NCBI GenBank assembly: GCA_964397465.1
Contig: CAYNIC010000011.1
Coordinates: forward strand, 3,503-67,502
DNA from: an uncultured Rhodospirillales bacterium
Lineage (GTDB): Bacteria > Pseudomonadota > Alphaproteobacteria > JAWKYA01
Direction of reading: 5' to 3'
DNA length: 64,000 nt
Shown here: positions 1 through 64,000 of the stretch, piece by piece
How positions within the stretch are numbered: position 1 is the first letter of the stretch
How the letters are laid out: every line of letters starts with the position of its first letter
Made by a program: the position numbers and the translations under genes
The notes under the pieces: model-generated
What the model saw: only the letters and a program-made list of their open reading frames with translations
The model's database searches: none
Told to the model about the DNA's origin: nothing

Positions 1-1018
1 CGATGGGGTTGTGCCCGCCGACGGGAACCAGCGATCCGCCCAGATAGGTGATGGAGGCGAGACGATAAAACAAACCCATCTCGCCGAGCGTATCGCCGAG
101 ATAAATGTCGTGCTCCGACGTAAGATCGTCGTGTCGGCTTCGCCGGGCGACCCTAAGACCGGCGTTGATAAATAAATCCGCAACCGCGGCACCGCGTGTC
201 GGATGGCGGGGCGCCACCATGGTCAGGATATGGGGAAAGATTTTTCGCAGGCGCTGATGCGCGGCGATAATAAAATGTTCTTCGCCTTCATGGGTTGACG
301 CCGCCAACCAGAGCGGACGGCCAGCAATCTTGGATTTGAATAACGCAAGCTGGGCGGCATCGACCGGCAAGGGCTCTGCACCGGCCTTAAGGTTGCCGAG
401 GCAGGCGATATTCCGCGCTCCCAAAAGGTCGAGCCGTTTAGCCTGGGTTTCATCCTGAGCCAAACACAAGTCAAACCGCCGTAGCAAATATCGCGCCAAG
501 GATTCTTGTCGCTTCCAGCGCCGAAAGGATGTCTCGGACATACGCCCGTTAAGCAGGATTAATGGCGTTCCGCGACGATGGGTTTCGGCGATCATATTCG
601 GCCATAACTCGGATTCAATCCAGATGGCGAGATCGGGTTGCCAGTGTTCAAGAAAACGCGCGACCCACGGAAGGCGGTCTACCGGAGCAAACTGATGCAA
701 GACGTTGCCCGGCAATCGTCCCGACAAGACCTTTGCCGAGGCGACCGTGCCTGTCGTCAGAACGATAAAAACATCGGGCCGCGAGGCTTGCAGTTTTTTG
801 ATCAAGGCCAGGACGCTCATTGCTTCGCCGACGCTGGCGCCGTGCAGCCAGATCACCGGACCTTCCGGCCGCGGCTGCGTAGCGATGCCGCGACGTTCGG
901 CCAGGCGGCTGACATCTTCTTTGCCGCGCTGCGCTCGGCGCTGCAGCATCAGATCGATCAGAGGGCCGAGGAGTGTCGTTGCCGTCCGCCAGAGGGTTAA
1001 AGAAAACGGTGCTGTCAT
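1..1018 (-). CDS. waaA: 3-deoxy-D-manno-octulosonic acid (Kdo) transferase, N-terminal ~339 codons; 3' end runs off the window
   Basis: Absent from the ORF track because there is no stop in the window. Hand translation of the minus strand from the ATG at 1016-1018 gives MTAPFSLTLWRTATTLLGPLIDLML...PVIWLHGASVGE, the Kdo-transferase N-terminal signature. ATGA start/stop overlap with the DUF374 gene, its usual partner. Confidence 0.75.
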   Translation of the reverse strand, partial: MTAPFSLTLWRTATTLLGPLIDLMLQRRAQRGKEDVSRLAERRGIATQPRPEGPVIWLHGASVGEAMSVLALIKKLQASRPDVFIVLTTGTVASAKVLSGRLPGNVLHQFAPVDRLPWVARFLEHWQPDLAIWIESELWPNMIAETHRRGTPLILLNGRMSETSFRRWKRQESLARYLLRRFDLCLAQDETQAKRLDLLGARNIACLGNLKAGAEPLPVDAAQLALFKSKIAGRPLWLAASTHEGEEHFIIAAHQRLRKIFPHILTMVAPRHPTRGAAVADLFINAGLRVARRSRHDDLTSEHDIYLGDTLGEMGLFYRLASITYLGGSLVPVGGHNPI

Positions 1019-1758
1019 GAGGCCAGTCGTTTCGCTATCTTGGTTGGTAAGGTTCCGGGCGGCGCCGGTTCGATCGGTGTGGCGCCGACATAACGATCCG
1101 CCGTTTCGGCCTGAGCGTTCATGGTCGCTTCCAGATGCTGACGCAGCGCGGCGATGACGGTGTCGTCGGCGTCAACGGGAACCTCGATCGGATCGCCCCA
1201 AATCATCACGCCGCGAGAAAAGGGCAGGGCGACCAGAAACCGATCCCAGGTGTTCATGACTTTGCGTTTTCTAACGGCGACAGTCGACGGCAGAATGGGA
1301 ACCCGCGCCAACCGGGCAACTCGGATCGCGCCATCGGTTGCTTGCATCCGCGGACCGTGGGGACCATCCGGCGTTACCCCGATGGTTTCGCCGGCGCGCA
1401 GTTTGCGCACCATGGCCTTGACCGCATCCAGCCCGCCGCGACTGGTGGATCCGGCGATGGTATCGATACCAAAATAGGCGACCGTGCGCGCGATCATTAC
1501 CCCGTCACCGTGAGCGGAGATCAACATGTGGAACGGATGCCCGGGAAACCAATTAAACGGCATCATCATCAACCGGCCATGCCAGAAGGTGACGATAAAC
1601 GGCTTGCCTTGATCAAGCAGCTGGCGCGGATGTTCAAAGCCGATGCGGTCCCATCGGGTCGTCGCCATGACCAGTCGGATGTAGAGATGGGCAAGCCAGC
1701 AGGCCAGCCGCCGCAGCCGGTCATTACGCGAGATCTGTTTCAGCAGCTTCTTTATCAT
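1015..1758 (-). CDS. DUF374-type lysophospholipid acyltransferase family protein
   Basis: 247-aa ORF with FWHGRLMMMP and GVTPDGPHGP motifs typical of the DUF374 family found next to waaA. Confidence 0.7.
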   Translation of the reverse strand: MIKKLLKQISRNDRLRRLACWLAHLYIRLVMATTRWDRIGFEHPRQLLDQGKPFIVTFWHGRLMMMPFNWFPGHPFHMLISAHGDGVMIARTVAYFGIDTIAGSTSRGGLDAVKAMVRKLRAGETIGVTPDGPHGPRMQATDGAIRVARLARVPILPSTVAVRKRKVMNTWDRFLVALPFSRGVMIWGDPIEVPVDADDTVIAALRQHLEATMNAQAETADRYVGATPIEPAPPGTLPTKIAKRLAS

Positions 1759-1800
1759 CGTTGCTCAGTGCAATTCCTAAGGTCGCAGGCCGTGCCAGTA

Positions 1801-1842
1801 TGCCCGCCGGTTGTGCCATCGGCTGTGCCCGCCGGTTGTGCC
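1801..1842. repeat. Perfect 17-bp direct repeat TGCCCGCCGGTTGTGCC x2 (1801-1817, 1826-1842), 25-bp period
   Basis: Read directly. Lies in the divergent intergenic region between the acyltransferase and the ABC-transporter operon. Confidence 0.85.
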
Positions 1843-2016
1843 GTGTATCAGCTTTTGGCCGAGGAGGGTATACGCCACGGCGACAACCCGCAGAATTGCT
1901 TAAAAACCAGGCAGATTTGCTAGGGTTATACTGTGTATTCGCGTAGTCAAAGCGGGGTTTTTCTGCTATCGGAAACGGATCGCCGCGGAAGACGGCTGAA
2001 TTTGGGGGAATCATCT

Positions 2017-3198
2017 ATGCGGAAACTGACACGAATTGCCGTGGGGTTGGCCGGTCTGGCCTTTGCCGGCAGCGTCCAAGCTCAAGATATCACCATCGCG
2101 TTGCTTTATGGCAAAACCGGCGCCCTAGAGGCCTATGCCAAGCAAACCGAAATTGGCCTGATGATGGGCCTCGAATATGCGACCAAGGGCACCATGATGG
2201 TGAACGGGCGCAAGATTAAAGTCATCACCAAGGACGATCAGGGCAAGCCCGATATCGCCAAGGCATTGTTGGCCGAAGCCTATACGGATGATAAGGCGGA
2301 CATCGCGATCGGCACCACCTCATCGGGCGCGGCCTTGGCCATGCTGCCGGTGGCGGAAGAAAACAAAAAGATTTTGATCGTCGAGCCGGCGGTGGCCGAT
2401 CAGATCACCGGCGACAAGTGGAACCGCTACATCTTCCGCACCGGACGGAACTCAAGCCAAGACGCGATTTCGAATGCCGTCGCTTTGGGTAAAAAAGGCG
2501 TCACCATCGCCACCCTCGGCCAGGACTATGCCTTCGGCCGCGACGGCGTGGCGGCATTTAAGGAGGCTTTGGCAAAAACGGGTGCGACCCTTGCGGTTGA
2601 AGAATATGCCCCGCAGGCGGCAACCGACTTCACCGCCCCGGCGCAGCGTCTCTTTGATGCGCTGAAGGATAAGCCGGGCCGCAAAATCATCTGGGTGATC
2701 TGGGCCGGCGCGTCGCCGATCCAGAAATTGATGGACCTTAACCCAGGCCGCTACGGCATCGAGTTGGCGTCGGGTGGAAACATTCTTCCGGCCATGGCGG
2801 CGTATAAAAACCTGCCGGGCATGGAAGGCGCGACCTATTACTATTACGAGATCCCAAAGAATACGGTGAATGACTGGCTCGTCGCGGAACACAAAAAACG
2901 CTACAACGAGCCGCCGGATTTCTTTACCGCAGGCGGTATGGCCGCCGGAATCGCCGCCGTCACCGCCATCGAGAAGGCCAAGGGCACTAATACGGAAAAA
3001 CTGATCTCGGCCATGGAAGGCATGGAATTTGACTCGCCGAAGGGCAAGATGAAATTTCGCAAGGAAGATCACCAGGCCCTGCAAAGCATGTATCACTTCA
3101 AAATCAAAAGTGATCCGGCTGTGGCCTGGGGCGTGCCGGAACTCGTCCGTGAATTGAAAATGGGCGATATGGAAATCCCGATTAAGAATAAGCGTTAA
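2017..3198 (+). CDS. ABC transporter periplasmic substrate-binding protein (Liv/amide-urea type, Peripla_BP_6-like)
   Basis: ORF 1933..3198 trimmed to the ATG at 2017, which follows GGGGGA. Signal peptide MRKLTRIAVGLAGLAFAGSVQA. First gene of an SBP-ATPase-ATPase-permease-permease operon. Confidence 0.8.
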   Translation: MRKLTRIAVGLAGLAFAGSVQAQDITIALLYGKTGALEAYAKQTEIGLMMGLEYATKGTMMVNGRKIKVITKDDQGKPDIAKALLAEAYTDDKADIAIGTTSSGAALAMLPVAEENKKILIVEPAVADQITGDKWNRYIFRTGRNSSQDAISNAVALGKKGVTIATLGQDYAFGRDGVAAFKEALAKTGATLAVEEYAPQAATDFTAPAQRLFDALKDKPGRKIIWVIWAGASPIQKLMDLNPGRYGIELASGGNILPAMAAYKNLPGMEGATYYYYEIPKNTVNDWLVAEHKKRYNEPPDFFTAGGMAAGIAAVTAIEKAKGTNTEKLISAMEGMEFDSPKGKMKFRKEDHQALQSMYHFKIKSDPAVAWGVPELVRELKMGDMEIPIKNKR

Positions 3199-3222
3199 CC
3201 TTAAGGCGATGGGTGCCGCGCC

Positions 3223-4017
3223 ATGGCGCCATCCGGCACGGCAGGGTTAACTCCAGGAGCGCAAGTAGAGACGCGCGACGTGACCATCCGATTTGGCGGT
3301 CACGTCGCCGTCGACGCTGTTTCTTGTGCTTTCCATTCCGGAAGCCTGACCGCGATCGTCGGTCCCAACGGCGCCGGGAAGACCACCTATTTTAATCTCA
3401 TCTCGGGTCAGTTGCGCGCCTTCGCCGGGCAGGTTTATCTGCGCGGCGAAGACATCACCAGGTATTCGGCCCCGGTGCGAACCCGCAAGGGCATCGGCCG
3501 GGCGTTTCAGCTGACCAATCTTTTTCCCAATTTGACCGTCATCGAAAACGTGCGTCTTGCGGTGCAGGCGGCTGCGGGCGAAGGATTGGATATGCGCGTG
3601 CCGTGGCAGCGACGCGCGGCACTGATCGATGAAGCGGAAGAAATATTGGCGCGCGTAAACCTGACATCCCGCGCGGCGGTTCTGGCCGCAACCCTGCCCC
3701 ACGGCGATCAGCGAAAGTTGGAAGTCGCGATGCTGATCGCGCTCAAGCCCTCGGTCTTCATGTTTGACGAGCCCACCGCGGGGATGAGCGTGGACGAAGC
3801 ACCGGTGATCTTGGATTTGATCCGCGCCATCAAGGCCGAGGGCGACAAAACGGTTTTACTGGTCGAGCATAAGATGGAGGTGGTGCGTTCGCTGGCGGAC
3901 CGGATTGTCGTGCTGCATAACGGGCAGCTGGTCGCCGACGGCGCACCGGCGGAGGTGATGGCGTCGTCGATCGTGCAGGAAGCCTATCTCGGCACAGGCG
4001 GGGGCGGTCATGATTAA
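3223..4017 (+). CDS. ABC transporter ATP-binding protein (LivG-like)
   Basis: Walker A GPNGAGKTT, signature-region and Walker B FMFDEPTAGM motifs. Overlaps the next ATPase gene. Confidence 0.85.
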   Translation: MAPSGTAGLTPGAQVETRDVTIRFGGHVAVDAVSCAFHSGSLTAIVGPNGAGKTTYFNLISGQLRAFAGQVYLRGEDITRYSAPVRTRKGIGRAFQLTNLFPNLTVIENVRLAVQAAAGEGLDMRVPWQRRAALIDEAEEILARVNLTSRAAVLAATLPHGDQRKLEVAMLIALKPSVFMFDEPTAGMSVDEAPVILDLIRAIKAEGDKTVLLVEHKMEVVRSLADRIVVLHNGQLVADGAPAEVMASSIVQEAYLGTGGGGHD

Positions 4018-4747
4018 AGAATCGCCGTCTGCCCTGCTCAGCCTGCGCAATGTCCATACCCACATCGGGCGCTATCATATTTTGCAGGGCGTTGATCTTG
4101 CCGTGCCCGAGGGCGAAGTCACCATGTTGTTGGGACGAAACGGCGCTGGCAAGACCACCGCCTTACGGACCATCATGGGACTGTGGCGCGCCTCAAGAGG
4201 CGAGATAAGTTTTGCCGGACAAAGCATTCATGGCCGGTCGACACCGGAAATCGCCGGTTCCGGGATCGCCTATGTTCCGGAGACCATGGCGGTGTTTGCC
4301 GATCTCAGCGTCAAAGAAAACATGGTGCTGGCGGCGCGCAGCGGTCCGTTAAATACCGAACGGGTGGAATGGATTTTTAATTTTTTTCCGGCGTTGCGTA
4401 AATTCTGGCTGTTTCCGGCCGGAGCTTTGTCTGGCGGGCAAAAGCAAATGCTGTCGATCGCCAGAGCCATGGCCGAGCCGCGGCGATTGATCCTGGTTGA
4501 TGAACCCACCAAGGGTTTGGCGCCGGCCATTATCGACGCCTTGATTGCCGCCTTCCAAGAGTTAAAGCGCGCCCGGACCACGATCCTGCTGGTCGAGCAG
4601 AATTTTCGCATGGCGCGAACGCTTGGCGATTATGTGGTGGTGATGGACGACGGGCGGATCGTGCATCGCGGCGCCATGGAGTCCTTAGCGGCGGATCAGG
4701 ATCTGCAGCGGAGGTTGTTGGGATTAAATTTGGACAGTCATCAATGA
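4010..4747 (+). CDS. ABC transporter ATP-binding protein (LivF-like)
   Basis: Walker A GRNGAGKTT, LSGGQKQML signature, LILVDEPT Walker B. Confidence 0.85.
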   Translation: MIKESPSALLSLRNVHTHIGRYHILQGVDLAVPEGEVTMLLGRNGAGKTTALRTIMGLWRASRGEISFAGQSIHGRSTPEIAGSGIAYVPETMAVFADLSVKENMVLAARSGPLNTERVEWIFNFFPALRKFWLFPAGALSGGQKQMLSIARAMAEPRRLILVDEPTKGLAPAIIDALIAAFQELKRARTTILLVEQNFRMARTLGDYVVVMDDGRIVHRGAMESLAADQDLQRRLLGLNLDSHQ

Positions 4748-4760
4748 TGGTGGTGAAGAA

Positions 4761-5792
4761 ATGAGCGCCCATGCGACCATAAAAAGTGCGACCGTAAAAT
4801 CTGCAGCGGTTCCGGTGGCGCGGCGAGACTGGCTGCCGGCGATTTTGCCCGTCGCTCTGGCGCTTTTGGCCTTGCCGTTGATCGGCAATGGCGCAACCTG
4901 GGTTACCTTGACCTTTGCCGGGATCGCCATGGGCATGATGATCTTTCTGATGGCGTCGGGCCTGACGCTGGTCTTTGGTTTGATGGATGTGCTGAACTTT
5001 GGCCATGGCGCCTTCATTGCGGTCGGCGCCTATGTCGCGGCATCGGTGTTGCTTCATTTAAGTGGTTATACCCAGGTTGACTCTCTGTCGAGCAACCTTG
5101 CCGCCACGGCGCTGGCGGCGTCGGCGGCGATCATCGTGACCGCGATCTTAGGTTTGATTTTCGAACGCTTGCTCATTCGTCCGGTCTATGGTCAGCACCT
5201 CAAACAGATTCTGATCACCATGGGTGGGTTCATCGTCGCCGAGCAGGCCTTGCATGCGATCTTCGGCGCGGTGCCGGTGTCCTTGCCGCTGCCCACAAGT
5301 TTTCGCGGATCCTTCAATTTTGGCGACATCACCATCGAGAAATTTCGGTTGGGGGCGATGCTGGTCGGGCTCGCGGTGTTTTTAATGACCAGCGTCATGC
5401 TGACCAAGACCAAAATTGGCTTGCTGGTGCGGGCCGGGGTGGAGAATCCCGAGATGGTGGAGTCACTAGGCTATCGCGTCCGGCGGTTGTTCGTTGCCGT
5501 GTTTGTCGCGGGATCGGCCTTGGCGGGTTTGGGCGGTAGTCTCTGGGCGCTGTACCGCGAAACCGTGACCGCCGCCATGGGCATGGAGATCATGGTGCTG
5601 GTCTTCATCGTAATCATTGTCGGCGGCTTAGGGTCGATCGGCGGCTGCTTCATCGGCTCTTTGTTGGTGGCGCTCCTGGCCAACTATGCCGGATTCTTGG
5701 AGCCGAAGGTAGCGCTCATTTCCAATATTTTGTTGATGGCTTTGGTCTTGATGTGGCGGCCGCAAGGTCTTTATCCGGTGGCAAAACGGTAG
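4761..5792 (+). CDS. Branched-chain amino acid-type ABC permease (LivH-like)
   Basis: 343-aa polytopic hydrophobic protein in the permease position of the operon. Confidence 0.8.
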   Translation: MSAHATIKSATVKSAAVPVARRDWLPAILPVALALLALPLIGNGATWVTLTFAGIAMGMMIFLMASGLTLVFGLMDVLNFGHGAFIAVGAYVAASVLLHLSGYTQVDSLSSNLAATALAASAAIIVTAILGLIFERLLIRPVYGQHLKQILITMGGFIVAEQALHAIFGAVPVSLPLPTSFRGSFNFGDITIEKFRLGAMLVGLAVFLMTSVMLTKTKIGLLVRAGVENPEMVESLGYRVRRLFVAVFVAGSALAGLGGSLWALYRETVTAAMGMEIMVLVFIVIIVGGLGSIGGCFIGSLLVALLANYAGFLEPKVALISNILLMALVLMWRPQGLYPVAKR

Positions 5793-5799
5793 GCGTACG

Positions 5800-6879
5800 A
5801 TGTTGGTAAGGCTTCTCTCAGGCGATCTTCCACGCAGCCGGATTTTGGCGCTGCTTCTCATCGCCATCCTTATCGGCCTTGCCTTCGCGCCGTTTCTTTT
5901 TCCCGGCAGCAAGGCGTTGAACGTGGCGGCGAAGATCTGCGTCTTTATCGCGCTGGCGGCGTCCTACGATCTTTTGCTGGGCTATACCGGAATCGTCTCC
6001 TTCGCCCACACTATGTTCTATGGCATCGGCGCCTATGGTGTCGGCATCGCACTATATAGCGCCGAACCCAGTTGGGCGTTGATCGTATTCGGATTTATCG
6101 CCGGCATAGGTGTGGCCGTGCCCTTGGCCCTGGCGATCGGACTTTTATCGCTGCGGGTGAAGGCGATTTTCTTTGCCATGATCACGCTGGCGGTGGCGTC
6201 GGCCTTTGCGGTTCTGGCGTCGCAACTCTCATCGATTACCGGCGGCGAGGATGGGCGGAATTTTCGCGCGCCCGAAATGTTGCGTCCCGCTTTCAAGGTG
6301 ATGGAGACACCTTTGTTCGGCGTCGAGATCAACGGCCGGATCCTTTCCTATTACGTGGTGTTTGTCGGCTGCCTAGTTTTGTTTCTCTTATTGTTGCGCG
6401 TCGTCAATTCGCCCTTTGGCCGGGTTCTGCAAGCCATCCGCGAGAATGCCTTTCGCGCCGAGGCCTTGGGATATAAGACGGTGATCTACCGCACCTTGGC
6501 CAACTGCATTTCCGCAGCGGCCGCGGCGGCGGTAGGGGGGTTATGGGCCTTGTGGCTGCGTCACACCGGGCCGGAAACCACCCTTAGTTTTTCCATCATG
6601 ATGGATATCTTGCTGATGGTGGTGATCGGCGGTATGGGGACACTCTATGGCGCGGTGCTGGGCGCAACCCTGTTTATCTTGGCGCAGAACTATCTTCAGG
6701 CCTTAATGGGATCGGCCAGCAATGCGCTCAGCGATATGCCGGTCTTGGCGGTGTTGTTTCATCCCGATCGATGGCTGCTGTGGCTCGGCATCCTGTTTAT
6801 CCTCAGCGTTTATTTCTTTCCGACCGGTATCGTCGGGCGATTGCGTGACGGTCCAGCCGCCCGGAGGAGGACGCTATGA
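5800..6879 (+). CDS. Branched-chain amino acid-type ABC permease (LivM-like)
   Basis: 359-aa polytopic membrane protein, second permease of the operon. Confidence 0.8.
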   Translation: MLVRLLSGDLPRSRILALLLIAILIGLAFAPFLFPGSKALNVAAKICVFIALAASYDLLLGYTGIVSFAHTMFYGIGAYGVGIALYSAEPSWALIVFGFIAGIGVAVPLALAIGLLSLRVKAIFFAMITLAVASAFAVLASQLSSITGGEDGRNFRAPEMLRPAFKVMETPLFGVEINGRILSYYVVFVGCLVLFLLLLRVVNSPFGRVLQAIRENAFRAEALGYKTVIYRTLANCISAAAAAAVGGLWALWLRHTGPETTLSFSIMMDILLMVVIGGMGTLYGAVLGATLFILAQNYLQALMGSASNALSDMPVLAVLFHPDRWLLWLGILFILSVYFFPTGIVGRLRDGPAARRRTL

Positions 6880-7709
6880 CACCGCAATCTTGCTACGTTA
6901 CAATTTTGGATCGCGAAATACACTACATGGTGTGGGGAAAGCCGGAGGCGCCGCCGGTTGTTCTGTGGCACGGCTTGGCCCGCACATCGCGCGACTTTGA
7001 GGATCTCGCGACACATTTAAGCAATCGTTACTATCTGATCGCACCCGACACGATCGGCCGCGGCCTTAGCGAGTGGTCGCCGCGTCCGGCCGAGGAATAT
7101 TGCCTGGACTTTTATGTGAAGCTGGCCACAGGGTTATGTGATGCGCTGAAGTTGGCGCAGCTGCGCTGGGTCGGAACCTCGATGGGCGGTGCGATCGGCC
7201 TTCGTGCCGCGGCGGGGCCGTTGCGGGATCGCATCACCCACTTAATTCTCAATGACATCGGTCCTGAAATTGCGGTGGCTGCGGTGGCCCGGATTCGATC
7301 CTATGCCGGTAAGCCGCCGTCCTTTGCAAGGCTCAGCGAACTCGAGGCCTATTTCCGAACGATCTATAAGCCCTATGGATTTTTGACCGATGCACAGTGG
7401 CGCCGCTTAACCGAAACCTCGGCGCGGCGGCTTCCCGATGGCCGGATTACACCGCATTATGACCCGCAGATGGTGCAGCAGTTTGAAAACCATCCCGAAG
7501 ATTACCGACAGTGGTCGGCCTACGATGCGATCACCGCAAAGGTTCTCTGCTTGCGCGGCGCCGACAGCGATCTTTTATTGCCCGAGATCGCTCAAGAGAT
7601 GACGCGGCGCGGACCAAAGTGCCACCTGGTCATCGTTCCCGGCTGCGGTCATGCGCCGGCCTTGAATGTCCCGGCGCAGTTCAAGCTGGTTGAGGATTTT
7701 CTGGCTTAA
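6876..7709 (+). CDS. Alpha/beta-fold hydrolase
   Basis: HGLARTSRDF oxyanion-type region, nucleophile elbow GTSMGG, C-terminal GCGHAP histidine region. ATGA overlap with the permease gene. Confidence 0.75.
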   Translation: MTPQSCYVTILDREIHYMVWGKPEAPPVVLWHGLARTSRDFEDLATHLSNRYYLIAPDTIGRGLSEWSPRPAEEYCLDFYVKLATGLCDALKLAQLRWVGTSMGGAIGLRAAAGPLRDRITHLILNDIGPEIAVAAVARIRSYAGKPPSFARLSELEAYFRTIYKPYGFLTDAQWRRLTETSARRLPDGRITPHYDPQMVQQFENHPEDYRQWSAYDAITAKVLCLRGADSDLLLPEIAQEMTRRGPKCHLVIVPGCGHAPALNVPAQFKLVEDFLA

Positions 7710-8047
7710 TACTCGGCCCCGGCTTTGAGCCTCGCCTTTGAGCCTCAAAATGCCGAGAATGATTAACCTCAGGGAAGCCAAGCGAACGATACGGGCCGAC
7801 TCACCAAACAGGTAAATTCCTAAGAGGGGCCGTACCGAGCATGCTGTCCAGACGGCATAGCGGTTCCCGGTCGTCAGGTAGGCTAGGCCGCCGAGCCGTA
7901 ATACCCTGAAAACAGTGTTTTCTCATGCTCATGCCGCGTCTTGGCCGTAATACCGACATATTCCCTTGCAGACTGGAGCACATGCTTACATACATGCAAG
8001 ACGACAGACAGACATCCGACCTATCGAACCTGAGTTCCGGGGGAGCC

Positions 8048-8746
8048 ATGCCGAGTACCATCGCCTTAGTCGATGATGACAAGAATATTTTGACGTCGGT
8101 TGCCATGGCTTTGGAGGCCGAGGGATTTAAGGTCCGCACCTACGCCGATGGCGAAGAGGCGTTGCGCGGATTGTCGGCCAGTCCGGTCGATCTTGCGGTT
8201 CTGGATATTAAGATGCCGCGGATGGATGGCATGGAGCTGTTGAAAAATCTCCGCACTAAGACCGCCATGCCGGTTATTTTCCTGACCTCAAAAGATGACG
8301 AGATTGACGAGTTGTTGGGTCTCAGAATGGGCGCCGACGACTATATCAAGAAGCCATTCTCGCAACGGTTGTTAATCGAGCGTATTCGCGCCTTGTTGCG
8401 CCGCCAAGAAGTAGGAAGCCCCGTTGCCGGAAAACCTTCTGAAGCGATTATTTCACGCGGCGACCTGGTTCTGGATCCGGATCGTCATATGTGCAGCTGG
8501 CGCGGCGAACCGGTCCAATTGACGGTGACCGAGTTCTTGATCTTGAAATCCCTGGCCCAGCGTCCGGGCCACGTCAAAAGTCGCGATCAATTGATGGATG
8601 CGGCCTATGGCGAGCATATCTATGTCGATGATCGGACTATTGATAGCCATATCAAGCGGTTACGGAAAAAGTTTAAAATTGTCGACGACAATTTCTCCCA
8701 TATTGAGACGCTTTATGGGGTCGGGTATCGCTATAAAGAGCAGTAA
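8048..8746 (+). CDS. chvI: OmpR-family response regulator, ChvI type
   Basis: ORF 7925..8746 trimmed to the ATG at 8048 ([15 protein letters not shown]). Receiver plus winged-helix output domain. Followed by a ChvG-type kinase and hprK, as in the alphaproteobacterial chvIG-hprK locus. Confidence 0.8.
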
Positions 8747-8767
8747 TCGTTAGGCGAGCTTGATAAA

Positions 8768-10486
8768 ATGCGGCTTTCCCTGATAAGGAAAGCGATGGCG
8801 GTTTCAGTCAATAATAGTCAAGGTTCTGCAGCGGCTGCTGAAGAGAATTCTTCCGCAGCAACCAGCATGGCTGAGCGCGCCGGCGATAAACCTCTCCCGC
8901 GTCGCCGCCCTCGGATCTCCCCCCTTATTCGTCCGATCTTTGCCGTCAATCTTGTCGCCTTGGGTCTCTTGGGTTTTGGACTCCTATTTCTGGATGATTA
9001 CGAAAAAGGCCTCGTCCGCTCCGAACAAGGAAGCATGCGGACTCAAGCGATTATCATCGCCGGCGCCTTAGGCGAAAGCGCCGTCATCGGCTCGGGATTT
9101 ATTCAGGCCCTTGATCCGGAATCGGCCTCCGCCTTGATTCGCCGGTTGGTGGAGCCGACCAATTTGCGGGCGCGCCTCTACCGCCGCGATGGCGATCTGA
9201 TCGCCGACAGTCGCGTTCTGACCGGTTACGGAAGCGGATCGGTTGAAATCGAAGACTTGCCGCCGCCGGGGACAAATAATCCGTTCCGGCAATTTGTCTT
9301 CATGACGTACGATTTTATTTTGCGCTTGCTGCCCAAACGAAATACGGAACCCAGTGATCGGCAAGTTTTATTGCGGGCCAGTGATTTTGATGAAGTAAGA
9401 CGCGCGCAGAACGGCGAAATTTCCGAACGTCTTCGCCGCCCGCCCGACGGTAGTCTGTTGCTGACGGTGGCGGTGCCGGTGCAACGGTATCGTCAAGTTG
9501 TGGGCGTGCTGCTGTTATCGCAAAACGGCACCCGCATTCAAGATGGGGTTCGCGCCGTACGTTTGGATATCCTGCGAGTTTTCGGAATATCCATGGGCGT
9601 AACCTTATTGTTGTCGCTCTATCTTGCGGGGCGTATCGCGCGGCCGTTGCGCAGGCTTGCCGCCGCCGCCGATCGCGTTCGGGCGGGGCAGGGCCGCTTG
9701 GATGAGCCAATTCCCGATCTTACCCGCCGGGGCGACGAAATCGGCGAGCTATCAGGGGCGTTGCGCGAGATGACGTCGGCCTTGTGGCGCCGCATGGATG
9801 CCATCGAAAGGTTCGCCGCCGATGTGGCCCACGAAATTAAGAATCCTCTGACCTCGGTGCGCAGCGCCATGGAAACGGCGGCGCGGATCGAGGATCCCGA
9901 ACGGGTCAAGAAACTGATGGCGATCGTTTTGGATGACGTCCAGCGGCTTGATCGCTTGATCAGTGACATTTCCGACGCGTCGCGCATCGATGCCGAGTTG
10001 TCGCGCGCGGAATCGGCGCCGATCGATATCGGAAAGATGCTGGAGACTTTGGCTGACGTCTATTCAGAGACCTTGGCCGACGGACCGGTCTTGCGGCTTA
10101 ACCTGGTCGATGTGGATAATCTCGACGTGATCGGGATTGAAAGCCGGTTGGTGCAGGTGTTCCGCAATCTGATCGGCAACGCCATTTCTTTCAGCCCGCC
10201 CAGCGGTGTCATTACCTTGGAGGGAAAACGCGACGGTCGATTCGTTCGGGTGCAAATCAGCGATGAGGGACCGGGAATTCCGGATGACAAATTGGAAAAG
10301 ATTTTTGATCGGTTCTATTCGGCCCGGCCCGAGGGTGAAAAATTCGGGACCCATTCGGGACTAGGCCTAAGCATTTCGAAACAGATCATCGAGGCGCATG
10401 GCGGCCGGTTATGGGCCGAGAACCGGCGCGATACGGGCGGTAATGTCCGCGGCGCGCGGTTTATTGTCCGCTTGCCTGCTGGCTAG
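8768..10486 (+). CDS. chvG: Sensor histidine kinase, ChvG/ExoS type
   Basis: Two TM segments, a HAMP-like region, H-box HEIKNPLTS, and N/G boxes (GNAISFSP, DEGPGIP, GLGLSISK). Start codon not firmly placed. Confidence 0.75.
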   Translation: MRLSLIRKAMAVSVNNSQGSAAAAEENSSAATSMAERAGDKPLPRRRPRISPLIRPIFAVNLVALGLLGFGLLFLDDYEKGLVRSEQGSMRTQAIIIAGALGESAVIGSGFIQALDPESASALIRRLVEPTNLRARLYRRDGDLIADSRVLTGYGSGSVEIEDLPPPGTNNPFRQFVFMTYDFILRLLPKRNTEPSDRQVLLRASDFDEVRRAQNGEISERLRRPPDGSLLLTVAVPVQRYRQVVGVLLLSQNGTRIQDGVRAVRLDILRVFGISMGVTLLLSLYLAGRIARPLRRLAAAADRVRAGQGRLDEPIPDLTRRGDEIGELSGALREMTSALWRRMDAIERFAADVAHEIKNPLTSVRSAMETAARIEDPERVKKLMAIVLDDVQRLDRLISDISDASRIDAELSRAESAPIDIGKMLETLADVYSETLADGPVLRLNLVDVDNLDVIGIESRLVQVFRNLIGNAISFSPPSGVITLEGKRDGRFVRVQISDEGPGIPDDKLEKIFDRFYSARPEGEKFGTHSGLGLSISKQIIEAHGGRLWAENRRDTGGNVRGARFIVRLPAG

Positions 10487-10489
10487 ACG

Positions 10490-10948
10490 ATGGCGGAGCA
10501 GACTCAACTTCATGGAACCTGTGTGCTGCTTGACGACATAGGTGTTCTTCTTCGCGGTGCATCTGGATCGGGCAAGTCCGACTTGGCCTTGCGATTGATC
10601 GATGGCGGCGCGCTCCTGGTTGCCGATGATCGGGTTGACATTACCCGCGATCAAGACAATCTCTGGGCAAAACCTCCCGAGACCTTGGCGGGAAAGCTTG
10701 AGGTGAGGGGCATAGGAATTGTCGCCATGCCGTTTTATCCTAAGGCCCCGATTCGGCTGATTGTTGATTTGGTGGCGGATCGCGCGGTTGACCGGCTGCC
10801 CCTTGATTTAAGCGTATCCGTGCTCGACATTGCTGTTCCGTGCCTTAGGCTGGATCCTTTCACGGCCTCCGCGCCGGCTAAGATCAGGACGAGGGTCGCC
10901 GCTTTGCTGGAACATCGGTTAAAAATTCTAGATCCATCACGCTTATGA
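10490..10948 (+). CDS. hprK: Short HPr kinase/phosphorylase (C-terminal catalytic domain only)
   Basis: 152 aa with P-loop GASGSGKSDLAL. This is the truncated form typical of alphaproteobacteria, and the locus position fits. Confidence 0.8.
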   Translation: MAEQTQLHGTCVLLDDIGVLLRGASGSGKSDLALRLIDGGALLVADDRVDITRDQDNLWAKPPETLAGKLEVRGIGIVAMPFYPKAPIRLIVDLVADRAVDRLPLDLSVSVLDIAVPCLRLDPFTASAPAKIRTRVAALLEHRLKILDPSRL

Positions 10949-11916
10949 CATCATCTCCTTCATCCTCCGCATCATCGAGTAAACCGGTTCCGATCGTTTT
11001 GGTTACCGGCCTTTCGGGTGCGGGGAAATCATCGGCGCTTAAATTGCTGGAAGATATCGGCTATGAGGCGGTGGATAATCTCCCGCTGTTTTTATTGTCG
11101 CGCTTGGTCATGCCGGTTGAAGGTCGCACCCCGAATACGGTGGATGCTCATCCCTTAGCGATCGGCACCGATGTGAGAACGCGGGATTTTGGCATCGAAG
11201 CGTTTCTATCCGAAACCGAGCGCTTACGTAATCTCAGCGGGTTTAATCTTCGCAAAGTGTTTCTGGACTGCGATGTCGATATTCTATGCCGCCGCTATAC
11301 CGAGACCCGGCGCCGGCATCCTTTGGCGCAGGATCGTCCGGTCCGCGACGGTGTGGAGCGTGAACGGGAACTTCTGGCGCCGCTTCGCGATGCGGCGGAT
11401 GTGGTCATTGATACCAGCACCATGACCCTGGGCGAGCTCAAACAAACCCTTATCCGTCATTTCTCGATCCATCGCCCGACAGGTCCGGGCATATTTGTGC
11501 AGTCCTTTTCTTACCGGGGCGGGGTCCCGCGGGACGCGGATCTCGTGTTCGATGTCCGGTTTTTACGCAACCCTCACTATGTTACCGAACTGCAGCCCCT
11601 GACGGGGCAAGATGCCCGGGTCGGAGCCCATATCGCCGCCGATCCCGAATTTGACCGGTTTTTTGCTAACCTCTTAAACCTTTTGCGCCCCCTGCTGCCG
11701 CGGTATTTTGCCGAGGGTAAAAGCTACCTTACCTTGGCGATCGGCTGCACCGGCGGCCGGCATCGATCGGTTTATGTCGCAGAAAAGCTGGCCTCTGCGT
11801 TGCGGAGCGACGGTCAGGCCGTCACCATCCGTCACCGGGATGCCGGACTCAATGACGCGGGAGCGGGCGAGGCGGGATCCGGCTCCATGCAATTAGACTC
11901 GCCGTCCCGTATATAA
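10945..11916 (+). CDS. rapZ: RapZ/YhbJ-family P-loop RNase adaptor protein
   Basis: VLVTGLSGAGKSSALKLLEDIGYEAVDNLP N-terminus and a CTGGRHRSV C-terminal motif. ATGA overlap with hprK. Confidence 0.85.
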   Translation: MTSSPSSSASSSKPVPIVLVTGLSGAGKSSALKLLEDIGYEAVDNLPLFLLSRLVMPVEGRTPNTVDAHPLAIGTDVRTRDFGIEAFLSETERLRNLSGFNLRKVFLDCDVDILCRRYTETRRRHPLAQDRPVRDGVERERELLAPLRDAADVVIDTSTMTLGELKQTLIRHFSIHRPTGPGIFVQSFSYRGGVPRDADLVFDVRFLRNPHYVTELQPLTGQDARVGAHIAADPEFDRFFANLLNLLRPLLPRYFAEGKSYLTLAIGCTGGRHRSVYVAEKLASALRSDGQAVTIRHRDAGLNDAGAGEAGSGSMQLDSPSRI

Positions 11917-11933
11917 TCGCGCTAGGTTTCGCC

Positions 11934-12338
11934 ATGATCGGAATTATTCTTGTTACCCACGGCCGCCTGGCAGACGAACTCAGCTCCGCTCTGCAACATG
12001 TCGTTGGGCCGCAACCCGCCTTGGCGACGGTGTGTATCGGGCCCGAAGACGATATGGACAAGCGGCGCCAAGAAATCATCGACCGCATACGGCAAGTTGA
12101 TGCGGGGCAGGGTGTGGTCCTGCTGACGGACATGTTCGGCGGCACGCCGTCCAATCTGGCGATCTCGGTTATGGAAGGCCGCAAGGTCGAAGTGATTGCC
12201 GGCGTTAATCTGCCGATGTTGGTCAAGCTGGCCAGCGTTCGCGACCATGATGATCTGGCCACCGCGGTCATCAAGGCGCAGGAAGCCGGCCGCAAATATA
12301 TCAATGTGGCCTCCGCCTTTTTGTCCGGCGCTTGTTAG
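11934..12338 (+). CDS. PTS EIIA component, mannose/fructose family
   Basis: MIGIILVTHGRLA N-terminus carrying the phosphorylatable His, 134 aa, locus position. Confidence 0.8.
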   Translation: MIGIILVTHGRLADELSSALQHVVGPQPALATVCIGPEDDMDKRRQEIIDRIRQVDAGQGVVLLTDMFGGTPSNLAISVMEGRKVEVIAGVNLPMLVKLASVRDHDDLATAVIKAQEAGRKYINVASAFLSGAC

Positions 12339-12352
12339 GGTGCGGGGTCGTC

Positions 12353-12661
12353 ATGAGCACAGAGACCACCGGCGGAGCAAAGAATAATCAAGCCGCGTTG
12401 CGGCGCACAGTCATGATCATCAATCAGCGCGGCCTTCATGCACGCGCGGCGGCAAAGTTTGTAAAATTGGCGGGGGAATTTGACGCCGAGGTTGCGGTCG
12501 AGCGCAATGGTACGGCGGTATCGGGGATGTCGATCATGGGATTGATGATGCTGGCAGCGGCTACCGGCTGTGAGATTGAAATTGCCGTCACCGGGCGAGA
12601 AGCGGCATCGGCGCTGGCGGCCCTCTCCAAGCTGGTGAGCGATGGCTTCGACGAACCGTAA
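12353..12661 (+). CDS. ptsH: HPr-type phosphocarrier protein
   Basis: ORF 12332..12661 trimmed to the ATG at 12353. NQRGLHARAAAKF active-site His region and a GMSIMGLMML Ser46-type region. Confidence 0.8.
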   Translation: MSTETTGGAKNNQAALRRTVMIINQRGLHARAAAKFVKLAGEFDAEVAVERNGTAVSGMSIMGLMMLAAATGCEIEIAVTGREAASALAALSKLVSDGFDEP

Positions 12662-14429
12662 GAAATCTGCCAAATCAACACCGGGCAGTATTACCTTAGG
12701 CGGCTTGGGCGTCTCGGCCGGAATCGCCATCGGGCCGGCCCACCTGGTTGAGGCGGGGTCCGTTCAGGCGCCGGAGTACCGGATCCCCCGCGGCCAGATT
12801 CCAACCGAACTTGCGCGCCTGGATACTGCTGTTGGTGCAGCGCGGCGGCAATTATTCAAATTGAAAGACAAGGCACGGCATCTGCCCGAGACCGCGGCGG
12901 AAGAAATCGGTTTCCTCTTGGACGCCCATCTTTCCATGCTGGGAGATTCCCGGTTGTTGCGCGGGGCAAGGAAGCGGATTGAATCGGAACGGTTCAATGC
13001 CGAGGCCGCCATTGTGCAAGAAATCGCCGTGATCGCCGAAAGCTTCGGCGCGATGGAGGATAGTTACCTTGCCGCCCGGGTCGACGATATTCGCGAGGTG
13101 GGCAATCGTTTGATCCGGACCTTGACGCAAACGCCTTATGCGGTTTTTGCGCATATTCCTGAAGGAACGATTCTCATTGCGGAAGAATTGACCCCGGCGG
13201 ATATGGCCCTGCTGGATCCAAAAAAGGTATTAGGGATTGCCACGGTCTTGGGTGGCGCCGAGGGCCATACGGCAATCATGGCGCGCGCCTTGGGGATCTC
13301 GGCGGTGCTTGGTATTGCCGGCTTGCACGGGAAGATAAAATCCGGCGATCTGATTGTTGTCGACGGTATCAAGGGGCAGGTCATTCTTCGCCCCGAGCCC
13401 GACGTGCTGGCACGGTTCGAGCGATTAAAAGCGAAGCTGGACGCTGCCCAGGCAAAACTGGCGCGGCTGCGCACCTTGCCGGCAGAAACCCGCGACGGCG
13501 TCACGATTTCACTGGTCGCCAATTTGGAACTGCCCCGCGAAGCCGAACGCGCTTTGGATAACGGCGCCATGGGCATCGGCCTGTTGCGGACCGAATTCAT
13601 GTATATGAATCGGGACGATCTTCCCGGAGAGGAAGAGCAGTTTCAAGCTCTGCGCGGTTTGGTGCAGCAGATGGAGGGGCGGCCGGTCACCGTGCGCACC
13701 TTGGATGTGGGCGGTGACAAGCTGGCCTACAGCCTGGATGGCATCGCCAACGAATCGCTTAATCCAGCCTTGGGGCTGCGGGCGATCCGGTTGTCGTTGA
13801 AGGTGCGGAGCCTGTTGGAAAATCAATTTGCCGCAGCGCTTCGCGCCAGCGCCTTTGGCCCAGTCCGGATCTTGCTGCCGATGATCGCCTCGGCGTCGGA
13901 GTTTTTGGAAGCGCGCACTGTTTTGACCGAGGTGGCGCGGCGGCTGCGCCAAGCCAAGGTCGCCATGTCCAATCCCTTGCCGCCCCTCGGTGTGATGATT
14001 GAAGTGCCCAGCGCCGCCTTGTCGGCGGATGTCTTGGCGCGCCACGCCGATTTCTTCGCCATCGGCACCAACGATCTCACCATGTTCACCTTGGCGATCG
14101 ATCGCGCGGATGACCAGGTGGCCTATCTTTATAATCCGCTGCATCCGGCGATCTTGCGGCTTATTCAGTTCACCGCCGCCGCCGCCCGACGGGGAAATAT
14201 ACCCCTGTCGGTTTGCGGGGAGATCGCCGGCGATCCGCGCTATACGGCGTTGCTGATCGGTCTGGGCATTCGCGAGTTGTCGATGACTCCCAGCAACATT
14301 CCCCGGGTCAAGCAACGCTTACGCGCCTTGGATGTGAAGGCGGCCACCCAGCGGGCCCGGCAAATCATGGAGCAATCGGATGGCGGACGGATTGCCGCGT
14401 TGTTGGATGATTTTAACGAGGCTTTGTAG
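12642..14429 (+). CDS. ptsI: Phosphoenolpyruvate-protein phosphotransferase (PTS Enzyme I, no GAF domain)
   Basis: 595 aa with a GGAEGHTAIMARALGI phospho-His region and a C-terminal PEP-utiliser TIM-barrel motif (FFAIGTNDLT). 20-nt overlap with the HPr gene. Confidence 0.85.
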   Translation: MASTNRKKSAKSTPGSITLGGLGVSAGIAIGPAHLVEAGSVQAPEYRIPRGQIPTELARLDTAVGAARRQLFKLKDKARHLPETAAEEIGFLLDAHLSMLGDSRLLRGARKRIESERFNAEAAIVQEIAVIAESFGAMEDSYLAARVDDIREVGNRLIRTLTQTPYAVFAHIPEGTILIAEELTPADMALLDPKKVLGIATVLGGAEGHTAIMARALGISAVLGIAGLHGKIKSGDLIVVDGIKGQVILRPEPDVLARFERLKAKLDAAQAKLARLRTLPAETRDGVTISLVANLELPREAERALDNGAMGIGLLRTEFMYMNRDDLPGEEEQFQALRGLVQQMEGRPVTVRTLDVGGDKLAYSLDGIANESLNPALGLRAIRLSLKVRSLLENQFAAALRASAFGPVRILLPMIASASEFLEARTVLTEVARRLRQAKVAMSNPLPPLGVMIEVPSAALSADVLARHADFFAIGTNDLTMFTLAIDRADDQVAYLYNPLHPAILRLIQFTAAAARRGNIPLSVCGEIAGDPRYTALLIGLGIRELSMTPSNIPRVKQRLRALDVKAATQRARQIMEQSDGGRIAALLDDFNEAL

Positions 14430-14442
14430 ATCGTGATAGAAT

Positions 14443-15090
14443 CTAGAGATTGTCCGTGCGGGCGATCAAAGTGCCGGCACCGACCATGGCTGACTTAGAG
14501 CGGGCCAAAGAACCGTTCAAGTTAATCGCCCGGCAAGCATCCTCCACCACCACTGCGGCCAGGCCTTCACGGCGCGCATCCAGCGCGGTGTAGGTGACGC
14601 AGAAGTCGGTGGCAAGGCCGGCCAAAAACAACCGGCGAATTCCCCGCTCACGCAGGTAACCGGCAAGACCGGTGGGTGTGCGGCGGTCGTTTTCGTAAAA
14701 AGCCGAATAGCTGTCGATGCCGGGGCGAAAGCCCTTGCGGATGACAAGCTCGGTCTGAGGCAATTTGAGATCTTTGTGAAACTCGGCGCCGTATGTGCCT
14801 TGAACGCAGTGCCGCGGCCACAGGACTTGCTCGCCGTACGGCATAAAGATCGTTTCATACGCCGTCTTATTGGCGTGGCTTGAAGCGAAAGAGCTGTGCT
14901 GTTCCGTGTGCCAGTCTTGAGTCATGATGACGTGTTGAAAGCGCGGGGCGAAATTCATGATCACCGGGATCACTTGATCGCCTTCAGGCACGGCTAAGGC
15001 GCCGCCGGGGCAGAAATCATTCTGAACGTCGACAACCAGAAGAGCGTCACTGTCGCTGTATCGGGTATGCCCATCCATTGTTTCTTTCAC
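14443..15090 (-). CDS. pncA: Nicotinamidase/pyrazinamidase (isochorismatase family)
   Basis: ALLVVDVQNDFCPGGALAV N-terminal motif and a catalytic Cys region LAGLATDFCV. Confidence 0.8.
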   Translation of the reverse strand: MKETMDGHTRYSDSDALLVVDVQNDFCPGGALAVPEGDQVIPVIMNFAPRFQHVIMTQDWHTEQHSSFASSHANKTAYETIFMPYGEQVLWPRHCVQGTYGAEFHKDLKLPQTELVIRKGFRPGIDSYSAFYENDRRTPTGLAGYLRERGIRRLFLAGLATDFCVTYTALDARREGLAAVVVEDACRAINLNGSLARSKSAMVGAGTLIARTDNL

Positions 15091-15806
15091 TCCGTTAACG
15101 CCAAGTCGACCATGACAATGCGCGTGTCTTGACCGGCCGTAATGTCAATCTGTGACTCATTTCTAACTTCGATACCATCTCGCGACCGGGCGTCGACGCC
15201 GTTGATCGTGATGCTTCCGCCATCGGCGACCACGTAAGCACCCCGGCCTGGTGCAAAGATATGCTGCACCGTTGATCCGGCACTGAGACTGGCGCCCAGA
15301 ATGGCGGCGTCACAGTGGATGGGAAGCGCGCCAGATCCTGCGTCTGCCGGGCGTCCCGAAGCAAAGGGGACAAGGCCCCTTTTTTTATTCCCTGGAAAGG
15401 CTTTTGTCTCCCAATGCGGCGACATGCCGCGAGCTTGAGGCCGCAGCCAGATTTGGAACAAGGTGGTCGGCGTATCTTCAAAATTATACTCGGCATGAAG
15501 AATGCCTGCGCCGGCGGACATGACCTGCACGTCGCCCGCGGCCGTTCGGCCCTTGTTTCCAAGGTGATCTTGATGCGATACGGCACCGGTGCGTACCACG
15601 GTGATGATCTCCATATCCCGGTGACCGTGGAGGTCAAACCCCTGTCCCGGTGCGATGGTATCGTCATTCCACACCACCAGGGGTCCAAACCCCATACGGT
15701 TCGGATCCCGATAACTGCCGAAGCTAAAATGATGGGTGGCGTTTAGCCACTCGTTGCGGAATTTTCCAAGCTGGTCATAGGGGGTTACGGTGATCATATT
15801 TTCCAT
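15087..15806 (-). CDS. Pirin-family (YhhW-like) cupin protein
   Basis: ORF 15087..15917 trimmed to the ATG at 15806, which follows GAAAGG. Cupin His motifs DLHGHRDMEIIT and AGILHAE. Confidence 0.8.
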   Translation of the reverse strand: MENMITVTPYDQLGKFRNEWLNATHHFSFGSYRDPNRMGFGPLVVWNDDTIAPGQGFDLHGHRDMEIITVVRTGAVSHQDHLGNKGRTAAGDVQVMSAGAGILHAEYNFEDTPTTLFQIWLRPQARGMSPHWETKAFPGNKKRGLVPFASGRPADAGSGALPIHCDAAILGASLSAGSTVQHIFAPGRGAYVVADGGSITINGVDARSRDGIEVRNESQIDITAGQDTRIVMVDLALTE

Positions 15807-15866
15807 CCTTTCACTGTAGAATATGGGATGAAAGCTGATTTCCGCAAGAGGCCTAGATGAGGATTG

Positions 15867-15908
15867 CCAAAAACACGAGAGGCGCCGGCTTTTATGGCCG
15901 ACGCCTCT
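15867..15908 (-). terminator. Rho-independent terminator candidate downstream of the Sel1 gene
   Basis: AGAGGCG...CGCCTCT stem (15878-15884 / 15902-15908), followed on the minus strand by GTGTTTTT. Confidence 0.5.
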
Positions 15909-15953
15909 TGAAAGCAAGTTAATGCAATAAGGCGCTAACCGTTGCGTGACGAC

Positions 15954-16691
15954 TTACTTAGGCTGCGTGCCCGCTGCTGCAGGAGGCGTCCCGGCGGCAG
16001 GCTTCGGACCTCCGGCAGGGGTTGAGGGCGTTGCCGCGGCAGGCGGCTTTGTGCCGGACGATTTGGCGGCTTCGCGGGTACGATTGTTCTTTTCAATTTC
16101 GGCAATGACCAGGTTGGCTTTTTTCTGCGCCTCTTCCAGCTGTGCCGGCTTCAATTCACCGAAGGCTTTTTCCCGTGCCGAAATCGCCGGCGGGTAACCC
16201 ACCCGGGCGGCAAGCATGAACCACATAGTGCCTTCGATCTTATCTTCAGGGATGCCGATGGCTTCGTATTTCATAACGCCCGCATTGTACTGCGCATCGA
16301 TATGGTTCGCTCTGGCGGCCTTGGCGAAGTATTGATAGGCCATGGCAGGATCTTCTTTAACGCCTTCGCCGCGGATCAAAAGAATGCCGACATGAAAGGC
16401 GGGATCGCCGCGTAAGGGATCGGTGTCTGCCGCCAACTTGTACCAGGCAAGCGCGGCCACCGGATCGGGTTTTTCAATTCCATATCCGGCCTGCACCATC
16501 TTGGCCAGGTTGAACATCGCCTCGACATTGCCGGCACGGGCAAGCTTCTCAAAAATTTCCAGGGCTTTTTTGTAATCTTTTTGATCTTGCGCCTTGATAC
16601 CGTCGACCACCGTTTGTGCCATCGCGGGCATCGGCACGGCAAAGCCAAGAGCCAATAAGAAAAGAAGAGCAGCGAAAAACCTGCGGACCAT
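15954..16691 (-). CDS. Secreted Sel1/TPR-repeat protein with Pro/Ala-rich C-terminal tail
   Basis: ORF trimmed to the ATG at 16691 (signal peptide MVRRFFAALLFLLALGFAVPMPAMA). Repeated A..Y.LA.....G.G motifs. Confidence 0.75.
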   Translation of the reverse strand: MVRRFFAALLFLLALGFAVPMPAMAQTVVDGIKAQDQKDYKKALEIFEKLARAGNVEAMFNLAKMVQAGYGIEKPDPVAALAWYKLAADTDPLRGDPAFHVGILLIRGEGVKEDPAMAYQYFAKAARANHIDAQYNAGVMKYEAIGIPEDKIEGTMWFMLAARVGYPPAISAREKAFGELKPAQLEEAQKKANLVIAEIEKNNRTREAAKSSGTKPPAAATPSTPAGGPKPAAGTPPAAAGTQPK

Positions 16692-16814
16692 CAAAATCTC
16701 TCGTCGTGTGGTTGAACCAAAATTCCTGGGGAAGGGTATGCCACAGATCGCATAGCGCTGGCCAGGGGCGTTCCCCGCCTTACGATGGGAAAACGGCAAA
16801 ACCGTGGCGCCGCC

Positions 16815-17894
16815 TTAGGATGGCTGGCGCAAAGGCCCCAGACCCTTGCGGAGCGCCTCTTGACCGACCAGCAGCGATCCCAGCAAAAGAAACGCCCCCA
16901 TCTGGTGCAGGCTTGCCAGGAAAACGGGTACCTGCAGAAGAAGGGTGGTGATGCCCAAGGTAACCTGCAGCACAACCAAGCCAAGGACGCAGCGCCAGGC
17001 CCAAACCGCGCGTAACGGTGGGGATTGACGCCGAATGATCAGAAAGAAGCATAAAATGGCGATGAAACTGAGAAGGGCCAGAATCCGGTGGATGAACTGG
17101 GCAGTGGCGGGATTCTCGAACAGGTTACGCCACAGCGGTTTCAACGCCCATACATCGGGCGGAACGACGGCGTCGTTCATCAACGGAAAAGTATTATAGA
17201 TAAGGCCGGCATCAAGCCCGGCAACCAGCGCGCCGGCCAGCAGGGTTGCGGCCACCAAACCGATGAGCACAAAACTCCATCCTCGAAGTCTGCGGAGATC
17301 GGTGTCACGCGCACTCTGCTGTCCGTAAGGCCACAGCAATCGCAGAGCGGTCAGCAACAATGCGCTATAAATAAGGGCGGCAAGGCCAAGATGAGTTGCC
17401 AGACGATAGGGGCTCACCATCGGATCGTTGACCAATCCGCTTTTGACCATCCACCAGCCGACGCCGGCCTCCGCACCGCCGAGAGCGAAAATGCCCAGCA
17501 ATGGCAAAATGAGGTTGCGCGGGATTTGGCGAGTGATCAAAAAACCCAAAAACGGAATCAAGAACACGATCCCGATCAGCCGCCCCCATAACCGGTGCAG
17601 ATATTCCCAAAAATAAATCTGCTTAAATTCCGCCAGGGACATACCGTGATTGCGTTTCACATATTCCGGCGATTGGCGATAGGCGTCGAACTCCGCCGCC
17701 CAAGCCGTTTCGGATAGCGGCGGCAAGGCGCCGGCGACCGGTTTCCACTCGACGATGGAAAGACCGCTTTCGGTCAACCGCGTCACCGCACCGATGGTCG
17801 CCATGGCCAACACCATCAGGCAGCACACGAGCAACCAGGCGGCGATTCGTCGGTGAGAGGGTGGCACCCCTCCTAAGGAGGCGGATAATGTCAT
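16815..17894 (-). CDS. ctaA: Heme A synthase (COX15/CtaA family)
   Basis: Polytopic protein with a TRLTESGLSIVEWKP motif. The track ORF extends to 17954 (TTG), but the ATG at 17894 gives a typical N-terminus. Confidence 0.8.
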   Translation of the reverse strand: MTLSASLGGVPPSHRRIAAWLLVCCLMVLAMATIGAVTRLTESGLSIVEWKPVAGALPPLSETAWAAEFDAYRQSPEYVKRNHGMSLAEFKQIYFWEYLHRLWGRLIGIVFLIPFLGFLITRQIPRNLILPLLGIFALGGAEAGVGWWMVKSGLVNDPMVSPYRLATHLGLAALIYSALLLTALRLLWPYGQQSARDTDLRRLRGWSFVLIGLVAATLLAGALVAGLDAGLIYNTFPLMNDAVVPPDVWALKPLWRNLFENPATAQFIHRILALLSFIAILCFFLIIRRQSPPLRAVWAWRCVLGLVVLQVTLGITTLLLQVPVFLASLHQMGAFLLLGSLLVGQEALRKGLGPLRQPS

Positions 17895-18030
17895 GCTCAA
17901 ACCTAGGCGCAAGCCAAAGGCTGCGCCAAGCGGCAGGCTGTCGCGGGGCAACAAAGGTGGTTATTCATAGGCGTTTGGTGCAAAATCTGAAGACAAGGAC
18001 AAAAACAACACGCTGTTGCGAGGAAAAAAG

Positions 18031-18375
18031 ATGAAACACGCAAGCAGAGGGGCGGTGATTTTGAGCTTAGTTTGCGGTGCCGCCGCGGCCGCGGAATATA
18101 CGCCATCCGAACTTCAAAGCATGATCGCGGCGGGCAAAACTCCGGATACCTTGACGCCGACCACCGACACAAAAGACGCAAACTTTCCAGTTTGCCGCGC
18201 CATGGTTAATGCGACTATTGGCGCTCTCAGCCATCCGGTTGTTTATCCGGTTGTCGTCGTTGCAGATAACCCATCCACCTACGCCAAGAAGCTGTGGCTC
18301 AATGATGCGGTGATGGTTTTCACCTGCACGGCTGCCGACGGAAAATTCACGACTACGACGGCAAAGTATAAATGA
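18031..18375 (+). CDS. Small secreted hypothetical protein
   Basis: ATG at 18031 after GAGGAAAAAAG. Signal peptide MKHASRGAVILSLVCGAAAAA. No family recognised. Confidence 0.5.
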   Translation: MKHASRGAVILSLVCGAAAAAEYTPSELQSMIAAGKTPDTLTPTTDTKDANFPVCRAMVNATIGALSHPVVYPVVVVADNPSTYAKKLWLNDAVMVFTCTAADGKFTTTTAKYK

Positions 18376-18379
18376 TGAG

Positions 18380-19417
18380 TTACCCTTTAACTTCCCAGGT
18401 ATAGCCCGACCGCAGCAGGGCATTGATGTCGCCGGGCTTGCCTTTGATCTTAGCCTTGGCGGCTTCGCCTTGTTGTTGGACCAGGCGCTCGAAGCTCGGC
18501 GCAGGATCGCAATAGATAACGCCCATGGCGACCGGGAATTCCGGCGGGGTCATGCCGCCCAGCAAAAACGCCAGCGCGCGGTTGGTCTCGTCATGGACCA
18601 GAATATCGGCTTCGGTGACGCCGTTTTCGCCAATCTGGACGACTTCCAACTCGAAGGTGCCGGGTTTTAATCGCAGGCCCTTCTTATTGTCCTTGCCGTA
18701 CAGCATGGGTTTGCCATGTTGCAAATGAAGCTGCATCTCGGCGGCAACGTCCTTGGATGTGAAGTGATCGAAGGCGCCGTCGTTATAAACGATGCAGTTC
18801 TGAAAGATCTCGATCAGGGATGTTCCCTTGTGGGCGTGACCGCGCTTCAATACTTCGGACAGATGCTTTTGCAGGGTGTCGACCGAGCGCGCCACGAACC
18901 GCGCACCGGCGCCGAGAGCAAACAACGCGGCGGAGATCGGCGTCTCAACCGACCCACCCGGCGTCGACGGCGAGCGCGTGCCTTTGCGCGACGTCGGCGA
19001 ATACTGACCCTTGGTCAGACCATAGATCTCGTTGTTGTGCAGCAGCATGGTGATGTCGACGTTGCGGCGCAAGGTGTGCAGCAGATGATTGCCGCCGATC
19101 GACAAGGCGTCGCCGTCGCCGGACACCAACCACACATCCAAGTCCGGCCGCGCCAGCTTTATGCCGGTGGCAAAGGCGGGGGCTCGACCATGGATGGTGT
19201 GAAAGCCGTAGGTCGACATGTAATAGGGAAAGCGCGCGGCGCAGCCGATGCCCGACACGAACACCGTGTTCTCGCGGTTGACATTCATGTCGGCGAGGGT
19301 TTTCTGCACCGCCTTCAAAATCGCGTAGTCGCCGCATCCGGGGCACCATCTGACTTCCTGGTCGGAGGCAAGGTCCTTGGCCGACAAGGGGGCTGCGGGA
19401 GGTGTCATGACATTCAT
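18380..19417 (-). CDS. korB: 2-oxoglutarate/2-oxoacid:ferredoxin oxidoreductase beta subunit
   Basis: TPP-binding region WCPGCGDYAILK...GDGDALSIGGNH. Paired with the alpha subunit. Confidence 0.85.
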   Translation of the reverse strand: MNVMTPPAAPLSAKDLASDQEVRWCPGCGDYAILKAVQKTLADMNVNRENTVFVSGIGCAARFPYYMSTYGFHTIHGRAPAFATGIKLARPDLDVWLVSGDGDALSIGGNHLLHTLRRNVDITMLLHNNEIYGLTKGQYSPTSRKGTRSPSTPGGSVETPISAALFALGAGARFVARSVDTLQKHLSEVLKRGHAHKGTSLIEIFQNCIVYNDGAFDHFTSKDVAAEMQLHLQHGKPMLYGKDNKKGLRLKPGTFELEVVQIGENGVTEADILVHDETNRALAFLLGGMTPPEFPVAMGVIYCDPAPSFERLVQQQGEAAKAKIKGKPGDINALLRSGYTWEVKG

Positions 19418-19428
19418 CGCCGGCGTCC

Positions 19429-21312
19429 TTACTTTTTCTGAGCGAGCTGCTGGCGGGCAGCCGCTTCAATTTCGGAAATCTTGAACGGTTGGCCCGTTAC
19501 CTTGGGCAGGCTGACCGCGGGAACGAGATATTCGGCGCGCAGGAGTTTGACCAACTGGCCGTTATTCATTTCTGGAATGAGAATCTTCTCGTAGCCGCGC
19601 AAAAGATCGCCAAGGTTGGCGGGCAGCGGCCAAATATGCCGGAGATGAATATGGGCCACATCCAATCCTTCGGCCAGCATGTTCGATACCGCGCGGTTGA
19701 TCGGACCGAAGGTCGACCCCCAACCGACGATCGCCAGCTTGCCCTTTTCCTTGCCCAGCTCGACGGTTTGGTTCGGGATATCGCGCACCATGCCCAAAAC
19801 TTTATTGTGCCGGGCGTCGGTCATCTTTTGGTGGTTCGCCGCGTCATAAGAAATATTGCCGCTATTGTAGTCGCGCTCGATGCCGCCGATGCGATGCTCT
19901 AACCCAGGCGTCCCCGGAACCGCCCAGGCGCGGGCGAGGGTTTCCGGATCGCGGAGGAACGGATGAAACCCATTGGGTTCGGTGCGGAACTTGACCGGCG
20001 CCGGTTCATACCGATCCATGGACGGGATTAGCCACGGCTCCGACGCATTGGCAAGATAGCCGTCGGTCAGCACCATGATCGGTGTCATGTATTTGACCGC
20101 CAGCTTGGTGGCGAGAATGGCGACTTCGAAACAATCCGACGGAGAGCGGGTGGCGATAACAGCCATCGGCGCATCGCCGTTGCGTCCCCACACCGCTTGG
20201 AACAAGTCCGATTGTTCGGTCTTGGTGGGAAGACCGGTCGACGGTCCGCCGCGCTGGGAATTGACGACCACCAGGGGCAACTCGGTGGCGATCGCCAGGC
20301 CCAAGGCTTCGCCCTTCAGCGCGATGCCCGGACCCGAGCTGGAGGTGACGCCCAGCGCCCCGGCATAGGAGGCGCCGATCGCGGCGCAGATGGCGGCGAT
20401 TTCATCCTCGGCTTGGAAGGTGGTGACGCCGTAATCGCGCAGCCGCGCCAAATGATGCAGCAAGGCGGATGCCGGCGTAATCGGATAACCGGCGAACAAC
20501 ATTTCAAGATTGCATAGGCTGGCGCCCGCAACCAAACCCCAGGCCAGGGCTTCGGTGCCGGTGACGGTGCGGTAAAGACCCGGCGCGATCTTGGCCGACG
20601 GCACCACATAGGCGCCGATCTCGGCCGGCATCTCGGCGGTCTCGCCGAAGGCGTGGCCCGCGTTCAATGCCGCGACATTGGCTTTCGCGACGTCGTCGCG
20701 TTTGGAGAATTTACCTTCCAGCCATTGCAAGGTCGGACCGCGGTCGCGGCCGAACATCCAATAGACCAGACCCAGGGCCCACATGTTTTTGCAGCGCAGG
20801 GCTTCTTTCTGCGACAAGCCGAACGGCTTCACCGATTCAAGCGTCAACCGCGACATATCCAATTTTAAAATGCGATACTTCGCCGCCAGCTCAGGATCCG
20901 AAAACGGATCAGCAGGATAACCGGCCTTGATGAAATTTTTGTCGTTGAACTGACCGATGTCGACGATCAGCACGCCGCCGGGTTTGAGATCTTTCAGATT
21001 CACCTTCAGCGCGGCGGGATTCATCGCGATTAAAACATCCAAGGCATCGCCCGCGGTTTTGATGACGCGGCCGCCGAAATTAATTTGGAACGCGGACACG
21101 CCGTAGGTCGTGCCAACCGGGGCGCGAATCTCGGCCGGGAAATCCGGGAAGGTGGCAAGGTCGTTCCCCGCCAGAGCGGTTGCTTGGGTAAACTGACTCC
21201 CCGTCAGCTGCATGCCGTCGCCGCTATCTCCGGCGAAGCGGATCACCGCCGATTCAAGTGAGCCTCGTTCGCCGTCGCGACGTTTTTCCTGAACCGTGTT
21301 GGTTCCTTCCAT
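19429..21312 (-). CDS. korA: 2-oxoglutarate/2-oxoacid:ferredoxin oxidoreductase alpha subunit
   Basis: 627 aa with fused gamma/alpha-type domains (FAGDSGDGMQLTG..., YPITPAS). Adjacent to korB. Confidence 0.85.
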   Translation of the reverse strand: MEGTNTVQEKRRDGERGSLESAVIRFAGDSGDGMQLTGSQFTQATALAGNDLATFPDFPAEIRAPVGTTYGVSAFQINFGGRVIKTAGDALDVLIAMNPAALKVNLKDLKPGGVLIVDIGQFNDKNFIKAGYPADPFSDPELAAKYRILKLDMSRLTLESVKPFGLSQKEALRCKNMWALGLVYWMFGRDRGPTLQWLEGKFSKRDDVAKANVAALNAGHAFGETAEMPAEIGAYVVPSAKIAPGLYRTVTGTEALAWGLVAGASLCNLEMLFAGYPITPASALLHHLARLRDYGVTTFQAEDEIAAICAAIGASYAGALGVTSSSGPGIALKGEALGLAIATELPLVVVNSQRGGPSTGLPTKTEQSDLFQAVWGRNGDAPMAVIATRSPSDCFEVAILATKLAVKYMTPIMVLTDGYLANASEPWLIPSMDRYEPAPVKFRTEPNGFHPFLRDPETLARAWAVPGTPGLEHRIGGIERDYNSGNISYDAANHQKMTDARHNKVLGMVRDIPNQTVELGKEKGKLAIVGWGSTFGPINRAVSNMLAEGLDVAHIHLRHIWPLPANLGDLLRGYEKILIPEMNNGQLVKLLRAEYLVPAVSLPKVTGQPFKISEIEAAARQQLAQKK

Positions 21313-21627
21313 AACGCAATTCCCTTTCGACCTTATGGCCGCTTAACCAGATTGCCCTTTTAAGGCATTCCCCCAAATTACAACCCGGACCTCAGTCTGT
21401 CGGTTTGCCGGCAATGATTATCCCGTCGGTTTTACCGACAATGGCTATATCGATGTGTCGGCTTTTATGGGGCTTCGTCTACACCCGGCAGCCCCAGGGT
21501 TCAAGCTTTTCACATAAACCTAAGGCCTCAGGATGAATAGTGCAATCCTATCATATAGTTATGCATAATTAGAGTGTTACATCTACGGTTAAGAGCTATG
21601 CTTGGGGCAGTTGAAGGATTTTCTTCT

Positions 21628-22080
21628 ATGAATGAAGTTTTGTGTATACCTCTAGCCGCAAGCAAGGTGGCATCCTTAGCTCGGGCGCTTCAACAAGACG
21701 GCTTGCCTGCCGAGGATATTTCCGAGCCTGGCCGCAGCTTCTGGCGATTTGAAAATCCTACGGGCGAAATTGTGGGATTTGGTGGGCTTGAGTTTTATGG
21801 GTCGATGGCCTTGTTGCGCTCGGTTGTCGTGATGCCGCAAGTCCGGCGGCAAGGCATCGGGCAAAAGATCGTGCACCAGCTTTTACGATGCGCCCGGGAC
21901 ATGGGCATTATCGAGATTTATCTTTTGACGACGACGGCGCAGGCATTTTTTGAAGCGCAAGGATTTGAGGCTATCGACCGACGTAATGTGCCGGCGGAGA
22001 TTTTAGCGACACGGCAAGCTGCTCAGCTTTGTCCTGGGTCCGCAATAATTCTTACCAAGACAATTAGCGATATCAGCTAA
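21628..22080 (+). CDS. GNAT N-acetyltransferase (ArsN2-like)
   Basis: ORF trimmed to the ATG at 21628 after GAAGGA. Acetyl-CoA motif VRRQGIGQKIV. Confidence 0.65.
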   Translation: MNEVLCIPLAASKVASLARALQQDGLPAEDISEPGRSFWRFENPTGEIVGFGGLEFYGSMALLRSVVVMPQVRRQGIGQKIVHQLLRCARDMGIIEIYLLTTTAQAFFEAQGFEAIDRRNVPAEILATRQAAQLCPGSAIILTKTISDIS

Positions 22081-22087
22081 CGCATCT

Positions 22088-23380
22088 TTATCGCCGATTA
22101 ACCACTTCCAGCATTTCCTTGATGCGGGTGAATTTGCGCCGGGGGGCGCCGCTGGGCGCCGCCGCGATTTCGGCGGCATCGATGGTTTGCCAGTCCTGAA
22201 AGGTCACCGGCACAACCTTGCGCTTGATCAAGTGATCCATGAATTTCGCGCGTCCTGGCCGACCTGAGACTGTACCTACATCCGCAACAATATGCTTGGC
22301 GATCAGATCGCCGTCGGCCTTATTCGTGCCGATGACCCCGGTGGGGCCGCGCATCGCCCACCCCGCCGCATAAAGCCGCGGCGAAATCCGCCCTTCGACA
22401 TTGACGGTATGACCATGGGCCAAATCGAACGGCACATCGGCCAGAGGCACGGCGGCATAACCGATGGCGGCGATCACCAAGCCGCAGGGAATTGTGAAGC
22501 TGCCGGACGGATGGGCGGGATCGGTGGTTTCAAACCGCACAGCTTCGACACGATCGCCGCCGACAATTTCCACCGGCCGCGCATAAAAATGAAAATGGAT
22601 GTGCTTGGTTTTATCCTCGGTGTGGGCGGCAAAGTCGCGTAGCGTGGCAAGGTTACGCTCCTTCAATCGCTTCTCGCGATCGGGCAAGTCGCTCGGCACG
22701 TGATCGGGCAGGTCGGCCGGATCGACAACGGGTGATGCATCCACCAGTTCACCCAGTTCGCGCAGCTCCACATTGGTGAACTTCGCTTCCACTGGTCCGC
22801 GGCGCCCGATCAAATGCACGTCGCGGAGCGGACTGGCGTTGATTTGCTCCGCCGCATGAAGCGCCAGATCGGTTGCCGCCATTTCCTCCGGTGTCTTCAC
22901 CAGAATGCGCGCCACATCGACCGCAACGTTGCCGTTGCCGATTACTACCACGCTGGTGGTATCGAGGGGAGGATGAAGATCGCGAAAGTCAGGATGACCG
23001 TTATACCAGCCGACAAAACTGGCCGAACCAAACACGCCGACTTTTTCTTCGCCAGGAATGCCGAGGGGCCGATCGCCCGGTGCACCAACGCTGAGGACGA
23101 CGGCATCGTAAATCTCCAGCAGTTCCGGAATGGATATATCTTTCCCGACTTCGACATTGCCGAAATAACTGACGCGGTCGTGTTGCGCCGTGCGATCAAA
23201 CGCACGGGTGACTTTCTTGGTGGATTGATGATCGGGGGCCACACCGGCGCGGATTAAACCGAAAGGTGTCGGCAAGCGTTCGATCAGATCGATGGTGACG
23301 TCGGGTGCGGCCTCGATCAAAGCTTCAGCGGTGTAAAACCCTGCCGGCCCCGCGCCAATAATGGCCACCGATAAACCCAA
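22088..23380 (-). CDS. FprA/adrenodoxin-reductase-like NADPH:ferredoxin oxidoreductase
   Basis: VAIIGAGPAGFYTA FAD motif and a second dinucleotide fold VVVIGNGNVAVDVARIL; 430 aa. Confidence 0.8.
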   Translation of the reverse strand: MGLSVAIIGAGPAGFYTAEALIEAAPDVTIDLIERLPTPFGLIRAGVAPDHQSTKKVTRAFDRTAQHDRVSYFGNVEVGKDISIPELLEIYDAVVLSVGAPGDRPLGIPGEEKVGVFGSASFVGWYNGHPDFRDLHPPLDTTSVVVIGNGNVAVDVARILVKTPEEMAATDLALHAAEQINASPLRDVHLIGRRGPVEAKFTNVELRELGELVDASPVVDPADLPDHVPSDLPDREKRLKERNLATLRDFAAHTEDKTKHIHFHFYARPVEIVGGDRVEAVRFETTDPAHPSGSFTIPCGLVIAAIGYAAVPLADVPFDLAHGHTVNVEGRISPRLYAAGWAMRGPTGVIGTNKADGDLIAKHIVADVGTVSGRPGRAKFMDHLIKRKVVPVTFQDWQTIDAAEIAAAPSGAPRRKFTRIKEMLEVVNRR

Positions 23381-23409
23381 AGCTCATCCTCCTCATCTGT
23401 TGTCGTATC

Positions 23410-23739
23410 CTAATTAGACACTTTAACTCCGAAAACAATTATAGCAGCTCCGATCAGGGAAAGTGCCGTACCGGCAAAATCAGTAAGCGTTGGGCGAACG
23501 CCTTCGGCTAACCAAAGCCACCCTAATGATGCGGCAATATATACGCCACCGTATGCTGCATAGGCACGCCCAGCATGGTATGATTCGACCAACGTTAGAA
23601 GATAGGCAAATAGGGCAAGAGACAAAACGCCGGGCACTAGCCACCAGACGGGCTTATCCAGCTTCAGCCAGGCCCAGAAACTGAAACATCCGGCAATCTC
23701 CGCAAGGGCCGCGCCGACATAAGCAAAAATCGTCGTCAT
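23410..23739 (-). CDS. ynfA: YnfA (UPF0060) family small membrane protein
   Basis: 109 aa, 4 [18 protein letters not shown] and [11 protein letters not shown] motifs. Confidence 0.8.
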
Positions 23740-23800
23740 TCCTTATCCATAAACGTGGCGATGCCTACCGGGCCTTATACGGATAAGTATAGCACACTCG

Positions 23801-24088
23801 TCAATGCAGCCGGAACTCGGCATTGGCGTGACGAAACTCGGCCGCGGACACGATCGGTTTTTGCGCCAGCCGCACCGAATGAAGCTTGCCGTCGAGATTG
23901 TGAGTCCAAAAATCGAGGAACCCGCGCAAGGCCGGAAACTTCGGGGCCAAATCCAAATCCTGCCAAAGGAAGGTCTGCAAAAGATCCGGATGGTCGGGAA
24001 TATGGTAAAGAATCTCCGCGGTGGTAAGGCGGTATCCCAACAGCAGTTTCTCCGATGCGGTGAGGGAAGTGGTTAATCGCATGCCCAT
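23801..24088 (-). CDS. Usg-family protein
   Basis: GYRLTTAEILYHIPDHPDLLQTFLWQDLDLAPKFP...LHSVRL matches my recollection of the alphaproteobacterial Usg family. Confidence 0.6.
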   Translation of the reverse strand: MGMRLTTSLTASEKLLLGYRLTTAEILYHIPDHPDLLQTFLWQDLDLAPKFPALRGFLDFWTHNLDGKLHSVRLAQKPIVSAAEFRHANAEFRLH

Positions 24089-24260
24089 AGCCCGTCTCCT
24101 TTTGCTCGTCCTATCTCTAAAAAGCGTGGCGATGAGATTAGGTTGCCAGGTTTGAGTTAAAAATCAATTATTACAATAGGTTAGCAGCCTGTCAGGACGA
24201 CTGCTGCTAAGCAGGCGCCCCATAATCGCTTTCAGATGGCAAAAGACCTGAGGCCCTGCC

Positions 24261-24290
24261 CTTGACATCAGGCCCGCAGCAGCTTAAGTG
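24261..24290 (+). promoter_or_regulatory. groESL promoter candidate (TTGACA-17-TTAAGT; also reads CTTG-18-CTTAAGT, RpoH-like)
   Basis: Hexamers read directly, immediately upstream of CIRCE. Confidence 0.4.
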
Positions 24291-24292
24291 CA

Positions 24293-24319
24293 TTGGCACT
24301 CGGTCAGACAGAGTGCTAA
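24293..24319. promoter_or_regulatory. CIRCE operator (HrcA binding site)
   Basis: TTGGCACTC-N9-GAGTGCTAA, one mismatch to TTAGCACTC-N9-GAGTGCTAA. Lies ~105 nt upstream of groES. Confidence 0.85.
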
Positions 24320-24425
24320 CAGTCGATCCACAAGGATCGCTAAGGCTTTGATTTCGATCGATATGTCATTTTGACCATTGGCCTGCTCCTGACGGTGCGG
24401 CCTTACGAAAAAGGGAGACCCCGGC

Positions 24426-24743
24426 ATGAAATTCCGTCCGTTACATGATCGCGTCCTGGTTCGCCGCTTAGAGTCCGAAGAGCGGACCGCAGGCGGCATC
24501 ATCATCCCCGACACGGCAAAGGAAAAGCCGATGGAAGGCGAAGTGGTTGCCGTTGGCCCCGGCGGCCGCGACGAAAACGGCAAGCTTCAAGCGCTCGACG
24601 TCAAAGTCGGCGACCGTATCCTGTTCGGCAAATGGTCCGGCACGGAAGTGAAGCTGGACGGCAAAGAACTCATCATCATGAAAGAATCCGACATCATGGG
24701 GGTTATCGAAGGCACCGCCGGTAAGGCCCGGAAGGCAGCTTAA
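24426..24743 (+). CDS. groES: Co-chaperonin GroES
   Basis: [35 protein letters not shown]. Confidence 0.95.
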
Positions 24744-24784
24744 TCCCCATCGGTTTTTTCACGACCCTTTTAATTTTCACCTGA

Positions 24785-26443
<1,659 letters not shown>

Positions 26444-26473
26444 TCCACCGCAACTCAGCGTCAATTATTACGG

Positions 26474-26507
26474 AAAAGGCCGCGGTTACTCTGCGGCCTT
26501 TTTTGTT
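26474..26507 (+). terminator. Rho-independent terminator of groESL
   Basis: AAAAGGCCGC-loop-GCGGCCTTTT followed by TTGTTT. Confidence 0.75.
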
Positions 26508-26533
26508 TGGGCTGTTTATGGCGACGCAAAACT

Positions 26534-27199
26534 ATGCTTAGGTGGTTCGCAGGTCACCACCGCCATGCTTGGGAGTCTGACTTGTCGCCTTCATCCTTTC
26601 TTTCTGAAATCCGTTTGGGTCTGCGCGCCGCCTATCACGGTCTGTGGGGGCGAACCGAGGTAGTGGCGGCGGTGCCTAATGACCGCGGTATGGCGCTGCG
26701 GTCGTTTCTGGGACCGGTGCTGGCGTCACCCTGGTTTTTCTTCGAGCGGTGGATGGCCTATCGCCTGCCGGTGTGGTTGTACATTCCCTATAATCCGCCG
26801 CGGCTGATTTTCCTCGAGATCATTTACGAGCTGCAAAGCTGGGTGATGTTTCCCTTGGTGGTTTTCGCTTTGACCTCCGTCTTGGGCGGGCGGCAAAACT
26901 TCTGGCGGTTTTTGACCCTCACCAATTGGGCGATGCTGGTGTTGCTGCCGTTTACCATTCTGATCAGTCTTCAGGACTGGGTGTTGGTCGGCGGCAGTGG
27001 TCTGGTTTTGATGGTCACATCATTGATCGTGGCGGCGATCGTGCTGGTGGCGTCGTATCGGTTGCTGAAACTCAGTTTGGATGTAACCTGGGGACGCGCC
27101 GCCTTGATGTTTGCCGTCGGAATTTTGGTGTCCGTGACCATGGATCAGATTTTGCCGGGGATCCTGGGTCTGCCCAGCGAAAGCCTCTTTTACGACTAA
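26534..27199 (+). CDS. Hypothetical polytopic membrane protein
   Basis: ORF 26507..27199 trimmed to the ATG at 26534. Several hydrophobic helices. Family not recognised. Confidence 0.5.
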   Translation: MLRWFAGHHRHAWESDLSPSSFLSEIRLGLRAAYHGLWGRTEVVAAVPNDRGMALRSFLGPVLASPWFFFERWMAYRLPVWLYIPYNPPRLIFLEIIYELQSWVMFPLVVFALTSVLGGRQNFWRFLTLTNWAMLVLLPFTILISLQDWVLVGGSGLVLMVTSLIVAAIVLVASYRLLKLSLDVTWGRAALMFAVGILVSVTMDQILPGILGLPSESLFYD

Positions 27200-27203
27200 C
27201 TGT

Positions 27204-27503
27204 TTATCGCGCGGTACGGTTCATCATCTGACGAATGACAAAGCGCACCGCCGGCGCCGCGATCATCAGTAGCCGCAGTTGCGGCGGCGTTATCCGCAGA
27301 AAGGCCACGGCGCGCGGCGAGGTCATCAACAAGGTCAGAAACATATCCAATCCCTGCAGCGAGGTTTTGGTCAAGCGCGGATTGTTCTTGAAAAAGCGCA
27401 GGATATCGGCGGCGGATTTGGCGCGTGTAATGCGCGCCGTGAAAGCCTTGCGCAAATCAAAGGCCTTAAAATTAAACCGCGACTTAAACGAGGGCACTAC
27501 CAC
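27204..27503 (-). CDS. Hypothetical 99-aa protein
   Basis: G/C-rich third codon positions on the minus frame favour it over the overlapping plus-strand ORFs. No family recognised. Confidence 0.45.
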   Translation of the reverse strand: MVVPSFKSRFNFKAFDLRKAFTARITRAKSAADILRFFKNNPRLTKTSLQGLDMFLTLLMTSPRAVAFLRITPPQLRLLMIAAPAVRFVIRQMMNRTAR

Positions 27504-27592
27504 GAAACCTCACTACCTATGAGACAAGCAGTCTCTTAAATAGTGAGCCGGAGATACTAATTCCAGAGCGAATAACGGCTAAGCTTGAAATC

Positions 27593-28495
27593 TTACCACT
27601 GAAACCCGGCGATTGCCGCGGTGGGAGCTTGCCGCCATTCGTCATAATGTTTGGCCAAGGCGTCGACCGCGGGAGCGGTGCCTTCCTCGATATCCAGCAT
27701 CGCCGCGTGAATGCCGCCGGTGACGAACAGGGAGCTGATGCCCGCGCCGTTGGCGCCGGCGATGTCGGTGCGCAGACTATCGCCGACCGCGATGATGCGA
27801 TTCTTGGCGATCTTGCCGAACAGACCAAAACAGGTTTGGTAAACCGACGGGTAAGGCTTGCCATGCCAGCGCACTTCCCCCGCCAATTCCTCGTAGCGTT
27901 TGGCGATGGCGCCGGCGCAGATCTGCCGCTTGCCGCGATGGATCACCTCCAGATCGGGATTGGCGCAGACCATCGGCAACCTGCGCTTGGCGGCGATCAC
28001 CAAGGCCGGCTCGTAGGTCGCCAGGGCGTCGCCGTCCATGTAGGATCCGGTGTTCAAAATCGCCTCGGCTTTTTCGATGTCGGTGGTCTCGTCAAGATCA
28101 AGCCCCGTCAACATGCCGCGATCCCGCGGCGGACCCATGTGATAGATCCTGCGGCCCAGGTTGGCGTACCATGGATCGCGGCGATCTTTCAGATGCTGCC
28201 AGGTCTCTTCGCCCGAGGTCATGACTTCATGATACAGCGCGCGCGGAATGCCGATCCCGTCCAGCCGCTCTTTCACGTCCTCGGCTCTACGCGGCGCATT
28301 GGACAAAATCACGATATGCTTGTTGTGATCGCGCAGTTTGGTCAGGCAATCGATCACCCCCGGCAAGGGTTTGTCGCCGTCATGGACCACGCCCCAGAGA
28401 TCAAGAATAAATCCATCGTAAGCGTCGGCGATCTGCTGCACGCCGGTCAATAAAGTGGGCCGCTCGGATCGTGCTAGGTTGGTGCTGCTTGTCAT
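27593..28495 (-). CDS. HAD-superfamily hydrolase, subfamily IIA (TIGR01459-like)
   Basis: GFILDLWGVVHDG motif I, ILSNAPR motif II, and C-terminal AVGDSLRTDIAGA. Confidence 0.75.
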   Translation of the reverse strand: MTSSTNLARSERPTLLTGVQQIADAYDGFILDLWGVVHDGDKPLPGVIDCLTKLRDHNKHIVILSNAPRRAEDVKERLDGIGIPRALYHEVMTSGEETWQHLKDRRDPWYANLGRRIYHMGPPRDRGMLTGLDLDETTDIEKAEAILNTGSYMDGDALATYEPALVIAAKRRLPMVCANPDLEVIHRGKRQICAGAIAKRYEELAGEVRWHGKPYPSVYQTCFGLFGKIAKNRIIAVGDSLRTDIAGANGAGISSLFVTGGIHAAMLDIEEGTAPAVDALAKHYDEWRQAPTAAIAGFQW

Positions 28496-29784
28496 ATGGT
28501 GTTGTCTTCTTCATCGTCTGCCGCAACGGCGCGGGTGGTTTTTCCGAACAAGGGTCCTTGACCAAAATCCGGCTGATAGGGACTTAACGCTTCCAATTCG
28601 TCGTCGCGGGTGATGCCGCCGATCACCAGATCGATCCCCGCCTTGTCCAACAGCGACTTGAACACTTTCGGTTCGCTAAGCGGCGCGGTCTGACGGAGCA
28701 ACGGCAGCAGCGGCGCCGCATCGATGCGGACAAACCTTACATGGGCTGCGGCCAAGGCGTCGGCGTCGATCTCGGGTTCCGGCAGATCGGCGACGGCAAA
28801 GCGGAAGCCGAGTTCGGCCAACCGGGTCAAGGATTCCACCGTGGCGGGCGGCAGGCTTAACAGATCGGCAAAGACGATCGACAACACCAAGGATGCCGCA
28901 AGTCCGGCGTTCTCTTCCATGAAATCGACGAAGGCGGGAAAAAACACCCGATCGTTCAGGGTCGATGCCGACAGGGGACAGAAGAATCCCACGTCGGACA
29001 TCCGTTGCCGCGAGCGGCGAATGACCTGCACGCTGCGGAACAGCCGCATATTGTCGATCGCCGCCATCAGCCCCGCGCGCTTTGCAGCGTCGGTATAGCG
29101 ATCGGCGGCGACCATGCTGCCGTCCTCGGCGCGGATGAGGGCCAGGCACTCTTGATAGCGCAGCTTTCGTTGCGGCAGGCTGACGATCGCGCGCAGCTGC
29201 ACCTCGATCCGGTCGTCGCGCAGGGCGTCGCGCACGGTTTCCAAAATCGCCCGGTCTTCCGACGGCAATGATGCCCAAGACGACCCGCCCAAATCCAAGG
29301 CCGGCTGATCGGCATTACCATCCACCAATCCGCCGGCATAAAGTTGCTCTACCAGCAGCTGCAGCAAACGAACCTCGGCCACCACATCTTCCGCGCGATC
29401 GCCGTTGCCGACGGTCAGCTGCGGCGGTGGAATAATCGCTGCCGGTGGAGATGCCGGAGCCGGTAGCGCAGGCGGCGCCGCGACGGCGGGTACGGTTTCA
29501 ACCAAATCCCGCAGCCGCGATCCCTCGTCCCGCAGCTTGATCATCTCGTCGCTCATTTCCAGCACCGCCCGGCGCAACATACCCATGCGGCGGCGGATCG
29601 CCATTTCGCCGCGGCGGCGCAGCATCACCTCGTGGGTCAAGGCGGCGGACATGAAAAATGTAACACCGATGACCGCGGCCAGGGTGGCATCGATAATCGG
29701 CGCCACCTCGGGCAGTAACAATGCGAGTCCGACACCGATGGCCGCATAGATGAAAACCAGCAAAAGATGGAGGACGCGGGACAT
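28492..29784 (-). CDS. Membrane-anchored EAL-like domain protein (degenerate motifs)
   Basis: N-terminal TM helices plus a coiled coil. C-terminal domain has ECL (in place of EAL), VRIDAAPL, GGITRDDE and FGQGPLFG but lacks DDFGTG. Start uncertain (ATG 29784 chosen). Confidence 0.55.
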   Translation of the reverse strand: MSRVLHLLLVFIYAAIGVGLALLLPEVAPIIDATLAAVIGVTFFMSAALTHEVMLRRRGEMAIRRRMGMLRRAVLEMSDEMIKLRDEGSRLRDLVETVPAVAAPPALPAPASPPAAIIPPPQLTVGNGDRAEDVVAEVRLLQLLVEQLYAGGLVDGNADQPALDLGGSSWASLPSEDRAILETVRDALRDDRIEVQLRAIVSLPQRKLRYQECLALIRAEDGSMVAADRYTDAAKRAGLMAAIDNMRLFRSVQVIRRSRQRMSDVGFFCPLSASTLNDRVFFPAFVDFMEENAGLAASLVLSIVFADLLSLPPATVESLTRLAELGFRFAVADLPEPEIDADALAAAHVRFVRIDAAPLLPLLRQTAPLSEPKVFKSLLDKAGIDLVIGGITRDDELEALSPYQPDFGQGPLFGKTTRAVAADDEEDNTI

Positions 29785-29886
29785 GCGGAGGGGGATAACC
29801 TTACGCGGGAGATGAAGGGCCAGAGAATGCCGCGATCTTGGCCGCCCGTGCAAATGATTTTCCCGCTAAACTGTTTTTCTAACCGT

Positions 29887-31335
29887 TTAGCGGGCATCCA
29901 CGCCAATCGCTTGGGTAAGCGAGGTAAAACCATCCCGGGCCAGCAGCGCCGAAACCTCGGATTTCAGGCGCTGAACCAGCCCCGGCCCCTGATAAACCAG
30001 GGCGGTATAAAGCTGCACCAGACTGGCGCCGGCCCGGATTTTCGCATAGGTATCGGCCCCGCTGGCAATCCCGCCGACCCCGATCAACGGCAGCTTGCCC
30101 GCAGTGTCGCGATGAACGGTGCGTAAGAGTTCGGTCGATGGGGCGAACAAGGGTTTGCCGCTAAGACCGCCCTGTTGCGACGCGTGAGAACTGCGCAAAA
30201 ACGAAGGCCGGTCGACGGTGGTGTTACTGATGACCAAGCCATCGGCGCCGTTGCCATCGAGGGCGACACTGATGATGCCGTCCAAGGCGGCGCGGCTTAG
30301 ATCCGGCGCGATCTTGATCAGGATCGGCACGGTTTCGCGCAGTTTCACCTGACGTAACGCGGTCAAAATCGCGCGCAGCTGCGTCTCGCCCTGCAGGTCG
30401 CGGAGGCCCGGCGTGTTGGGCGACGACACATTGATCACGGCAAAATCAACCAAGGGGGCGAGCTGGGTAAACACGGTCACGTAATCGCCCACCGGATCGG
30501 CGGTGTTTTTATTGCAGCCGATATTGACCGCCACGGGACGGCGAATTTCTTTATACTGCCGCATCTCGGCAAGACGGCTTGAGGCCGCTGTGGCGCCGTG
30601 ATTGTTGAACCCAAGACGATTGATCAGGGCGTGATCTTCGTTCAAGCGAAACATCCGCGGCCGCGGATTGCCCGGTTGCGGTTTCGGCGTCAAGCCGCCG
30701 ACTTCGATGAAGCCGAAACCAAACCGCTCCATCGCCGGCACGACCCGCGCATCCTTATCAAATCCGGCGGCAAGACCGATCGGATTGGTGAAACTTTTTC
30801 CCCACACCGAGATCGCAAGATTGGCCGGATCATCGGGCGGATCGGTGCGCCAGGGAAACAATCCGGTCTCCAGCAGACGAAGCGTCAGCCGATGAGCGGT
30901 TTCAGGCGCAAGACAGCGCAGCCAGGTTGTCGCCGTACCATAGATGTCGAAGGATAATGCCGCGTCATCGTTCATCTTCAGCGGCGGAAAAACATGCACA
31001 CCATCGGGACCCAGCGGCAAAGGCTCAACCTTGATCACCGCGGCGGGTGACAGCGGACCATAAAGATGGGGGAACAGATCGCCGCCGCGGGACGATTCCC
31101 ATTTTAACGCCGAGCCTAAACTTGGCGCATTCACCGTCAGCAGCAGAAGATCTTTTTGTCCGGCGCGATGTTTCGCGGCGCTGACTTTAATTTGTACCGC
31201 GGTGGAGAAATGGATAAAGCCGTCGCGTATGTCGTCGGGCGACCCGCGATAAGGCGCGCCGCTTGCGACAGCCGCACGCCATTCCGCCTCATGGGCCATG
31301 TGATAGATGAGCTGGGGTGCGGAAGATGAAGTCAT
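29887..31335 (-). CDS. pyrD: DUF952 domain fused in frame to quinone-dependent dihydroorotate dehydrogenase
   Basis: N-terminal ~120 aa match DUF952 (DGFIHFSTA...KWESSRGGDLFPHLYGPL). The remainder is class 2 PyrD (LAPETAHRLTL..., GLAAGFDK, GFIEVGG, NISSPNTPGLR, IGVGGI). No stop codon between the two parts. Confidence 0.85.
   Translation of the reverse strand: MTSSSAPQLIYHMAHEAEWRAAVASGAPYRGSPDDIRDGFIHFSTAVQIKVSAAKHRAGQKDLLLLTVNAPSLGSALKWESSRGGDLFPHLYGPLSPAAVIKVEPLPLGPDGVHVFPPLKMNDDAALSFDIYGTATTWLRCLAPETAHRLTLRLLETGLFPWRTDPPDDPANLAISVWGKSFTNPIGLAAGFDKDARVVPAMERFGFGFIEVGGLTPKPQPGNPRPRMFRLNEDHALINRLGFNNHGATAASSRLAEMRQYKEIRRPVAVNIGCNKNTADPVGDYVTVFTQLAPLVDFAVINVSSPNTPGLRDLQGETQLRAILTALRQVKLRETVPILIKIAPDLSRAALDGIISVALDGNGADGLVISNTTVDRPSFLRSSHASQQGGLSGKPLFAPSTELLRTVHRDTAGKLPLIGVGGIASGADTYAKIRAGASLVQLYTALVYQGPGLVQRLKSEVSALLARDGFTSLTQAIGVDAR
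31267..31310. repeat. Direct repeat copy A (functional 5' end of the DUF952-pyrD gene)
   Basis: About 39 of 44 positions identical to 32317-32358 in a hand alignment with 2 single-nt gaps. Confidence 0.75.
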
Positions 31336-31440
31336 GGGTGTTTTCTATCTAGTCCTCAGGGCAAAGGGCAAGGGTTCAATAGGCAGCTTGGCTTTTCTCG
31401 GTATAGGCCGTATACTCGTATCACGGGTAATGGTGATGAT

Positions 31441-32250
31441 ATGAAGTTTTCATTTTTTACGACATCCGTTTTGGCAGCAACTCTATGGCTGTCTATGAGT
31501 GCAGCAGCACAGGCTCAAGCCCCGACGCCGCAGGAATACATTAAGCGTGGTTTTACATACAACGGCTTCACCCGCAATCCGCATGCCCGGGAACCGTGGA
31601 CGGGACTTTACGCCGATGAGTTGCCGCAACCGACACCGGGTGACGTTTGGCTGACCTTGGGGTGGAGCAAAAAGCAAACCTCCAGTACCTGCATTGGCGA
31701 AACCACGACGCCTTTATGCACCCTCGATACCTTTCTTGCCTGCCTTATCCGCGATGACGGCCGACTTTGCGCCAAGGCGGAGGGAACGAAACCAACCCGT
31801 CGCTGGTCAGGACCACCCCCTTATGCGCCTTATCCATCCCAGACTCCTTACCCGGCTTATGCGCCTTATCCCCGCACCGGACTGATGCGGTATAAAGTTG
31901 CCTCGGTTGCGCGGATTACGGCTGAAACCGCCGCCGAATTTCAAGAACAAGATTCAAGCCACCAAGAAAAATCTGGCGATATTCAGTTACGTATTGATTG
32001 GGAAATGTGTGGCCGCGCCGATCGCAATGGTCATCTTTCCGATTGTTGCCAGCCGCCCTACTCTAGTAGTTTTGTAGTTCGCCGCCAGACTTATGGTCAT
32101 TGGATCTTGGTGCGGCATGATCATCCTGACTTAAACGACCGGCTGCGATTTCACCCCGAAACCGAAGATATCCGCTGGTCAGAAGATTATTACCAAGATG
32201 CGCCTTATTGTACGGATATCAAGGCACCAATTCGGCGCCGTAAACCCTAG
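31441..32250 (+). CDS. Secreted Cys-rich hypothetical protein with YAPYP-type Pro/Tyr linker
   Basis: Signal peptide MKFSFFTTSVLAATLWLSMSAAAQA; 269 aa. No family recognised. Lies between the two repeat copies. Confidence 0.55.
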   Translation: MKFSFFTTSVLAATLWLSMSAAAQAQAPTPQEYIKRGFTYNGFTRNPHAREPWTGLYADELPQPTPGDVWLTLGWSKKQTSSTCIGETTTPLCTLDTFLACLIRDDGRLCAKAEGTKPTRRWSGPPPYAPYPSQTPYPAYAPYPRTGLMRYKVASVARITAETAAEFQEQDSSHQEKSGDIQLRIDWEMCGRADRNGHLSDCCQPPYSSSFVVRRQTYGHWILVRHDHPDLNDRLRFHPETEDIRWSEDYYQDAPYCTDIKAPIRRRKP

Positions 32251-32371
32251 CGTTTGGGTTGACGCGGTGGGGCCACAAAAAAACGGAATCTTTCGATATC
32301 GCCATCATCCGCCTTCAGACAGCCGCGCGTCATCCGCCTCATGGCCATGTGGTAGATGAATGGAGAAATCA
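32246..32371 (-). pseudogene. Frameshifted remnant of a DUF952 5' end (repeat copy B at ~32317-32358)
   Basis: The minus strand reads MISPFIYHMA, compared with MTSSSAPQLIYHMAHEAEW in the intact gene. A 1-nt deletion then shifts the frame, giving a 41-codon remnant. Confidence 0.55.
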
Positions 32372-32385
32372 TGAAAGTATGTTCT

Positions 32386-33687
32386 CTAAGGAGATCTCTT
32401 TTTCTGATCTTTGCTCTTAAACTTTAGTTTTGGCTGAGGATGGCGTGAGCCATACATCCATTTAGGGTCTATTATCAACTCAGGTTCTTTTTTGGGAGTC
32501 GCTGGTCTTGGAGGGAGAGAAAGCTGCATCGCTTTATCGCCTTGAGCAATATTTTTTAAATGATTTTTAAATAAGCTAACGTCACCAAAATAGTTTGGAT
32601 AAGCAATTTTCAGATTTGCAATCTTATCTATTTCTACCAAAACAACCTCAACCATTTTTTCATTTTCTCTCAATTCACTTTCAACCCTATTGTAAGACTC
32701 AGTAGCAGCAAGCGCTGTGTAGTAGGGGTCAAGATAGACGTAATTTGTAGCGTAATCATACTTAACAAGAAGGTGTGTTGCCTGAGTATTTTGAAGTTGA
32801 GCAGAGCTTGTTCCCTCGACTGCAAGGCTGACACCTTCCAGCAAATTAACAGCATTCAACACATGTGCTAGTTCCCTTATCTCTTCTCGGCGTTCATTAG
32901 CATTAGGTGTGTTAGGAACCGTCGGGCATTCTTCGTGTTCAGCAAACTCGGCTGACATTAATGTTAACAACCGAAGCCAGTTATGGTCGCCCTTACTATA
33001 TTTAAGTTCTTTTTTAATTATAAGACCTACAGATTCTACGGCTGTTGCCCAGGTATGTTGAAGTTTTGTTCGTATCTGAACTTCTATTTTTTTGCCATCG
33101 AAGGCCGTAGGCCGCTTTCCTTGGTAGCTAAAAATAATGTGGTGACTACGATAGCCATCATCTTTAGGTGAAACAATAAAATCTTTCTCACTGTGAAAAC
33201 TGTTAGAAAGATGATGAGTCAAAATATCGCTAATATTTTTTACGTCAGAAATACTTTTAACAATTGCTCTGCATCCGCCGATATCTTGAATCGTTTGCAG
33301 TTTTAAGCGAGTGAGCCTATTTAACTTGTCGCGAATTGACTGCATTCGTTTAAGTCTAGCCGCTACCAGGCCTTCTTGCTTATTGGCTCGTAGCAATGCT
33401 CTAATTTTACCTCGAATACTTCTCATAGGATAAGCATGAGCTTCCCGCCAGTTGTTAGCTATAAGGAAAGCATCGCGGACCTCGAAAGGTATATCGGTTC
33501 CTTCTGGGTGCAGATTTTTTACAGCAATTATTTTACCCGCCTTCTCTATATCGTTAAGCGAGAATTTAAGGTGTGGATAATCGTTCTCGTCAGCCAAGGA
33601 AGGCTCCAAATTAAGGATATCATCCTCCCAGGAAAAACACTTTTCCCGGGCATCTGAGGCTACTATAAGAAATGGTAGATTAGCCAT
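32386..33687 (-). CDS. RelA/SpoT-domain (small alarmone synthetase / toxSAS-like) protein with N- and C-terminal extensions
   Basis: ORF 32386..33750 trimmed to the ATG at 33687 after AAGGAA. Synthetase-fold motifs GGCRAIV, DGYRSHHIIF and EVQIRTKLQHTWA. No HD hydrolase, TGS or ACT region. Markedly AT-rich. Confidence 0.75.
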   Translation of the reverse strand: MANLPFLIVASDAREKCFSWEDDILNLEPSLADENDYPHLKFSLNDIEKAGKIIAVKNLHPEGTDIPFEVRDAFLIANNWREAHAYPMRSIRGKIRALLRANKQEGLVAARLKRMQSIRDKLNRLTRLKLQTIQDIGGCRAIVKSISDVKNISDILTHHLSNSFHSEKDFIVSPKDDGYRSHHIIFSYQGKRPTAFDGKKIEVQIRTKLQHTWATAVESVGLIIKKELKYSKGDHNWLRLLTLMSAEFAEHEECPTVPNTPNANERREEIRELAHVLNAVNLLEGVSLAVEGTSSAQLQNTQATHLLVKYDYATNYVYLDPYYTALAATESYNRVESELRENEKMVEVVLVEIDKIANLKIAYPNYFGDVSLFKNHLKNIAQGDKAMQLSLPPRPATPKKEPELIIDPKWMYGSRHPQPKLKFKSKDQKKRSP

Positions 33688-33724
33688 GAAATTCCTTTCT
33701 AAGAGATCAAGAATAATCCCTACC

Positions 33725-34345
33725 CTACCTACGCCCTGCATAAGGATCATGTAGAGCAGGTACAGTAACTTGTGACGTAGCGCCGCCGCCGTTGCGTTGG
33801 AAAAGTTTCTCGGCTAACCGCGCGATGCCACCGCCGTCGGGCAAGCTCAACGGGCCCGACTTATCGTGGCTGCGCTTATAGACATAGATGCCCAGAACGC
33901 CCAAAGCGACACTCCAACTGGTCGAGAGGTTGTCGAGGGCCGCAATCACCTCCACGGCAAACGCTGGTTTGATCGCGATCAGATAGGCAACCGCCCCCAT
34001 CTGTCCCAACCAGGTCACGGCGATGATATAACCAAAGGTGGGTCTCATGCGCCGCACGTAAGGATCGTCCGACGCAACCTCGCGGCGGATGGTGCGGTTG
34101 ACTTCGGTCAGTGTAACGGCATCCCGGTCGGCTTCGATCTGCGCCATGGTTTCCAGATGGCGGTTGGCCTCGTTTATTGCTTCGGGCGGAACCTCGCCCT
34201 TGCCGATGGCGTCGGTGACACGGCCTAAGGCGTCGGACGCTGCCTTGGCCAAAGGATGAGAGAGTTTACCAAGGGCAAATCCGACGAGTTTGGCAAGAAC
34301 CGGCAAGCCGATGCCGGCAAGAAGACTGGCAAACATTTTTGTCAC
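33725..34345 (-). CDS. Putative 3-TM holin (GTA/phage holin_3TM-like)
   Basis: DPYVRRMRPTFGYIIAVTW plus following hydrophobic helices resemble the 3TM holin family. GTGA overlap with the hydrolase gene (alternative ATG at 34336). Confidence 0.55.
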   Translation of the reverse strand: MTKMFASLLAGIGLPVLAKLVGFALGKLSHPLAKAASDALGRVTDAIGKGEVPPEAINEANRHLETMAQIEADRDAVTLTEVNRTIRREVASDDPYVRRMRPTFGYIIAVTWLGQMGAVAYLIAIKPAFAVEVIAALDNLSTSWSVALGVLGIYVYKRSHDKSGPLSLPDGGGIARLAEKLFQRNGGGATSQVTVPALHDPYAGRR

Positions 34346-34800
34346 TCCACATTGTTATAGAAAACATGGCGGCCGATGCGGGCCGAGGGGGTGCGGCCGT
34401 GGGACCAATAGGGGCTGATATGGCTTGCGTGGTAATGGGTGGCGCCGTTGGTCGGATCGGCCATGGTGCCGCCAAGCGCCTCGGCGGCGATGAGAAGCGC
34501 CAAACGAAACGCCGCATCGCTTTCATCCACGGTCAGTACCTTGATCCGGTTGGGATCGCCCACGTTCCAGCAGGAAAATTGATAGGCGGCAAGGCAGATC
34601 TCCCGCACCGACCGTGTCCGCTCGATCCCTTCGCGAGCCCGGCGGTTGATGATGACGGCGGCGATCGCGCGCATGCCGGCCTCGCCTTCGCTGCGCGCTT
34701 CGCCCCACAAAGTGCGGGCCAGGATGTCCCGTTCCCGCGCCGGTTCGGCCAAGGCCTGATCGATCCGCACCGCGGCGGGACTCAAAGTGCGACTCATCAT
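34342..34800 (-). CDS. SleB-type cell wall hydrolase (endolysin)
   Basis: RTLWGEARSEGEAGMRAIAAVIINRR and ATHYHA motifs of the Hydrolase_2/SleB family. Confidence 0.8.
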   Translation of the reverse strand: MMSRTLSPAAVRIDQALAEPARERDILARTLWGEARSEGEAGMRAIAAVIINRRAREGIERTRSVREICLAAYQFSCWNVGDPNRIKVLTVDESDAAFRLALLIAAEALGGTMADPTNGATHYHASHISPYWSHGRTPSARIGRHVFYNNVE

Positions 34801-35108
34801 ACGGCTCCTTGTTTGGGAAACAGGGGAACATCCAGCTTGGCTTCGATGCGCAACAGGTGCGACGTTAACCGCCGCTCTACATCCTTCAGGTAGGCGATCG
34901 AGGCGTAGGATTTCGCCACTTCCAGTTTATAGGCGGCCAAGGTCTCGCGCAGTTGCGCATCCCCGGTGTGACATTGATGACGGAGGTGATCTAGTTTCTC
35001 TTCGCCATCGCGGCGGATGCGCCAGATGAACCAGAACAGACCGGCCAGGGTCGGCAGCTCGACCGCGGTGATCCACCACAACAGGGTCTCGGGCAAAAAG
35101 TTGCTCAT
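34797..35108 (-). CDS. Membrane-anchored coiled-coil protein (possible spanin-like lysis accessory)
   Basis: ATG at 35108 overlaps the upstream stop. One N-terminal TM helix followed by a helical region. Function inferred from position only. Confidence 0.4.
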   Translation of the reverse strand: MSNFLPETLLWWITAVELPTLAGLFWFIWRIRRDGEEKLDHLRHQCHTGDAQLRETLAAYKLEVAKSYASIAYLKDVERRLTSHLLRIEAKLDVPLFPKQGAV

Positions 35109-35434
35109 AGGGATGATCCGTTTGCAGAAGGTAAGGTTGGCGCCGGTGCGTGGGTGTCGCTTTGCCAGTTTTTTCCTTCGGTGATGATGCAAGATCGGCT
35201 GGAGGTGAGGCGCGCCACGGCAACCCAACTTGCCGTCATCGGCGCGATGTAAACATCGATGGTCGTGCCCTCCGCCGTGGTGCCGCGGCCTAGACGGATA
35301 AATCCCTTGGCGGGGGCGAGGGCTTGATCAAGCTCCGCCGTCGATCCGCACCGCGGTGCTGCAAGAGTAAGCGACGGCAAGGCAAGGATCATCGCGCCAA
35401 GCGTCAGCCCGGCGATACTGTGACAGTAGCGCAT
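35105..35434 (-). CDS. Small secreted hypothetical protein
   Basis: ATG at 35434 after GAGGAG. Signal peptide MRYCHSIAGLTLGAMILALPSLTLAA. Confidence 0.45.
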   Translation of the reverse strand: MRYCHSIAGLTLGAMILALPSLTLAAPRCGSTAELDQALAPAKGFIRLGRGTTAEGTTIDVYIAPMTASWVAVARLTSSRSCIITEGKNWQSDTHAPAPTLPSANGSSL

Positions 35435-35466
35435 AAAAATTCTCCTCAAGATGGGGTTAGAAAAAC

Positions 35467-36960
35467 CTACGGTTCGAAATCGGTTGCGGCGGCGGTGTTG
35501 GTGGCGCCCGGTCGCCAATCGCGTTTGGTCCGCGGCGCAAAGGCGGCGGCAATTCGCACCGGCTCTGCTGAAATGGCGCCGGCCACCGCATCCAGGGCGT
35601 CATCGGGACGTTTGCGACTGGTCGCCGCGGGCCGCCAGTCGCGCATCTGTTGAATAAACGGTGTCTGCCACAGGCTGCGATGGGCGTATAAGGTTCCCGC
35701 CGCCAAGGGCACATCAAGCGCATCCAAAATGCGTTGGGTTTTGGGTTTGCTGCTGTGGGCTTCGACCACCACGGTTGGAATCTTCGCCTCACTCAAGGCG
35801 TGACGTAAAAGTCCGGGCAAGAACCGGCCGATGCCGTTGGTCTCGATGGTCACTGTGGGCAGATGAAGTCCGCGCAAGAATTCGGCCGCTTGGCGGCAGA
35901 GCTGCGTTGCCTCGTCGACTTGCGGCAAGGCGGTCATGTCGTGGTTCAGATAGGTCAGGCGATGGAGATAGAAATTTCCTATCGCATCGGAAAACACCGC
36001 GGCAATCACGCTGCCGTCGCCCTTTTCCGCGGCGCCAAAGGCCGGATCCCACCAACAGCTCGCCGAGACCAGTCGCGTTTGACCCAACATCAGCACCGGC
36101 ATCCGGTTGGCCTCGCTGTAAACCAACTCGCCGTCATAGGGACGCAAGCGATCGGGGTTGAGACGCGCCGCCGTGACGTTGCTGGGCCGCAGCAACATCT
36201 GCGCCGCGAACTTCGCCTCGCCGCTGCGCCGCCGCATCTTGGCAATCTCGGTTTTGCCATAGCGTTCCGGCCAGATGCTGCGGCCCCGACGATCGAGCAA
36301 CGGCATCTCCATCCGTTTGAAGTTGCCCAGAAACGGTATGTCTTCACCCAATTCGCGCCGCGCTTCGGTGGCATAGATAGAGTAATAACTGTGGGGCGTG
36401 CCGATATAGATCTGGGTTCCGCCCGGCACCAGGATATAGGGAATTTCACTCAACCGGTCGCGCAGGTCCTGACGCTTGGGCGGGGTATCGCAGGTATTGG
36501 GAACCTCCACATCATCGCACAGGATCACATCGGCCCGGCTGCCGGTGACATTGGCCGAGATGCCGCGGCCCAGCATTGACGGATCGCGCAGCTCGCCCGG
36601 TCGTTTGACCGTAAACTGATCCATCGCCCAGGACGAAGTGCGGCGCGGTTTTAATCCCTTGGTAAAGGGATGGCGCTCGATCAGCCGTTTCACATTGCGC
36701 ACCATCTTGCAGGCAAGATCGTGCTCCGCCGCCAGAACCAAGATCCGCAGCATCGGATTCTTGGTAAACAACCAAGCACAGAATAATCCGCAGATGGTCG
36801 ACTTGCCGCTTGACCGAAACGCCAGCAGTACCAGTTCATGATCATGGGCTGCCCACCGGGCCGCCAGCCACCGCGCCATGCGGAGTTGCACCCGCGGTGT
36901 GGTTTGGCCCTGATGCTCGTTCCACATCCAGACGAATTCGGGAAAGCTGGGCGCGGTCAT
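35467..36960 (-). CDS. Phage terminase large subunit
   Basis: Walker A-like FRSSGKST, Walker B-type ADVILCDDVE, and a C-terminal nuclease-like region; 497 aa. Confidence 0.8.
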   Translation of the reverse strand: MTAPSFPEFVWMWNEHQGQTTPRVQLRMARWLAARWAAHDHELVLLAFRSSGKSTICGLFCAWLFTKNPMLRILVLAAEHDLACKMVRNVKRLIERHPFTKGLKPRRTSSWAMDQFTVKRPGELRDPSMLGRGISANVTGSRADVILCDDVEVPNTCDTPPKRQDLRDRLSEIPYILVPGGTQIYIGTPHSYYSIYATEARRELGEDIPFLGNFKRMEMPLLDRRGRSIWPERYGKTEIAKMRRRSGEAKFAAQMLLRPSNVTAARLNPDRLRPYDGELVYSEANRMPVLMLGQTRLVSASCWWDPAFGAAEKGDGSVIAAVFSDAIGNFYLHRLTYLNHDMTALPQVDEATQLCRQAAEFLRGLHLPTVTIETNGIGRFLPGLLRHALSEAKIPTVVVEAHSSKPKTQRILDALDVPLAAGTLYAHRSLWQTPFIQQMRDWRPAATSRKRPDDALDAVAGAISAEPVRIAAAFAPRTKRDWRPGATNTAAATDFEP

Positions 36961-37319
36961 GACAGATCATCATCCTCGGCATCATCGTCCGGCACGGTAT
37001 CGTCGGTATCCGCCACCGCATCCCGCGCCCGGGTCAACAGCGACGCCAAGGCATCGTCGCTTTCCGCTTCTTGATGATCCACCGCCCACCGCGCCAGACG
37101 TAACAGCCCATCCAAATGTCCTAGGGCGGATTTGCACGCAGTATGATAGGCGGAAAAACCCTTGGCGGTGTTGTCGCAGGGTGCGGCGACAAACTGGGTA
37201 TAGCTGTCCAAGGCGGTGGCCAATAAAACGGGAAGATCCTGGGCGATTTTTTGCCGGGTGGACTCGAGGCCCTTTTGGGTGCGGTTTTTGCTGGAAAGTT
37301 TTGATACCGAAACTGTCAC
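36957..37319 (-). CDS. Hypothetical phage protein with acidic C-terminus (small-terminase position)
   Basis: ATGA overlap with the large terminase gene. Function suggested by position only. Confidence 0.4.
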   Translation of the reverse strand: MTVSVSKLSSKNRTQKGLESTRQKIAQDLPVLLATALDSYTQFVAAPCDNTAKGFSAYHTACKSALGHLDGLLRLARWAVDHQEAESDDALASLLTRARDAVADTDDTVPDDDAEDDDLS

Positions 37320-37354
37320 GTCATGTCCTTTCGAGGGAAAACAAAGGCAAGAAA

Positions 37355-37585
37355 TTATCGGGGCGGCAGTGTGCCGGTGATTCCAGTGGCGATTTTTAGA
37401 AACTGTTCCAGCCGCGCCTCGACCTCAGCCAATCGGGTTTCCAGGGGCAGGGAAGATGCCGGTGAAGAAGGTGATGAATCCGGCGGCGCAATGAAAACCG
37501 CCGAGGCGGTTTCGTCGTTTTTCAGGATATAGTTCTCGTCCTCCCATCGAACGCTAAGACCGCGGTTACTGTAGATATAGGGCAT
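37355..37585 (-). CDS. Hypothetical 76-aa phage protein
   Basis: ORF in the operon frame between the fibre and terminase genes. Confidence 0.35.
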   Translation of the reverse strand: MPYIYSNRGLSVRWEDENYILKNDETASAVFIAPPDSSPSSPASSLPLETRLAEVEARLEQFLKIATGITGTLPPR

Positions 37586-37594
37586 GGAACCTCC

Positions 37595-40087
37595 TTAAAA
37601 TTCGTAGCCGTTGATATCGAGCCGAAACTGAGCCGTAGTTGTGGACGACCGCCAATACACCTGCTGGGTTGTGTTCAAGATCAGACGAAACTGTCCGGCG
37701 ATCCGCCATCCATCGAAGATGGTACCGCTGGCATTCCCGGCCGCGGTGTAACAGCCGCCGGTGCCGGTGGCGTCGGCGGCAATGGCGATGGTGTCGTTGG
37801 CCGAGGCGGCGGATTGGCCGATGGTTCCGGAGACCACACCCGCGGCCGGCGGCACCGCATTGGCGATGGATTGCACCGTCCAACTGGTGATGCCGGCGAT
37901 GCCGGTAAAGATGGTTTGTGGTGCCTGAATGACGCTGCGGTCGAACTGATAAAACTTCACCAGATTTGATGCGCCGTCATTGCGCGCCGACCCGACCAAG
38001 GCCTTGTAAGTATATCCGCCGGGAAGCATCGGTGTCGTTCCCGACAAGGATATCAATCCCGCCACGGTGGAGGTCGCGGCATTGTAAATGACCCACAACC
38101 GGTACCAGGTGGCGGCGGCTTCAACGCCGCTGTCCAACCCGTTGACGCCGCTGGCGGCGATGTCGACGGTAACCGCAATGTTGCTCAGCATCATCGCGTC
38201 ACCGGCGGCGTCCTTCACCATCAGTTCATCCGCGGCGATGTCGATCTTATTGGCCGGCGACGCGGCATTGACTCCGGCTTTCAGCCGTCGCGCTTGCCCG
38301 GCAAGGGTGAGGGAATGGGTAAAACTTAAAACGCCATTACCATTGGTGCGGAGAACTTGACCGGCCAGGCCGTCGCTGCCGGGAAAAACAAGACCCTTCA
38401 GTTTGATCTTGCCGCTGCCGTTGGGTGAGAGGTCGATGTCGCCGTTCCCGGTACTGACGATTTTCTTGCCATTGACGATCAAATCCCCGCCCAGTTTTGG
38501 CGCCGGATCATCTTCGATCTTCATCAATATCCCGGGGATGCCTTGCGCGCCGGTGTCGCCTTTCATCGCCAGGACATCCCAATAGATCCCGTTGGGCGGC
38601 GTGTGATTGATATGGGCGATTTTGCAGCGATAACTGCTGCCGGCAAGGGTTGCCACATCGCCGATGACATAGGACGTTACCGCCGACCATGCGCCTTTCC
38701 AGGCCAAGGCGCCGTCATTGCCGGCAAGGCCGTCCACGGCGACCAAGGCCCATTGCGGCGTGGTTGCCGTAAGACCGATGCGGCTTGGCGTGATGCCTTG
38801 ATGATCGACGGCGGCGATATAGGTTGCGCCGCTGGCATCATGGCGGACGACATCGCCGCGTTTGTAGGATGTCGTCATTTCCCACGCGGCCATCCAAGCG
38901 AATCCAAGCTCGGTCAAGGGCAAGGGTACAACCGTAACCGACTTGCCGGTCCACACCATCCATCGTGCGGCATAGGAGGGCGACGTCAGATCAACGGGGG
39001 TGCCGCCGCCGCTGGCGTCGGTTGTTCCCGCCTGGGCGATGTCGCCGGCGGCGAAACCGCTGCCGCCCGCCAGTTGGGGATTGGCCCCGGCTTTGTTGTA
39101 AACGTATCCGTGGCTGTGGGTTGGAAGTTCCGCCAAGGTTAGACTGTGTTTCTCTTCGCCGAAACTTGCGCCCAGTTGGCGAAGAGTAAGACCGGCACCT
39201 TGTCCTGCACCGACGATGGCACGGCCGCGCAAGTCGGGAAGTTTGACTGTGTCGTGCAAAAGCCACGTCTCGCTTCCCTGGTTAGGCGGCAAGGTGCGGA
39301 GGATGGAAAACAGGTTTTCATAGGCGCCATGGGCATGATCCGCTCCGCTTGAGGCGTCGCCCAAGGTTTTGCCATCGAGCTCCAGCCATCCGTCGGGCGC
39401 CATGCCGCCAAGGAGGCCGCCGAGAAACGGATGAATGGTGCCGACCGGTATCGCCGCCGCGACCTGACTGTTAAGGGCGTTCAAGCTGGCGGTGACACCG
39501 TTTAATGCCGCGGTACTGGCGGCGCCCAAGGTGGATCGTCCCGCTGCGGGATTTCCTGCCGCCAATAATGTCTCGCCAAATCCCGACACCGCCAGGTTTC
39601 CCGGCGGGGTGGCGATAATGGCCGTGGGCCGCCCCTCCGCATCAAAGCCCAGCGCTCGCCCGGCGCGAAGCGGCGCCAAGGGCAAGGTCATATCGACGTC
39701 GCTGTCGAACGGCGCCTTGGCAAGGGCATCGCCGGTCAAAGCCTGAACCTGCTGCACGCCCAAGGTCAAACGATCCAGTTCTTCATTCACCACTGCGGCG
39801 CGAAAGGATTCGCCATCGATGAAATCGGTGGTGCGGCTGATCGGCATGGCGCGGCTGATGGTCACCCGGCATCCGGCGGGCGGCGGAATAAAAAATACCA
39901 CATCACCGCCGCTGCTATTTCCGATGCCGGTAACCGTATAGGTGTTGATCGGCGCCCATTGGTCGTTCAACGCGACCTTTAAATCATCGCCGTTCAGAAT
40001 GGGGAAGTCGTAAGCAAAGGCCGTGACGGCGCCGGTGCCCCAATGCTGAAGGCGTGGCCGGACATCGCCGATGAGAAGATCGGACAT
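37595..40087 (-). CDS. Tail fibre protein with phage tail-collar domain
   Basis: 830 aa. Collar motif ...APDGWLELDGKTL...VKLPDLRGRAIVGAG...LTLAELPTHSHG. Confidence 0.7.
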   Translation of the reverse strand: MSDLLIGDVRPRLQHWGTGAVTAFAYDFPILNGDDLKVALNDQWAPINTYTVTGIGNSSGGDVVFFIPPPAGCRVTISRAMPISRTTDFIDGESFRAAVVNEELDRLTLGVQQVQALTGDALAKAPFDSDVDMTLPLAPLRAGRALGFDAEGRPTAIIATPPGNLAVSGFGETLLAAGNPAAGRSTLGAASTAALNGVTASLNALNSQVAAAIPVGTIHPFLGGLLGGMAPDGWLELDGKTLGDASSGADHAHGAYENLFSILRTLPPNQGSETWLLHDTVKLPDLRGRAIVGAGQGAGLTLRQLGASFGEEKHSLTLAELPTHSHGYVYNKAGANPQLAGGSGFAAGDIAQAGTTDASGGGTPVDLTSPSYAARWMVWTGKSVTVVPLPLTELGFAWMAAWEMTTSYKRGDVVRHDASGATYIAAVDHQGITPSRIGLTATTPQWALVAVDGLAGNDGALAWKGAWSAVTSYVIGDVATLAGSSYRCKIAHINHTPPNGIYWDVLAMKGDTGAQGIPGILMKIEDDPAPKLGGDLIVNGKKIVSTGNGDIDLSPNGSGKIKLKGLVFPGSDGLAGQVLRTNGNGVLSFTHSLTLAGQARRLKAGVNAASPANKIDIAADELMVKDAAGDAMMLSNIAVTVDIAASGVNGLDSGVEAAATWYRLWVIYNAATSTVAGLISLSGTTPMLPGGYTYKALVGSARNDGASNLVKFYQFDRSVIQAPQTIFTGIAGITSWTVQSIANAVPPAAGVVSGTIGQSAASANDTIAIAADATGTGGCYTAAGNASGTIFDGWRIAGQFRLILNTTQQVYWRSSTTTAQFRLDINGYEF

Positions 40088-40111
40088 GAGAGTGTCTCCT
40101 TATAGAGGCGC

Positions 40112-40603
40112 TTAACGGATCAGGGATATTTGCTGAATGGCGTAGTGGGTTCCGGTGTCCAGCAGGCTGCGGCCGATGGCGTTCGCCGGCGACAAGCGAC
40201 GCTCGCGGTCCAAAATCTTGGCGCGCTGCTGCGTTTGGGCGATTGCGGCGCCGTTGTCGGCGAGGTCAGCATCCCGTTTGGCCAAGGCTTGTTCCGTCGC
40301 GTCGGCATGACGCGATTGCATCGCCTGTTGCAAGGCCGCCGTACTGCCGCCGTCATCATTGATGCCGCGCGCCGCCGCACTGGTGCGGGCGCCGCCCAAC
40401 TCGCGGCGTAACCCAAGGCGCCGGGTCGCTTGATCGGTCTCGAAGTTGTCGGCGATCAGCGAGCGTCGCCGCTGCAAGGACGCCAGTTGCTGCTGGGCAG
40501 CGAGGCTTTGCGCTTTCGCTTCGGCCCGGCGGGCGGGAAGATTCAGCGCCGTTTGGGCTGCTGTGGCGGCAAGCTGTGGAAGTAACGGGGTTGACGCGGC
40601 CAT
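40112..40603 (-). CDS. Ala/Gln-rich coiled-coil virion protein (hypothetical)
   Basis: 163 aa of low-complexity helical sequence. Start/stop junction shared with the upstream gene. Confidence 0.45.
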   Translation of the reverse strand: MAASTPLLPQLAATAAQTALNLPARRAEAKAQSLAAQQQLASLQRRRSLIADNFETDQATRRLGLRRELGGARTSAAARGINDDGGSTAALQQAMQSRHADATEQALAKRDADLADNGAAIAQTQQRAKILDRERRLSPANAIGRSLLDTGTHYAIQQISLIR

Positions 40604-42501
40604 CAGTCATTCACCTTAAGTTCGCAGTTGACGGAAAGAAGCGTGAAGGAAAAAGGATTGCTTTGGGTAATGCGCCACAGCGGTTCCAGCGCGCCGCGAT
40701 GCCAGCCCAAGGCCCGCACCGTGACATCGCCGGTATAGGCCGCCGGCGGTGAGTCAAGATTGACGCCGCCGATCGTCTGCAACGGAACCAATCTTGGTCC
40801 GCGGCCCACATCAACCATCAAGGCGGGGGTGTCTTTGATGCGGAAGGTGGCGCGGATCAGCCGCAAGGGCTCACCCTGAAGTTCTCCGTTGTCCGACGGC
40901 GGCAGGGGCTCGATGCTGTGGGTAAAGGCAAGACCTACTTCGATGCGGGTGGCGGTGGCGGCCAGAGAAATCACCCCGCCTTTGACCTTATAAAGGCCGA
41001 GCGGCCGGCCATCGGCGATGACCGTCACCCATTTGTCGTTGAGATGGGACAGCCCGCCCCAAATCGATTGGGCTTGTTCGGTTTCGCCCAACAAGGCGGC
41101 ATCACTGTTAAGTTGCGGATCAAATTTTTCGATCCGAAAATCGGCAAAACGTTTGGCCAAGGCATAGACGTCGCCGCCCACCACGGCGACGGCATGAAAC
41201 TCGCCGTCGGTTTCCAACCGCGTCCAGGCGGTGACATTCTCCGAGCGATAAAGGGTAAGGGCGCCGAGGCCGCCGTCGCTCATCACCACGTAAAGCACCC
41301 GCGACTTATCGGCGTAATCCATGTCGATCGGATCCGTCACCAGATGCGGAGCCAGCACCGAGAGGTCGCGGGCTTGGTAAGCCGCCTCGGCATCGGTATA
41401 AAGAAGTTCGCGAATTTGCCGGCCGCTGCGCGCGGCAAACAGGGTTGCGCCTTCAACCGCGCGGGGTGGTACGGTGCGATCAGGGTGTGAGCCGACGGTG
41501 GTTTGCCGTTTCGCCTGGACCGTGGCGGGAGATAACGGCTCGCCGGTGATCTGCCACTCGCCGCCGGTGGTCAAAACAAACAGCGTCAGACCGGAATGCA
41601 TCCCGCGAATGGCGTCGACCTGTTCCGACAACAATCCGAACTCGATCGCATCGTCATCCTCGCCGATGCCAAGATCAAAGTTGAACAGATCCGAAGTCCG
41701 CGACATCCAGATCCGGTTGGGGATCGACCGGGCGCCGCCGAACACCAACCGGTCTTGGGCGAAGGCGACGCTGGCGGGCCAGCCGCGATAGGGTGAAAAC
41801 GCCTGCTCGGACCAATCGGTGATGGCGGTGGTGTTGGGCAAGGACAGGGCCAGCGTCACCTTCACCGCCGTTGCCGAGGTGACCTCGATGATGGCGACAT
41901 CCTGGTTGGGCAGGCGTAAGTATGCGCCCAGCTGCGCCGGATCAAACACCGGTGCCGATGCGGTCAAGGTAATGGTGCCAGAGGTGCCGCTGGGCGTTAA
42001 GGTCACGGTATCTCCGGCGAAACGATAGAACGGATGATAGCGGCGTTTGGTTGTCGTATTGGCGACAAAGGTTAGATCCGCCAAAACCCAGGTTTGCGGC
42101 CCTAGACGGGTGAGGGTCTTTGGCGCAACATCGGGATGACAAATAAACAACGTGTCCGCACTTTGCGCCCAAGTCAGACGCTTGATCTGATCCGCCGTCC
42201 ACGGCGTGGCCACGGTGGCGATGACCGCATCATGGTGCAGGATGGTGATCTGCTGATGGGTGACGACCAACAGATAAGTCTGCTCGGCATTAAAGGCGAA
42301 ACCGATCAGACGGCCGGAGCCCGCGGCGATGGCGATATGACGCAGGCCAGGCCGGCGCGTCACGCCTCCGGTCGGCTGCACCAAAATATTGCGCAGTTTT
42401 TTTGCGGCGTTGCTGTACGACGCAAGATCGCCCCGGCCGTAAAGATCGCTCGATACTTCGCCGGCGGTGAAATTATTTTTGAGAACCCGCATGCGTCCCA
42501 T
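40603..42501 (-). CDS. Large tail/nozzle protein (T7 gp12 tubular-B position)
   Basis: ATG at 42501 after GGAGGAGG; 632 aa. Assigned by size and synteny only. Confidence 0.5.
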   Translation of the reverse strand: MGRMRVLKNNFTAGEVSSDLYGRGDLASYSNAAKKLRNILVQPTGGVTRRPGLRHIAIAAGSGRLIGFAFNAEQTYLLVVTHQQITILHHDAVIATVATPWTADQIKRLTWAQSADTLFICHPDVAPKTLTRLGPQTWVLADLTFVANTTTKRRYHPFYRFAGDTVTLTPSGTSGTITLTASAPVFDPAQLGAYLRLPNQDVAIIEVTSATAVKVTLALSLPNTTAITDWSEQAFSPYRGWPASVAFAQDRLVFGGARSIPNRIWMSRTSDLFNFDLGIGEDDDAIEFGLLSEQVDAIRGMHSGLTLFVLTTGGEWQITGEPLSPATVQAKRQTTVGSHPDRTVPPRAVEGATLFAARSGRQIRELLYTDAEAAYQARDLSVLAPHLVTDPIDMDYADKSRVLYVVMSDGGLGALTLYRSENVTAWTRLETDGEFHAVAVVGGDVYALAKRFADFRIEKFDPQLNSDAALLGETEQAQSIWGGLSHLNDKWVTVIADGRPLGLYKVKGGVISLAATATRIEVGLAFTHSIEPLPPSDNGELQGEPLRLIRATFRIKDTPALMVDVGRGPRLVPLQTIGGVNLDSPPAAYTGDVTVRALGWHRGALEPLWRITQSNPFSFTLLSVNCELKVND

Positions 42502-42502
42502 C

Positions 42503-43069
42503 TCAGCCTCCTCCAGTCCAGCCGGTAAGATCAAATCCGCCGGCGGTTTCTTCCTGGGCGTCGATCAGACGGGCGCGGCGAAATTCTTCCTCGGCGGCAC
42601 GGGCCAAGGCTTCGGCCCGGGATGAATTCTCGGTCAAAGGAATGCAGAACTCGGCCGCCAGGCGCGCGATCAGCACATGATCAAAGAACGGCGGAAAATC
42701 CGCTTCGCCGGGGCGAAAAATATAGGTCAGGATCACTTCATCGGCGTGGGCGTGAAGCCGCCGCTCGGCGATGCGGTAGGTAAGCCCGCGCCCGCGACGG
42801 CCGTTACCGGCGGAAAGGGCGCGAAGATAATCGCCGGGCAATTGAAACGCATAGGCATAGTCGGCGGGGGGCGAGGCCGCCAAGGGCGCAAGCCGCCGTT
42901 GCGCCGTGGCGAAATTCCACGGATGGGCGGAGAGCAGGGCGTCCCGCGTCGACGGATAAAGCAGGCTGGCCACCTCGGCGGCAGCGGAGCCTTCGTCAAA
43001 TCCTAAAATAGGCGCGGCGCCGATTTTCACCAGCGCTCGGGCACAAAGTTGAATGGCGCTCAGAGCCAT
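42503..43069 (-). CDS. Adaptor / tail tubular-A-position protein
   Basis: ATG at 43069; 188 aa. N-terminus MALSAIQLCARALVKIGAAPI...HPWNFA resembles podovirus adaptor-type proteins. Synteny supports the call. Confidence 0.45.
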   Translation of the reverse strand: MALSAIQLCARALVKIGAAPILGFDEGSAAAEVASLLYPSTRDALLSAHPWNFATAQRRLAPLAASPPADYAYAFQLPGDYLRALSAGNGRRGRGLTYRIAERRLHAHADEVILTYIFRPGEADFPPFFDHVLIARLAAEFCIPLTENSSRAEALARAAEEEFRRARLIDAQEETAGGFDLTGWTGGG

Positions 43070-43152
43070 GGCTCGTTGCCTTTCCCATAAAAAAGCTCCG
43101 CGGCGATGAACCATCGCCGGCGGAGCCGATCACAACAGAGAAAATAGATTTA

Positions 43153-43410
43153 TTAGTCGGTGTTCACGCTGCCGACGGCGGTCATGTCGGCGACATCGAC
43201 CGTGCCGTTCTGGCTGGAAGCGATCAGAAGAATGCCGGCGCCGCCGTTGACATTGGCGAGAATCATATCGCCTTTGCGCAGCATATCTACGGCGGGATTA
43301 AAATAGCCGTTGGTATCGACGATGTCGGCGGTATCGGTCGAGGCATAATGCCAAAGGGTAAAGCCGTTGGCATAGGCCAGCACCGAAAGGTTTCTGGCAA
43401 GATAGGCCAT
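43153..43410 (-). CDS. Small capsid-associated hypothetical protein
   Basis: 85 aa, directly downstream of the capsid gene. Confidence 0.45.
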   Translation of the reverse strand: MAYLARNLSVLAYANGFTLWHYASTDTADIVDTNGYFNPAVDMLRKGDMILANVNGGAGILLIASSQNGTVDVADMTAVGSVNTD

Positions 43411-43448
43411 GAAGATCTCCTTTATCTCTTTAAGCTAAGGGTGAAATT

Positions 43449-44273
43449 TTACGCTTCGCTGCACGGCAGGGTGACAAGACCGGTGCCATCGACCAGCACC
43501 GCGCCCAAGGACAGCGAGCAGCTGACGAACCACGCGGCCCGATCGTTGTGATAGGCGATGTCGGTGTTGACTTCCGATCCCACCGCGAGGGCAAGGGCGG
43601 TCTTGTGCCACCAATGGCACAGGCGGTGACCATTGCCGTCGAGGCCAAGGCCGGAATGGGGCATCCACAAGGTTCCCAGCCAGCGCTTGGCCTGGGTGCC
43701 GCGCCAGGGCAGATCGTCGCTGCCGACATAATCGGCATTGGCGAATTCCTGGATCATCAAGAGATCGGACCATTGTTTCCATCCCACCACGGCGTAACGA
43801 TCTCCGTCATCGGGCACATCGTTGCCGCCCAGGATGCCGAAGGCCTCCAGCACCTTTTGTTTGGTGAGACCGCCGCTAACCGTCGGAGTCAGATTGGCCG
43901 AGGTGTTCATCTGCGCCAAAATCAGCTCGTCGGTTTTGCGGCCCAAGGCATAGGCGCCGGCATTGGCCACCACCGCCCGCTCTTCGTTCTCGGTCTTAAG
44001 TTCGTCCAGGGCGTCCACCCATTCGCCGGCATAGTAATCCGACAGAAAACATTCGATCGGCGCGTGATCGATGTTCATCACCGGCACCTTGCCGTGTCGC
44101 GCTTTGGTCGAAGCGCTGCCCTTGCCGACTTTTTGAAACACGGTGGAGGCGCCTTTAACGCTGCCCTTGGCGCGAACGCAAGGGCGGAGCTTGGCGCCCG
44201 TACGCTGATAGGCTTCGTGAACTTCCTTTTCGAACTGCTTGATGAAAGCAGCATCAATGGAGGGTTTATTCAT
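43449..44273 (-). CDS. Major capsid protein (putative)
   Basis: 274 aa, positioned after the scaffold-like gene. N-terminal FIKQFEKEVHEAYQ... pattern resembles small podovirus coat proteins. Confidence 0.65.
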   Translation of the reverse strand: MNKPSIDAAFIKQFEKEVHEAYQRTGAKLRPCVRAKGSVKGASTVFQKVGKGSASTKARHGKVPVMNIDHAPIECFLSDYYAGEWVDALDELKTENEERAVVANAGAYALGRKTDELILAQMNTSANLTPTVSGGLTKQKVLEAFGILGGNDVPDDGDRYAVVGWKQWSDLLMIQEFANADYVGSDDLPWRGTQAKRWLGTLWMPHSGLGLDGNGHRLCHWWHKTALALAVGSEVNTDIAYHNDRAAWFVSCSLSLGAVLVDGTGLVTLPCSEA

Positions 44274-44394
44274 GGTGATCCTTTCAGAAAAAATAAACGG
44301 TTGAGTCCGGCCACGGGTTATCCGCGCAGGGGCGGGCTTGCAGCCGGATGAAGGAAAAAGACGGGCCGCCGCAACGGTTGTCCGTAATTAAGAC

Positions 44395-45132
44395 TTATGA
44401 ACTGGGGTAAAGACGGCGGAAGCCCTCGCTGACCTCGGCCACAAAGGCGGGGTCTTTGTGCTTCCAATAGCGGGGATCGCGCATCATCTTGGTCAGATCC
44501 TCTTCGGTTAAACTTGCAACCGCGGTGCCGCCACCGCCAAGCCGCGGCGGCGATCCGCTTTGCATCATGGCGTGAAGCGCCAGAACGCCGTCGCTGGTCG
44601 AGGCCAAGGCGTCGAACACGTCGCGCGGCAGGTGGGCCGTGCCCCAGGCGTTGAGTTGCCGGGCGATTTCGCGCCATGCCGTATCGCCGCCGAAATGGGC
44701 GATCAGTCGCTCGCGCTGTTTTTGCGCCTCGAATTCCGACGCCAGATCGGTGATCGCCGGCAGCATGCGTTCGCCGGCGAGATCGTAAACCAGCTGAGCT
44801 TGGCGCGGCGTGAAGTGGGCCGCGTGCAGGCGACCGTTGACATCCGGATCAATGTCCAGAAAATCGGTGCTAAGATTGATCTCGTAAGCATCGGGTGTGT
44901 CGGGGATACCGAGCGCCCGGCGGAAGGCTGCGGTCTCCGTCTCGTCGGCATCATCTCGCGGCACCCGCACCATGGTCGATAGTTTTCGCTCCAGCTCCAA
45001 ATAGGATCGCGCCAGTTTCGCCACATCGGGCGCGCCGGTTTGCGGGTCCAAAAATTTCTGGGGAATTTGCACCGTGTCGGATGAAGGGGCGGCGGGCGTA
45101 TCCGATGGTGTGGTCAGTAAACTCTCGGTCAT
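44395..45132 (-). CDS. Scaffolding-like protein
   Basis: ORF trimmed to the ATG at 45132 after AAGGA, 5 nt below the portal stop. 246 aa, helical and acidic. Sits between the portal and capsid genes. Confidence 0.5.
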   Translation of the reverse strand: MTESLLTTPSDTPAAPSSDTVQIPQKFLDPQTGAPDVAKLARSYLELERKLSTMVRVPRDDADETETAAFRRALGIPDTPDAYEINLSTDFLDIDPDVNGRLHAAHFTPRQAQLVYDLAGERMLPAITDLASEFEAQKQRERLIAHFGGDTAWREIARQLNAWGTAHLPRDVFDALASTSDGVLALHAMMQSGSPPRLGGGGTAVASLTEEDLTKMMRDPRYWKHKDPAFVAEVSEGFRRLYPSS

Positions 45133-45136
45133 GGCA

Positions 45137-46669
45137 TTATCCTTTTGTCGACGAAAGGGTTTGCGCCTCAACAGAGGCAGGTAAAATTTCAGAAGAAATC
45201 GCTGCTGGAACATCGGGACGTAACAGGCTCGCCGGCAGGTCCAGCATCTTGGCGGCCCATCTGGCGGCGGCCGGCGCATCCAAGGTCGCGGCGGCGTCCG
45301 GCCCCAACTGCTTGGCGATGTCCAGCCACGACAAGGCGCCTTGCGCCTCCAACTGGGCTTGCCGCCGCGCCAAGGGCGATCGGTATTGCAAGGTGATGGT
45401 GCGACCATCCAAGGTCAGGTTCGGCAATTCGCCGCGCCGGGATAAAATCGCCAAGGCCCGCGCCACCAACGGCGTCAAAAGTTCGGCCTGCAGCCGGCCG
45501 TAGGTTGCGCCCAATAACCGCGCGGTCTCCGCCGCCCGGTGCAGAACTTCGGTTGCGGTCATGCCCGGCGTCGCCACACTTGCCAGGCGGTCGGTCAGCA
45601 GACTGGAGCGGATCGCTTGCCGTAGGGTGGCAAGAGTCAAATCCGAGACATTGAAATTTCCCGGCACCTGCAAGGGCGTCAGGCCCGATGAGCCGACCGC
45701 CTTGGGAATGATGGTGCCCGGCACCAACCTCACCGTCGCCGGATTTAAAACACCGTCGTCATCGGCCTGCCAAATGCCGGTGACGGCGATGGCGGCGTTT
45801 TTCAGCGTCAACTCAACCACCTTGTTGGCGGTTTTGATATCGGGCAATGCCTTCATCACCGGCGAGCGGCCATAGGCCTCGCCCGGCGCTTTCATCCAGC
45901 GAAACGACAAAAAGGGCGATTGATCCAATCGCGCCTTGGCCAAAAGATGCGGGCCGTTGAATTTCTCCGCACCGCCTTCCAACACCGCGACGTAATCGTA
46001 ACCGTTGCCGGTCTCGCGGGGGACCACCGCTTCGATCACCGTGTAAAGACGATCGCTGTCGGTTGCGGCGGAAGCGGGAATCTCCGCTGCGGGAAAGCGG
46101 CTGTGCAGTTGCAGCCGGCTCAACCGATTGCGACGATAGGCGATATCCAACCTTCCCTCGGCGCCTTCCTCCAACACCACATCCCACAACGGCACGGCGG
46201 CAAAGCGAAAGGCGCTGGGTTGTCCCGGGGCGGTTTCTTCAAAGGACAAACAAGCCGTGCCCGACACCACCAAATCCAGAAAGCATTGATGAATCTCCAC
46301 CGCAAAATTCGAGCGATCGAAATGCTGCTGCAGAATCTCGGCGGCGCGATCGAGTTTCGGCGCCAGGTCGCCGTGCAGGTGTTCGGGAATTTCCCGGCCG
46401 GGGGCAAAGCCGAACCATCTGGCCCAGGGCGGCGTCAGTTCAGCCAGCAAACTGGCCGCCAATTGATCCACCGCATCGGGGGCGGTGCCGTCGAACAACC
46501 GCTCGCGGCTGGCGGCGGATAGACTGGAGGGCCCCGCTCCGGCAAAGGGCGTCTCATCCCGCGACGGCAAACTGTAGGCATAGCAGTCGCGCCACACCGA
46601 CTCCCAGGCGCTGCGCTGCATCTTGGCGCGGTGAAACCGGGCCATCACGCTTTCCGGCGTCATGATCAC
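45137..46669 (-). CDS. Portal (head-to-tail connector) protein
   Basis: 510 aa. N-terminal RFHRAKMQRSAWESVWRDCYAYSLP resembles the T7-type connector family. Position is upstream of the scaffold and capsid genes. Confidence 0.7.
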   Translation of the reverse strand: MIMTPESVMARFHRAKMQRSAWESVWRDCYAYSLPSRDETPFAGAGPSSLSAASRERLFDGTAPDAVDQLAASLLAELTPPWARWFGFAPGREIPEHLHGDLAPKLDRAAEILQQHFDRSNFAVEIHQCFLDLVVSGTACLSFEETAPGQPSAFRFAAVPLWDVVLEEGAEGRLDIAYRRNRLSRLQLHSRFPAAEIPASAATDSDRLYTVIEAVVPRETGNGYDYVAVLEGGAEKFNGPHLLAKARLDQSPFLSFRWMKAPGEAYGRSPVMKALPDIKTANKVVELTLKNAAIAVTGIWQADDDGVLNPATVRLVPGTIIPKAVGSSGLTPLQVPGNFNVSDLTLATLRQAIRSSLLTDRLASVATPGMTATEVLHRAAETARLLGATYGRLQAELLTPLVARALAILSRRGELPNLTLDGRTITLQYRSPLARRQAQLEAQGALSWLDIAKQLGPDAAATLDAPAAARWAAKMLDLPASLLRPDVPAAISSEILPASVEAQTLSSTKG

Positions 46670-46884
46670 TCTCCCAATAAAATTTTGCGGGCGGGGATAA
46701 GGCGCGCCGATTTGCCGGCGGTAATGGCAGGCTGCTCCAGCACGCCGGTCAGTCCGGTTTTGACGGTGGTGGCAAGGCCGCGGCGAATCCGGCGGTGCGG
46801 GTGAAGATCTTCCTTCACCGCGGCGGATAGGGGCGGCGGTGCCGGAACCGGCGGTGGGGTGGGGGCGATAAAGCGGCTGGCCAT
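46666..46884 (-). CDS. Hypothetical Pro-rich 72-aa protein
   Basis: ATG at 46884 after GGGAGA. ATGA overlap with the portal start. Confidence 0.35.
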   Translation of the reverse strand: MASRFIAPTPPPVPAPPPLSAAVKEDLHPHRRIRRGLATTVKTGLTGVLEQPAITAGKSARLIPARKILLGE

Positions 46885-46993
46885 CAAGGATCTCCCTGAA
46901 GCAGGTGGAACGAACGGGACAAAGGGTGGAAAAAACAAAACCCGCCGCGGTTTCCCGGGGCGGGTGAGAAGAGGCGGAGTCATGGCCTCATGT

Positions 46994-47008
46994 GTTCCTA
47001 TATAGTTC
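46994..47008. promoter_or_regulatory. Alphaproteobacterial-type SOS (LexA) box GTTC-N7-GTTC
   Basis: GTTC ctatata GTTC read directly. Overlaps the -10 of the promoter listed next. Confidence 0.65.
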
Positions 47009-47027
47009 TCTTTTCAGTTCCTGTCAA
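46999..47027 (-). promoter_or_regulatory. Near-consensus sigma70-type promoter for the portal-to-holin genes
   Basis: The minus strand reads TTGACA (47027-47022), 17 nt, TATATA (47004-46999). Confidence 0.6.
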
Positions 47028-47109
47028 CGGTATTTTTTCTTAAAAAATGAAAAAGAAGCTGGCCGCCTGTGGGCAAGGTTTCCTTCCGGCTGAATCCCCA
47101 GCGTCTATT

Positions 47110-47562
47110 TCAAGAACGGCTTACCCGACCCGCGGGATTTAAAAGACGTCCCGCGTTCCTGTCCGTCAGGGATAAAAATAACCGCCATGGGGTCCAAATA
47201 AATCGGCGCCGCAGGTGCAAAATATTTTTTACCACGGCAACGCAGGTCATCGGCCGCAGCAGGTTAAGACAAGATCGATGGCGCCGCGGGGTGCGGGTCA
47301 TCGGCATCATCACGGGAATCGGCACCGCACCCTTTGCGGTATAGAATCGAATCATCTCCGCAACGGAGTAGGGAGGAAGGAGTTTGATCATCAGACGGCC
47401 GCACAGGGGATCCACCATGATCCATCCGCTGGCGATTCGATAAAGGATAAAGCAATGGCGGAAGCCTCGTTTCAACAGATAAAACCATGGAAATTCCAGC
47501 TCGCCGCGAAATACCACGATCGCCGTAACCCCGCGGCGCGGACGATCAGAGTCGGCGGTCAT
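47110..47562 (-). CDS. Hypothetical 150-aa protein
   Basis: The 244-aa track ORF is trimmed to the ATG at 47562, which overlaps the upstream stop (ATGA). No family recognised. Confidence 0.45.
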   Translation of the reverse strand: MTADSDRPRRGVTAIVVFRGELEFPWFYLLKRGFRHCFILYRIASGWIMVDPLCGRLMIKLLPPYSVAEMIRFYTAKGAVPIPVMMPMTRTPRRHRSCLNLLRPMTCVAVVKNILHLRRRFIWTPWRLFLSLTDRNAGRLLNPAGRVSRS

Positions 47563-47924
47563 CGGACGATTCCCTTGGCCCGCAGCGGCGGCGTCAAACG
47601 CTCTAACGCTTCGCGCCACAGCTTGGCGAAGTTCGCCTCTTCGCCCCGGGCATAGGGCGACGGAGCGCGGCCCATGCGGCCGTAGTGCATCAGGATTTTG
47701 ACATGAGCCCGGCGCAGGCGCCGTCGCTCGACCAGCCGCACCAGCTCGCGCACCACGTCGTCGGGCTCGCAGGGTTTGGGGGTGGATTTTCCCGCCTCGA
47801 ACCGGGCGCCGTCGGCGCGGGCGGTCAGGCAGGCGACGCACCAAAACCAGCAGGCTAAACTCGTCGGGAAAGGCTCCCCAATCGTTGTTCCCTTGCCGGT
47901 GGTGATAAGCTTCAACTGGCCCAT
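47559..47924 (-). CDS. Hypothetical 121-aa protein, first gene of the cluster (possible regulator)
   Basis: ATG at 47924 after AAGGGAG. Arg-rich helical C-terminal half. Confidence 0.45.
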   Translation of the reverse strand: MGQLKLITTGKGTTIGEPFPTSLACWFWCVACLTARADGARFEAGKSTPKPCEPDDVVRELVRLVERRRLRRAHVKILMHYGRMGRAPSPYARGEEANFAKLWREALERLTPPLRAKGIVR

Positions 47925-47969
47925 GGCTTTGCTCCCTTGAAGGGCTTTTTTCTCTCGCGGTAAACGAGT

Positions 47970-47984
47970 GTTCTATTATTGTTC
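47970..47984. promoter_or_regulatory. Second SOS (LexA) box GTTC-N7-GTTC in the divergent control region
   Basis: GTTC tattatt GTTC read directly. Confidence 0.6.
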
Positions 47985-48084
47985 GCTATTAGAGGGAGAG
48001 TCTATATGCACAAATACCCATGTCAAGCCTGAATCAGAATTTGATCCTAGTGACATTTTTCACCTGAATTGTGAAGGTGTTCCC

Positions 48085-48717
48085 ATGTTGAGACATGCGG
48101 ATATATGGCGGGGGATTGACCGTTTGGCTGCGACACATAATTTGTCGCCCTCGGGCTTGGCTCGAAAGTCAGGATTGGATCCCACCACCTTTAACAAATC
48201 AAAACGGGTTGCCCGGGATGGCAAGCCGCGTTGGCCGACGACGGAAAGCCTGGCGAAGATTCTGTCGGCCACCGGCGCCGGCATGAACGAATTCGTCTCA
48301 TTGATGAGCGAGACTCCCGGCACCTCGGTAACCCAGCGGATCCCGGTCATCGGCTATACCCAAGCGGGTCAGGCCGGTTACTTCGACGACGCCGGTTATC
48401 CCGCGGGCAAGGGCTGGGACGAGGTGGAGTTCCCCGATGTCGGCGATCCTCACGTTTATGCGCTGGAGATCAACGGCGACAGCATGATGCCGGTTTATCG
48501 CGACGGCGACGTGGTTGTGGTCTCGCCCCAGGCGCAGATCCGCCGCAACGACCGGGTGGTGCTGAAGACCGTCGAGGGCGAGGTGATGGCCAAGGTGCTC
48601 AGCCGCCGGTCGGCCAAGAAGATCGATCTGCATTCGCTCAACACCGATTTCCCCGATCGCAGCCTGGACAGCGACGACGTGCTGTGGATCGCGCGGATTA
48701 TCTGGGCCAGCCAATAG
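48085..48717 (+). CDS. HTH + S24 peptidase (CI/LexA-like self-cleaving) repressor
   Basis: ORF trimmed to the ATG at 48085 after GAAGGTG. N-terminal HTH (LSPSGLARKSGLDPTTFNKSKR), an Ala-Gly linker, and GDSMMP...K catalytic dyad. Confidence 0.8.
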   Translation: MLRHADIWRGIDRLAATHNLSPSGLARKSGLDPTTFNKSKRVARDGKPRWPTTESLAKILSATGAGMNEFVSLMSETPGTSVTQRIPVIGYTQAGQAGYFDDAGYPAGKGWDEVEFPDVGDPHVYALEINGDSMMPVYRDGDVVVVSPQAQIRRNDRVVLKTVEGEVMAKVLSRRSAKKIDLHSLNTDFPDRSLDSDDVLWIARIIWASQ

Positions 48718-48731
48718 TCTTAGCGCCGATT

Positions 48732-48874
48732 GATTCCGCGATTCCTGTCGCAAGATTCCATTCCTTAAATGCCGGAGTCCGACTCTTCTCCTAACTTGGG
48801 TATGAAGAGTCGAGATTGCTGTCGATTAGGAATCCTTGAATCGCCCCCGAATCTTCAATGAATCTTTCTGAATC
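48732..48874. repeat. Dense GANTC array: 11 sites in 143 bp; GATTC x3 left, GAATC x5 right, inverted repeat in the centre
   Basis: Sites counted by hand at 48732, 48740, 48754, 48775, 48781, 48807, 48830, 48838, 48849, 48860 and 48870. 9-bp inverted repeat CGACTCTTC (48780-48788) / GAAGAGTCG (48804-48812). Confidence 0.85.
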
Positions 48875-48952
48875 CCATTTCGGAGGCGACTAGCTGGCGC
48901 CGGTTGCGTAGCCGGCCTAGGATCGGTCGCCACCTTTAAAGAAAGATCCGCC

Positions 48953-49813
48953 ATGGCGAAGAGTCTAAGTAACGAGGATAATTGTCAGACCTTCGTCGAT
49001 GGCCGGTGGATCGCGGGCAATCCGCCGCTGATGCATGCTATGACCCATGCGGTGTGGTTGGGATCGGTGGTGTTCGACGGCGCGCGGGCCTTCGACGGCG
49101 TGGCGCCCGATCTTGATCTTCATTGCCATCGGGTCGTCAATTCGGCATCGGTGTTGGGCTTGGCGCCGACCCTGACCGCGACGGCGATCGAAGATCTGGC
49201 GCGGGACGGCATCAAAAGATTTGCGCCGAACACCCCGCTCTATATCCGGCCGATGTTCTTTGCCGAGGACGGGATGCTGGCGCCCGATCCCGCCACCACC
49301 AAATTCGCCCTGGTGATGTGGGAGGATCCCTTGCCGGCGCCGACCGGATTTTCCGCAATTGTCACACCGATGCGGCGCCCGCCGCCCGAAGCGGCGCCTT
49401 CGGAAGCCAAAGCGTCTTGTCATTATCCCAATCTGGGTCGCGCGGTGCGCTGGGCAAAGGAACGCGGCTTTGACAACGGCGTGGTATTGGATCCCGCCGG
49501 CAAGATCGCCGAATTCGCTTCATCGAATATTTTCTTCGTGCAGGACGGGGTGGTGGTGACGCCGGCGGCCAACGGCACTTTCCTGAATGGCGTCACGCGG
49601 CGCCGCGTGTTATCGCTGTTGCGCGCTGATGGCGTGAAGGTTGAGGAACGGGTAGTTGACCCGTCAGAGCTTGATCGCGCGTCCGAAGTTTTCTCCACCG
49701 GCAACTATGCCAAGGTCATGCCGGTGACGCGGATGAACGATCGCAGCCTGCAGCCGGGACCGCTGTTCCGCCGCGCCCGCGAGCTCTATTGGGGTTATGC
49801 ACATGGGAAGTAA
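48953..49813 (+). CDS. ilvE: Class IV aminotransferase (branched-chain amino acid aminotransferase-like)
   Basis: 286 aa. Fold-type IV pattern including the EAKASCHYPNLGRAVRWAKERGFDNGVVLD region. Confidence 0.7.
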   Translation: MAKSLSNEDNCQTFVDGRWIAGNPPLMHAMTHAVWLGSVVFDGARAFDGVAPDLDLHCHRVVNSASVLGLAPTLTATAIEDLARDGIKRFAPNTPLYIRPMFFAEDGMLAPDPATTKFALVMWEDPLPAPTGFSAIVTPMRRPPPEAAPSEAKASCHYPNLGRAVRWAKERGFDNGVVLDPAGKIAEFASSNIFFVQDGVVVTPAANGTFLNGVTRRRVLSLLRADGVKVEERVVDPSELDRASEVFSTGNYAKVMPVTRMNDRSLQPGPLFRRARELYWGYAHGK

Positions 49814-49829
49814 CGTATGAGAGGGAGTT

Positions 49830-50627
49830 ATGCCTTACGTACAGCGAGATAAAAAAGGAATTGTAACAGGGTTATTTGAACATAAATTACCAGAGGCTAC
49901 TATGGAATTTCTGGAAAAAGACGATCCGGAAATTAAAGACTTTTATGATCGATTTCCACTATCGCCTCAGATGATAGAGGCGCTTCGCCCTAAATCTACA
50001 AAAGAGTTACTCGAACAGCATCAAAAAATTGAAAAAGAATATAATCAACTTATAGAAGACCATAAAGCACTTCAAAATCTCATTATATCTTTATTAGGTG
50101 TATGGGCGGAAATGGAGACTAGCTTTGCTGGCTTACTAAATGTTCTTTTAACAGGAAGTAGAGAAAAATTGGCGTTTGCACTTTACTTTTCTATTCGAAA
50201 TTTTCAAACGCAAATGACGGTAATTCAAACACTTGGTGAAGTGCTTTTTCCTTCCGAAGAAAATTCAAAAAAAGTGTATAAAGAATGGGAGTCAGTTTTT
50301 AATAAAATTAAAAAGGAAGTACCTGAAATTCGAAACAGAATCGCTCACGGGCATATAGTCCAGTTCTTGCACGAGAAGAAACATATACGTGTTTTGCCGC
50401 CATTTTTTGATTTCATTAAAATAGAAAAAAGCAACGCAAAAGCTGAATTACCTGGAGTTGGACAAAACGAAATATACAAAAGTATAAAGGTAATAGGCCT
50501 AACTTCTCAGTTTGCCAATCGCTTGTCGCTTATTTTTAAGCGTTCTTTTGAAGGCGAGGCATTAGCACTTAAAGAAATTGATTTGGAGCTCAAAAGTTAT
50601 AAGGAAAATTTCAAAAATTTAAGATAA
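49830..50627 (+). CDS. Hypothetical protein with HEPN-like Rx4H motif
   Basis: 265 aa, strongly AT-rich and all-helical. The motif EIRNRIAHG sits at the end of a helical-bundle-like region. Start lies 17 nt after the ilvE-like stop, with RBS GAGGGAG. Confidence 0.5.
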   Translation: MPYVQRDKKGIVTGLFEHKLPEATMEFLEKDDPEIKDFYDRFPLSPQMIEALRPKSTKELLEQHQKIEKEYNQLIEDHKALQNLIISLLGVWAEMETSFAGLLNVLLTGSREKLAFALYFSIRNFQTQMTVIQTLGEVLFPSEENSKKVYKEWESVFNKIKKEVPEIRNRIAHGHIVQFLHEKKHIRVLPPFFDFIKIEKSNAKAELPGVGQNEIYKSIKVIGLTSQFANRLSLIFKRSFEGEALALKEIDLELKSYKENFKNLR

Positions 50628-50765
50628 CAGATGATATAAACATCAGCACCGCCATACGTCGTGTCAATGTCCTGAGATCGACTATCCGCCGGTGCCCTTC
50701 AGCAATAAACCCTTTGCCAGCCTCAGCCCGCTTAAGTAGCATTGCGCGGAAGGGATTTTCGTCTC

Positions 50766-51779
50766 ATGACGCTAAATTATCTCGAACTGATTATCGGCAG
50801 TCTGTGCTTAATCATCATCGGCTTCTGCGCCGGTGTTGTTATCCATGCCGGCGAGATCATTCCCTATCAGCCGCTGATCGTCGGTTTGATCGCGCTGGGC
50901 GGCGCGGTGATCGCCTATGTCGGAACGCTGAGGGCATCCCACGCCCATCTGCAGGTCGCCGAGAAGAACATCAAGCATCAGCAAGAGCAGAAGGCGCTGG
51001 ACTCTATCAACGAGAAACAGGAAATCGCGTCCTTTGCGCAAAAGCTGCTGCTGGAAATATTCAATTATCTGGTGGCGACAAGCCTTCTTTCCCGGGACCA
51101 GGCCATCGATGAAAAATGGCTCAACCTCTTGACCCTGAAAGACATGATAGAGCGATATGTCACCAGGATGGAGGACGCCTCGGATAAATTCATGAAACTG
51201 GACATTAACAACTCCAGCCGAATTCATCTGATCATTCGCGGCTTGAAAAACATCCTGCCCGAGGCGGAGACGATCCAAAATATAAATCAGCTGATGAAAA
51301 CCGGCGACAATGGCGCGATCTGCGCCCAGTATATCAACCGCACCTATGAATATATCGGGACATTCTTGAACGAGAACGTTACGGTACATGACATCCTTAA
51401 CGACTTGGATGTCATCTCCAAGGGCAATGTGGATCAATCAAGGGCGTATTCGATCTTGACGACGGATCTGAGAAAAATCATCAACGAGAATCTGAGGCTT
51501 ATTCAATCCGCCGTCACCGCGGGCCGCTATCTCGAGATCGATTATCCGCCGGGGCGCCGGGTGGTGGCGCCGCATATTTTGGGGCGCACCAGCAGTGGCG
51601 AGCTGGTGCTCAGCGTCTATCAAGTCAACGGCGCCAGTGATGCTGGCGAGACGGTGGGGTGGAAGACTTTCCATCTCGATCGCATTTTGGGCGTAAGGGT
51701 GTTGGATAAACGCTTTTCACCGCAGGGCGATTACAATCCCCACGATCCGAAAATACCCGAAGTTATCGTCAAGGTATAA
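50766..51779 (+). CDS. Two-TM membrane protein with C-terminal WYL-like domain
   Basis: ATG at 50766. TM helices LELIIGSLCLIIIGFCAGVVI and PLIVGLIALGGAVIAYVGTL. C-terminus YLEIDYPPGRRVVAPHILGR...LVLSVYQ...WKTFHLDRILGVRVLDKRF fits the WYL pattern. Confidence 0.55.
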   Translation: MTLNYLELIIGSLCLIIIGFCAGVVIHAGEIIPYQPLIVGLIALGGAVIAYVGTLRASHAHLQVAEKNIKHQQEQKALDSINEKQEIASFAQKLLLEIFNYLVATSLLSRDQAIDEKWLNLLTLKDMIERYVTRMEDASDKFMKLDINNSSRIHLIIRGLKNILPEAETIQNINQLMKTGDNGAICAQYINRTYEYIGTFLNENVTVHDILNDLDVISKGNVDQSRAYSILTTDLRKIINENLRLIQSAVTAGRYLEIDYPPGRRVVAPHILGRTSSGELVLSVYQVNGASDAGETVGWKTFHLDRILGVRVLDKRFSPQGDYNPHDPKIPEVIVKV

Positions 51780-51803
51780 GCGCCGCAGCGCGCCTGTTGC
51801 AGG

Positions 51804-51875
51804 TGCGGATCACTGATCAACAGTTTTCATCGCAGCTAAAGGACCATCTACGCGATGTGATTGTCACTCCCATCA
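51804..51875. repeat. Direct repeat R1 (~72 bp)
   Basis: Hand alignment with 53176-53246 gives about 56 of 72 identical with one gap. The best block is TGCGGAT.ACTG.TCAACAGTTTT. Confidence 0.75.
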
Positions 51876-51903
51876 GCTCTGCAAATAGGTCTATACGGTT
51901 CAA

Positions 51904-52623
51904 TTAATTTGTCGTTTGAAAGCCACGAATCGCCCAGAGTATTGACCATCCAAATATAAAGATAATCGTTGGGGGAATGATAAACATACCCAGGATAAAT
52001 AATAAACTTTTGTCAGCTATAGATCGATATTCTTTGGCATGGTTTTTTGCGGCATCAATTTTGTCTAACCGGCTTACTTTAGATTTGTAGATTTCTGCAG
52101 GGTTACGGCCGCAAGGAAGATCTATGATCTGTCTTGATTTTTCTGCCAGATTCTTATTCAGAATATTTCTAGCATCTTGAATAGATAATGACCTAAAATC
52201 AACAATAGTAACCCAAGCTTCTCGTTTAAAAGCTTCCACTATAGCTTCCAGCTGTTCATCAGATAATTTTTCAAAGTCAAACTTAGTTTGGGATGACGGA
52301 TTTTGTTTCTCCGTTTGTCGTTCTGGTGGGGGAAAATTTGATTCTTGTATTTGATTAAGATCTATCCAGCCGTTCTCCATAAAATAGAAGATAGGCTCAG
52401 TGCGGCATTTAGTTCTATAATACTTTCCTACTTCCGGTTCAGGCAGAGAGTCTGTCTCTGATTGTAGAAAAGATATTTCGCGATCTGCTTCTGCAGAACG
52501 CCTTATATTATTAGTATATTCCGATTTCAATTCGGTTAATACCAGCCAAGCTACCAGCGAAACCCATATTGCACTAATTATCAGCCATAAACGAAAAAGC
52601 CCTCTTCCAAATCTAGACATCAT
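51904..52623 (-). CDS. Hypothetical membrane protein with N- and C-terminal TM helices
   Basis: 239 aa, AT-rich. Third gene of a translationally coupled trio. Confidence 0.5.
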   Translation of the reverse strand: MMSRFGRGLFRLWLIISAIWVSLVAWLVLTELKSEYTNNIRRSAEADREISFLQSETDSLPEPEVGKYYRTKCRTEPIFYFMENGWIDLNQIQESNFPPPERQTEKQNPSSQTKFDFEKLSDEQLEAIVEAFKREAWVTIVDFRSLSIQDARNILNKNLAEKSRQIIDLPCGRNPAEIYKSKVSRLDKIDAAKNHAKEYRSIADKSLLFILGMFIIPPTIIFIFGWSILWAIRGFQTTN

Positions 52624-52813
52624 ACTTTAGGCACTCTTCTGCAGAAGCAACTTCAGATTTTAATTTTGAATAATCTATATTTTCACCCCAAGGTTTATCG
52701 TCTCGAGCGTTCTTTAAGGCGTCGCTGCAAAGATCTTTATTGCTCAAATTCGTAAATGGATATGAATAGAATTTTGGTGGGTAGTCTGGAATAGTAACTT
52801 TCACACATTTCAT
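52613..52813 (-). CDS. Hypothetical 66-aa protein
   Basis: Overlaps both neighbours (ATGA with the upstream gene, 11 nt with the downstream gene). Confidence 0.4.
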   Translation of the reverse strand: MKCVKVTIPDYPPKFYSYPFTNLSNKDLCSDALKNARDDKPWGENIDYSKLKSEVASAEECLKYDV

Positions 52814-53046
52814 TGTTTGATCTTTCCATTATTTTTTATAATTTGGTTGGGATCGAATCCCTCCGCCACAAGAAGTGAGCTAAGTTGTTCACCAAAACTT
52901 TTACTGTCTTCATATGCGAAGAGAGGCTTTTGAGTCTTATCAGATACAGATATATAAACGCGCCCTTGACCCGCATGCTCAAAATCAAAGTTGTAGCCAA
53001 GGTCATGGAGCGCAATGAGCATTCTGGCGTTGTTTGTATTGCTCAT
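52810..53046 (-). CDS. Hypothetical 78-aa protein
   Basis: First gene of the trio. Preceded by a very AT-rich ~125-bp leader/promoter region. Confidence 0.45.
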   Translation of the reverse strand: MSNTNNARMLIALHDLGYNFDFEHAGQGRVYISVSDKTQKPLFAYEDSKSFGEQLSSLLVAEGFDPNQIIKNNGKIKQ

Positions 53047-53175
53047 TAGGTTATGCTTCCCTTTTATTTCTATTTAAAAGGGTATCATTAAATATATATA
53101 ATTTTAAATAGTTTTAAAAACACCTGACTTTTCAGTATCTTCTGCCTAGAAATCATTTTTAGCGCATTGTGTGGT

Positions 53176-53246
53176 TGCGGATAACTGGTCAACAGTTTTT
53201 ACCGAAATTGAAAGCCATCCGCGCGAAGTGACGGTCGCTCCCATCA
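53176..53246. repeat. Direct repeat R2 (~71 bp)
   Basis: See R1. Confidence 0.75.
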
Positions 53247-53284
53247 CTGCGCGGATTTAACCGGCGTCTCAGGTCAACCCGGCG

Positions 53285-53494
53285 CTAACACGTCGCGTAG
53301 GTCGGGCTTTGCGCCGCCTCAAACACAAACATCACTTCCGACGGAATAATGTCATGGGGCAACTGGCCCTTTTCCTGTGCTGCTTTCAACACAAGATCCT
53401 TCACATCGCGTCGCATCGTGCTGTTGAGGGTTTGAAAACCGCCGACCCCATAAGGGCCAACTGTTTTTCCGTGGTATTTGATAAATACGTTCAT
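53285..53494 (-). CDS. Hypothetical 69-aa protein (the open frame continues upstream to 53755)
   Basis: The ATG at 53494 has a strong RBS, GGGAGGGAG. The 156-aa track ORF adds a basic, AT-rich N-terminal extension of doubtful coding status. Confidence 0.4.
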   Translation of the reverse strand: MNVFIKYHGKTVGPYGVGGFQTLNSTMRRDVKDLVLKAAQEKGQLPHDIIPSEVMFVFEAAQSPTYATC

Positions 53495-53803
53495 CGTAAC
53501 TCCCTCCCGCAGTAAACGGTTGTCCCCGTTTCCCGGTATTTTTTTAAGTGCAGTTACTTTTTTTCTAGGCCATATCGCGCGTTTAAGGGCGCCTCGGCCG
53601 TATGATATCCGATCTAGAATACGCAGCATTATAGGCACTGCATGATCGGGTCCACAAGCAAAGATCGTAAGCTCATGATTACGTTGAGCAATAAAAATAG
53701 TCGGGCGACGTTTTATTAACCAATTATTTTTTCTGAAGAAAAATAGCGTGGCCATACGCTAATTTTAGCGACGTAAATACCTCGGAAATACTTGGTTTTT
53801 ACG

Positions 53804-54181
53804 TTACGAGCCGACAATCACCACCACATAGCCGTCGGGATCACGCAGCCAGCACTCATGGTGGCCGGCATTGGGGTTAAAGCGGCGTTCCTCGATGATC
53901 TCGATCTTCAATCCCTTGGCGCGTTTGATCACCGCATCGATAGCGTCGGTGTGAAACCACAACAAAACGCCATAGCCGTGGGGCGCCGCATCGGGATCGC
54001 CCAAATTGGGATGATCGTGATCACCCCAATGATGGAGCTGCAGGATCATCTCGCCGGTTGCCGGATCGATCAGTTGTTCGTACTCATCCCCGCCATGACC
54101 GCTGATGCAGCCGAGAAGTTTTTGATACCAGCGGCTGCTGGCGGGAACGTCTTTGACGGCGATCAGTGGTTGCGGTTTCAT
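53804..54181 (-). CDS. VOC (glyoxalase/bleomycin-resistance) family protein
   Basis: 125 aa with a typical beta-alpha-beta-beta-beta module pattern (VKDVPASSRWYQKLLG...WLRDPDGYVVVI). ATGA overlap with the helicase gene. Confidence 0.8.
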   Translation of the reverse strand: MKPQPLIAVKDVPASSRWYQKLLGCISGHGGDEYEQLIDPATGEMILQLHHWGDHDHPNLGDPDAAPHGYGVLLWFHTDAIDAVIKRAKGLKIEIIEERRFNPNAGHHECWLRDPDGYVVVIVGS

Positions 54182-57009
54182 GTCTTGTCCTCGATCGATG
54201 ATGTCTCATGTGGCGCTCGCTCGTGCACAAAAAATTCCCGCACGGCGGTGACCGCCTCGGCCAACCCAAGCCGCGAGATCGCAACGCCTTCGGGAAAGGC
54301 GGTGGTAAGGCGGCTGGGCAGCCGTGAATCAAGCAACACAAACACACCGCGATCGGTGGTGCGGCGGATCAACCGCCCGAAGGCTTGGCGCAGTCGCAGC
54401 CGGGTCAGCATATCGGCATAGGCCGCCTTGCCGCCGGGAAAAACCTCGGCCCGCGCCTTGTACAAAATATCCGGCCGCGGCCACGGCACCCGGTCGAACA
54501 CCACCAGACGCAAGGAACGCCCCGGTACATCGACGCCGTCGCGCACCGCATCGGTCCCGAGTAGACAGGCGTCTTCCTCGGCACGGAAAATATCGATCAA
54601 GGTGGCGGTGTCGACGCCGTCGACGTGTTGCGCGTAGAGGGGAATATTTGCTGCCTCCAACGGCGCTGCGATCCGCGCTTGTACCTCGCGCAGTCGGCTG
54701 ATGGCGGTGAACAGGCCAAGCCCGCCGCCGTGGGAGGCTTCGAACAGGGCGCGATAGGCCGCCGCCATCTGTCCCGGATCCTTGCCATCGATGTTTTTCA
54801 CGATCAGCACCCGGGTTTGACGGGGATAATCAAAGGGTGAGGGCACGCGAACCAGCAAGGCCGGCCTGGCGAGATGCCGCGTGCCGGTACGCGCCTCGGC
54901 GGCGATCCAATCTTCATCAACGCGGCCGGTGCGATCGGCCAAGGTCGCCGAGGTAATCACCCCGCCATGGACGCCGGCTTCGATCGCCTGGGCGAAGGGC
55001 TGCATCGGATCGCGCCAATGACGGTAAAGACCGATGTCGATGTCGCGGCCCTCGATCCGGTCGACCGCGCACCAATCGACGAACTCGGGCGGCGTTTCGC
55101 TGCGCAGACTTTTGAGCATCGATCGCCAGGCGGCGATGGGGGCAAGGGCTCGGTGGCTAAGCCCGCGCACCACCGCTTCGATGCGGATGCGGGTCGCGAC
55201 GTCGATCTCGCCGGCCTCGCTGCCGGTCAGCCGCGCGGCGATGGCGGTGCGAAGCTGGGTCAAAGGTTCCTCCAACCGCGCCAAGGCAAGATCAAGCGCC
55301 GTCGCCGCCTCCAGCAGGCCGTCAACCGGATCGGTGGTGGGCGCTTCGAGGCCATAAGGACCATCCCGATCGGCGACCCGGGCGTAAACCTGGGTGCGAA
55401 TATGCGCCAGGAATACTTCGGTCGGTCCGCGCGGTGCATCGTCGGCCAGGCGTTTGATCCACCCGTCACCGGGAAGCGCGCGGGCGGAGTCCAGCGCATT
55501 GCTCAACGCCACCTCCGCCGCGGTATTGCCGGCGGCAAGATCTTCGGCGCGGCGCTTCAAGCCGCGGGCACGGCCCCGTCCACCCTCGGCACCCAACAAC
55601 CAGCGGCGAAGTTCGGCGGCTTCGATTCCGGAGAGCGCGGCCGAGAAGGCGCTATCGGCGGCATCAAACAAATGATGACCTTCATCGAACACGATCCGTG
55701 TCGGCAATTGACCGTCTTCGCCGCGCGTCGCACTGATCAAGGTGAGGGCATGGTTCGCCACCACCAGTTTCGCCCGGGCGGCCCTGCGGATGGTGCGCTC
55801 GATGAAACACTTATTATAGTGCGGGCAGGCGGCGTGGATGCATTCGCCGCGTCGATCGGCCAGGCTAAGGCTGCGCCGTGTTCCCAAGAGATGCACCAAC
55901 CATCCGGGAAAATCACCGCCGATCAAATCACCGTTGCGCGTCGCGCCGGCCCAGCGGGTGATAAGACCCAAAGCCACCGCATCGGAGACGCGGCCGCCGG
56001 GTCCAAGCGAGATCAATCCGCGCACCGCCTCTTCCAAATTCAGCAGGCACAGATAATTCTCTCGGCCCTTGCGCACCACGGCGCGCAAGGATTTTTCCAC
56101 CGGATCGGGGTAAAGCCGATCAAGCTCGCTATCCAATTGGTGTTGCAGGTTGCGGGTAAAGGTCGACAGCCACACTGTGCCGTCGTTCTTCTCCGCCCAC
56201 AGACTGGCGGGGGCGATATAGCCCAAGGTCTTGCCGACACCGGTGCCGGCTTCGGCCAGGATCACCGTCGGTGCCGCCAGGGCCGGCGGCGGTTGAAACG
56301 CGGCGCTTAACGCTGCGGCGTAGTCGGCTTGCGGCGCACGCACCTCCGCATCCTTGCCCAGCAGCTCGGCCAGGCGCCGCGTGGCCTCGATCGGGGAAAC
56401 ACCGATCTGTCCGGGCGGCGGGGGCGGTTCGTGCTCGGCGATCTCGGGCAGACGGCGCCATACTTCAAATCCGGAGACATGTCCCGACGGTGCTGCATCG
56501 GCGGGTGAAGATTTCACCCGGCCGTGATCCAGCGCTTGAAGGACCCAGGGTCCCCAACTCCACCCGCCGCGCTCCATGGCGGCGGCAAGATCGATCATGT
56601 CGCGCCGCTCGGCAAAGGAGTGAGTTTGCGCCAATTCGGTTAAGAGCAGGCGCGTAATCTCGATCAAGCTTAAGGCTTCGCGTGCAGGCGTCGACGGCGG
56701 CGGCTGCTTCATCGCCATGGCCAATCCCCGCGGTGTCGACAAGGCGAAGTTGGCGGGACGCACGAAGGCGAAGAGTTCCAAAACATCAAGCGCGGGAAAA
56801 CTGTCGATCCCCAACCGCCGGGCTGTCGCCAGGCGGTGGCATAGAATGGGGACGAGGCCGGCATCAACTCTTAATGCGGCGTCGCCATGGCTGAGGGCTT
56901 CGATCGTTCCGTCGGAAGATAACAGCACGGCATCCCGCGCCGAGGCCACCAAGACAGGTGCATCGGGCAAAGATATATCAGGGGAAGGGACGTGGTCTGG
57001 CGCGCGCAT
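54178..57009 (-). CDS. DinG/XPD-family ATP-dependent DNA helicase with N-terminal extension
   Basis: AEAGTGVGKTLGY Walker A, Fe-S Cys cluster (C..HAACPHYNKC), FDEGHHL DEAH-type box, and C-terminal helicase motifs; 943 aa. Confidence 0.85.
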   Translation of the reverse strand: MRAPDHVPSPDISLPDAPVLVASARDAVLLSSDGTIEALSHGDAALRVDAGLVPILCHRLATARRLGIDSFPALDVLELFAFVRPANFALSTPRGLAMAMKQPPPSTPAREALSLIEITRLLLTELAQTHSFAERRDMIDLAAAMERGGWSWGPWVLQALDHGRVKSSPADAAPSGHVSGFEVWRRLPEIAEHEPPPPPGQIGVSPIEATRRLAELLGKDAEVRAPQADYAAALSAAFQPPPALAAPTVILAEAGTGVGKTLGYIAPASLWAEKNDGTVWLSTFTRNLQHQLDSELDRLYPDPVEKSLRAVVRKGRENYLCLLNLEEAVRGLISLGPGGRVSDAVALGLITRWAGATRNGDLIGGDFPGWLVHLLGTRRSLSLADRRGECIHAACPHYNKCFIERTIRRAARAKLVVANHALTLISATRGEDGQLPTRIVFDEGHHLFDAADSAFSAALSGIEAAELRRWLLGAEGGRGRARGLKRRAEDLAAGNTAAEVALSNALDSARALPGDGWIKRLADDAPRGPTEVFLAHIRTQVYARVADRDGPYGLEAPTTDPVDGLLEAATALDLALARLEEPLTQLRTAIAARLTGSEAGEIDVATRIRIEAVVRGLSHRALAPIAAWRSMLKSLRSETPPEFVDWCAVDRIEGRDIDIGLYRHWRDPMQPFAQAIEAGVHGGVITSATLADRTGRVDEDWIAAEARTGTRHLARPALLVRVPSPFDYPRQTRVLIVKNIDGKDPGQMAAAYRALFEASHGGGLGLFTAISRLREVQARIAAPLEAANIPLYAQHVDGVDTATLIDIFRAEEDACLLGTDAVRDGVDVPGRSLRLVVFDRVPWPRPDILYKARAEVFPGGKAAYADMLTRLRLRQAFGRLIRRTTDRGVFVLLDSRLPSRLTTAFPEGVAISRLGLAEAVTAVREFFVHERAPHETSSIEDKT

Positions 57010-57116
57010 GGCGGCGGAGTATAGGCGAGATTCATCCGTCTTGGACGGTTAATCTCATGGCGCAGGGAGGGGTAGTGTTGAGGTGAGGTTGCCGAGATAT
57101 CGGCGCCGCCGATAGG

Positions 57117-57386
57117 TTAAGGCGGCTTGTTAAAATCCATCTGATTGTTGTTGGACGACTGATTGGTCTTCAAATCGCCGCGTGCCGGACGGACGGTTTC
57201 ATCCTGGGTCGGGGTCGGCGCGGGCCGTAGAGACGGCGGCTTGTGATCCCGGGGCGTCGGCTGAGTGAGGCCCAAAAGCTGATCCAAATTGTCCGCAGCT
57301 CTACCGGCGGACGCAAGGCTGATCATCAACGCAAAAGCGCCGATGCCGCACAGGACCAGTCCACGGATAGAGAGCCTCAGGAGCAT
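57117..57386 (-). CDS. Small membrane/secreted hypothetical protein
   Basis: ATG at 57386 gives an N-terminal hydrophobic helix. The remainder is low complexity. Confidence 0.35.
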   Translation of the reverse strand: MLLRLSIRGLVLCGIGAFALMISLASAGRAADNLDQLLGLTQPTPRDHKPPSLRPAPTPTQDETVRPARGDLKTNQSSNNNQMDFNKPP

Positions 57387-57642
57387 GCCCACCTCGTCAG
57401 GGCACCGGCTTAATTCAATAAAACCAGCACCCAAAGTTCATTCATATCTCTTAAAACATGCGCTTTGTAAGGGAAAAAAGCAAACTAACAGTATTAGATA
57501 AAATTAGAGTAAATAAAACGGTTCAGCAAGGGTGATCTATTTGAATAATCAGGAAATTCTTGTCTAACGGACGTTTAAAGGCGAAGCGGCTTTGTTGTGG
57601 AAACGAAACATTGTTGCGCGCTAAATTTTTCACGATGAGGGG

Positions 57643-57688
57643 AATAAACAAACGGGCACCCTTAAAGGATGCCCGTTTGTTGTTTAGC
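57643..57688. terminator. Bidirectional Rho-independent terminator
   Basis: 12-bp perfect stem AACAAACGGGCA / TGCCCGTTTGTT with U-rich tracts on both strands. Lies just below the orphan copy of the nucleotidase 3' end. Confidence 0.65.
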
Positions 57689-57702
57689 CGATCATCGAAG
57701 GT

Positions 57703-57737
57703 CTAGTCGGCTCTTGTGATCCGCCCTTCGACCTTGG
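57703..57737. repeat. Perfect 35-bp direct repeat, orphan copy
   Basis: CTAGTCGGCTCTTGTGATCCGCCCTTCGACCTTGG is identical to 59308-59342. Confidence 0.9.
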
Positions 57738-57739
57738 TC

Positions 57740-58366
57740 TTACTCTCCGCAGTCACGATAGGTGGATTCGCGGCACTTTTCGGCCATGGCCTTGGCTTCA
57801 CTGACTTGCTGAGGCGTTAAGTCTGACTCCGTAGCGGTGAGAATTTTCTGTGCCAGATTGGCAATATCAGAATTGGTTGCCGTTTCGCTGGCTATCGAGG
57901 TCCACATATAGGTGCGAACATCATCGCGAGGAACGCCCTTTGCGGCAGAATACAACAAGCCAAGTTGTATTTGTCCCAAGGCATATCCTTGCACCGCCGC
58001 CAGCTTAAACCATTTTCGTGCTTCTTGATAATTCGGCACGACGCCGTCACCTTGGCGATAAATAACGCCGATCGTAACCTGCACGGTAGGATGATGGGCT
58101 TGTTTGTTGGCGAGACTGAACCACTTGGCGGCTGCAGCATGATCCCGCGTCACACCTTCGCCTCGATAATACATCGTGCCCAAGGTAATTGAAGCTTGAT
58201 CCATGCCACCTTCAGCCAAGGGCTTGAGAATGGAAAGTGCCGTGGCATAATCTTTGCGGTCGTAAGCGGCTTTGCCGTCTTGCAAAGGGCCAGTCGCTGC
58301 AGGGGCGGCAAAAATGAATCCCCCCAGAATTATCACGGTCAACCGATAGGCCATTCTCCTTTTCAT
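57740..58366 (-). CDS. Secreted Sel1-repeat protein
   Basis: Signal peptide, 5 Sel1-type repeats, and a C-terminal KCRESTYRDCGE. Confidence 0.75.
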   Translation of the reverse strand: MKRRMAYRLTVIILGGFIFAAPAATGPLQDGKAAYDRKDYATALSILKPLAEGGMDQASITLGTMYYRGEGVTRDHAAAAKWFSLANKQAHHPTVQVTIGVIYRQGDGVVPNYQEARKWFKLAAVQGYALGQIQLGLLYSAAKGVPRDDVRTYMWTSIASETATNSDIANLAQKILTATESDLTPQQVSEAKAMAEKCRESTYRDCGE

Positions 58367-58370
58367 GAGC

Positions 58371-59096
58371 TCATTCCCCGCAGTCTTGATAGTCGGGATG
58401 GCGGCACTTCAGCAGCATGATGTTAGCTTCAGCAAGTTGCGACGGCGAAAGCCGCTGCTTTAAAGCTGGGTAATTTTTCGCTGCATTAGAATCTTTATCG
58501 GCGCTAAGACTGAACCACATATAGGCACGGGCGAGATTGGATTTAACACCATAGCCATCACGATAGATCACGCCGAGATTATTTTGTGCCTGGGCGTCGC
58601 TCTGCTTTGCGGACAACAAAAACCATTTCCGCGCCTCTACATAGTTTTTGGGCGTGCCTTGGCCCAGCCAATGCATCTGGGCGACCTGGAATTGAGCGTC
58701 GGGATTACCCCATAAGGCGGCCAGGCGAAACCACTTCAAAGCTTCCCGATAATCTTGGGGAACACCGGTCCCGTTTTTGTATAGCACCCCCAGATTGCTC
58801 TGCGCCATTACGTTTCCTGTTTCGGCGGCCAGGGTGTACCATCGGATGGCTTCGTTATAATCTTGTGGCACACCTTCGCCATTGCTGTAGGCACGGCCAA
58901 GATTATACTGCGCCATGGCATCACTTGTTTGCGCCAAGGTTCGCCAAATGGAGACAGCGGTTTGGAAATCACCCCGTTGAGAAGCAGCATAGGCCTCTTC
59001 CATCGGTGTCGCTGCTAAGCCGGGACGTGCGAGAAAAACAAGCGCGATTAAATATACAAAAGTAATCAACATCCGCCGCTGAAGACGTTTTGTCAT
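58371..59096 (-). CDS. Secreted Sel1-repeat protein (paralogue of the downstream gene)
   Basis: ORF trimmed to the ATG at 59096 (MTKRLQRRMLITFVYLIALVFLARPGLA). Sel1 repeats and a C-terminal KCRHPDYQDCGE. Confidence 0.75.
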   Translation of the reverse strand: MTKRLQRRMLITFVYLIALVFLARPGLAATPMEEAYAASQRGDFQTAVSIWRTLAQTSDAMAQYNLGRAYSNGEGVPQDYNEAIRWYTLAAETGNVMAQSNLGVLYKNGTGVPQDYREALKWFRLAALWGNPDAQFQVAQMHWLGQGTPKNYVEARKWFLLSAKQSDAQAQNNLGVIYRDGYGVKSNLARAYMWFSLSADKDSNAAKNYPALKQRLSPSQLAEANIMLLKCRHPDYQDCGE

Positions 59097-59254
59097 GTCG
59101 ATGTCGGGTGTAGCGGAGCGAAAAGCTGTTCTCATCCTGACCCCTTGACAATGCACTTGCCATTAACAAACGTATATCGAGTAAAATATTATAGTATGCT
59201 ACTATAAATTATAAGATCAAGAAAAGCGTTTTTAAGAGGTGATAACTTCGCAGT

Positions 59255-59285
59255 AACAAAAAGGCACCGTGGTTGCGGTGCCCTT
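59255..59285 (-). terminator. Rho-independent terminator just below the nucleotidase stop codon
   Basis: The minus strand reads GGCACCG-caacca-CGGTGCC followed by TTTTTGTT. Confidence 0.55.
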
Positions 59286-59307
59286 TAGTCATGCCATCAG
59301 TATAAGC

Positions 59308-59342
59308 CTAGTCGGCTCTTGTGATCCGCCCTTCGACCTTGG
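59308..59342. repeat. Perfect 35-bp direct repeat, functional copy (last 10 codons plus stop of the nucleotidase gene)
   Basis: Encodes ...KVEGRITRAD*. Confidence 0.9.
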
Positions 59343-60945
59343 GCTCGACCGCGCCGCCTTGCTGCGATTTGATGTAATCGCGCAGCACGTCTTCAAGATT
59401 GGCGCCGCCGTCGCGAACGTCGGTCGCCTTGGTCTTGAACATGGCGTAACCGTCACCACCAGTGCGAACGAAATCATTGGTGACAATGCGATAGCTGGCT
59501 TTGGTGTCGAGCGGTTTGTAGCTGCCGTCGGCTTGGCGGATCTCCACCTTGGTGATGCGCTTGCCGGCGGGCTGTTTGGCCGACCAGGTATAGCGGGCGC
59601 CGGCAACCTGGGCGAAACGTCCGGTGCCTTCGTTCTTGGCATCCTCAGCCTTGCTGACGCCGTTTTCCAACGCGGCCCACAACTCGGCACCCGTTAGTTT
59701 GAAAGTCGAGACAGTATTGGAGAACGGAAGAACCTCCAGCACGTTGCCAAAAGTAATCTGACCTTTGGGAATGCTGGTGCGGATGCCGCCGCCGTTTTGG
59801 ATGGCGACTTGCGTGCCTTCGTTCTTGGTCTTCCACAGCAAACTGTCGGCGATCAAATTGCCGAGATTGCATTCGACGTGACGGCAAACGGCGCGATCAC
59901 CGTTCAGCTCGACCTTGGCTTCGCCGACGGCCTGGGTGCGCAGCTCGGCCAAGGGCTTCGCCATCTCGTTGACCATGGCCTGGACGGCGGCATCTTGAGG
60001 AACGGATGAATCCAGCAAGATCGGGTTGCCTTCCCATTTCGTCAGCACGCCGTTGTTGTCGAAGGTCGCATCCAAGTGACCCAGGAAGATGCTGGCGTAA
60101 TAAGCCTGCACGATCAGCGATGGGGCGCCCGATGGTTGCTTGACCACGATCGGATATTTGCCTTCCGCCGCCGCATCGGTATTCGACAATAGCGTGTGGC
60201 TGTGGCCGCCGACGAAAATGTCGACGCCGTCGACCGTCTTCGCCAATTTTTCGTCCTCGGCTTCGCCGATATGGGACAGCACGATGATCTTGTTGATCTT
60301 GGCCGCCTTCATTTTATTGACCTCGGCTTGCAAGGTCTGCTTCAGCGGCAAGAACTTCACCTTACCCGGGCTGGCCAGGGTTGGCGTATCGGGCGTGACC
60401 AAGCCGATGACACCAATGGATTGGCCGCCGACCTCGATCACCATGCTGGGCGCAAACCGCCGTTGCAGGGAGGGTTCTTGATCGACATTGACGTTGGCGG
60501 TCAGGAGCGGCGGCTGCAACCCGTCAAAAAACTTGGCAATTTCAGGCACACCGTCGTCAAACTCGTGGTTGCCGAAGATGATGGCGTCATAGCCCATACG
60601 ATTGACGAACGGCTTGAGGGCGTCGCCTTTGGCCTTGGTATAGAAGAGCGATCCTTGGAAGCGATCGCCGGCATCCAGCACCAAGACGTTGGGGGCGCTG
60701 GCGCGAAGTTCCTGAATCTTGGAATAGATCCGCGCATAACCGCCAAAGCATTTTTTGTCGGTCGCGTCCTTCGGTGTGCAGTAGCTGCCCGAGCGCGTGA
60801 CTTGGTCCACCCGCGCGTGAACGTCATTGGTGTGCAGAATACGAAGTGTATAGTCCTGGGCGCCGGCACTCATAGAGATGCTGAAGGCGCCGATAGATAA
60901 AGCCAAAGTCGCCGGTGCGACCGCAGCGCGTAATAAAGTAAACAT
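59308..60945 (-). CDS. Periplasmic 5'-nucleotidase / UDP-sugar hydrolase-like metallophosphoesterase
   Basis: Signal peptide. NDVHAR, DAGDRFQGS, GNHEFD and VGGHSH motifs, plus a C-terminal 5'-nucleotidase domain. Confidence 0.85.
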   Translation of the reverse strand: MFTLLRAAVAPATLALSIGAFSISMSAGAQDYTLRILHTNDVHARVDQVTRSGSYCTPKDATDKKCFGGYARIYSKIQELRASAPNVLVLDAGDRFQGSLFYTKAKGDALKPFVNRMGYDAIIFGNHEFDDGVPEIAKFFDGLQPPLLTANVNVDQEPSLQRRFAPSMVIEVGGQSIGVIGLVTPDTPTLASPGKVKFLPLKQTLQAEVNKMKAAKINKIIVLSHIGEAEDEKLAKTVDGVDIFVGGHSHTLLSNTDAAAEGKYPIVVKQPSGAPSLIVQAYYASIFLGHLDATFDNNGVLTKWEGNPILLDSSVPQDAAVQAMVNEMAKPLAELRTQAVGEAKVELNGDRAVCRHVECNLGNLIADSLLWKTKNEGTQVAIQNGGGIRTSIPKGQITFGNVLEVLPFSNTVSTFKLTGAELWAALENGVSKAEDAKNEGTGRFAQVAGARYTWSAKQPAGKRITKVEIRQADGSYKPLDTKASYRIVTNDFVRTGGDGYAMFKTKATDVRDGGANLEDVLRDYIKSQQGGAVEPKVEGRITRAD

Positions 60946-61250
60946 GATTTTTTCCCCTCATCTTAAGGCCGCATCCCCTCTCGGTCGGCCTCGCGTGTGC
61001 CGACCCTAGCAGCCTTTAAAGAGGTCGTCACCCCAACTCCAATCTCGGCTTTGATCTGGGCTCTGATCTGGGTCGTGATCACGGAACTTCATTTTGCCGC
61101 GTTAAGGCGGGTTGCGAGGTTGCGCCGACCGTGTTAGACACCGCCCAACTGGGTCGATTGCAGGCGCTTTGCCTTGGCGTCTCGCCGTTTTTTTTGGGGC
61201 GTTGTGCCGCTTTCAGGCCCAAAGACACCAAATGTGGGGATAAGTCGGAC

Positions 61251-61810
61251 GTGGCTGCCGAAGGCTCGGGTTCAAACGCTATAGCGCGCCGATATGCGGC
61301 GGCATTATTCGATCTTGCGGGTGACCGTAAGGTCCTGGACGCTGTGGCTGCGGATCTTAAGGCCTTAAAGGCAGCTTTGGGGACAAGCGAGGATCTGCGA
61401 CGCCTGGTCGCAAGCCCGATGATTTCCCGGGCCGACCAAGCCAAGGCGGTGGATGCCTTGGCGGTACGGGCCAAGGCCCACGACCTGACCCGGAATTTTT
61501 TGGGCCTTCTGGCCCGGAACCGTCGCTTGGGTACCCTGAATGCGACGATCAACGGATTTCTGGCCAAATTGGCCGAGGCTCGCGGTGAAGAAACCGCTGA
61601 AGTAACAACAGCAAAGCCGCTCTCCGACGCGCAACGCGCTATGGTAACGGCCAGCTTGAAACAGGCAGTCGGCCGCGCCGTAACGGTGACGGAAACTGTC
61701 GACCCCGCCATTCTTGGCGGGCTGATCGTTAAGGTGGGCAGTCGAATGGTCGACGGTTCGCTGAAGTCGAAACTGCAAAGACTCGAACGCGCGATGAAAG
61801 GGAACGGCTG

Positions 61811-61811
<1 letters not shown>
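61251..61811 (+). CDS. atpH: F1Fo ATP synthase delta (OSCP) subunit
   Basis: The track ORF from 61131 is trimmed to the GTG at 61251 after GGGGA, giving a 186-aa protein that starts ...[13 protein letters not shown], typical of AtpH. Stop overlaps the atpA start. Confidence 0.8.
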
Positions 61812-63340
<1,529 letters not shown>

Positions 63341-63363
63341 CCGGTAGAGGAAGAGATCAGCCG

Positions 63364-64000
63364 ATGAGTCTGAAGGACCTGCGCAACCGGATCAAAACCA
63401 CCAAGTCGACGCGGCGGATCACCTCGGCGATGAAGATGGTGTCGGCGGCCAAGCTGCGCCGGGCGCAGGACTTGGCCGAGGCGGCGCGTCCTTATGCAAC
63501 CCGGATGGAGCGGATGCTGGGCTCGCTGGCTGGTGGATTGAAAGGTGCGGCGGGTGCGCCGAAGCTTTTGGCCGGCACCGGTAAAAGCGATACGCATCTT
63601 TTGGTTCTCATCACCTCTGATCGCGGTTTGTGCGGCGGCTTCAACAGCACCATCGTGCGGTGGACGCGGCGCCGGGTGCGCGAATTGGAAGGCGCCGGGC
63701 AGAAAGTTCAGATCTATGGCATCGGCCGCAAGGCGGGTCAGATTCTGCGCCGCGATTTAGGCCGGCTGTTTGTGGCCTCCAAGGAAGAAGTCTCGAAGCC
63801 AGCACCCAGCTTTGCCGCAGCATCGGCGATCGCCGAAGAAATTCGCGCCATGTTCGACGCCGGGCAGTTCGATACTTGCACGGTCGTCTACAACAAATTC
63901 GTCTCGGCGTTGACGCAGGTCACCACGCCGCAGCAGCTGATCCCGTTTGCACCGCCTGCCGAAGAGACGGGCAAAAAAGGCGGCGCGGTTGCAGCTGTCG
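63364..64000 (+). CDS. atpG: F1 ATP synthase gamma subunit, 5' part (runs off the window)
   Basis: Absent from the ORF track. Hand translation from the ATG at 63364 gives MSLKDLRNRIKTTKSTRRITSAMKMVSAAKLRRAQ. Confidence 0.9.
   Translation, partial: MSLKDLRNRIKTTKSTRRITSAMKMVSAAKLRRAQDLAEAARPYATRMERMLGSLAGGLKGAAGAPKLLAGTGKSDTHLLVLITSDRGLCGGFNSTIVRWTRRRVRELEGAGQKVQIYGIGRKAGQILRRDLGRLFVASKEEVSKPAPSFAAASAIAEEIRAMFDAGQFDTCTVVYNKFVSALTQVTTPQQLIPFAPPAEETGKKGGAVAAV

Follow-up and report, generated by a model that had tools for sequence, protein, structure and literature searches.

The direct repeats around an AT-rich gene trio in this strain are best described as an ordinary, neatly documented recombination scar, and the operon between them was found in this strain only. 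The repeated element, termed R, is an ordinary spacer, normally single-copy, that separates two convergent conserved genes and derives from the decayed tail of a gene. We consider it rather likely that an AT-rich module, which brought a promoter, three ORFan genes and a diverged R of its own, entered the chromosomal R by a single crossover.

The locus and the gene trio

The features of the locus within the window (the whole stretch of DNA analyzed, 64 kb) are given below.

48953 to 49813, plus strand: class IV aminotransferase gene, the conserved left flank (Pfam Aminotran_4, E=1e-45).
49819 to 50691, plus strand: first strain-specific insertion, absent from L032, L033, L035, L038, and L043.
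50742 to 51779, plus strand: conserved gene whose product is membrane-anchored and has a WYL-like domain at its C-terminus; 345 aa when read from TTG (337 aa in the JGI call).
51681 to 51779, plus strand: C0, the own tail of the intact WYL-like gene, RILGVRVLDKRFSPQGDYNPHDPKIPEVIVKV and stop.
51788 to 51875, plus strand: R1, putative attL-like hybrid copy and WYL-like tail relic; far-left edge host-like, remainder apparently brought by the module.
51904 to 52623, minus strand: third gene of the trio, a 239-aa two-TM protein.
52613 to 52813, minus strand: second gene of the trio, a 66-aa ORFan.
52810 to 53046, minus strand: first gene of the trio, a 78-aa protein predicted to be soluble with an alpha-beta3-alpha fold.
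53047 to 53161, minus strand: AT-rich leader of the module (23.5% GC) with a promoter-like site for the trio.
53160 to 53260, plus strand: R2, putative attR-like copy; from the core rightwards apparently the original R of the host, 90% identical to R of L032.
53285 to 53494, minus strand: conserved 69-aa gene, convergent with the WYL-like gene and forming the right flank of R in relatives.
53804 to 54181, minus strand: glyoxalase/VOC gene, the conserved right flank; it overlaps the stop of a DinG-like helicase gene (54178 to 57009).

The 345-aa protein matched the PADLOC WYL profile (E=4e-7), while its match to Pfam PF13280 (E=0.016, 15.6 bits) fell under the gathering score of 21.8 bits, and we therefore call it WYL-like. 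The aminotransferase gene adjoins the WYL-like gene in L032, L033, L035, L038, and L043, with its stop about 80 nt away. In this strain the first insertion lies between the two. It carries a 265-aa ORF (49830 to 50627, 35.6% GC) with an Rx4H motif in EIRNRIAHGH, and at its end a 22-nt fragment of a WYL-like gene (50674 to 50695, repeat family D5), which reads EIDYPP and matches 51534 to 51555 at 20 of 22 positions. The variable site adjoins a T7-like structural gene cluster.

The module spans 1,372 bp, and the cassette at 51876 to 53161 has a GC content of 36.7% compared to 57.4% for the window. The leader holds a predicted minus-strand promoter-like site, TTTAAA-16-TATATT, at 53118 to 53091. 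Within the trio the 78-aa and 66-aa frames overlap as ATGA, and the 66-aa and 239-aa frames by 11 nt. The 239-aa protein was predicted to have long hydrophobic helices at both ends (AF2 helices 3 to 59 and 175 to 234; pLDDT 74). An earlier sequence-only reading had described the very AT-rich promoter-like leader, three minus-strand ORFs of 78, 66, and 239 aa, and one TM helix at each end of the largest product, without recognizing a family for any of the three; all of this was borne out. None of the three proteins matched a Pfam, PADLOC, NCBIfam, or PHROG family, and in the same databases none showed homology to a known toxin, antitoxin, or Abi family. For the 78-aa protein, comparison of the predicted fold gave only generic alpha-beta3-alpha matches. 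At the level of the fold this protein resembles Gp1.2 and Acb4.

Of 1.84 billion representatives, a family search with the 239-aa protein returned 57 at E<=1e-3, and all of these matched at both ends. They share an N-terminal RGLFRLW...W and a C-terminal PP...F..G...W..RGF signature, and the 239-aa protein appears to be a distant member of this uncharacterized small two-TM protein family; no Pfam family was found for any of 39 members. Among approximately 15 billion proteins the trio proteins were singletons, occurring on one to two contigs each, all of the same strain. Searches against phage and plasmid records, with blastn for the cassette and tblastn for the 239-aa and 78-aa proteins, gave no match. 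The trio is predicted to be an accessory operon encoding a small soluble protein, a small protein and a two-TM protein. That it forms a phage-related defense or counter-defense module is a guess that we make with low confidence.

Repeats, empty sites and the WYL-like gene tail

Alignment of R1 (51804 to 51875) with R2 (53176 to 53246) gave 56 identical positions over 72 and 71 nt with a single 1-nt gap, a divergence of 23%, and the exact count agrees with the approximate 56 of 72 positions first noted for the direct repeats. The likeness runs about 16 nt further to the left, to 51788 and 53160 (64 of 88 positions), and the repeat starts are spaced 1371-1372 nt apart. The longest common block, TGCGGATnACTGnTCAACAGTTTT, comprises 24 nt with two mismatches and contains a longest perfect run of 11 nt; it is not conserved in empty sites. 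When each repeat half was searched with up to three mismatches allowed, the R1 and R2 sites were the only ones found within the window, and 100 shuffles gave no matches. Two independent assemblies, JGI 3300013121 and Logan SRR34704531, show the identical arrangement at 99.97-100% identity, which excludes an assembly artifact. Contigs of the strain in the source metagenomes were all 99.7-100% identical and break in AT-rich stretches.

Four lineages carry the same locus, consisting of the aminotransferase, the TM/WYL-like gene, the 69-aa gene and the glyoxalase gene. Their WYL-like orthologs have protein identities of 96% (L032-L034), 87% (L041-L046), 73% (L035-L037), and 44% (L038-L039). In L032-L039 and L041-L046 the next feature after the WYL-like gene is the 69-aa gene (104 aa in L035-L037) or the contig end, and the trio is present in none of them. 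The 69-aa gene was called to the right of R in L028-L030, L032, L033, L038, and L041-L044, and as a 104-aa gene in L035. Different deletions of the WYL-like gene were found in L028, L030, and L038. Wherever the spacer could be read (L032-L035, L038, L039, L041, and L043) it contained exactly one R.

The extra DNA of this strain begins and ends inside the repeats, and the alignments to relatives break within R1 and R2. Positions 7927-9088 of L032 align to 50692-51859 of the window, and positions 9055-10415 to 53198-54555. Both alignments cover R of L032, so that its single R overlaps both R1 and R2. Direct repeats thus lie at the exact edges of DNA absent in relatives, with one copy at the empty site, as in attL/attR-type sites. 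This is also the answer to the strain comparison proposed in the sequence-only reading, since all relatives recovered with the locus lack the trio and have one R at the repeat boundary. That reading had further considered that the trio might be a core set of genes in relatives without repeats; the trio was found in no relative.

A third, older copy of the repeat sequence is the 3' end of the intact WYL-like gene itself (51681 to 51779). R is collinear with, and significantly similar to, the C-terminal codons of this gene from the LDRI motif to the stop, and is a relic of its 3' coding end (the last 30 codons or so), starting at the RI of LDRI and including a GC-rich hairpin that probably serves as a terminator. 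The relic peptide reads RIVWLRITDQQFSSQLKDHLRDVIVTPISSANRSIRFN. R1 is one open frame, RLLQVRITDQQFSSQLKDHLRDVIVTPISSANRSIRFN and stop, ending at 51908, while R2 reads RIVWLRITGQQF, then a 1-nt frameshift, then FTEIESHPREVTVAPITARI and stop. Compared to the intact WYL-like tail, R1 scored 42, a value reached by 1 of 5000 shuffles. Among the 127,906 48-mers of the window the best non-self matches to the intact tail were R1 (29/48) and R2 (27/48).

Two relatives, L030 and L038, connect R with the gene more directly, since remnants of the WYL domain physically run on into R there. Up to the stop codon, the remnant of L030 is collinear with the C-terminus of the WYL-like protein (score 141; shuffle mean 20), and R2 compared to this remnant scored 59, which none of 5000 shuffles reached. 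The L038 relic, FYRDHIIHIALLNKKFSL followed by a stop and PSYNPRDP..., scored 41, again with none of 5000 shuffles as high. The similarity between R1 and R2 is accounted for by common descent from a coding tail.

Proposed entry of the module and rival explanations

The two repeats relate differently to the R of the closest relative. The right part of R2 is identical to R of L032 at 45 of 50 positions (90%), which points to a host-derived R2. The right part of R1 matches at only 37 of 52 (approximately 71%) and is no closer to the R of any other relative, which suggests that it came in with the module. On the left side L032 has GCCT in common with R1, and ATAAC and TTTACCG in common with R2. 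Half of each copy therefore looks host-derived and half element-derived, at a resolution set by few informative sites. Based on the difference in GC content and on its singleton proteins, the module is best read as foreign to the strain. Since its R is homologous to the host R, the most probable source of the module is the equivalent locus in a diverged relative.

The preferred single-crossover reading would place the exchange near the left end of R, at approximately 51797-51811; this position is approximate because informative positions are few and the relative is 84-93% identical around R. Campbell-type integration would then give two attL/attR-like hybrids, with R1 composed of the host left edge and the module R, and R2 of the module left edge and the host R. 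The donor, the recombination pathway and a circular intermediate are inferred, as we found neither a circular form nor a donor locus, nor another site that is occupied. The capture route would probably have been general or short-homology recombination and not a dedicated cassette recombinase. Alternatively, another lineage may have given rise to the whole structure, which then reached this strain through recombination in its flanks. There was no support for a sharp recombination-tract boundary where the aminotransferase gene meets the WYL-like gene, as the identity to L032 drops gradually on approaching R from either side, from 100% to 84-88%. Divergence from L032 in the flanks was 1-12% per 250-500-nt window and 16% in the last 112 nt abutting R1. 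As R1 and R2 differ by 23% compared to 1-12% for these flank windows, R1 is not a recent in-place tandem duplicate of R2.

An unlikely alternative is that R is the attachment site of a site-specific system and that an integrase-less cassette, similar to a CIME or an integron cassette, was moved in trans by a recombinase whose gene lies elsewhere in the genome, with C0, R1, and R2 recording repeated integrations into the WYL-like tail. The direct repeats lie exactly at the insertion edges, the best-conserved 24-nt block is where the crossover maps, and the layered tails C0, R1, and R2 look like those of elements that insert at the 3' end of a gene with a replacement tail. In R2 the core has an inverted partner (GCGGATAACTGGTCAA ... 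TTGAAAGCCATCCGC), and the 11-nt perfect run between R1 and R2 is too short for efficient RecA-dependent recombination, which also counts against the single-crossover reading. However, no integrase (IntI included), transposase, or recombinase family was present among the called genes of the window. The core block carries deletions and substitutions in the empty sites of L032, L041, and L035, the inverted partner has degenerated in R1, and neither the 64 kb nor three collections yielded further copies.

R also lacks the attC R''/R' boxes. When R1 and R2 were read on both strands for RYYYAAC/GTTRRRY, no pair was properly placed: GTTGACC, GTTGATC, and GTTATCC fail RRRY, and the sole GTTAAAT/ATTTAAC is confined to R2, beyond the part that is repeated. 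An integron attC site was rejected on this basis and because R1 is not foldable. A dif/Xer (IMEX) site was rejected as well: GGTGCGGATCA resembles a XerC arm at 9 of 11 positions, and no XerD arm TTATGTTAAAT follows it at the right spacing. It is quite improbable that the WYL-like tail and R form a dedicated attachment site of an unrecognized integrase-less cassette family moved in trans, with C0, R1, R2, and the WYL-like fragment of the other insertion as footprints of repeated captures that built a small defense-gene array.

We find it similarly doubtful that the R1-trio-R2 structure is ancestral and that homologous deletion between R1 and R2 removed the trio from the relatives, leaving one hybrid R. 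The left of R in L032 resembles R1 and its right resembles R2, exactly as such a deletion would give. Against this, independent losses would be needed in at least four lineages (44-96% protein identity) and also in L028 and L030, the trio has a strongly AT-rich composition and encodes proteins confined to one strain, and the right half of R1 is at most approximately 71% identical to the R of any relative.

Selection on a functional RNA or terminator closing the minus-strand units could in principle keep R1 and R2 alike, and we regard this as very unlikely. Each copy lies 3' of a minus-strand unit, and folding of the R2 minus strand gives two hairpins (z = -3.98). A GC-rich hairpin in R2, ATCCGCGC (53217-53224) ... 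GCGCGGAT (53249-53256), has an 8-bp stem kept in 6 of 8 R copies. The stem is however broken in R1, which folds no better than shuffles (z = +0.33 for the minus and -1.3 for the plus strand), and no compensatory changes were seen at any stem pair. The terminator scan called neither copy, and descent from the coding tail already accounts for the likeness. Rfam and tRNA/tmRNA scans found nothing, which speaks against R being a known RNA or an att site of the tRNA type. That R is a dispersed REP/MITE-like repeat present twice by chance is extremely improbable. R is short and intergenic with a palindrome in one copy. Nevertheless, it occurs only twice in the window and at a fixed orthologous position in all relatives, and searches for its core pattern across 185,579 species genomes, JGI metagenomes and IMG/VR gave only chance matches without extended similarity. 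A looser hairpin pattern hit 74 loci in viral contigs, none truly similar to R or to the island proteins.

The repeats had been read from the sequence alone as recombination or insertion scars, or as cassette-boundary sites of an unidentified mobilization mechanism. The single R without the trio in relatives and the extra DNA bounded inside the repeats agree with the former. The latter finds no support: R is a decayed gene tail without attC-type boxes and its hairpin is lost in R1, no recombinase was found in the window, and the genomic, metagenomic and viral collections scanned for patterns yielded no further copies. The layout of ORF(s) and repeat was correctly seen as to positions, while the two positions differ in origin: R2 follows the 69-aa gene because this is the ancestral place of R, and R1 follows the trio because a separate copy of R came in with the module.

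Comparison with known elements

Elements that integrate into gene 3' ends and supply a replacement tail include phage 21 and e14 in icd and tRNA-targeting islands. The present locus is similar in having strain-specific DNA between diverged gene-tail direct repeats, a single copy in the empty sites of relatives, and hybrid copies. It differs in that the module is only 1.37 kb, with no integrase in it or in the window, and in that the target R is a non-coding relic downstream of an intact tail, so that nothing is restored. CIMEs are cis-mobilizable att-flanked islets without recombination genes that are mobilized in trans. The module resembles them as a small recombinase-less element with att-like direct repeats in one orientation; unlike them it has no known cognate ICE or integrase, its putative core is not conserved in empty sites, and no evidence of excision was found.

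With integron cassettes and CALINs the locus shares the ORF(s)-and-repeat layout, small AT-rich ORFans, a repeat 3' of the genes and a crossover at the gene-distal end of the repeat. It lacks their RYYYAAC/GTTRRRY boxes and IntI, R1 is not a foldable imperfect palindrome, the module appears to carry its own promoter, and there are two sites only, one of which is the ancestral intergenic region. The likeness to Campbell-type single-crossover integration lies in a homologous segment duplicated around an insert of foreign composition. It extends to the variability of the locus, as seen in the WYL-like deletions of L028, L030, and L038 and the second insertion in this strain. Here, however, the homologous stretch is very short, with 86 nt, and diverged (77%), and donor and intermediate were not observed.

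Current concepts are left unchanged by these observations unless a dedicated recombinase turns up. The locus points to an ORFan trio that includes a member of an uncharacterized two-TM family, to a clade-conserved membrane-anchored WYL-like protein, and to a variable site. The repeat can be traced to a gene tail duplicated at least twice, which warns that "novel cassette repeats" beside small ORFs may be relics of neighboring genes. Altogether, the locus is a clean small-scale case of accessory-gene entry into a conserved site, in which the empty and the occupied site as well as the hybrid repeats can be seen.

Repeats R1 and R2 and the corresponding sites in relatives

R1 and R2, the direct repeats on either side of the trio, lie in a low-GC island (about 49.8-53.8 kb) bordered on the left by a class IV aminotransferase gene and on the right by genes for a glyoxalase and a DinG-like helicase. 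From left to right the island contains a 265-aa ORF, a 345-aa WYL-like gene, R1, the trio, R2, and a 69-aa gene convergent with the WYL-like gene. The GC content is 36.7% in the cassette (trio and leader) and 57.4% in the window. At its N-terminus the 345-aa protein has TM helices, and at its C-terminus a WYL-like domain that matched PADLOC WYL at E=4e-7 and, below threshold, Pfam at E=0.016.

Features of the island
49819-50691, second strain-specific insertion relative to the closest relative, L032, with the AT-rich 265-aa ORF
50742-51779, membrane-anchored WYL-like gene
51681-51779, C0, the WYL-like gene's own 3' tail
51804-51875, R1; similarity begins about 16 nt further left, at 51788
51904-52623, minus strand, 239-aa ORF of the trio
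53047-53161, leader of the trio
53176-53246, R2; similarity begins about 16 nt further left, at 53160

Alignment reproduced the repeat positions and the 56/72 match of the sequence-only reading (56 identities in an alignment of 72/71 nt with a single 1-nt gap; 64/88 with the leftward extension). Its description of the three minus-strand ORFs and of how they overlap was confirmed, and its AT-rich leader was measured at 23.5% GC. When the window was searched with up to 3 mismatches, either half of the repeat matched at R1 and R2 only, and shuffled sequence gave 0 matches. Two independent assemblies show the R1-trio-R2 layout at 99.97-100% identity, which excludes an assembly artefact.

Exact-protein look-ups returned the same strain only, and relatives were reached via homologues of the glyoxalase and the WYL-like protein.

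Loci of relatives, with the state of the WYL-like protein or gene and of R
L032, L033, L034: protein 96% identical; one R; no trio; no 265-aa ORF
L041-L046: protein 87% identical; one R; no trio
L035-L037: protein 73% identical; one R; no trio
L038, L039: protein 44% identical; one R; no trio
L028/L029, L030: gene partially deleted; one R adjoining the 69-aa gene

Where the WYL-like gene is intact or nearly so (four lineages), the gene order is aminotransferase, WYL-like, spacer, 69-aa, glyoxalase, with a spacer of about 105-185 nt. By blastn, L032 positions 1-7920 align to 41892-49812 of the window (99.1% identity), 7927-9088 to 50692-51859, and 9055-10415 to 53198-54555; the window therefore has two insertions relative to L032. 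One is a 1,372-nt unit with both ends inside R1 and R2, and the single R of L032 overlaps with both. The earlier interpretation of the repeats as insertion scars was thus right, since empty sites hold one R and no trio, and the extra DNA ends inside the repeats.

The right edge of the other insertion is a 22-nt fragment of a WYL-like gene (50674-50695, reading EIDYPP) that matches 51534-51555 at 20/22 positions. The 265-aa ORF has an EIRNRIAHGH motif (Rx4H, HEPN-like) and weak matches to DUF6548 and a PADLOC HEPN profile. Across 41892-54555 identity to L032 falls gradually from 100% (43.4-46.9 kb) to 84-88% on either side of R; sequence close to R thus evolves or recombines more quickly than sequence further away.

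R as a relic of the WYL-like gene tail

Multiple alignment identified R as an orthologous spacer in every lineage, with a conserved GC-rich inverted repeat (ATCCGCGC...GCGCGGAT). The R stretch of L030 is in frame with a WYL-domain remnant, LSTYQLEGASESDEIIRWKMFYLDRITYVALLGTKFSPQLDYHPRDLKIARLRARI followed by a stop, which aligns collinearly to the 345-aa protein's C-terminal end as far as the stop codon (score 141; shuffle mean 20). The L038 relic reads FYRDHIIHIALLNKKFSL, stop, PSYNPRDPEFLAIPARI, stop (score 41, reached by 0/5000 shuffles). On the plus strand R1 is a single open frame, RLLQVRITDQQFSSQLKDHLRDVIVTPISSANRSIRFN and a stop, and R2 reads RIVWLRITGQQF, slips by 1 nt in a T-run and continues as FTEIESHPREVTVAPITARI to a stop. 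R1 scored 42 against the intact tail (RILGVRVLDKRFSPQ...), a value reached by 1/5000 shuffles. R2 scored 59 against the L030 remnant (0/5000) and 26 against the intact tail alone (139/5000), and its link to the intact tail therefore runs through L030 and is not direct. At the DNA level, a 48-mer starting at the intact gene's RI codons (51681) was compared with all 127,906 window 48-mers. The two best non-self matches were R1 (29/48) and R2 (27/48), and only four 48-mers in the window reached 26. The window therefore contains three gene-tail copies in the same orientation: the functional C0, R1, and R2. The first tail duplication is old, since C0 plus R is common to the window, L032, L041, and L035.

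The WYL-like gene is kept beside the 69-aa gene across a clade, yet several lineages show it in decay: the L028 copy is split and truncated, about 55 codons remain in L030, and the L038 copy lacks the WYL-like domain. All three retain R, the tail relic, despite this decay. Because the internal deletions of the gene differ between L028, L030, and L038, and a fragment of a WYL-like gene lies at the edge of the other insertion, the locus is a site of recurrent rearrangement among diverged alleles, with the fragments as scars.

Proposed integration of the trio and alternative explanations

The right part of R2 matches the R of L032 at 45/50 positions (90%), that of R1 at 37/52 (71%), and R1's right part agrees with R2 at 41/54. 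On the left side, GCCT is common to L032 and R1, and ATAAC and TTTACCG are common to L032 and R2. R1 and R2 thus show the attL/attR pattern, in which R1 joins a host left edge to a foreign R, and R2 a foreign left edge to the host R. The exchange point lies at about 51797-51811, beside the best-conserved block. R1 and R2 differ by 23%, while the flanks differ from L032 by 1-12% per 250-500-nt window (16% in the last 112 nt abutting R1), ruling out R1 as a recent local duplicate. R1 therefore arrived with the module, which must have carried an R homologue; this implies that the module most likely came from the equivalent locus of a diverged relative.

In the simplest route, a circular form of the module would have recombined with the chromosomal R by one crossover. 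The perfect identity common to R1 and R2 is short for RecA, which would suit a dedicated site-specific recombination system. Such a system is disfavoured, however: the window's genes include no integrase, transposase or other recombinase family, the presumed core is not conserved in empty sites and carries deletions there, and attC boxes are absent. Nor did RNA structure support it, as R1 folds no better than shuffles and the conserved stem is broken in R1 and lacks covariation. Neither the window nor three collection-wide pattern scans yielded further R copies. The window has no tRNA genes or Rfam matches. Alternatively, the relatives could have lost the trio by deletion between R1 and R2, which would yield the same hybrid R. 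This requires several independent losses and is a poor match for the trio's foreign composition and singleton status.

The trio and neighbouring phage-like genes

None of the three trio proteins matched Pfam, PADLOC, NCBIfam or PHROGs. When about 15 billion proteins were clustered at 90%, each remained a singleton. The 239-aa protein has distant relatives only (57 representatives at E<=1e-3). Together with P0122-P0177 it forms an unannotated family of small two-TM proteins (about 100-280 aa) with a conserved N-terminus (W.RGLFRLW...W), a hypervariable middle, a conserved C-terminus (PP...F..G...W..RGF), and invariant G8, R11, W13, W20, W230, and G234. Among 39 scanned members, 0 had a Pfam match at a level suggesting membership. 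From context, our guess for the trio is a role in phage-related defence or counter-defence.

The leader contains a strong promoter-like site on the plus strand (53073-53102, TTTAAA-18-TATAAT, 10/12) and I4, an AT-rich inverted repeat of 18 nt (53062-53119). Both face R2, not the trio, and run antisense to the 69-aa gene. A 15-kb cluster at 33725-48717 encodes T7-like virion, packaging, and lysis functions (portal, scaffold, capsid, tail tubular A/B, a fibre-like 830-aa protein, endolysin, large terminase at 35467-36960, and a holin with a GTA_holin_3TM match). It is adjoined by a divergent S24/LexA-like repressor gene, and it showed no genes for replication, RNA polymerase or integrase. Its identity is 98-100% in L032 and about 80% in L038, a more distant relative, so the cluster may be domesticated or defective, not an active prophage. 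Directly after its holin gene lies a RelA_SpoT-domain gene (32386-33750), small alarmone synthetase-like and called as 433 or 319 aa.

R1 and R2 do not represent a new class of cassette site, as the cassette-boundary interpretation had proposed. They are relics of the neighbouring gene's tail, duplicated by the integration of a small foreign operon, and R1-trio-R2 adds one more example to a known type of event.

Follow-up and report, generated by a model that had tools for sequence, protein, structure and literature searches.

The 3' end of a 5'-nucleotidase gene in the 64-kb window (the whole stretch of DNA analysed) carries a 1,570-bp block between two identical repeats. We hold with moderate confidence that this block is an old, strain-variable islet, flanked by att-like repeats and devoid of a recombinase in the manner of a cis-mobilizable element (CIME), that consists of two Sel1 genes with their own promoter and terminator. 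A perfect 35-bp direct repeat, CTAGTCGGCTCTTGTGATCCGCCCTTCGACCTTGG, was present in exactly two copies in the window, with no further match at up to three mismatches and none expected in 100 shuffles, and this pair was the sole direct repeat of such quality within the 64 kb. The live copy forms the end of the nucleotidase gene and the dead copy lies downstream, beyond the Sel1 genes (Table 1). The repeat search and GC content confirmed the original prediction of a perfect duplication flanking a lower-GC two-gene block: the Sel1 genes had 52% GC and a GC3 of 53% compared to 58% and 74% for the nucleotidase and 65% GC for the helicase, and the GC3 of the islet was approximately 20 points under that of its neighbours in all lineages. 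A second assembly from a near-identical strain (JGI contig Ga0172278_1319; 6 mismatches in 14 kb) displayed the same structure with both 35-mers. An assembly artefact was ruled out as these two assemblies (6 of 14,000 bases differing) and at least five further lineages share the structure.

Table 1. Features of the nucleotidase locus in window coordinates; all genes at the locus lie on the minus strand.
Feature	Position	Strand	Basis or details
5'-nucleotidase gene, 545 aa, intact	59308..60945	-	ORF; Pfam Metallophos and 5_nucleotid_C
Live (gene-proximal) repeat copy	59308..59342	-	last 2 nt (CC), 10 codons KVEGRITRAD and TAG of the nucleotidase
Dead (downstream) repeat copy	57703..57737	-	2 nt past the Sel1B stop; outside any gene
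Islet between the repeat copies, 1,570 bp	57738..59307	-	missing in empty-site relatives
Islet-borne intrinsic terminator (inverted repeat I8)	59256..59289	-	follows the nucleotidase stop directly; hairpin stem AAAGGGCACCG/CGGUGCCUUU, then U-run; predicted fold -25 kcal/mol, z -4.3
Ancestral nucleotidase terminator, now ending the Sel1 operon	57647..57681	-	fold and alignment with empty-site relatives; predicted fold -34 kcal/mol, z -7.8, then U-run
AT-rich promoter/operator region of the Sel1 operon	59136..59255	-	promoter scan and conservation
Sel1A, 254 aa, predicted secreted, four Sel1 repeats	58371..59135	-	Pfam Sel1, E 2e-44
Sel1B, 204-208 aa, predicted secreted	57740..58366	-	Pfam Sel1, E 2e-17
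Hypothetical excised-circle junction (none observed)			...GGAGAGTAAGA-35-mer-GCTTATACTG...
Hypothetical empty-site junction			...AAGAGCCGACTAG / ACCTTCGATGATCGG
Hypothetical circle or tandem junction			...GACTGCGGAGAGTAAGA / CCAAGGTCGAAGGGCGGATCACAAGAGCCGACTAG / GCTTATACTGATGG

The islet had been predicted to bring a promoter region and its own terminator placed after the nucleotidase stop, and both were recovered. The promoter scan identified a sigma-70-like site (TTAAAA-16-TATAAT, 59235..59208, minus strand), and a palindrome, TTATAGTA-GCA-TACTATAA (59189-59207), lies within a conserved block of the promoter/operator region. This block is approximately 95% conserved compared to lineage L100 while the adjoining non-coding sequence varies, and the hairpin of the islet terminator is identical in L100. 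Both encoded proteins belong to the Sel1 family (Pfam PF08238), scoring 148.8 and 63.5 bits against a gathering cut-off of 30.7, and they share 32% identity, a signal-peptide-like N-terminus and a C-terminal C-x7-CGE. They resemble those Sel1-like-repeat (SLR) proteins that are secreted and end in a Cys-x7-Cys tail, but differ from other SLR proteins in having no close homologues away from the nucleotidase locus. Sel1A, whose start ATG at 59135 is kept in L100, has 86-92% amino-acid identity to its counterparts in L100 and L104, and its C-terminal ...A-x2-C-x7-C motif recurred in 34 of its 120 best homologues. Close homologues of Sel1B (71-79%) were found solely at the same locus in relatives, with every homologue of at least 70% identity sitting there; outside the locus the best homologues reached 52% for Sel1A and 42% for Sel1B. 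No donor could be assigned by protein search, in which Sel1A matched generic Sel1 proteins only (at most 52%) and all close matches of Sel1B lay at its own locus, and a native third Sel1 gene (15954-16691) was rejected as an intragenomic donor, being only about 30% identical.

Empty sites, which the original prediction had proposed to look for in relatives, were found in at least nine contigs from close relatives representing at least five related lineages (L002-L011, L092). In these the nucleotidase stop is followed by approximately 20 nt, an orthologue of the downstream terminator, an AT-rich spacer, a small ORF and the helicase. Between nucleotidase and helicase the window has about 1.6 kb more DNA than L092 and the remaining empty loci. 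The empty sites therefore place an insertion or deletion event at exactly the repeat borders. They also support the claim that the block was inserted at the 3' end of the nucleotidase with the gene left intact, the protein being 94-97% identical to those of relatives. The hairpin now ending the Sel1 operon aligns with the terminator right after the nucleotidase stop in every empty-site relative (control z 12-27), in agreement with its earlier assignment as the original terminator of the gene. Relatives differ from the window 35-mer at 5-9 positions. The genome collection searched, made up of species representatives, is without the source genome or its genus (best match 57%), and no empty site came from it; its scan did yield the Pseudooceanicola case described below.

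An islet with the same gene order and the same junction (the Sel1B stop, 1-2 nt, then CC(A)AAG...) was present in at least four other lineages (L098-L103, L104, L096/L097; decayed remnant in L105-L107). Compared to the window, dS was 0.30-0.60 for Sel1A, 0.66-1.3 for Sel1B and 0.5-1.1 for the flanking host genes. The orthologues of the dead copy were diverged or decayed in L096, L100, L104 and L106; the repeat copies of L096 were 30/35 identical, the dead copies of L100 and L106 carried a 6-7-nt deletion and an additional T, and both Sel1 genes of L106 were internally deleted, that islet being clearly old. The occurrence of the same islet and junctions in several lineages, with a Sel1 dS of 0.30-1.3 and diverged or decayed copies, does not support the claim that the insertion was recent and shows one that, judged by sequence comparison, is old and predates the split of several related lineages. 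Because the copies have diverged or decayed in other occupied lineages, the perfect identity of the repeat in the window is no clock for the insertion. L105/L106 are the nearest relatives of the window by helicase and downstream flank, and their cassette is of a different type and decayed. In trees of the nucleotidase, the helicase and the downstream flank, built on 640-800-nt segments of short metagenome contigs, occupied and empty lineages were interspersed, and the nearest relatives differed between the left and right flanks, which indicates repeated loss and/or inter-lineage recombination at the locus. Cassette types (first gene of 254 aa or 384 aa) and dead-copy states sorted separately, hence the history is mosaic and no single-origin tree can be drawn. 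A cassette-versus-flank discordance test for horizontal spread displayed dS heterogeneity within the islet (0.30 vs 1.0) equal to that between islet and flanks.

Regeneration of the gene end, a further part of the original prediction, is supported by L100. The dead copy in L100 is identical (24/24) to the nucleotidase end of L005, a sister lineage with an empty site, and the L100 live copy differs from both at 5 of 24 positions, including two amino-acid changes. This fits the trace expected of an element that carries a gene end of its own; the copies in the window are identical, hence uninformative on this point. The post-stop spacer and terminator of the islet show weak homology to their ancestral counterparts (z 5.5-7.9 in L100, with 0-1 of 500 shuffles aligning as well; z 2-5.2 in the window), so the duplicated or homologous segment was probably once about 100 bp, i.e., longer than 35 bp. 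The copies share lineage-specific bases within the window (GGG...TAG) and, independently, within L106 (ACC CGC, with identity over the interior 21 nt), and the two genomes differ from one another. Such within-genome sharing is the signature of concerted evolution.

Consistent with the claim that no recombinase accompanies the islet, none was identified by Pfam within it, within 10 kb on either side or in the 64-kb window, and neither the islet and its surroundings nor the rest of the window contained an integrase, transposase or tRNA gene. No inverted repeats were present at the islet termini (57738/59307), and transposon ends at its borders were therefore rejected. A plasmid or phage origin was likewise rejected, with no match of the islet DNA in plasmids or phages and no nucleotidase relative on viral contigs. 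An integrase-bearing occupant of the site was found in none of at least 20 related contigs, 80 genome loci and the viral contigs. A dispersed repeat was ruled out, since a degenerate scan of metagenome contigs matched the 35-mer at two empty sites only and viral contigs gave no match. Of the observations that the original prediction had named as counting against it, neither a dispersed 35-mer nor a lack of empty relatives was encountered, although some relatives do carry the islet with diverged copies. No known RNA or tRNA target matched the 35-mer, which has no Rfam family, and a conserved RNA hairpin across it (AAGGUC/GACCUU in the window; AAAGUU/AACUUU in L006) was discarded as the predicted folds were inconsistent across lineages. 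Elsewhere, a 44-bp repeat pair in L024 was a REP-like intergenic repeat and unrelated. Pseudooceanicola nitratireducens (L069) has the 3' end of the same gene duplicated over 156 bp (98%) on either side of a 539-bp AT-rich insert, the only other gene-end duplication in the 1.75 Mb surveyed.

Entry of the islet would be explained by a single reciprocal crossover in which a circular DNA recombined with the 5'-nucleotidase gene on the chromosome. This circle would have borne a duplicate of the gene's 3' end, comprising its last ~35 nt and originally perhaps also the spacer and terminator. By Campbell-type integration the gene-proximal copy would complete the gene and run into the islet terminator, and the distal dead copy would be left before the gene's original terminator. 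The crossover itself, whether by an integrase in trans or by host homologous recombination, is the step we infer, because the analysis detected neither a recombinase nor a circular junction, nor a second site of integration. Being without a recombinase of its own, the islet resembles a cis-mobilizable element, i.e., att sites without an integrase. Since insertion the locus has been lost, has decayed and has been reshuffled by homologous recombination between lineages. The 35/35 identity in the window is most likely secondary, through local homogenisation (gene conversion) of the copies; alternatively, a separate later integration may have copied the host's own gene end. Some points weigh against this account. 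Gene conversion over 35 bp with one side non-homologous is at the lower limit for RecA-type recombination, and indels of the L100/L106 type, had the dead copy in the window carried them, would hardly have been repairable by conversion. Identity falls sharply at the stop codon, from 35/35 to about 55%, which would equally suit a fresh duplication of the 35 bp of the host, and the markers within the 35-mer are few third-position sites that are possibly homoplasic.

The CIMEs of the ICESt1/ICESt3 family (Streptococcus thermophilus) are alike in being short cargo blocks that lie at the 3' end of a protein-coding gene between direct repeats of the attL/attR type and lack integrase or transfer genes; ICESt1 occupies the fda 3' end and has short direct repeats. 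The islet has such repeats at its integration site (35 bp, nucleotidase 3' end, with empty relatives), and its 1,570 bp hold only the two Sel1 ORFs, with no integration or transfer genes. It differs from these CIMEs in phylum and target gene and in that no related integrase-bearing element was found for its site, and as the islet contains no remnants of integration or transfer genes, an origin by ICE or IME decay is putative. Phage 21 and e14 in icd of E. coli, and tRNA-targeting islands, carry a replacement 3' end for their target gene, and elements targeting gene 3' ends measure tens of kb and encode their own tyrosine integrase beside the att site. The islet is similar in that the gene stays intact, with incoming last codons and terminator, and the original end is left as a dead copy at the far junction, and the L100 pattern matches such elements. 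However, it spans 1.57 kb, is coding to 2 nt from the repeat and contains no tyrosine or serine recombinase adjoining an att site. In complex class 1 integrons with ISCR1 the 3'-conserved segment is duplicated, for which Campbell-type circle capture has been proposed. These integrons share with the islet a direct duplication of a homologous segment around inserted genes that needs no site-specific recombinase, but the islet has no ISCR/IS91-type or other circle-forming agent and its homology extends over only 35-100 bp. It is not a transposon or IS (no terminal inverted repeats, no transposase, a 35-bp repeat), nor an integron gene cassette, having its own promoter, no imperfect palindrome after Sel1B and no IntI-like gene.

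A recent integrase-mediated site-specific insertion, with the repeats as fresh attL/attR and the islet mobilised in trans or left over from a larger element, is an unlikely alternative. It would account for the window-specific bases in both copies of the perfect repeat, the empty sites among relatives and a GC3 that is 20 points under that of the host genes, and the islet in the window could be a separate later arrival given the different, decayed cassette type and indel-bearing dead copy of L105/L106. However, no sampled islet is close to that of the window (dS at least 0.30 for Sel1A and at least 1.0 for Sel1B), so nothing dates the event as recent. A site-specific crossover gives attP/attB hybrids, which would be identical only if the element already bore the exact 35-mer of the lineage, from which relatives differ at 5-9 positions, and no integrase, circle or other copy was found.

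We consider it rather less likely still that the islet alone (57738-59307) is mobile and that each integration copies the last 35 bp of the host in a target-duplicating or 'ends-in' insertion, through a 35-nt staggered cut or gap repair in a short homology arm, using host recombination and no dedicated recombinase. The known target duplications of transposases measure 2-15 bp, so 35 bp is far outside their range, terminal inverted repeats are lacking, and a 35-bp arm is marginal for RecA. The homology of the islet spacer and terminator to the ancestral ones means that the repeated segment was not just 35 bp, and the live and dead copies of L100, with the dead copy equal to the gene end of its sister, fit an end borne by the element and not that of the host. 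Target duplication is favoured by the identical copies with lineage-specific variants in the window and in L106, by the absence of a recombinase and by the independent duplication in P. nitratireducens, but all 3 mismatches between the repeats of the latter fall on third codon positions, which would be expected of a second copy derived from a different functional gene. Doubtful to a slightly greater degree is a related idea, that the islets are recombinase-free 'homology-armed' cassettes which bear a short copy of the nucleotidase 3' end, use it to enter the gene end by host recombination (ends-in/Campbell) and leave via the two copies. The gene end would then serve repeatedly for docking in two or more orders of Alphaproteobacteria. 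The orders concerned are those of a Rhodospirillales/Azospirillales-like group and of Pseudooceanicola, and if true, such cassettes would regenerate the gene and bring their own terminator. The reading without any mobility (Sel1 genes as ancestral neighbours, empty sites as deletions, the 35-mer as a chance or structural repeat or an artefact) is already disfavoured and highly improbable, for although occupied lineages spread over the host trees make several losses likely whatever the origin and the L105/L106 islet is decaying in place, the non-coding copy of the last 35 nt of the gene, which every occupied lineage has exactly between Sel1B and the ancestral terminator, requires duplication or insertion, the repeat had no expected chance matches, the structure recurs in two assemblies and at least five further lineages, the lower GC3 of the islet holds in all lineages and no conserved RNA structure or Rfam family accounts for the 35-mer.

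On present evidence the islet is an ordinary one that lacks an integrase, and the locus offers a clean natural example of a small accessory block placed inside the end of a housekeeping-type gene without harm. The block supplies a replacement gene end and terminator, and the old terminator passes to the Sel1 operon. Related contigs show one site in empty, occupied, variant and decayed states, and a perfect flanking repeat is an unreliable indicator that an insertion is recent. Were the recombinase-free reading true, such blocks would give uncultured Alphaproteobacteria of freshwater and wastewater a cheap way to gain and lose genes at conserved gene ends.

The 35-mer CTAGTCGGCTCTTGTGATCCGCCCTTCGACCTTGG is present in exactly two copies in the window, as the sole repeat of such quality across 64 kb, with no third copy at up to three mismatches (chance expectation none). 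The live copy ends the 5'-nucleotidase gene and the dead copy follows the second of two Sel1-repeat genes, Sel1A and Sel1B, with all genes at the locus on the minus strand. The two Sel1 genes have a GC content of 52% and a GC3 of 53%, compared to a GC3 of 74% in the neighbouring nucleotidase and 73% in the helicase. The repeat, the Sel1 pair, the terminators and the lower GC content described in the original prediction were all found again, and the same structure is present in a second assembly from a near-identical strain (JGI Ga0172278_1319; 6 mismatches in 14 kb).

Coordinates of features at the nucleotidase locus of the window, in relatives (L-numbered loci) and in the phage-like block of the window
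Sequence	Feature	Position	Strand	Remarks
Window	Live 35-mer copy	59308-59342	minus	last 2 nt, 10 codons and TAG of 545-aa 5'-nucleotidase
Window	Hairpin and U-run downstream of nucleotidase	59256-59289	minus	-25 kcal/mol, z -4.3
Window	AT-rich stretch with sigma-70-like site	between 59256-59289 hairpin and Sel1A	minus	
Window	Sel1A, Sel1-repeat ORF	58371-59135	minus	
Window	Sel1B, Sel1-repeat ORF	57740-58366	minus	
Window	Dead 35-mer copy	57703-57737	minus	2 nt past Sel1B stop
Window	Very strong hairpin and U-run	57647-57681	minus	-34 kcal/mol, z -7.8; ~21 nt beyond dead copy
L105	Decayed L096-type islet	1037-1700		
L106	Decayed L096-type islet	2931-3600		
L069	Repeat-flanked region	11363-12213		156-bp direct repeat, 98% identity, -146 to +9 relative to stop
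L069	82-aa Lys/Ser-rich ORF in insert	11556-11804	minus	opposite to nucleotidase gene
Window	Phage-block example ORFs	45137-46669, 44395-45408, 37595-40087, 32386-33750	minus	

Clustering at 90% identity groups the window nucleotidase with five others. The empty-site set consisted of the cluster members' contigs L002-L011 plus L092 (pattern scan), about five lineages with nucleotidase genes of 86-89% DNA identity to that of the window. All empty loci display the nucleotidase TAA, ~20 nt, a terminator hairpin, an AT-rich spacer, a 90-94-aa ORF and the helicase, with no Sel1 genes between nucleotidase and helicase in any of these contigs. As the empty-site terminator and spacer align with window 57600-57702 (control z 12-27), the strong hairpin beyond the dead copy is the ancestral terminator of the nucleotidase, as originally proposed for a hairpin near 57643-57688, and the 1,570 bp at 57738-59307, the islet, are an insertion/deletion difference precisely at the repeat borders. 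The AT-rich (37-40% GC) intergenic DNA at 57435-57640, outside the repeats and upstream of a 105-aa ORF and the helicase, is equally AT-rich and present in all relatives, and is thus ancestral and outside the islet.

A homology search with Sel1A returned generic matches only. Sel1B has three homologues (71-79% identity), and every one of their contigs is the same locus. The occupied order is nucleotidase, terminator and promoter region, first Sel1 gene, Sel1B and, 1-2 nt further on, the duplicated nucleotidase end, followed by the ancestral terminator, the small ORF and the helicase. L098-L103 and L104 carry a first Sel1 gene of the window type (254 aa; 86-92% amino acid identity), L096/L097 carry a different first Sel1 gene (384 aa) and a different islet terminator, and L105-L107 carry a ruined L096-type islet with internal deletions in both Sel1 genes. 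Compared to the window, dS was 0.30-0.60 for Sel1A and 1.0-1.3 for Sel1B, similar to the host genes (nucleotidase 0.5-0.7; helicase 0.8-1.1), indicating that the islet has been in the group about as long as its lineages have been separate. The repeat copies are not identical in the other occupied lineages: L096 matches at 30/35 positions, the dead copy of L100/L098 lacks 6 nt and has one extra T, and that of L106 shares the extra T and is missing 7 nt. The insertion had been read as recent; with the islet common to several lineages, dS as in host genes and repeats diverged elsewhere, this reading is wrong. The nucleotidase beside the occupied site in L096 (1-1628) is called as two ORFs (3-1355, 1392-1628) with an inflated dN; a frameshifted pseudogene and a sequencing error are both possible explanations.

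A dead copy drifting since the lineage split would be expected to show several differences in the window, where the repeat is perfect; other occupied lineages have 4-10 differences or indels between copies, and the downstream intergenic flank of the window has only 58-64% identity to most lineages. Copies that are identical within a genome and different between genomes are the signature of homogenisation (gene conversion). Window-specific bases (GGG, TAG) are present in both 35-mer copies, and the interior 21 nt of both L106 copies carry L106-specific bases (ACC CGC) despite an old decayed islet, making homogenisation the most likely cause of the perfect repeat. Alternatively, the window lineage may have undergone its own later integration, in which ends-in gap repair or a staggered cut copied 35 bp of the host; this would account for a window dead copy lacking the indels of its nearest relative, and both explanations are compatible with the data. 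Identical copies would arise from a simple site-specific crossover only if the exact 35-mer of this lineage was already present in the incoming DNA.

The first ~60 nt of the islet (post-stop spacer and terminator) show weak but significant similarity to the ancestral spacer and terminator in L100 (z 5.5-7.9; 0-1 of 500 shuffles as good) and in the window (z up to 5.2), with no such similarity for the L096-type islet. The repeated or homologous segment thus once comprised gene end, spacer and terminator, about 100 bp, and the sharp repeat edge at the stop codon is partly due to faster non-coding divergence. The L100 dead copy equals the gene end of the empty sister lineage L005 (24/24), and L100's own gene end differs at 5 of 24 positions, including I-for-V and K-for-R changes. 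Such a pattern remains when incoming DNA provides a new gene end and displaces the host's original one, the classical result when a circle with a gene-end copy recombines with the chromosome by one crossover. The empty sites and the L100 copies thus bear out the proposed insertion at the nucleotidase 3' end with regeneration of the gene end. The islet has no terminal inverted repeats, and there is no tRNA or Rfam family at the site. As predicted, no recombinase or transposase was found in the islet, in the 10 kb to its left or right or, in recognisable form, in the rest of the window; no further copy was found at any other site or in plasmids, phages and viral contigs. The ancestral homology, the L100 pattern and the lack of recombinase, inverted repeats and other copies point to a Campbell-type integration, which would have occurred at an att-like site in the last ~35 nt of the nucleotidase. 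The integrating element, today lacking a recombinase, would have crossed over through host recombination or the action of an integrase supplied in trans.

Within the islet promoter region, non-coding 59160-59215 is ~95% conserved between the window and L100-L102, with adjoining non-coding DNA variable. This block holds the palindrome TTATAGTA-GCA-TACTATAA (59189-59207), making it a candidate site for protein binding, for example as an operator. Sel1A and Sel1B are predicted to be ordinary secreted Sel1-repeat proteins, and the C-x7-C tail at their C-termini is widespread among family members (34 of the best 120 homologues). A third, native Sel1-repeat gene (15954-16691, minus; 245 aa with signal peptide and Pro/Ala-rich tail) adjoins the COX15 gene, is also present in L095, and has only ~30% identity to the islet proteins. 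A phage-like structural gene block (31400-48900) adjoins a class IV aminotransferase gene (48953-49813) and encodes a T7-type head-tail connector (PF12236, E 5e-122), a T7 capsid assembly protein, an 830-aa protein with a CBM_5_12 module and a RelA/SpoT-domain protein. Its further large ORFs had no Pfam match and no integrase of at least 280 aa was seen in it; the corresponding place in L002 and L008 holds an S24 repressor and a Head-tail_con gene.

Among 90 surveyed loci surrounding nucleotidase homologues (1.75 Mb), only one other has a duplicated nucleotidase end, L069 from Pseudooceanicola nitratireducens CGMCC 1.7292 (NZ_FNZG01000003). This locus, from a different order, repeats the architecture at the same gene and likewise has no recombinase. 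Its insert (539 bp, 43% GC) has its own terminator. The three mismatches between the repeat copies all fall at third codon positions, suggesting a different functional nucleotidase gene as the source of the second copy. A hot spot cannot be claimed for the gene end from only two cases. In L024 (Ascidiaceihabitans MAG), a 44-bp hairpin-containing repeat beginning GGCCGGGGCGCTGCCCCGGACCCCGAAGTATTTT (7988-8031 and 15682-15725; both intergenic, 7.7 kb apart) looks like a REP-type dispersed repeat.

Tests of the islet as a transposon, an integron cassette or a self-sufficient integrative element (no recombinase) failed. The gene-end replacement is typical of integrative elements. In structure, an att-like flanked islet without a recombinase matches the definition of a cis-mobilizable element (CIME; PMC5704250), and it has no known parent element. 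Among known kinds, it comes closest to a CIME-like islet, integrase-less and att-flanked, in the 3' end of a protein-coding gene.

In three neighbour-joining trees (nucleotidase 3' half, helicase 5' part, downstream flank), occupied lineages are scattered among empty ones. To the right of the site, L105/L106 are nearest to the window (79-84% DNA identity over downstream flank and helicase; helicase 93% amino acid identity), whereas to the left they are no nearer than other lineages (nucleotidase 86%), and one sample, ERZ27257534, holds both the empty L003 and the occupied L096. Together, these observations indicate a long-standing presence/absence polymorphism, at a locus that appears to have been reshuffled by homologous recombination, probably with repeated precise loss of the islet through its direct repeats and possibly with independent gains.
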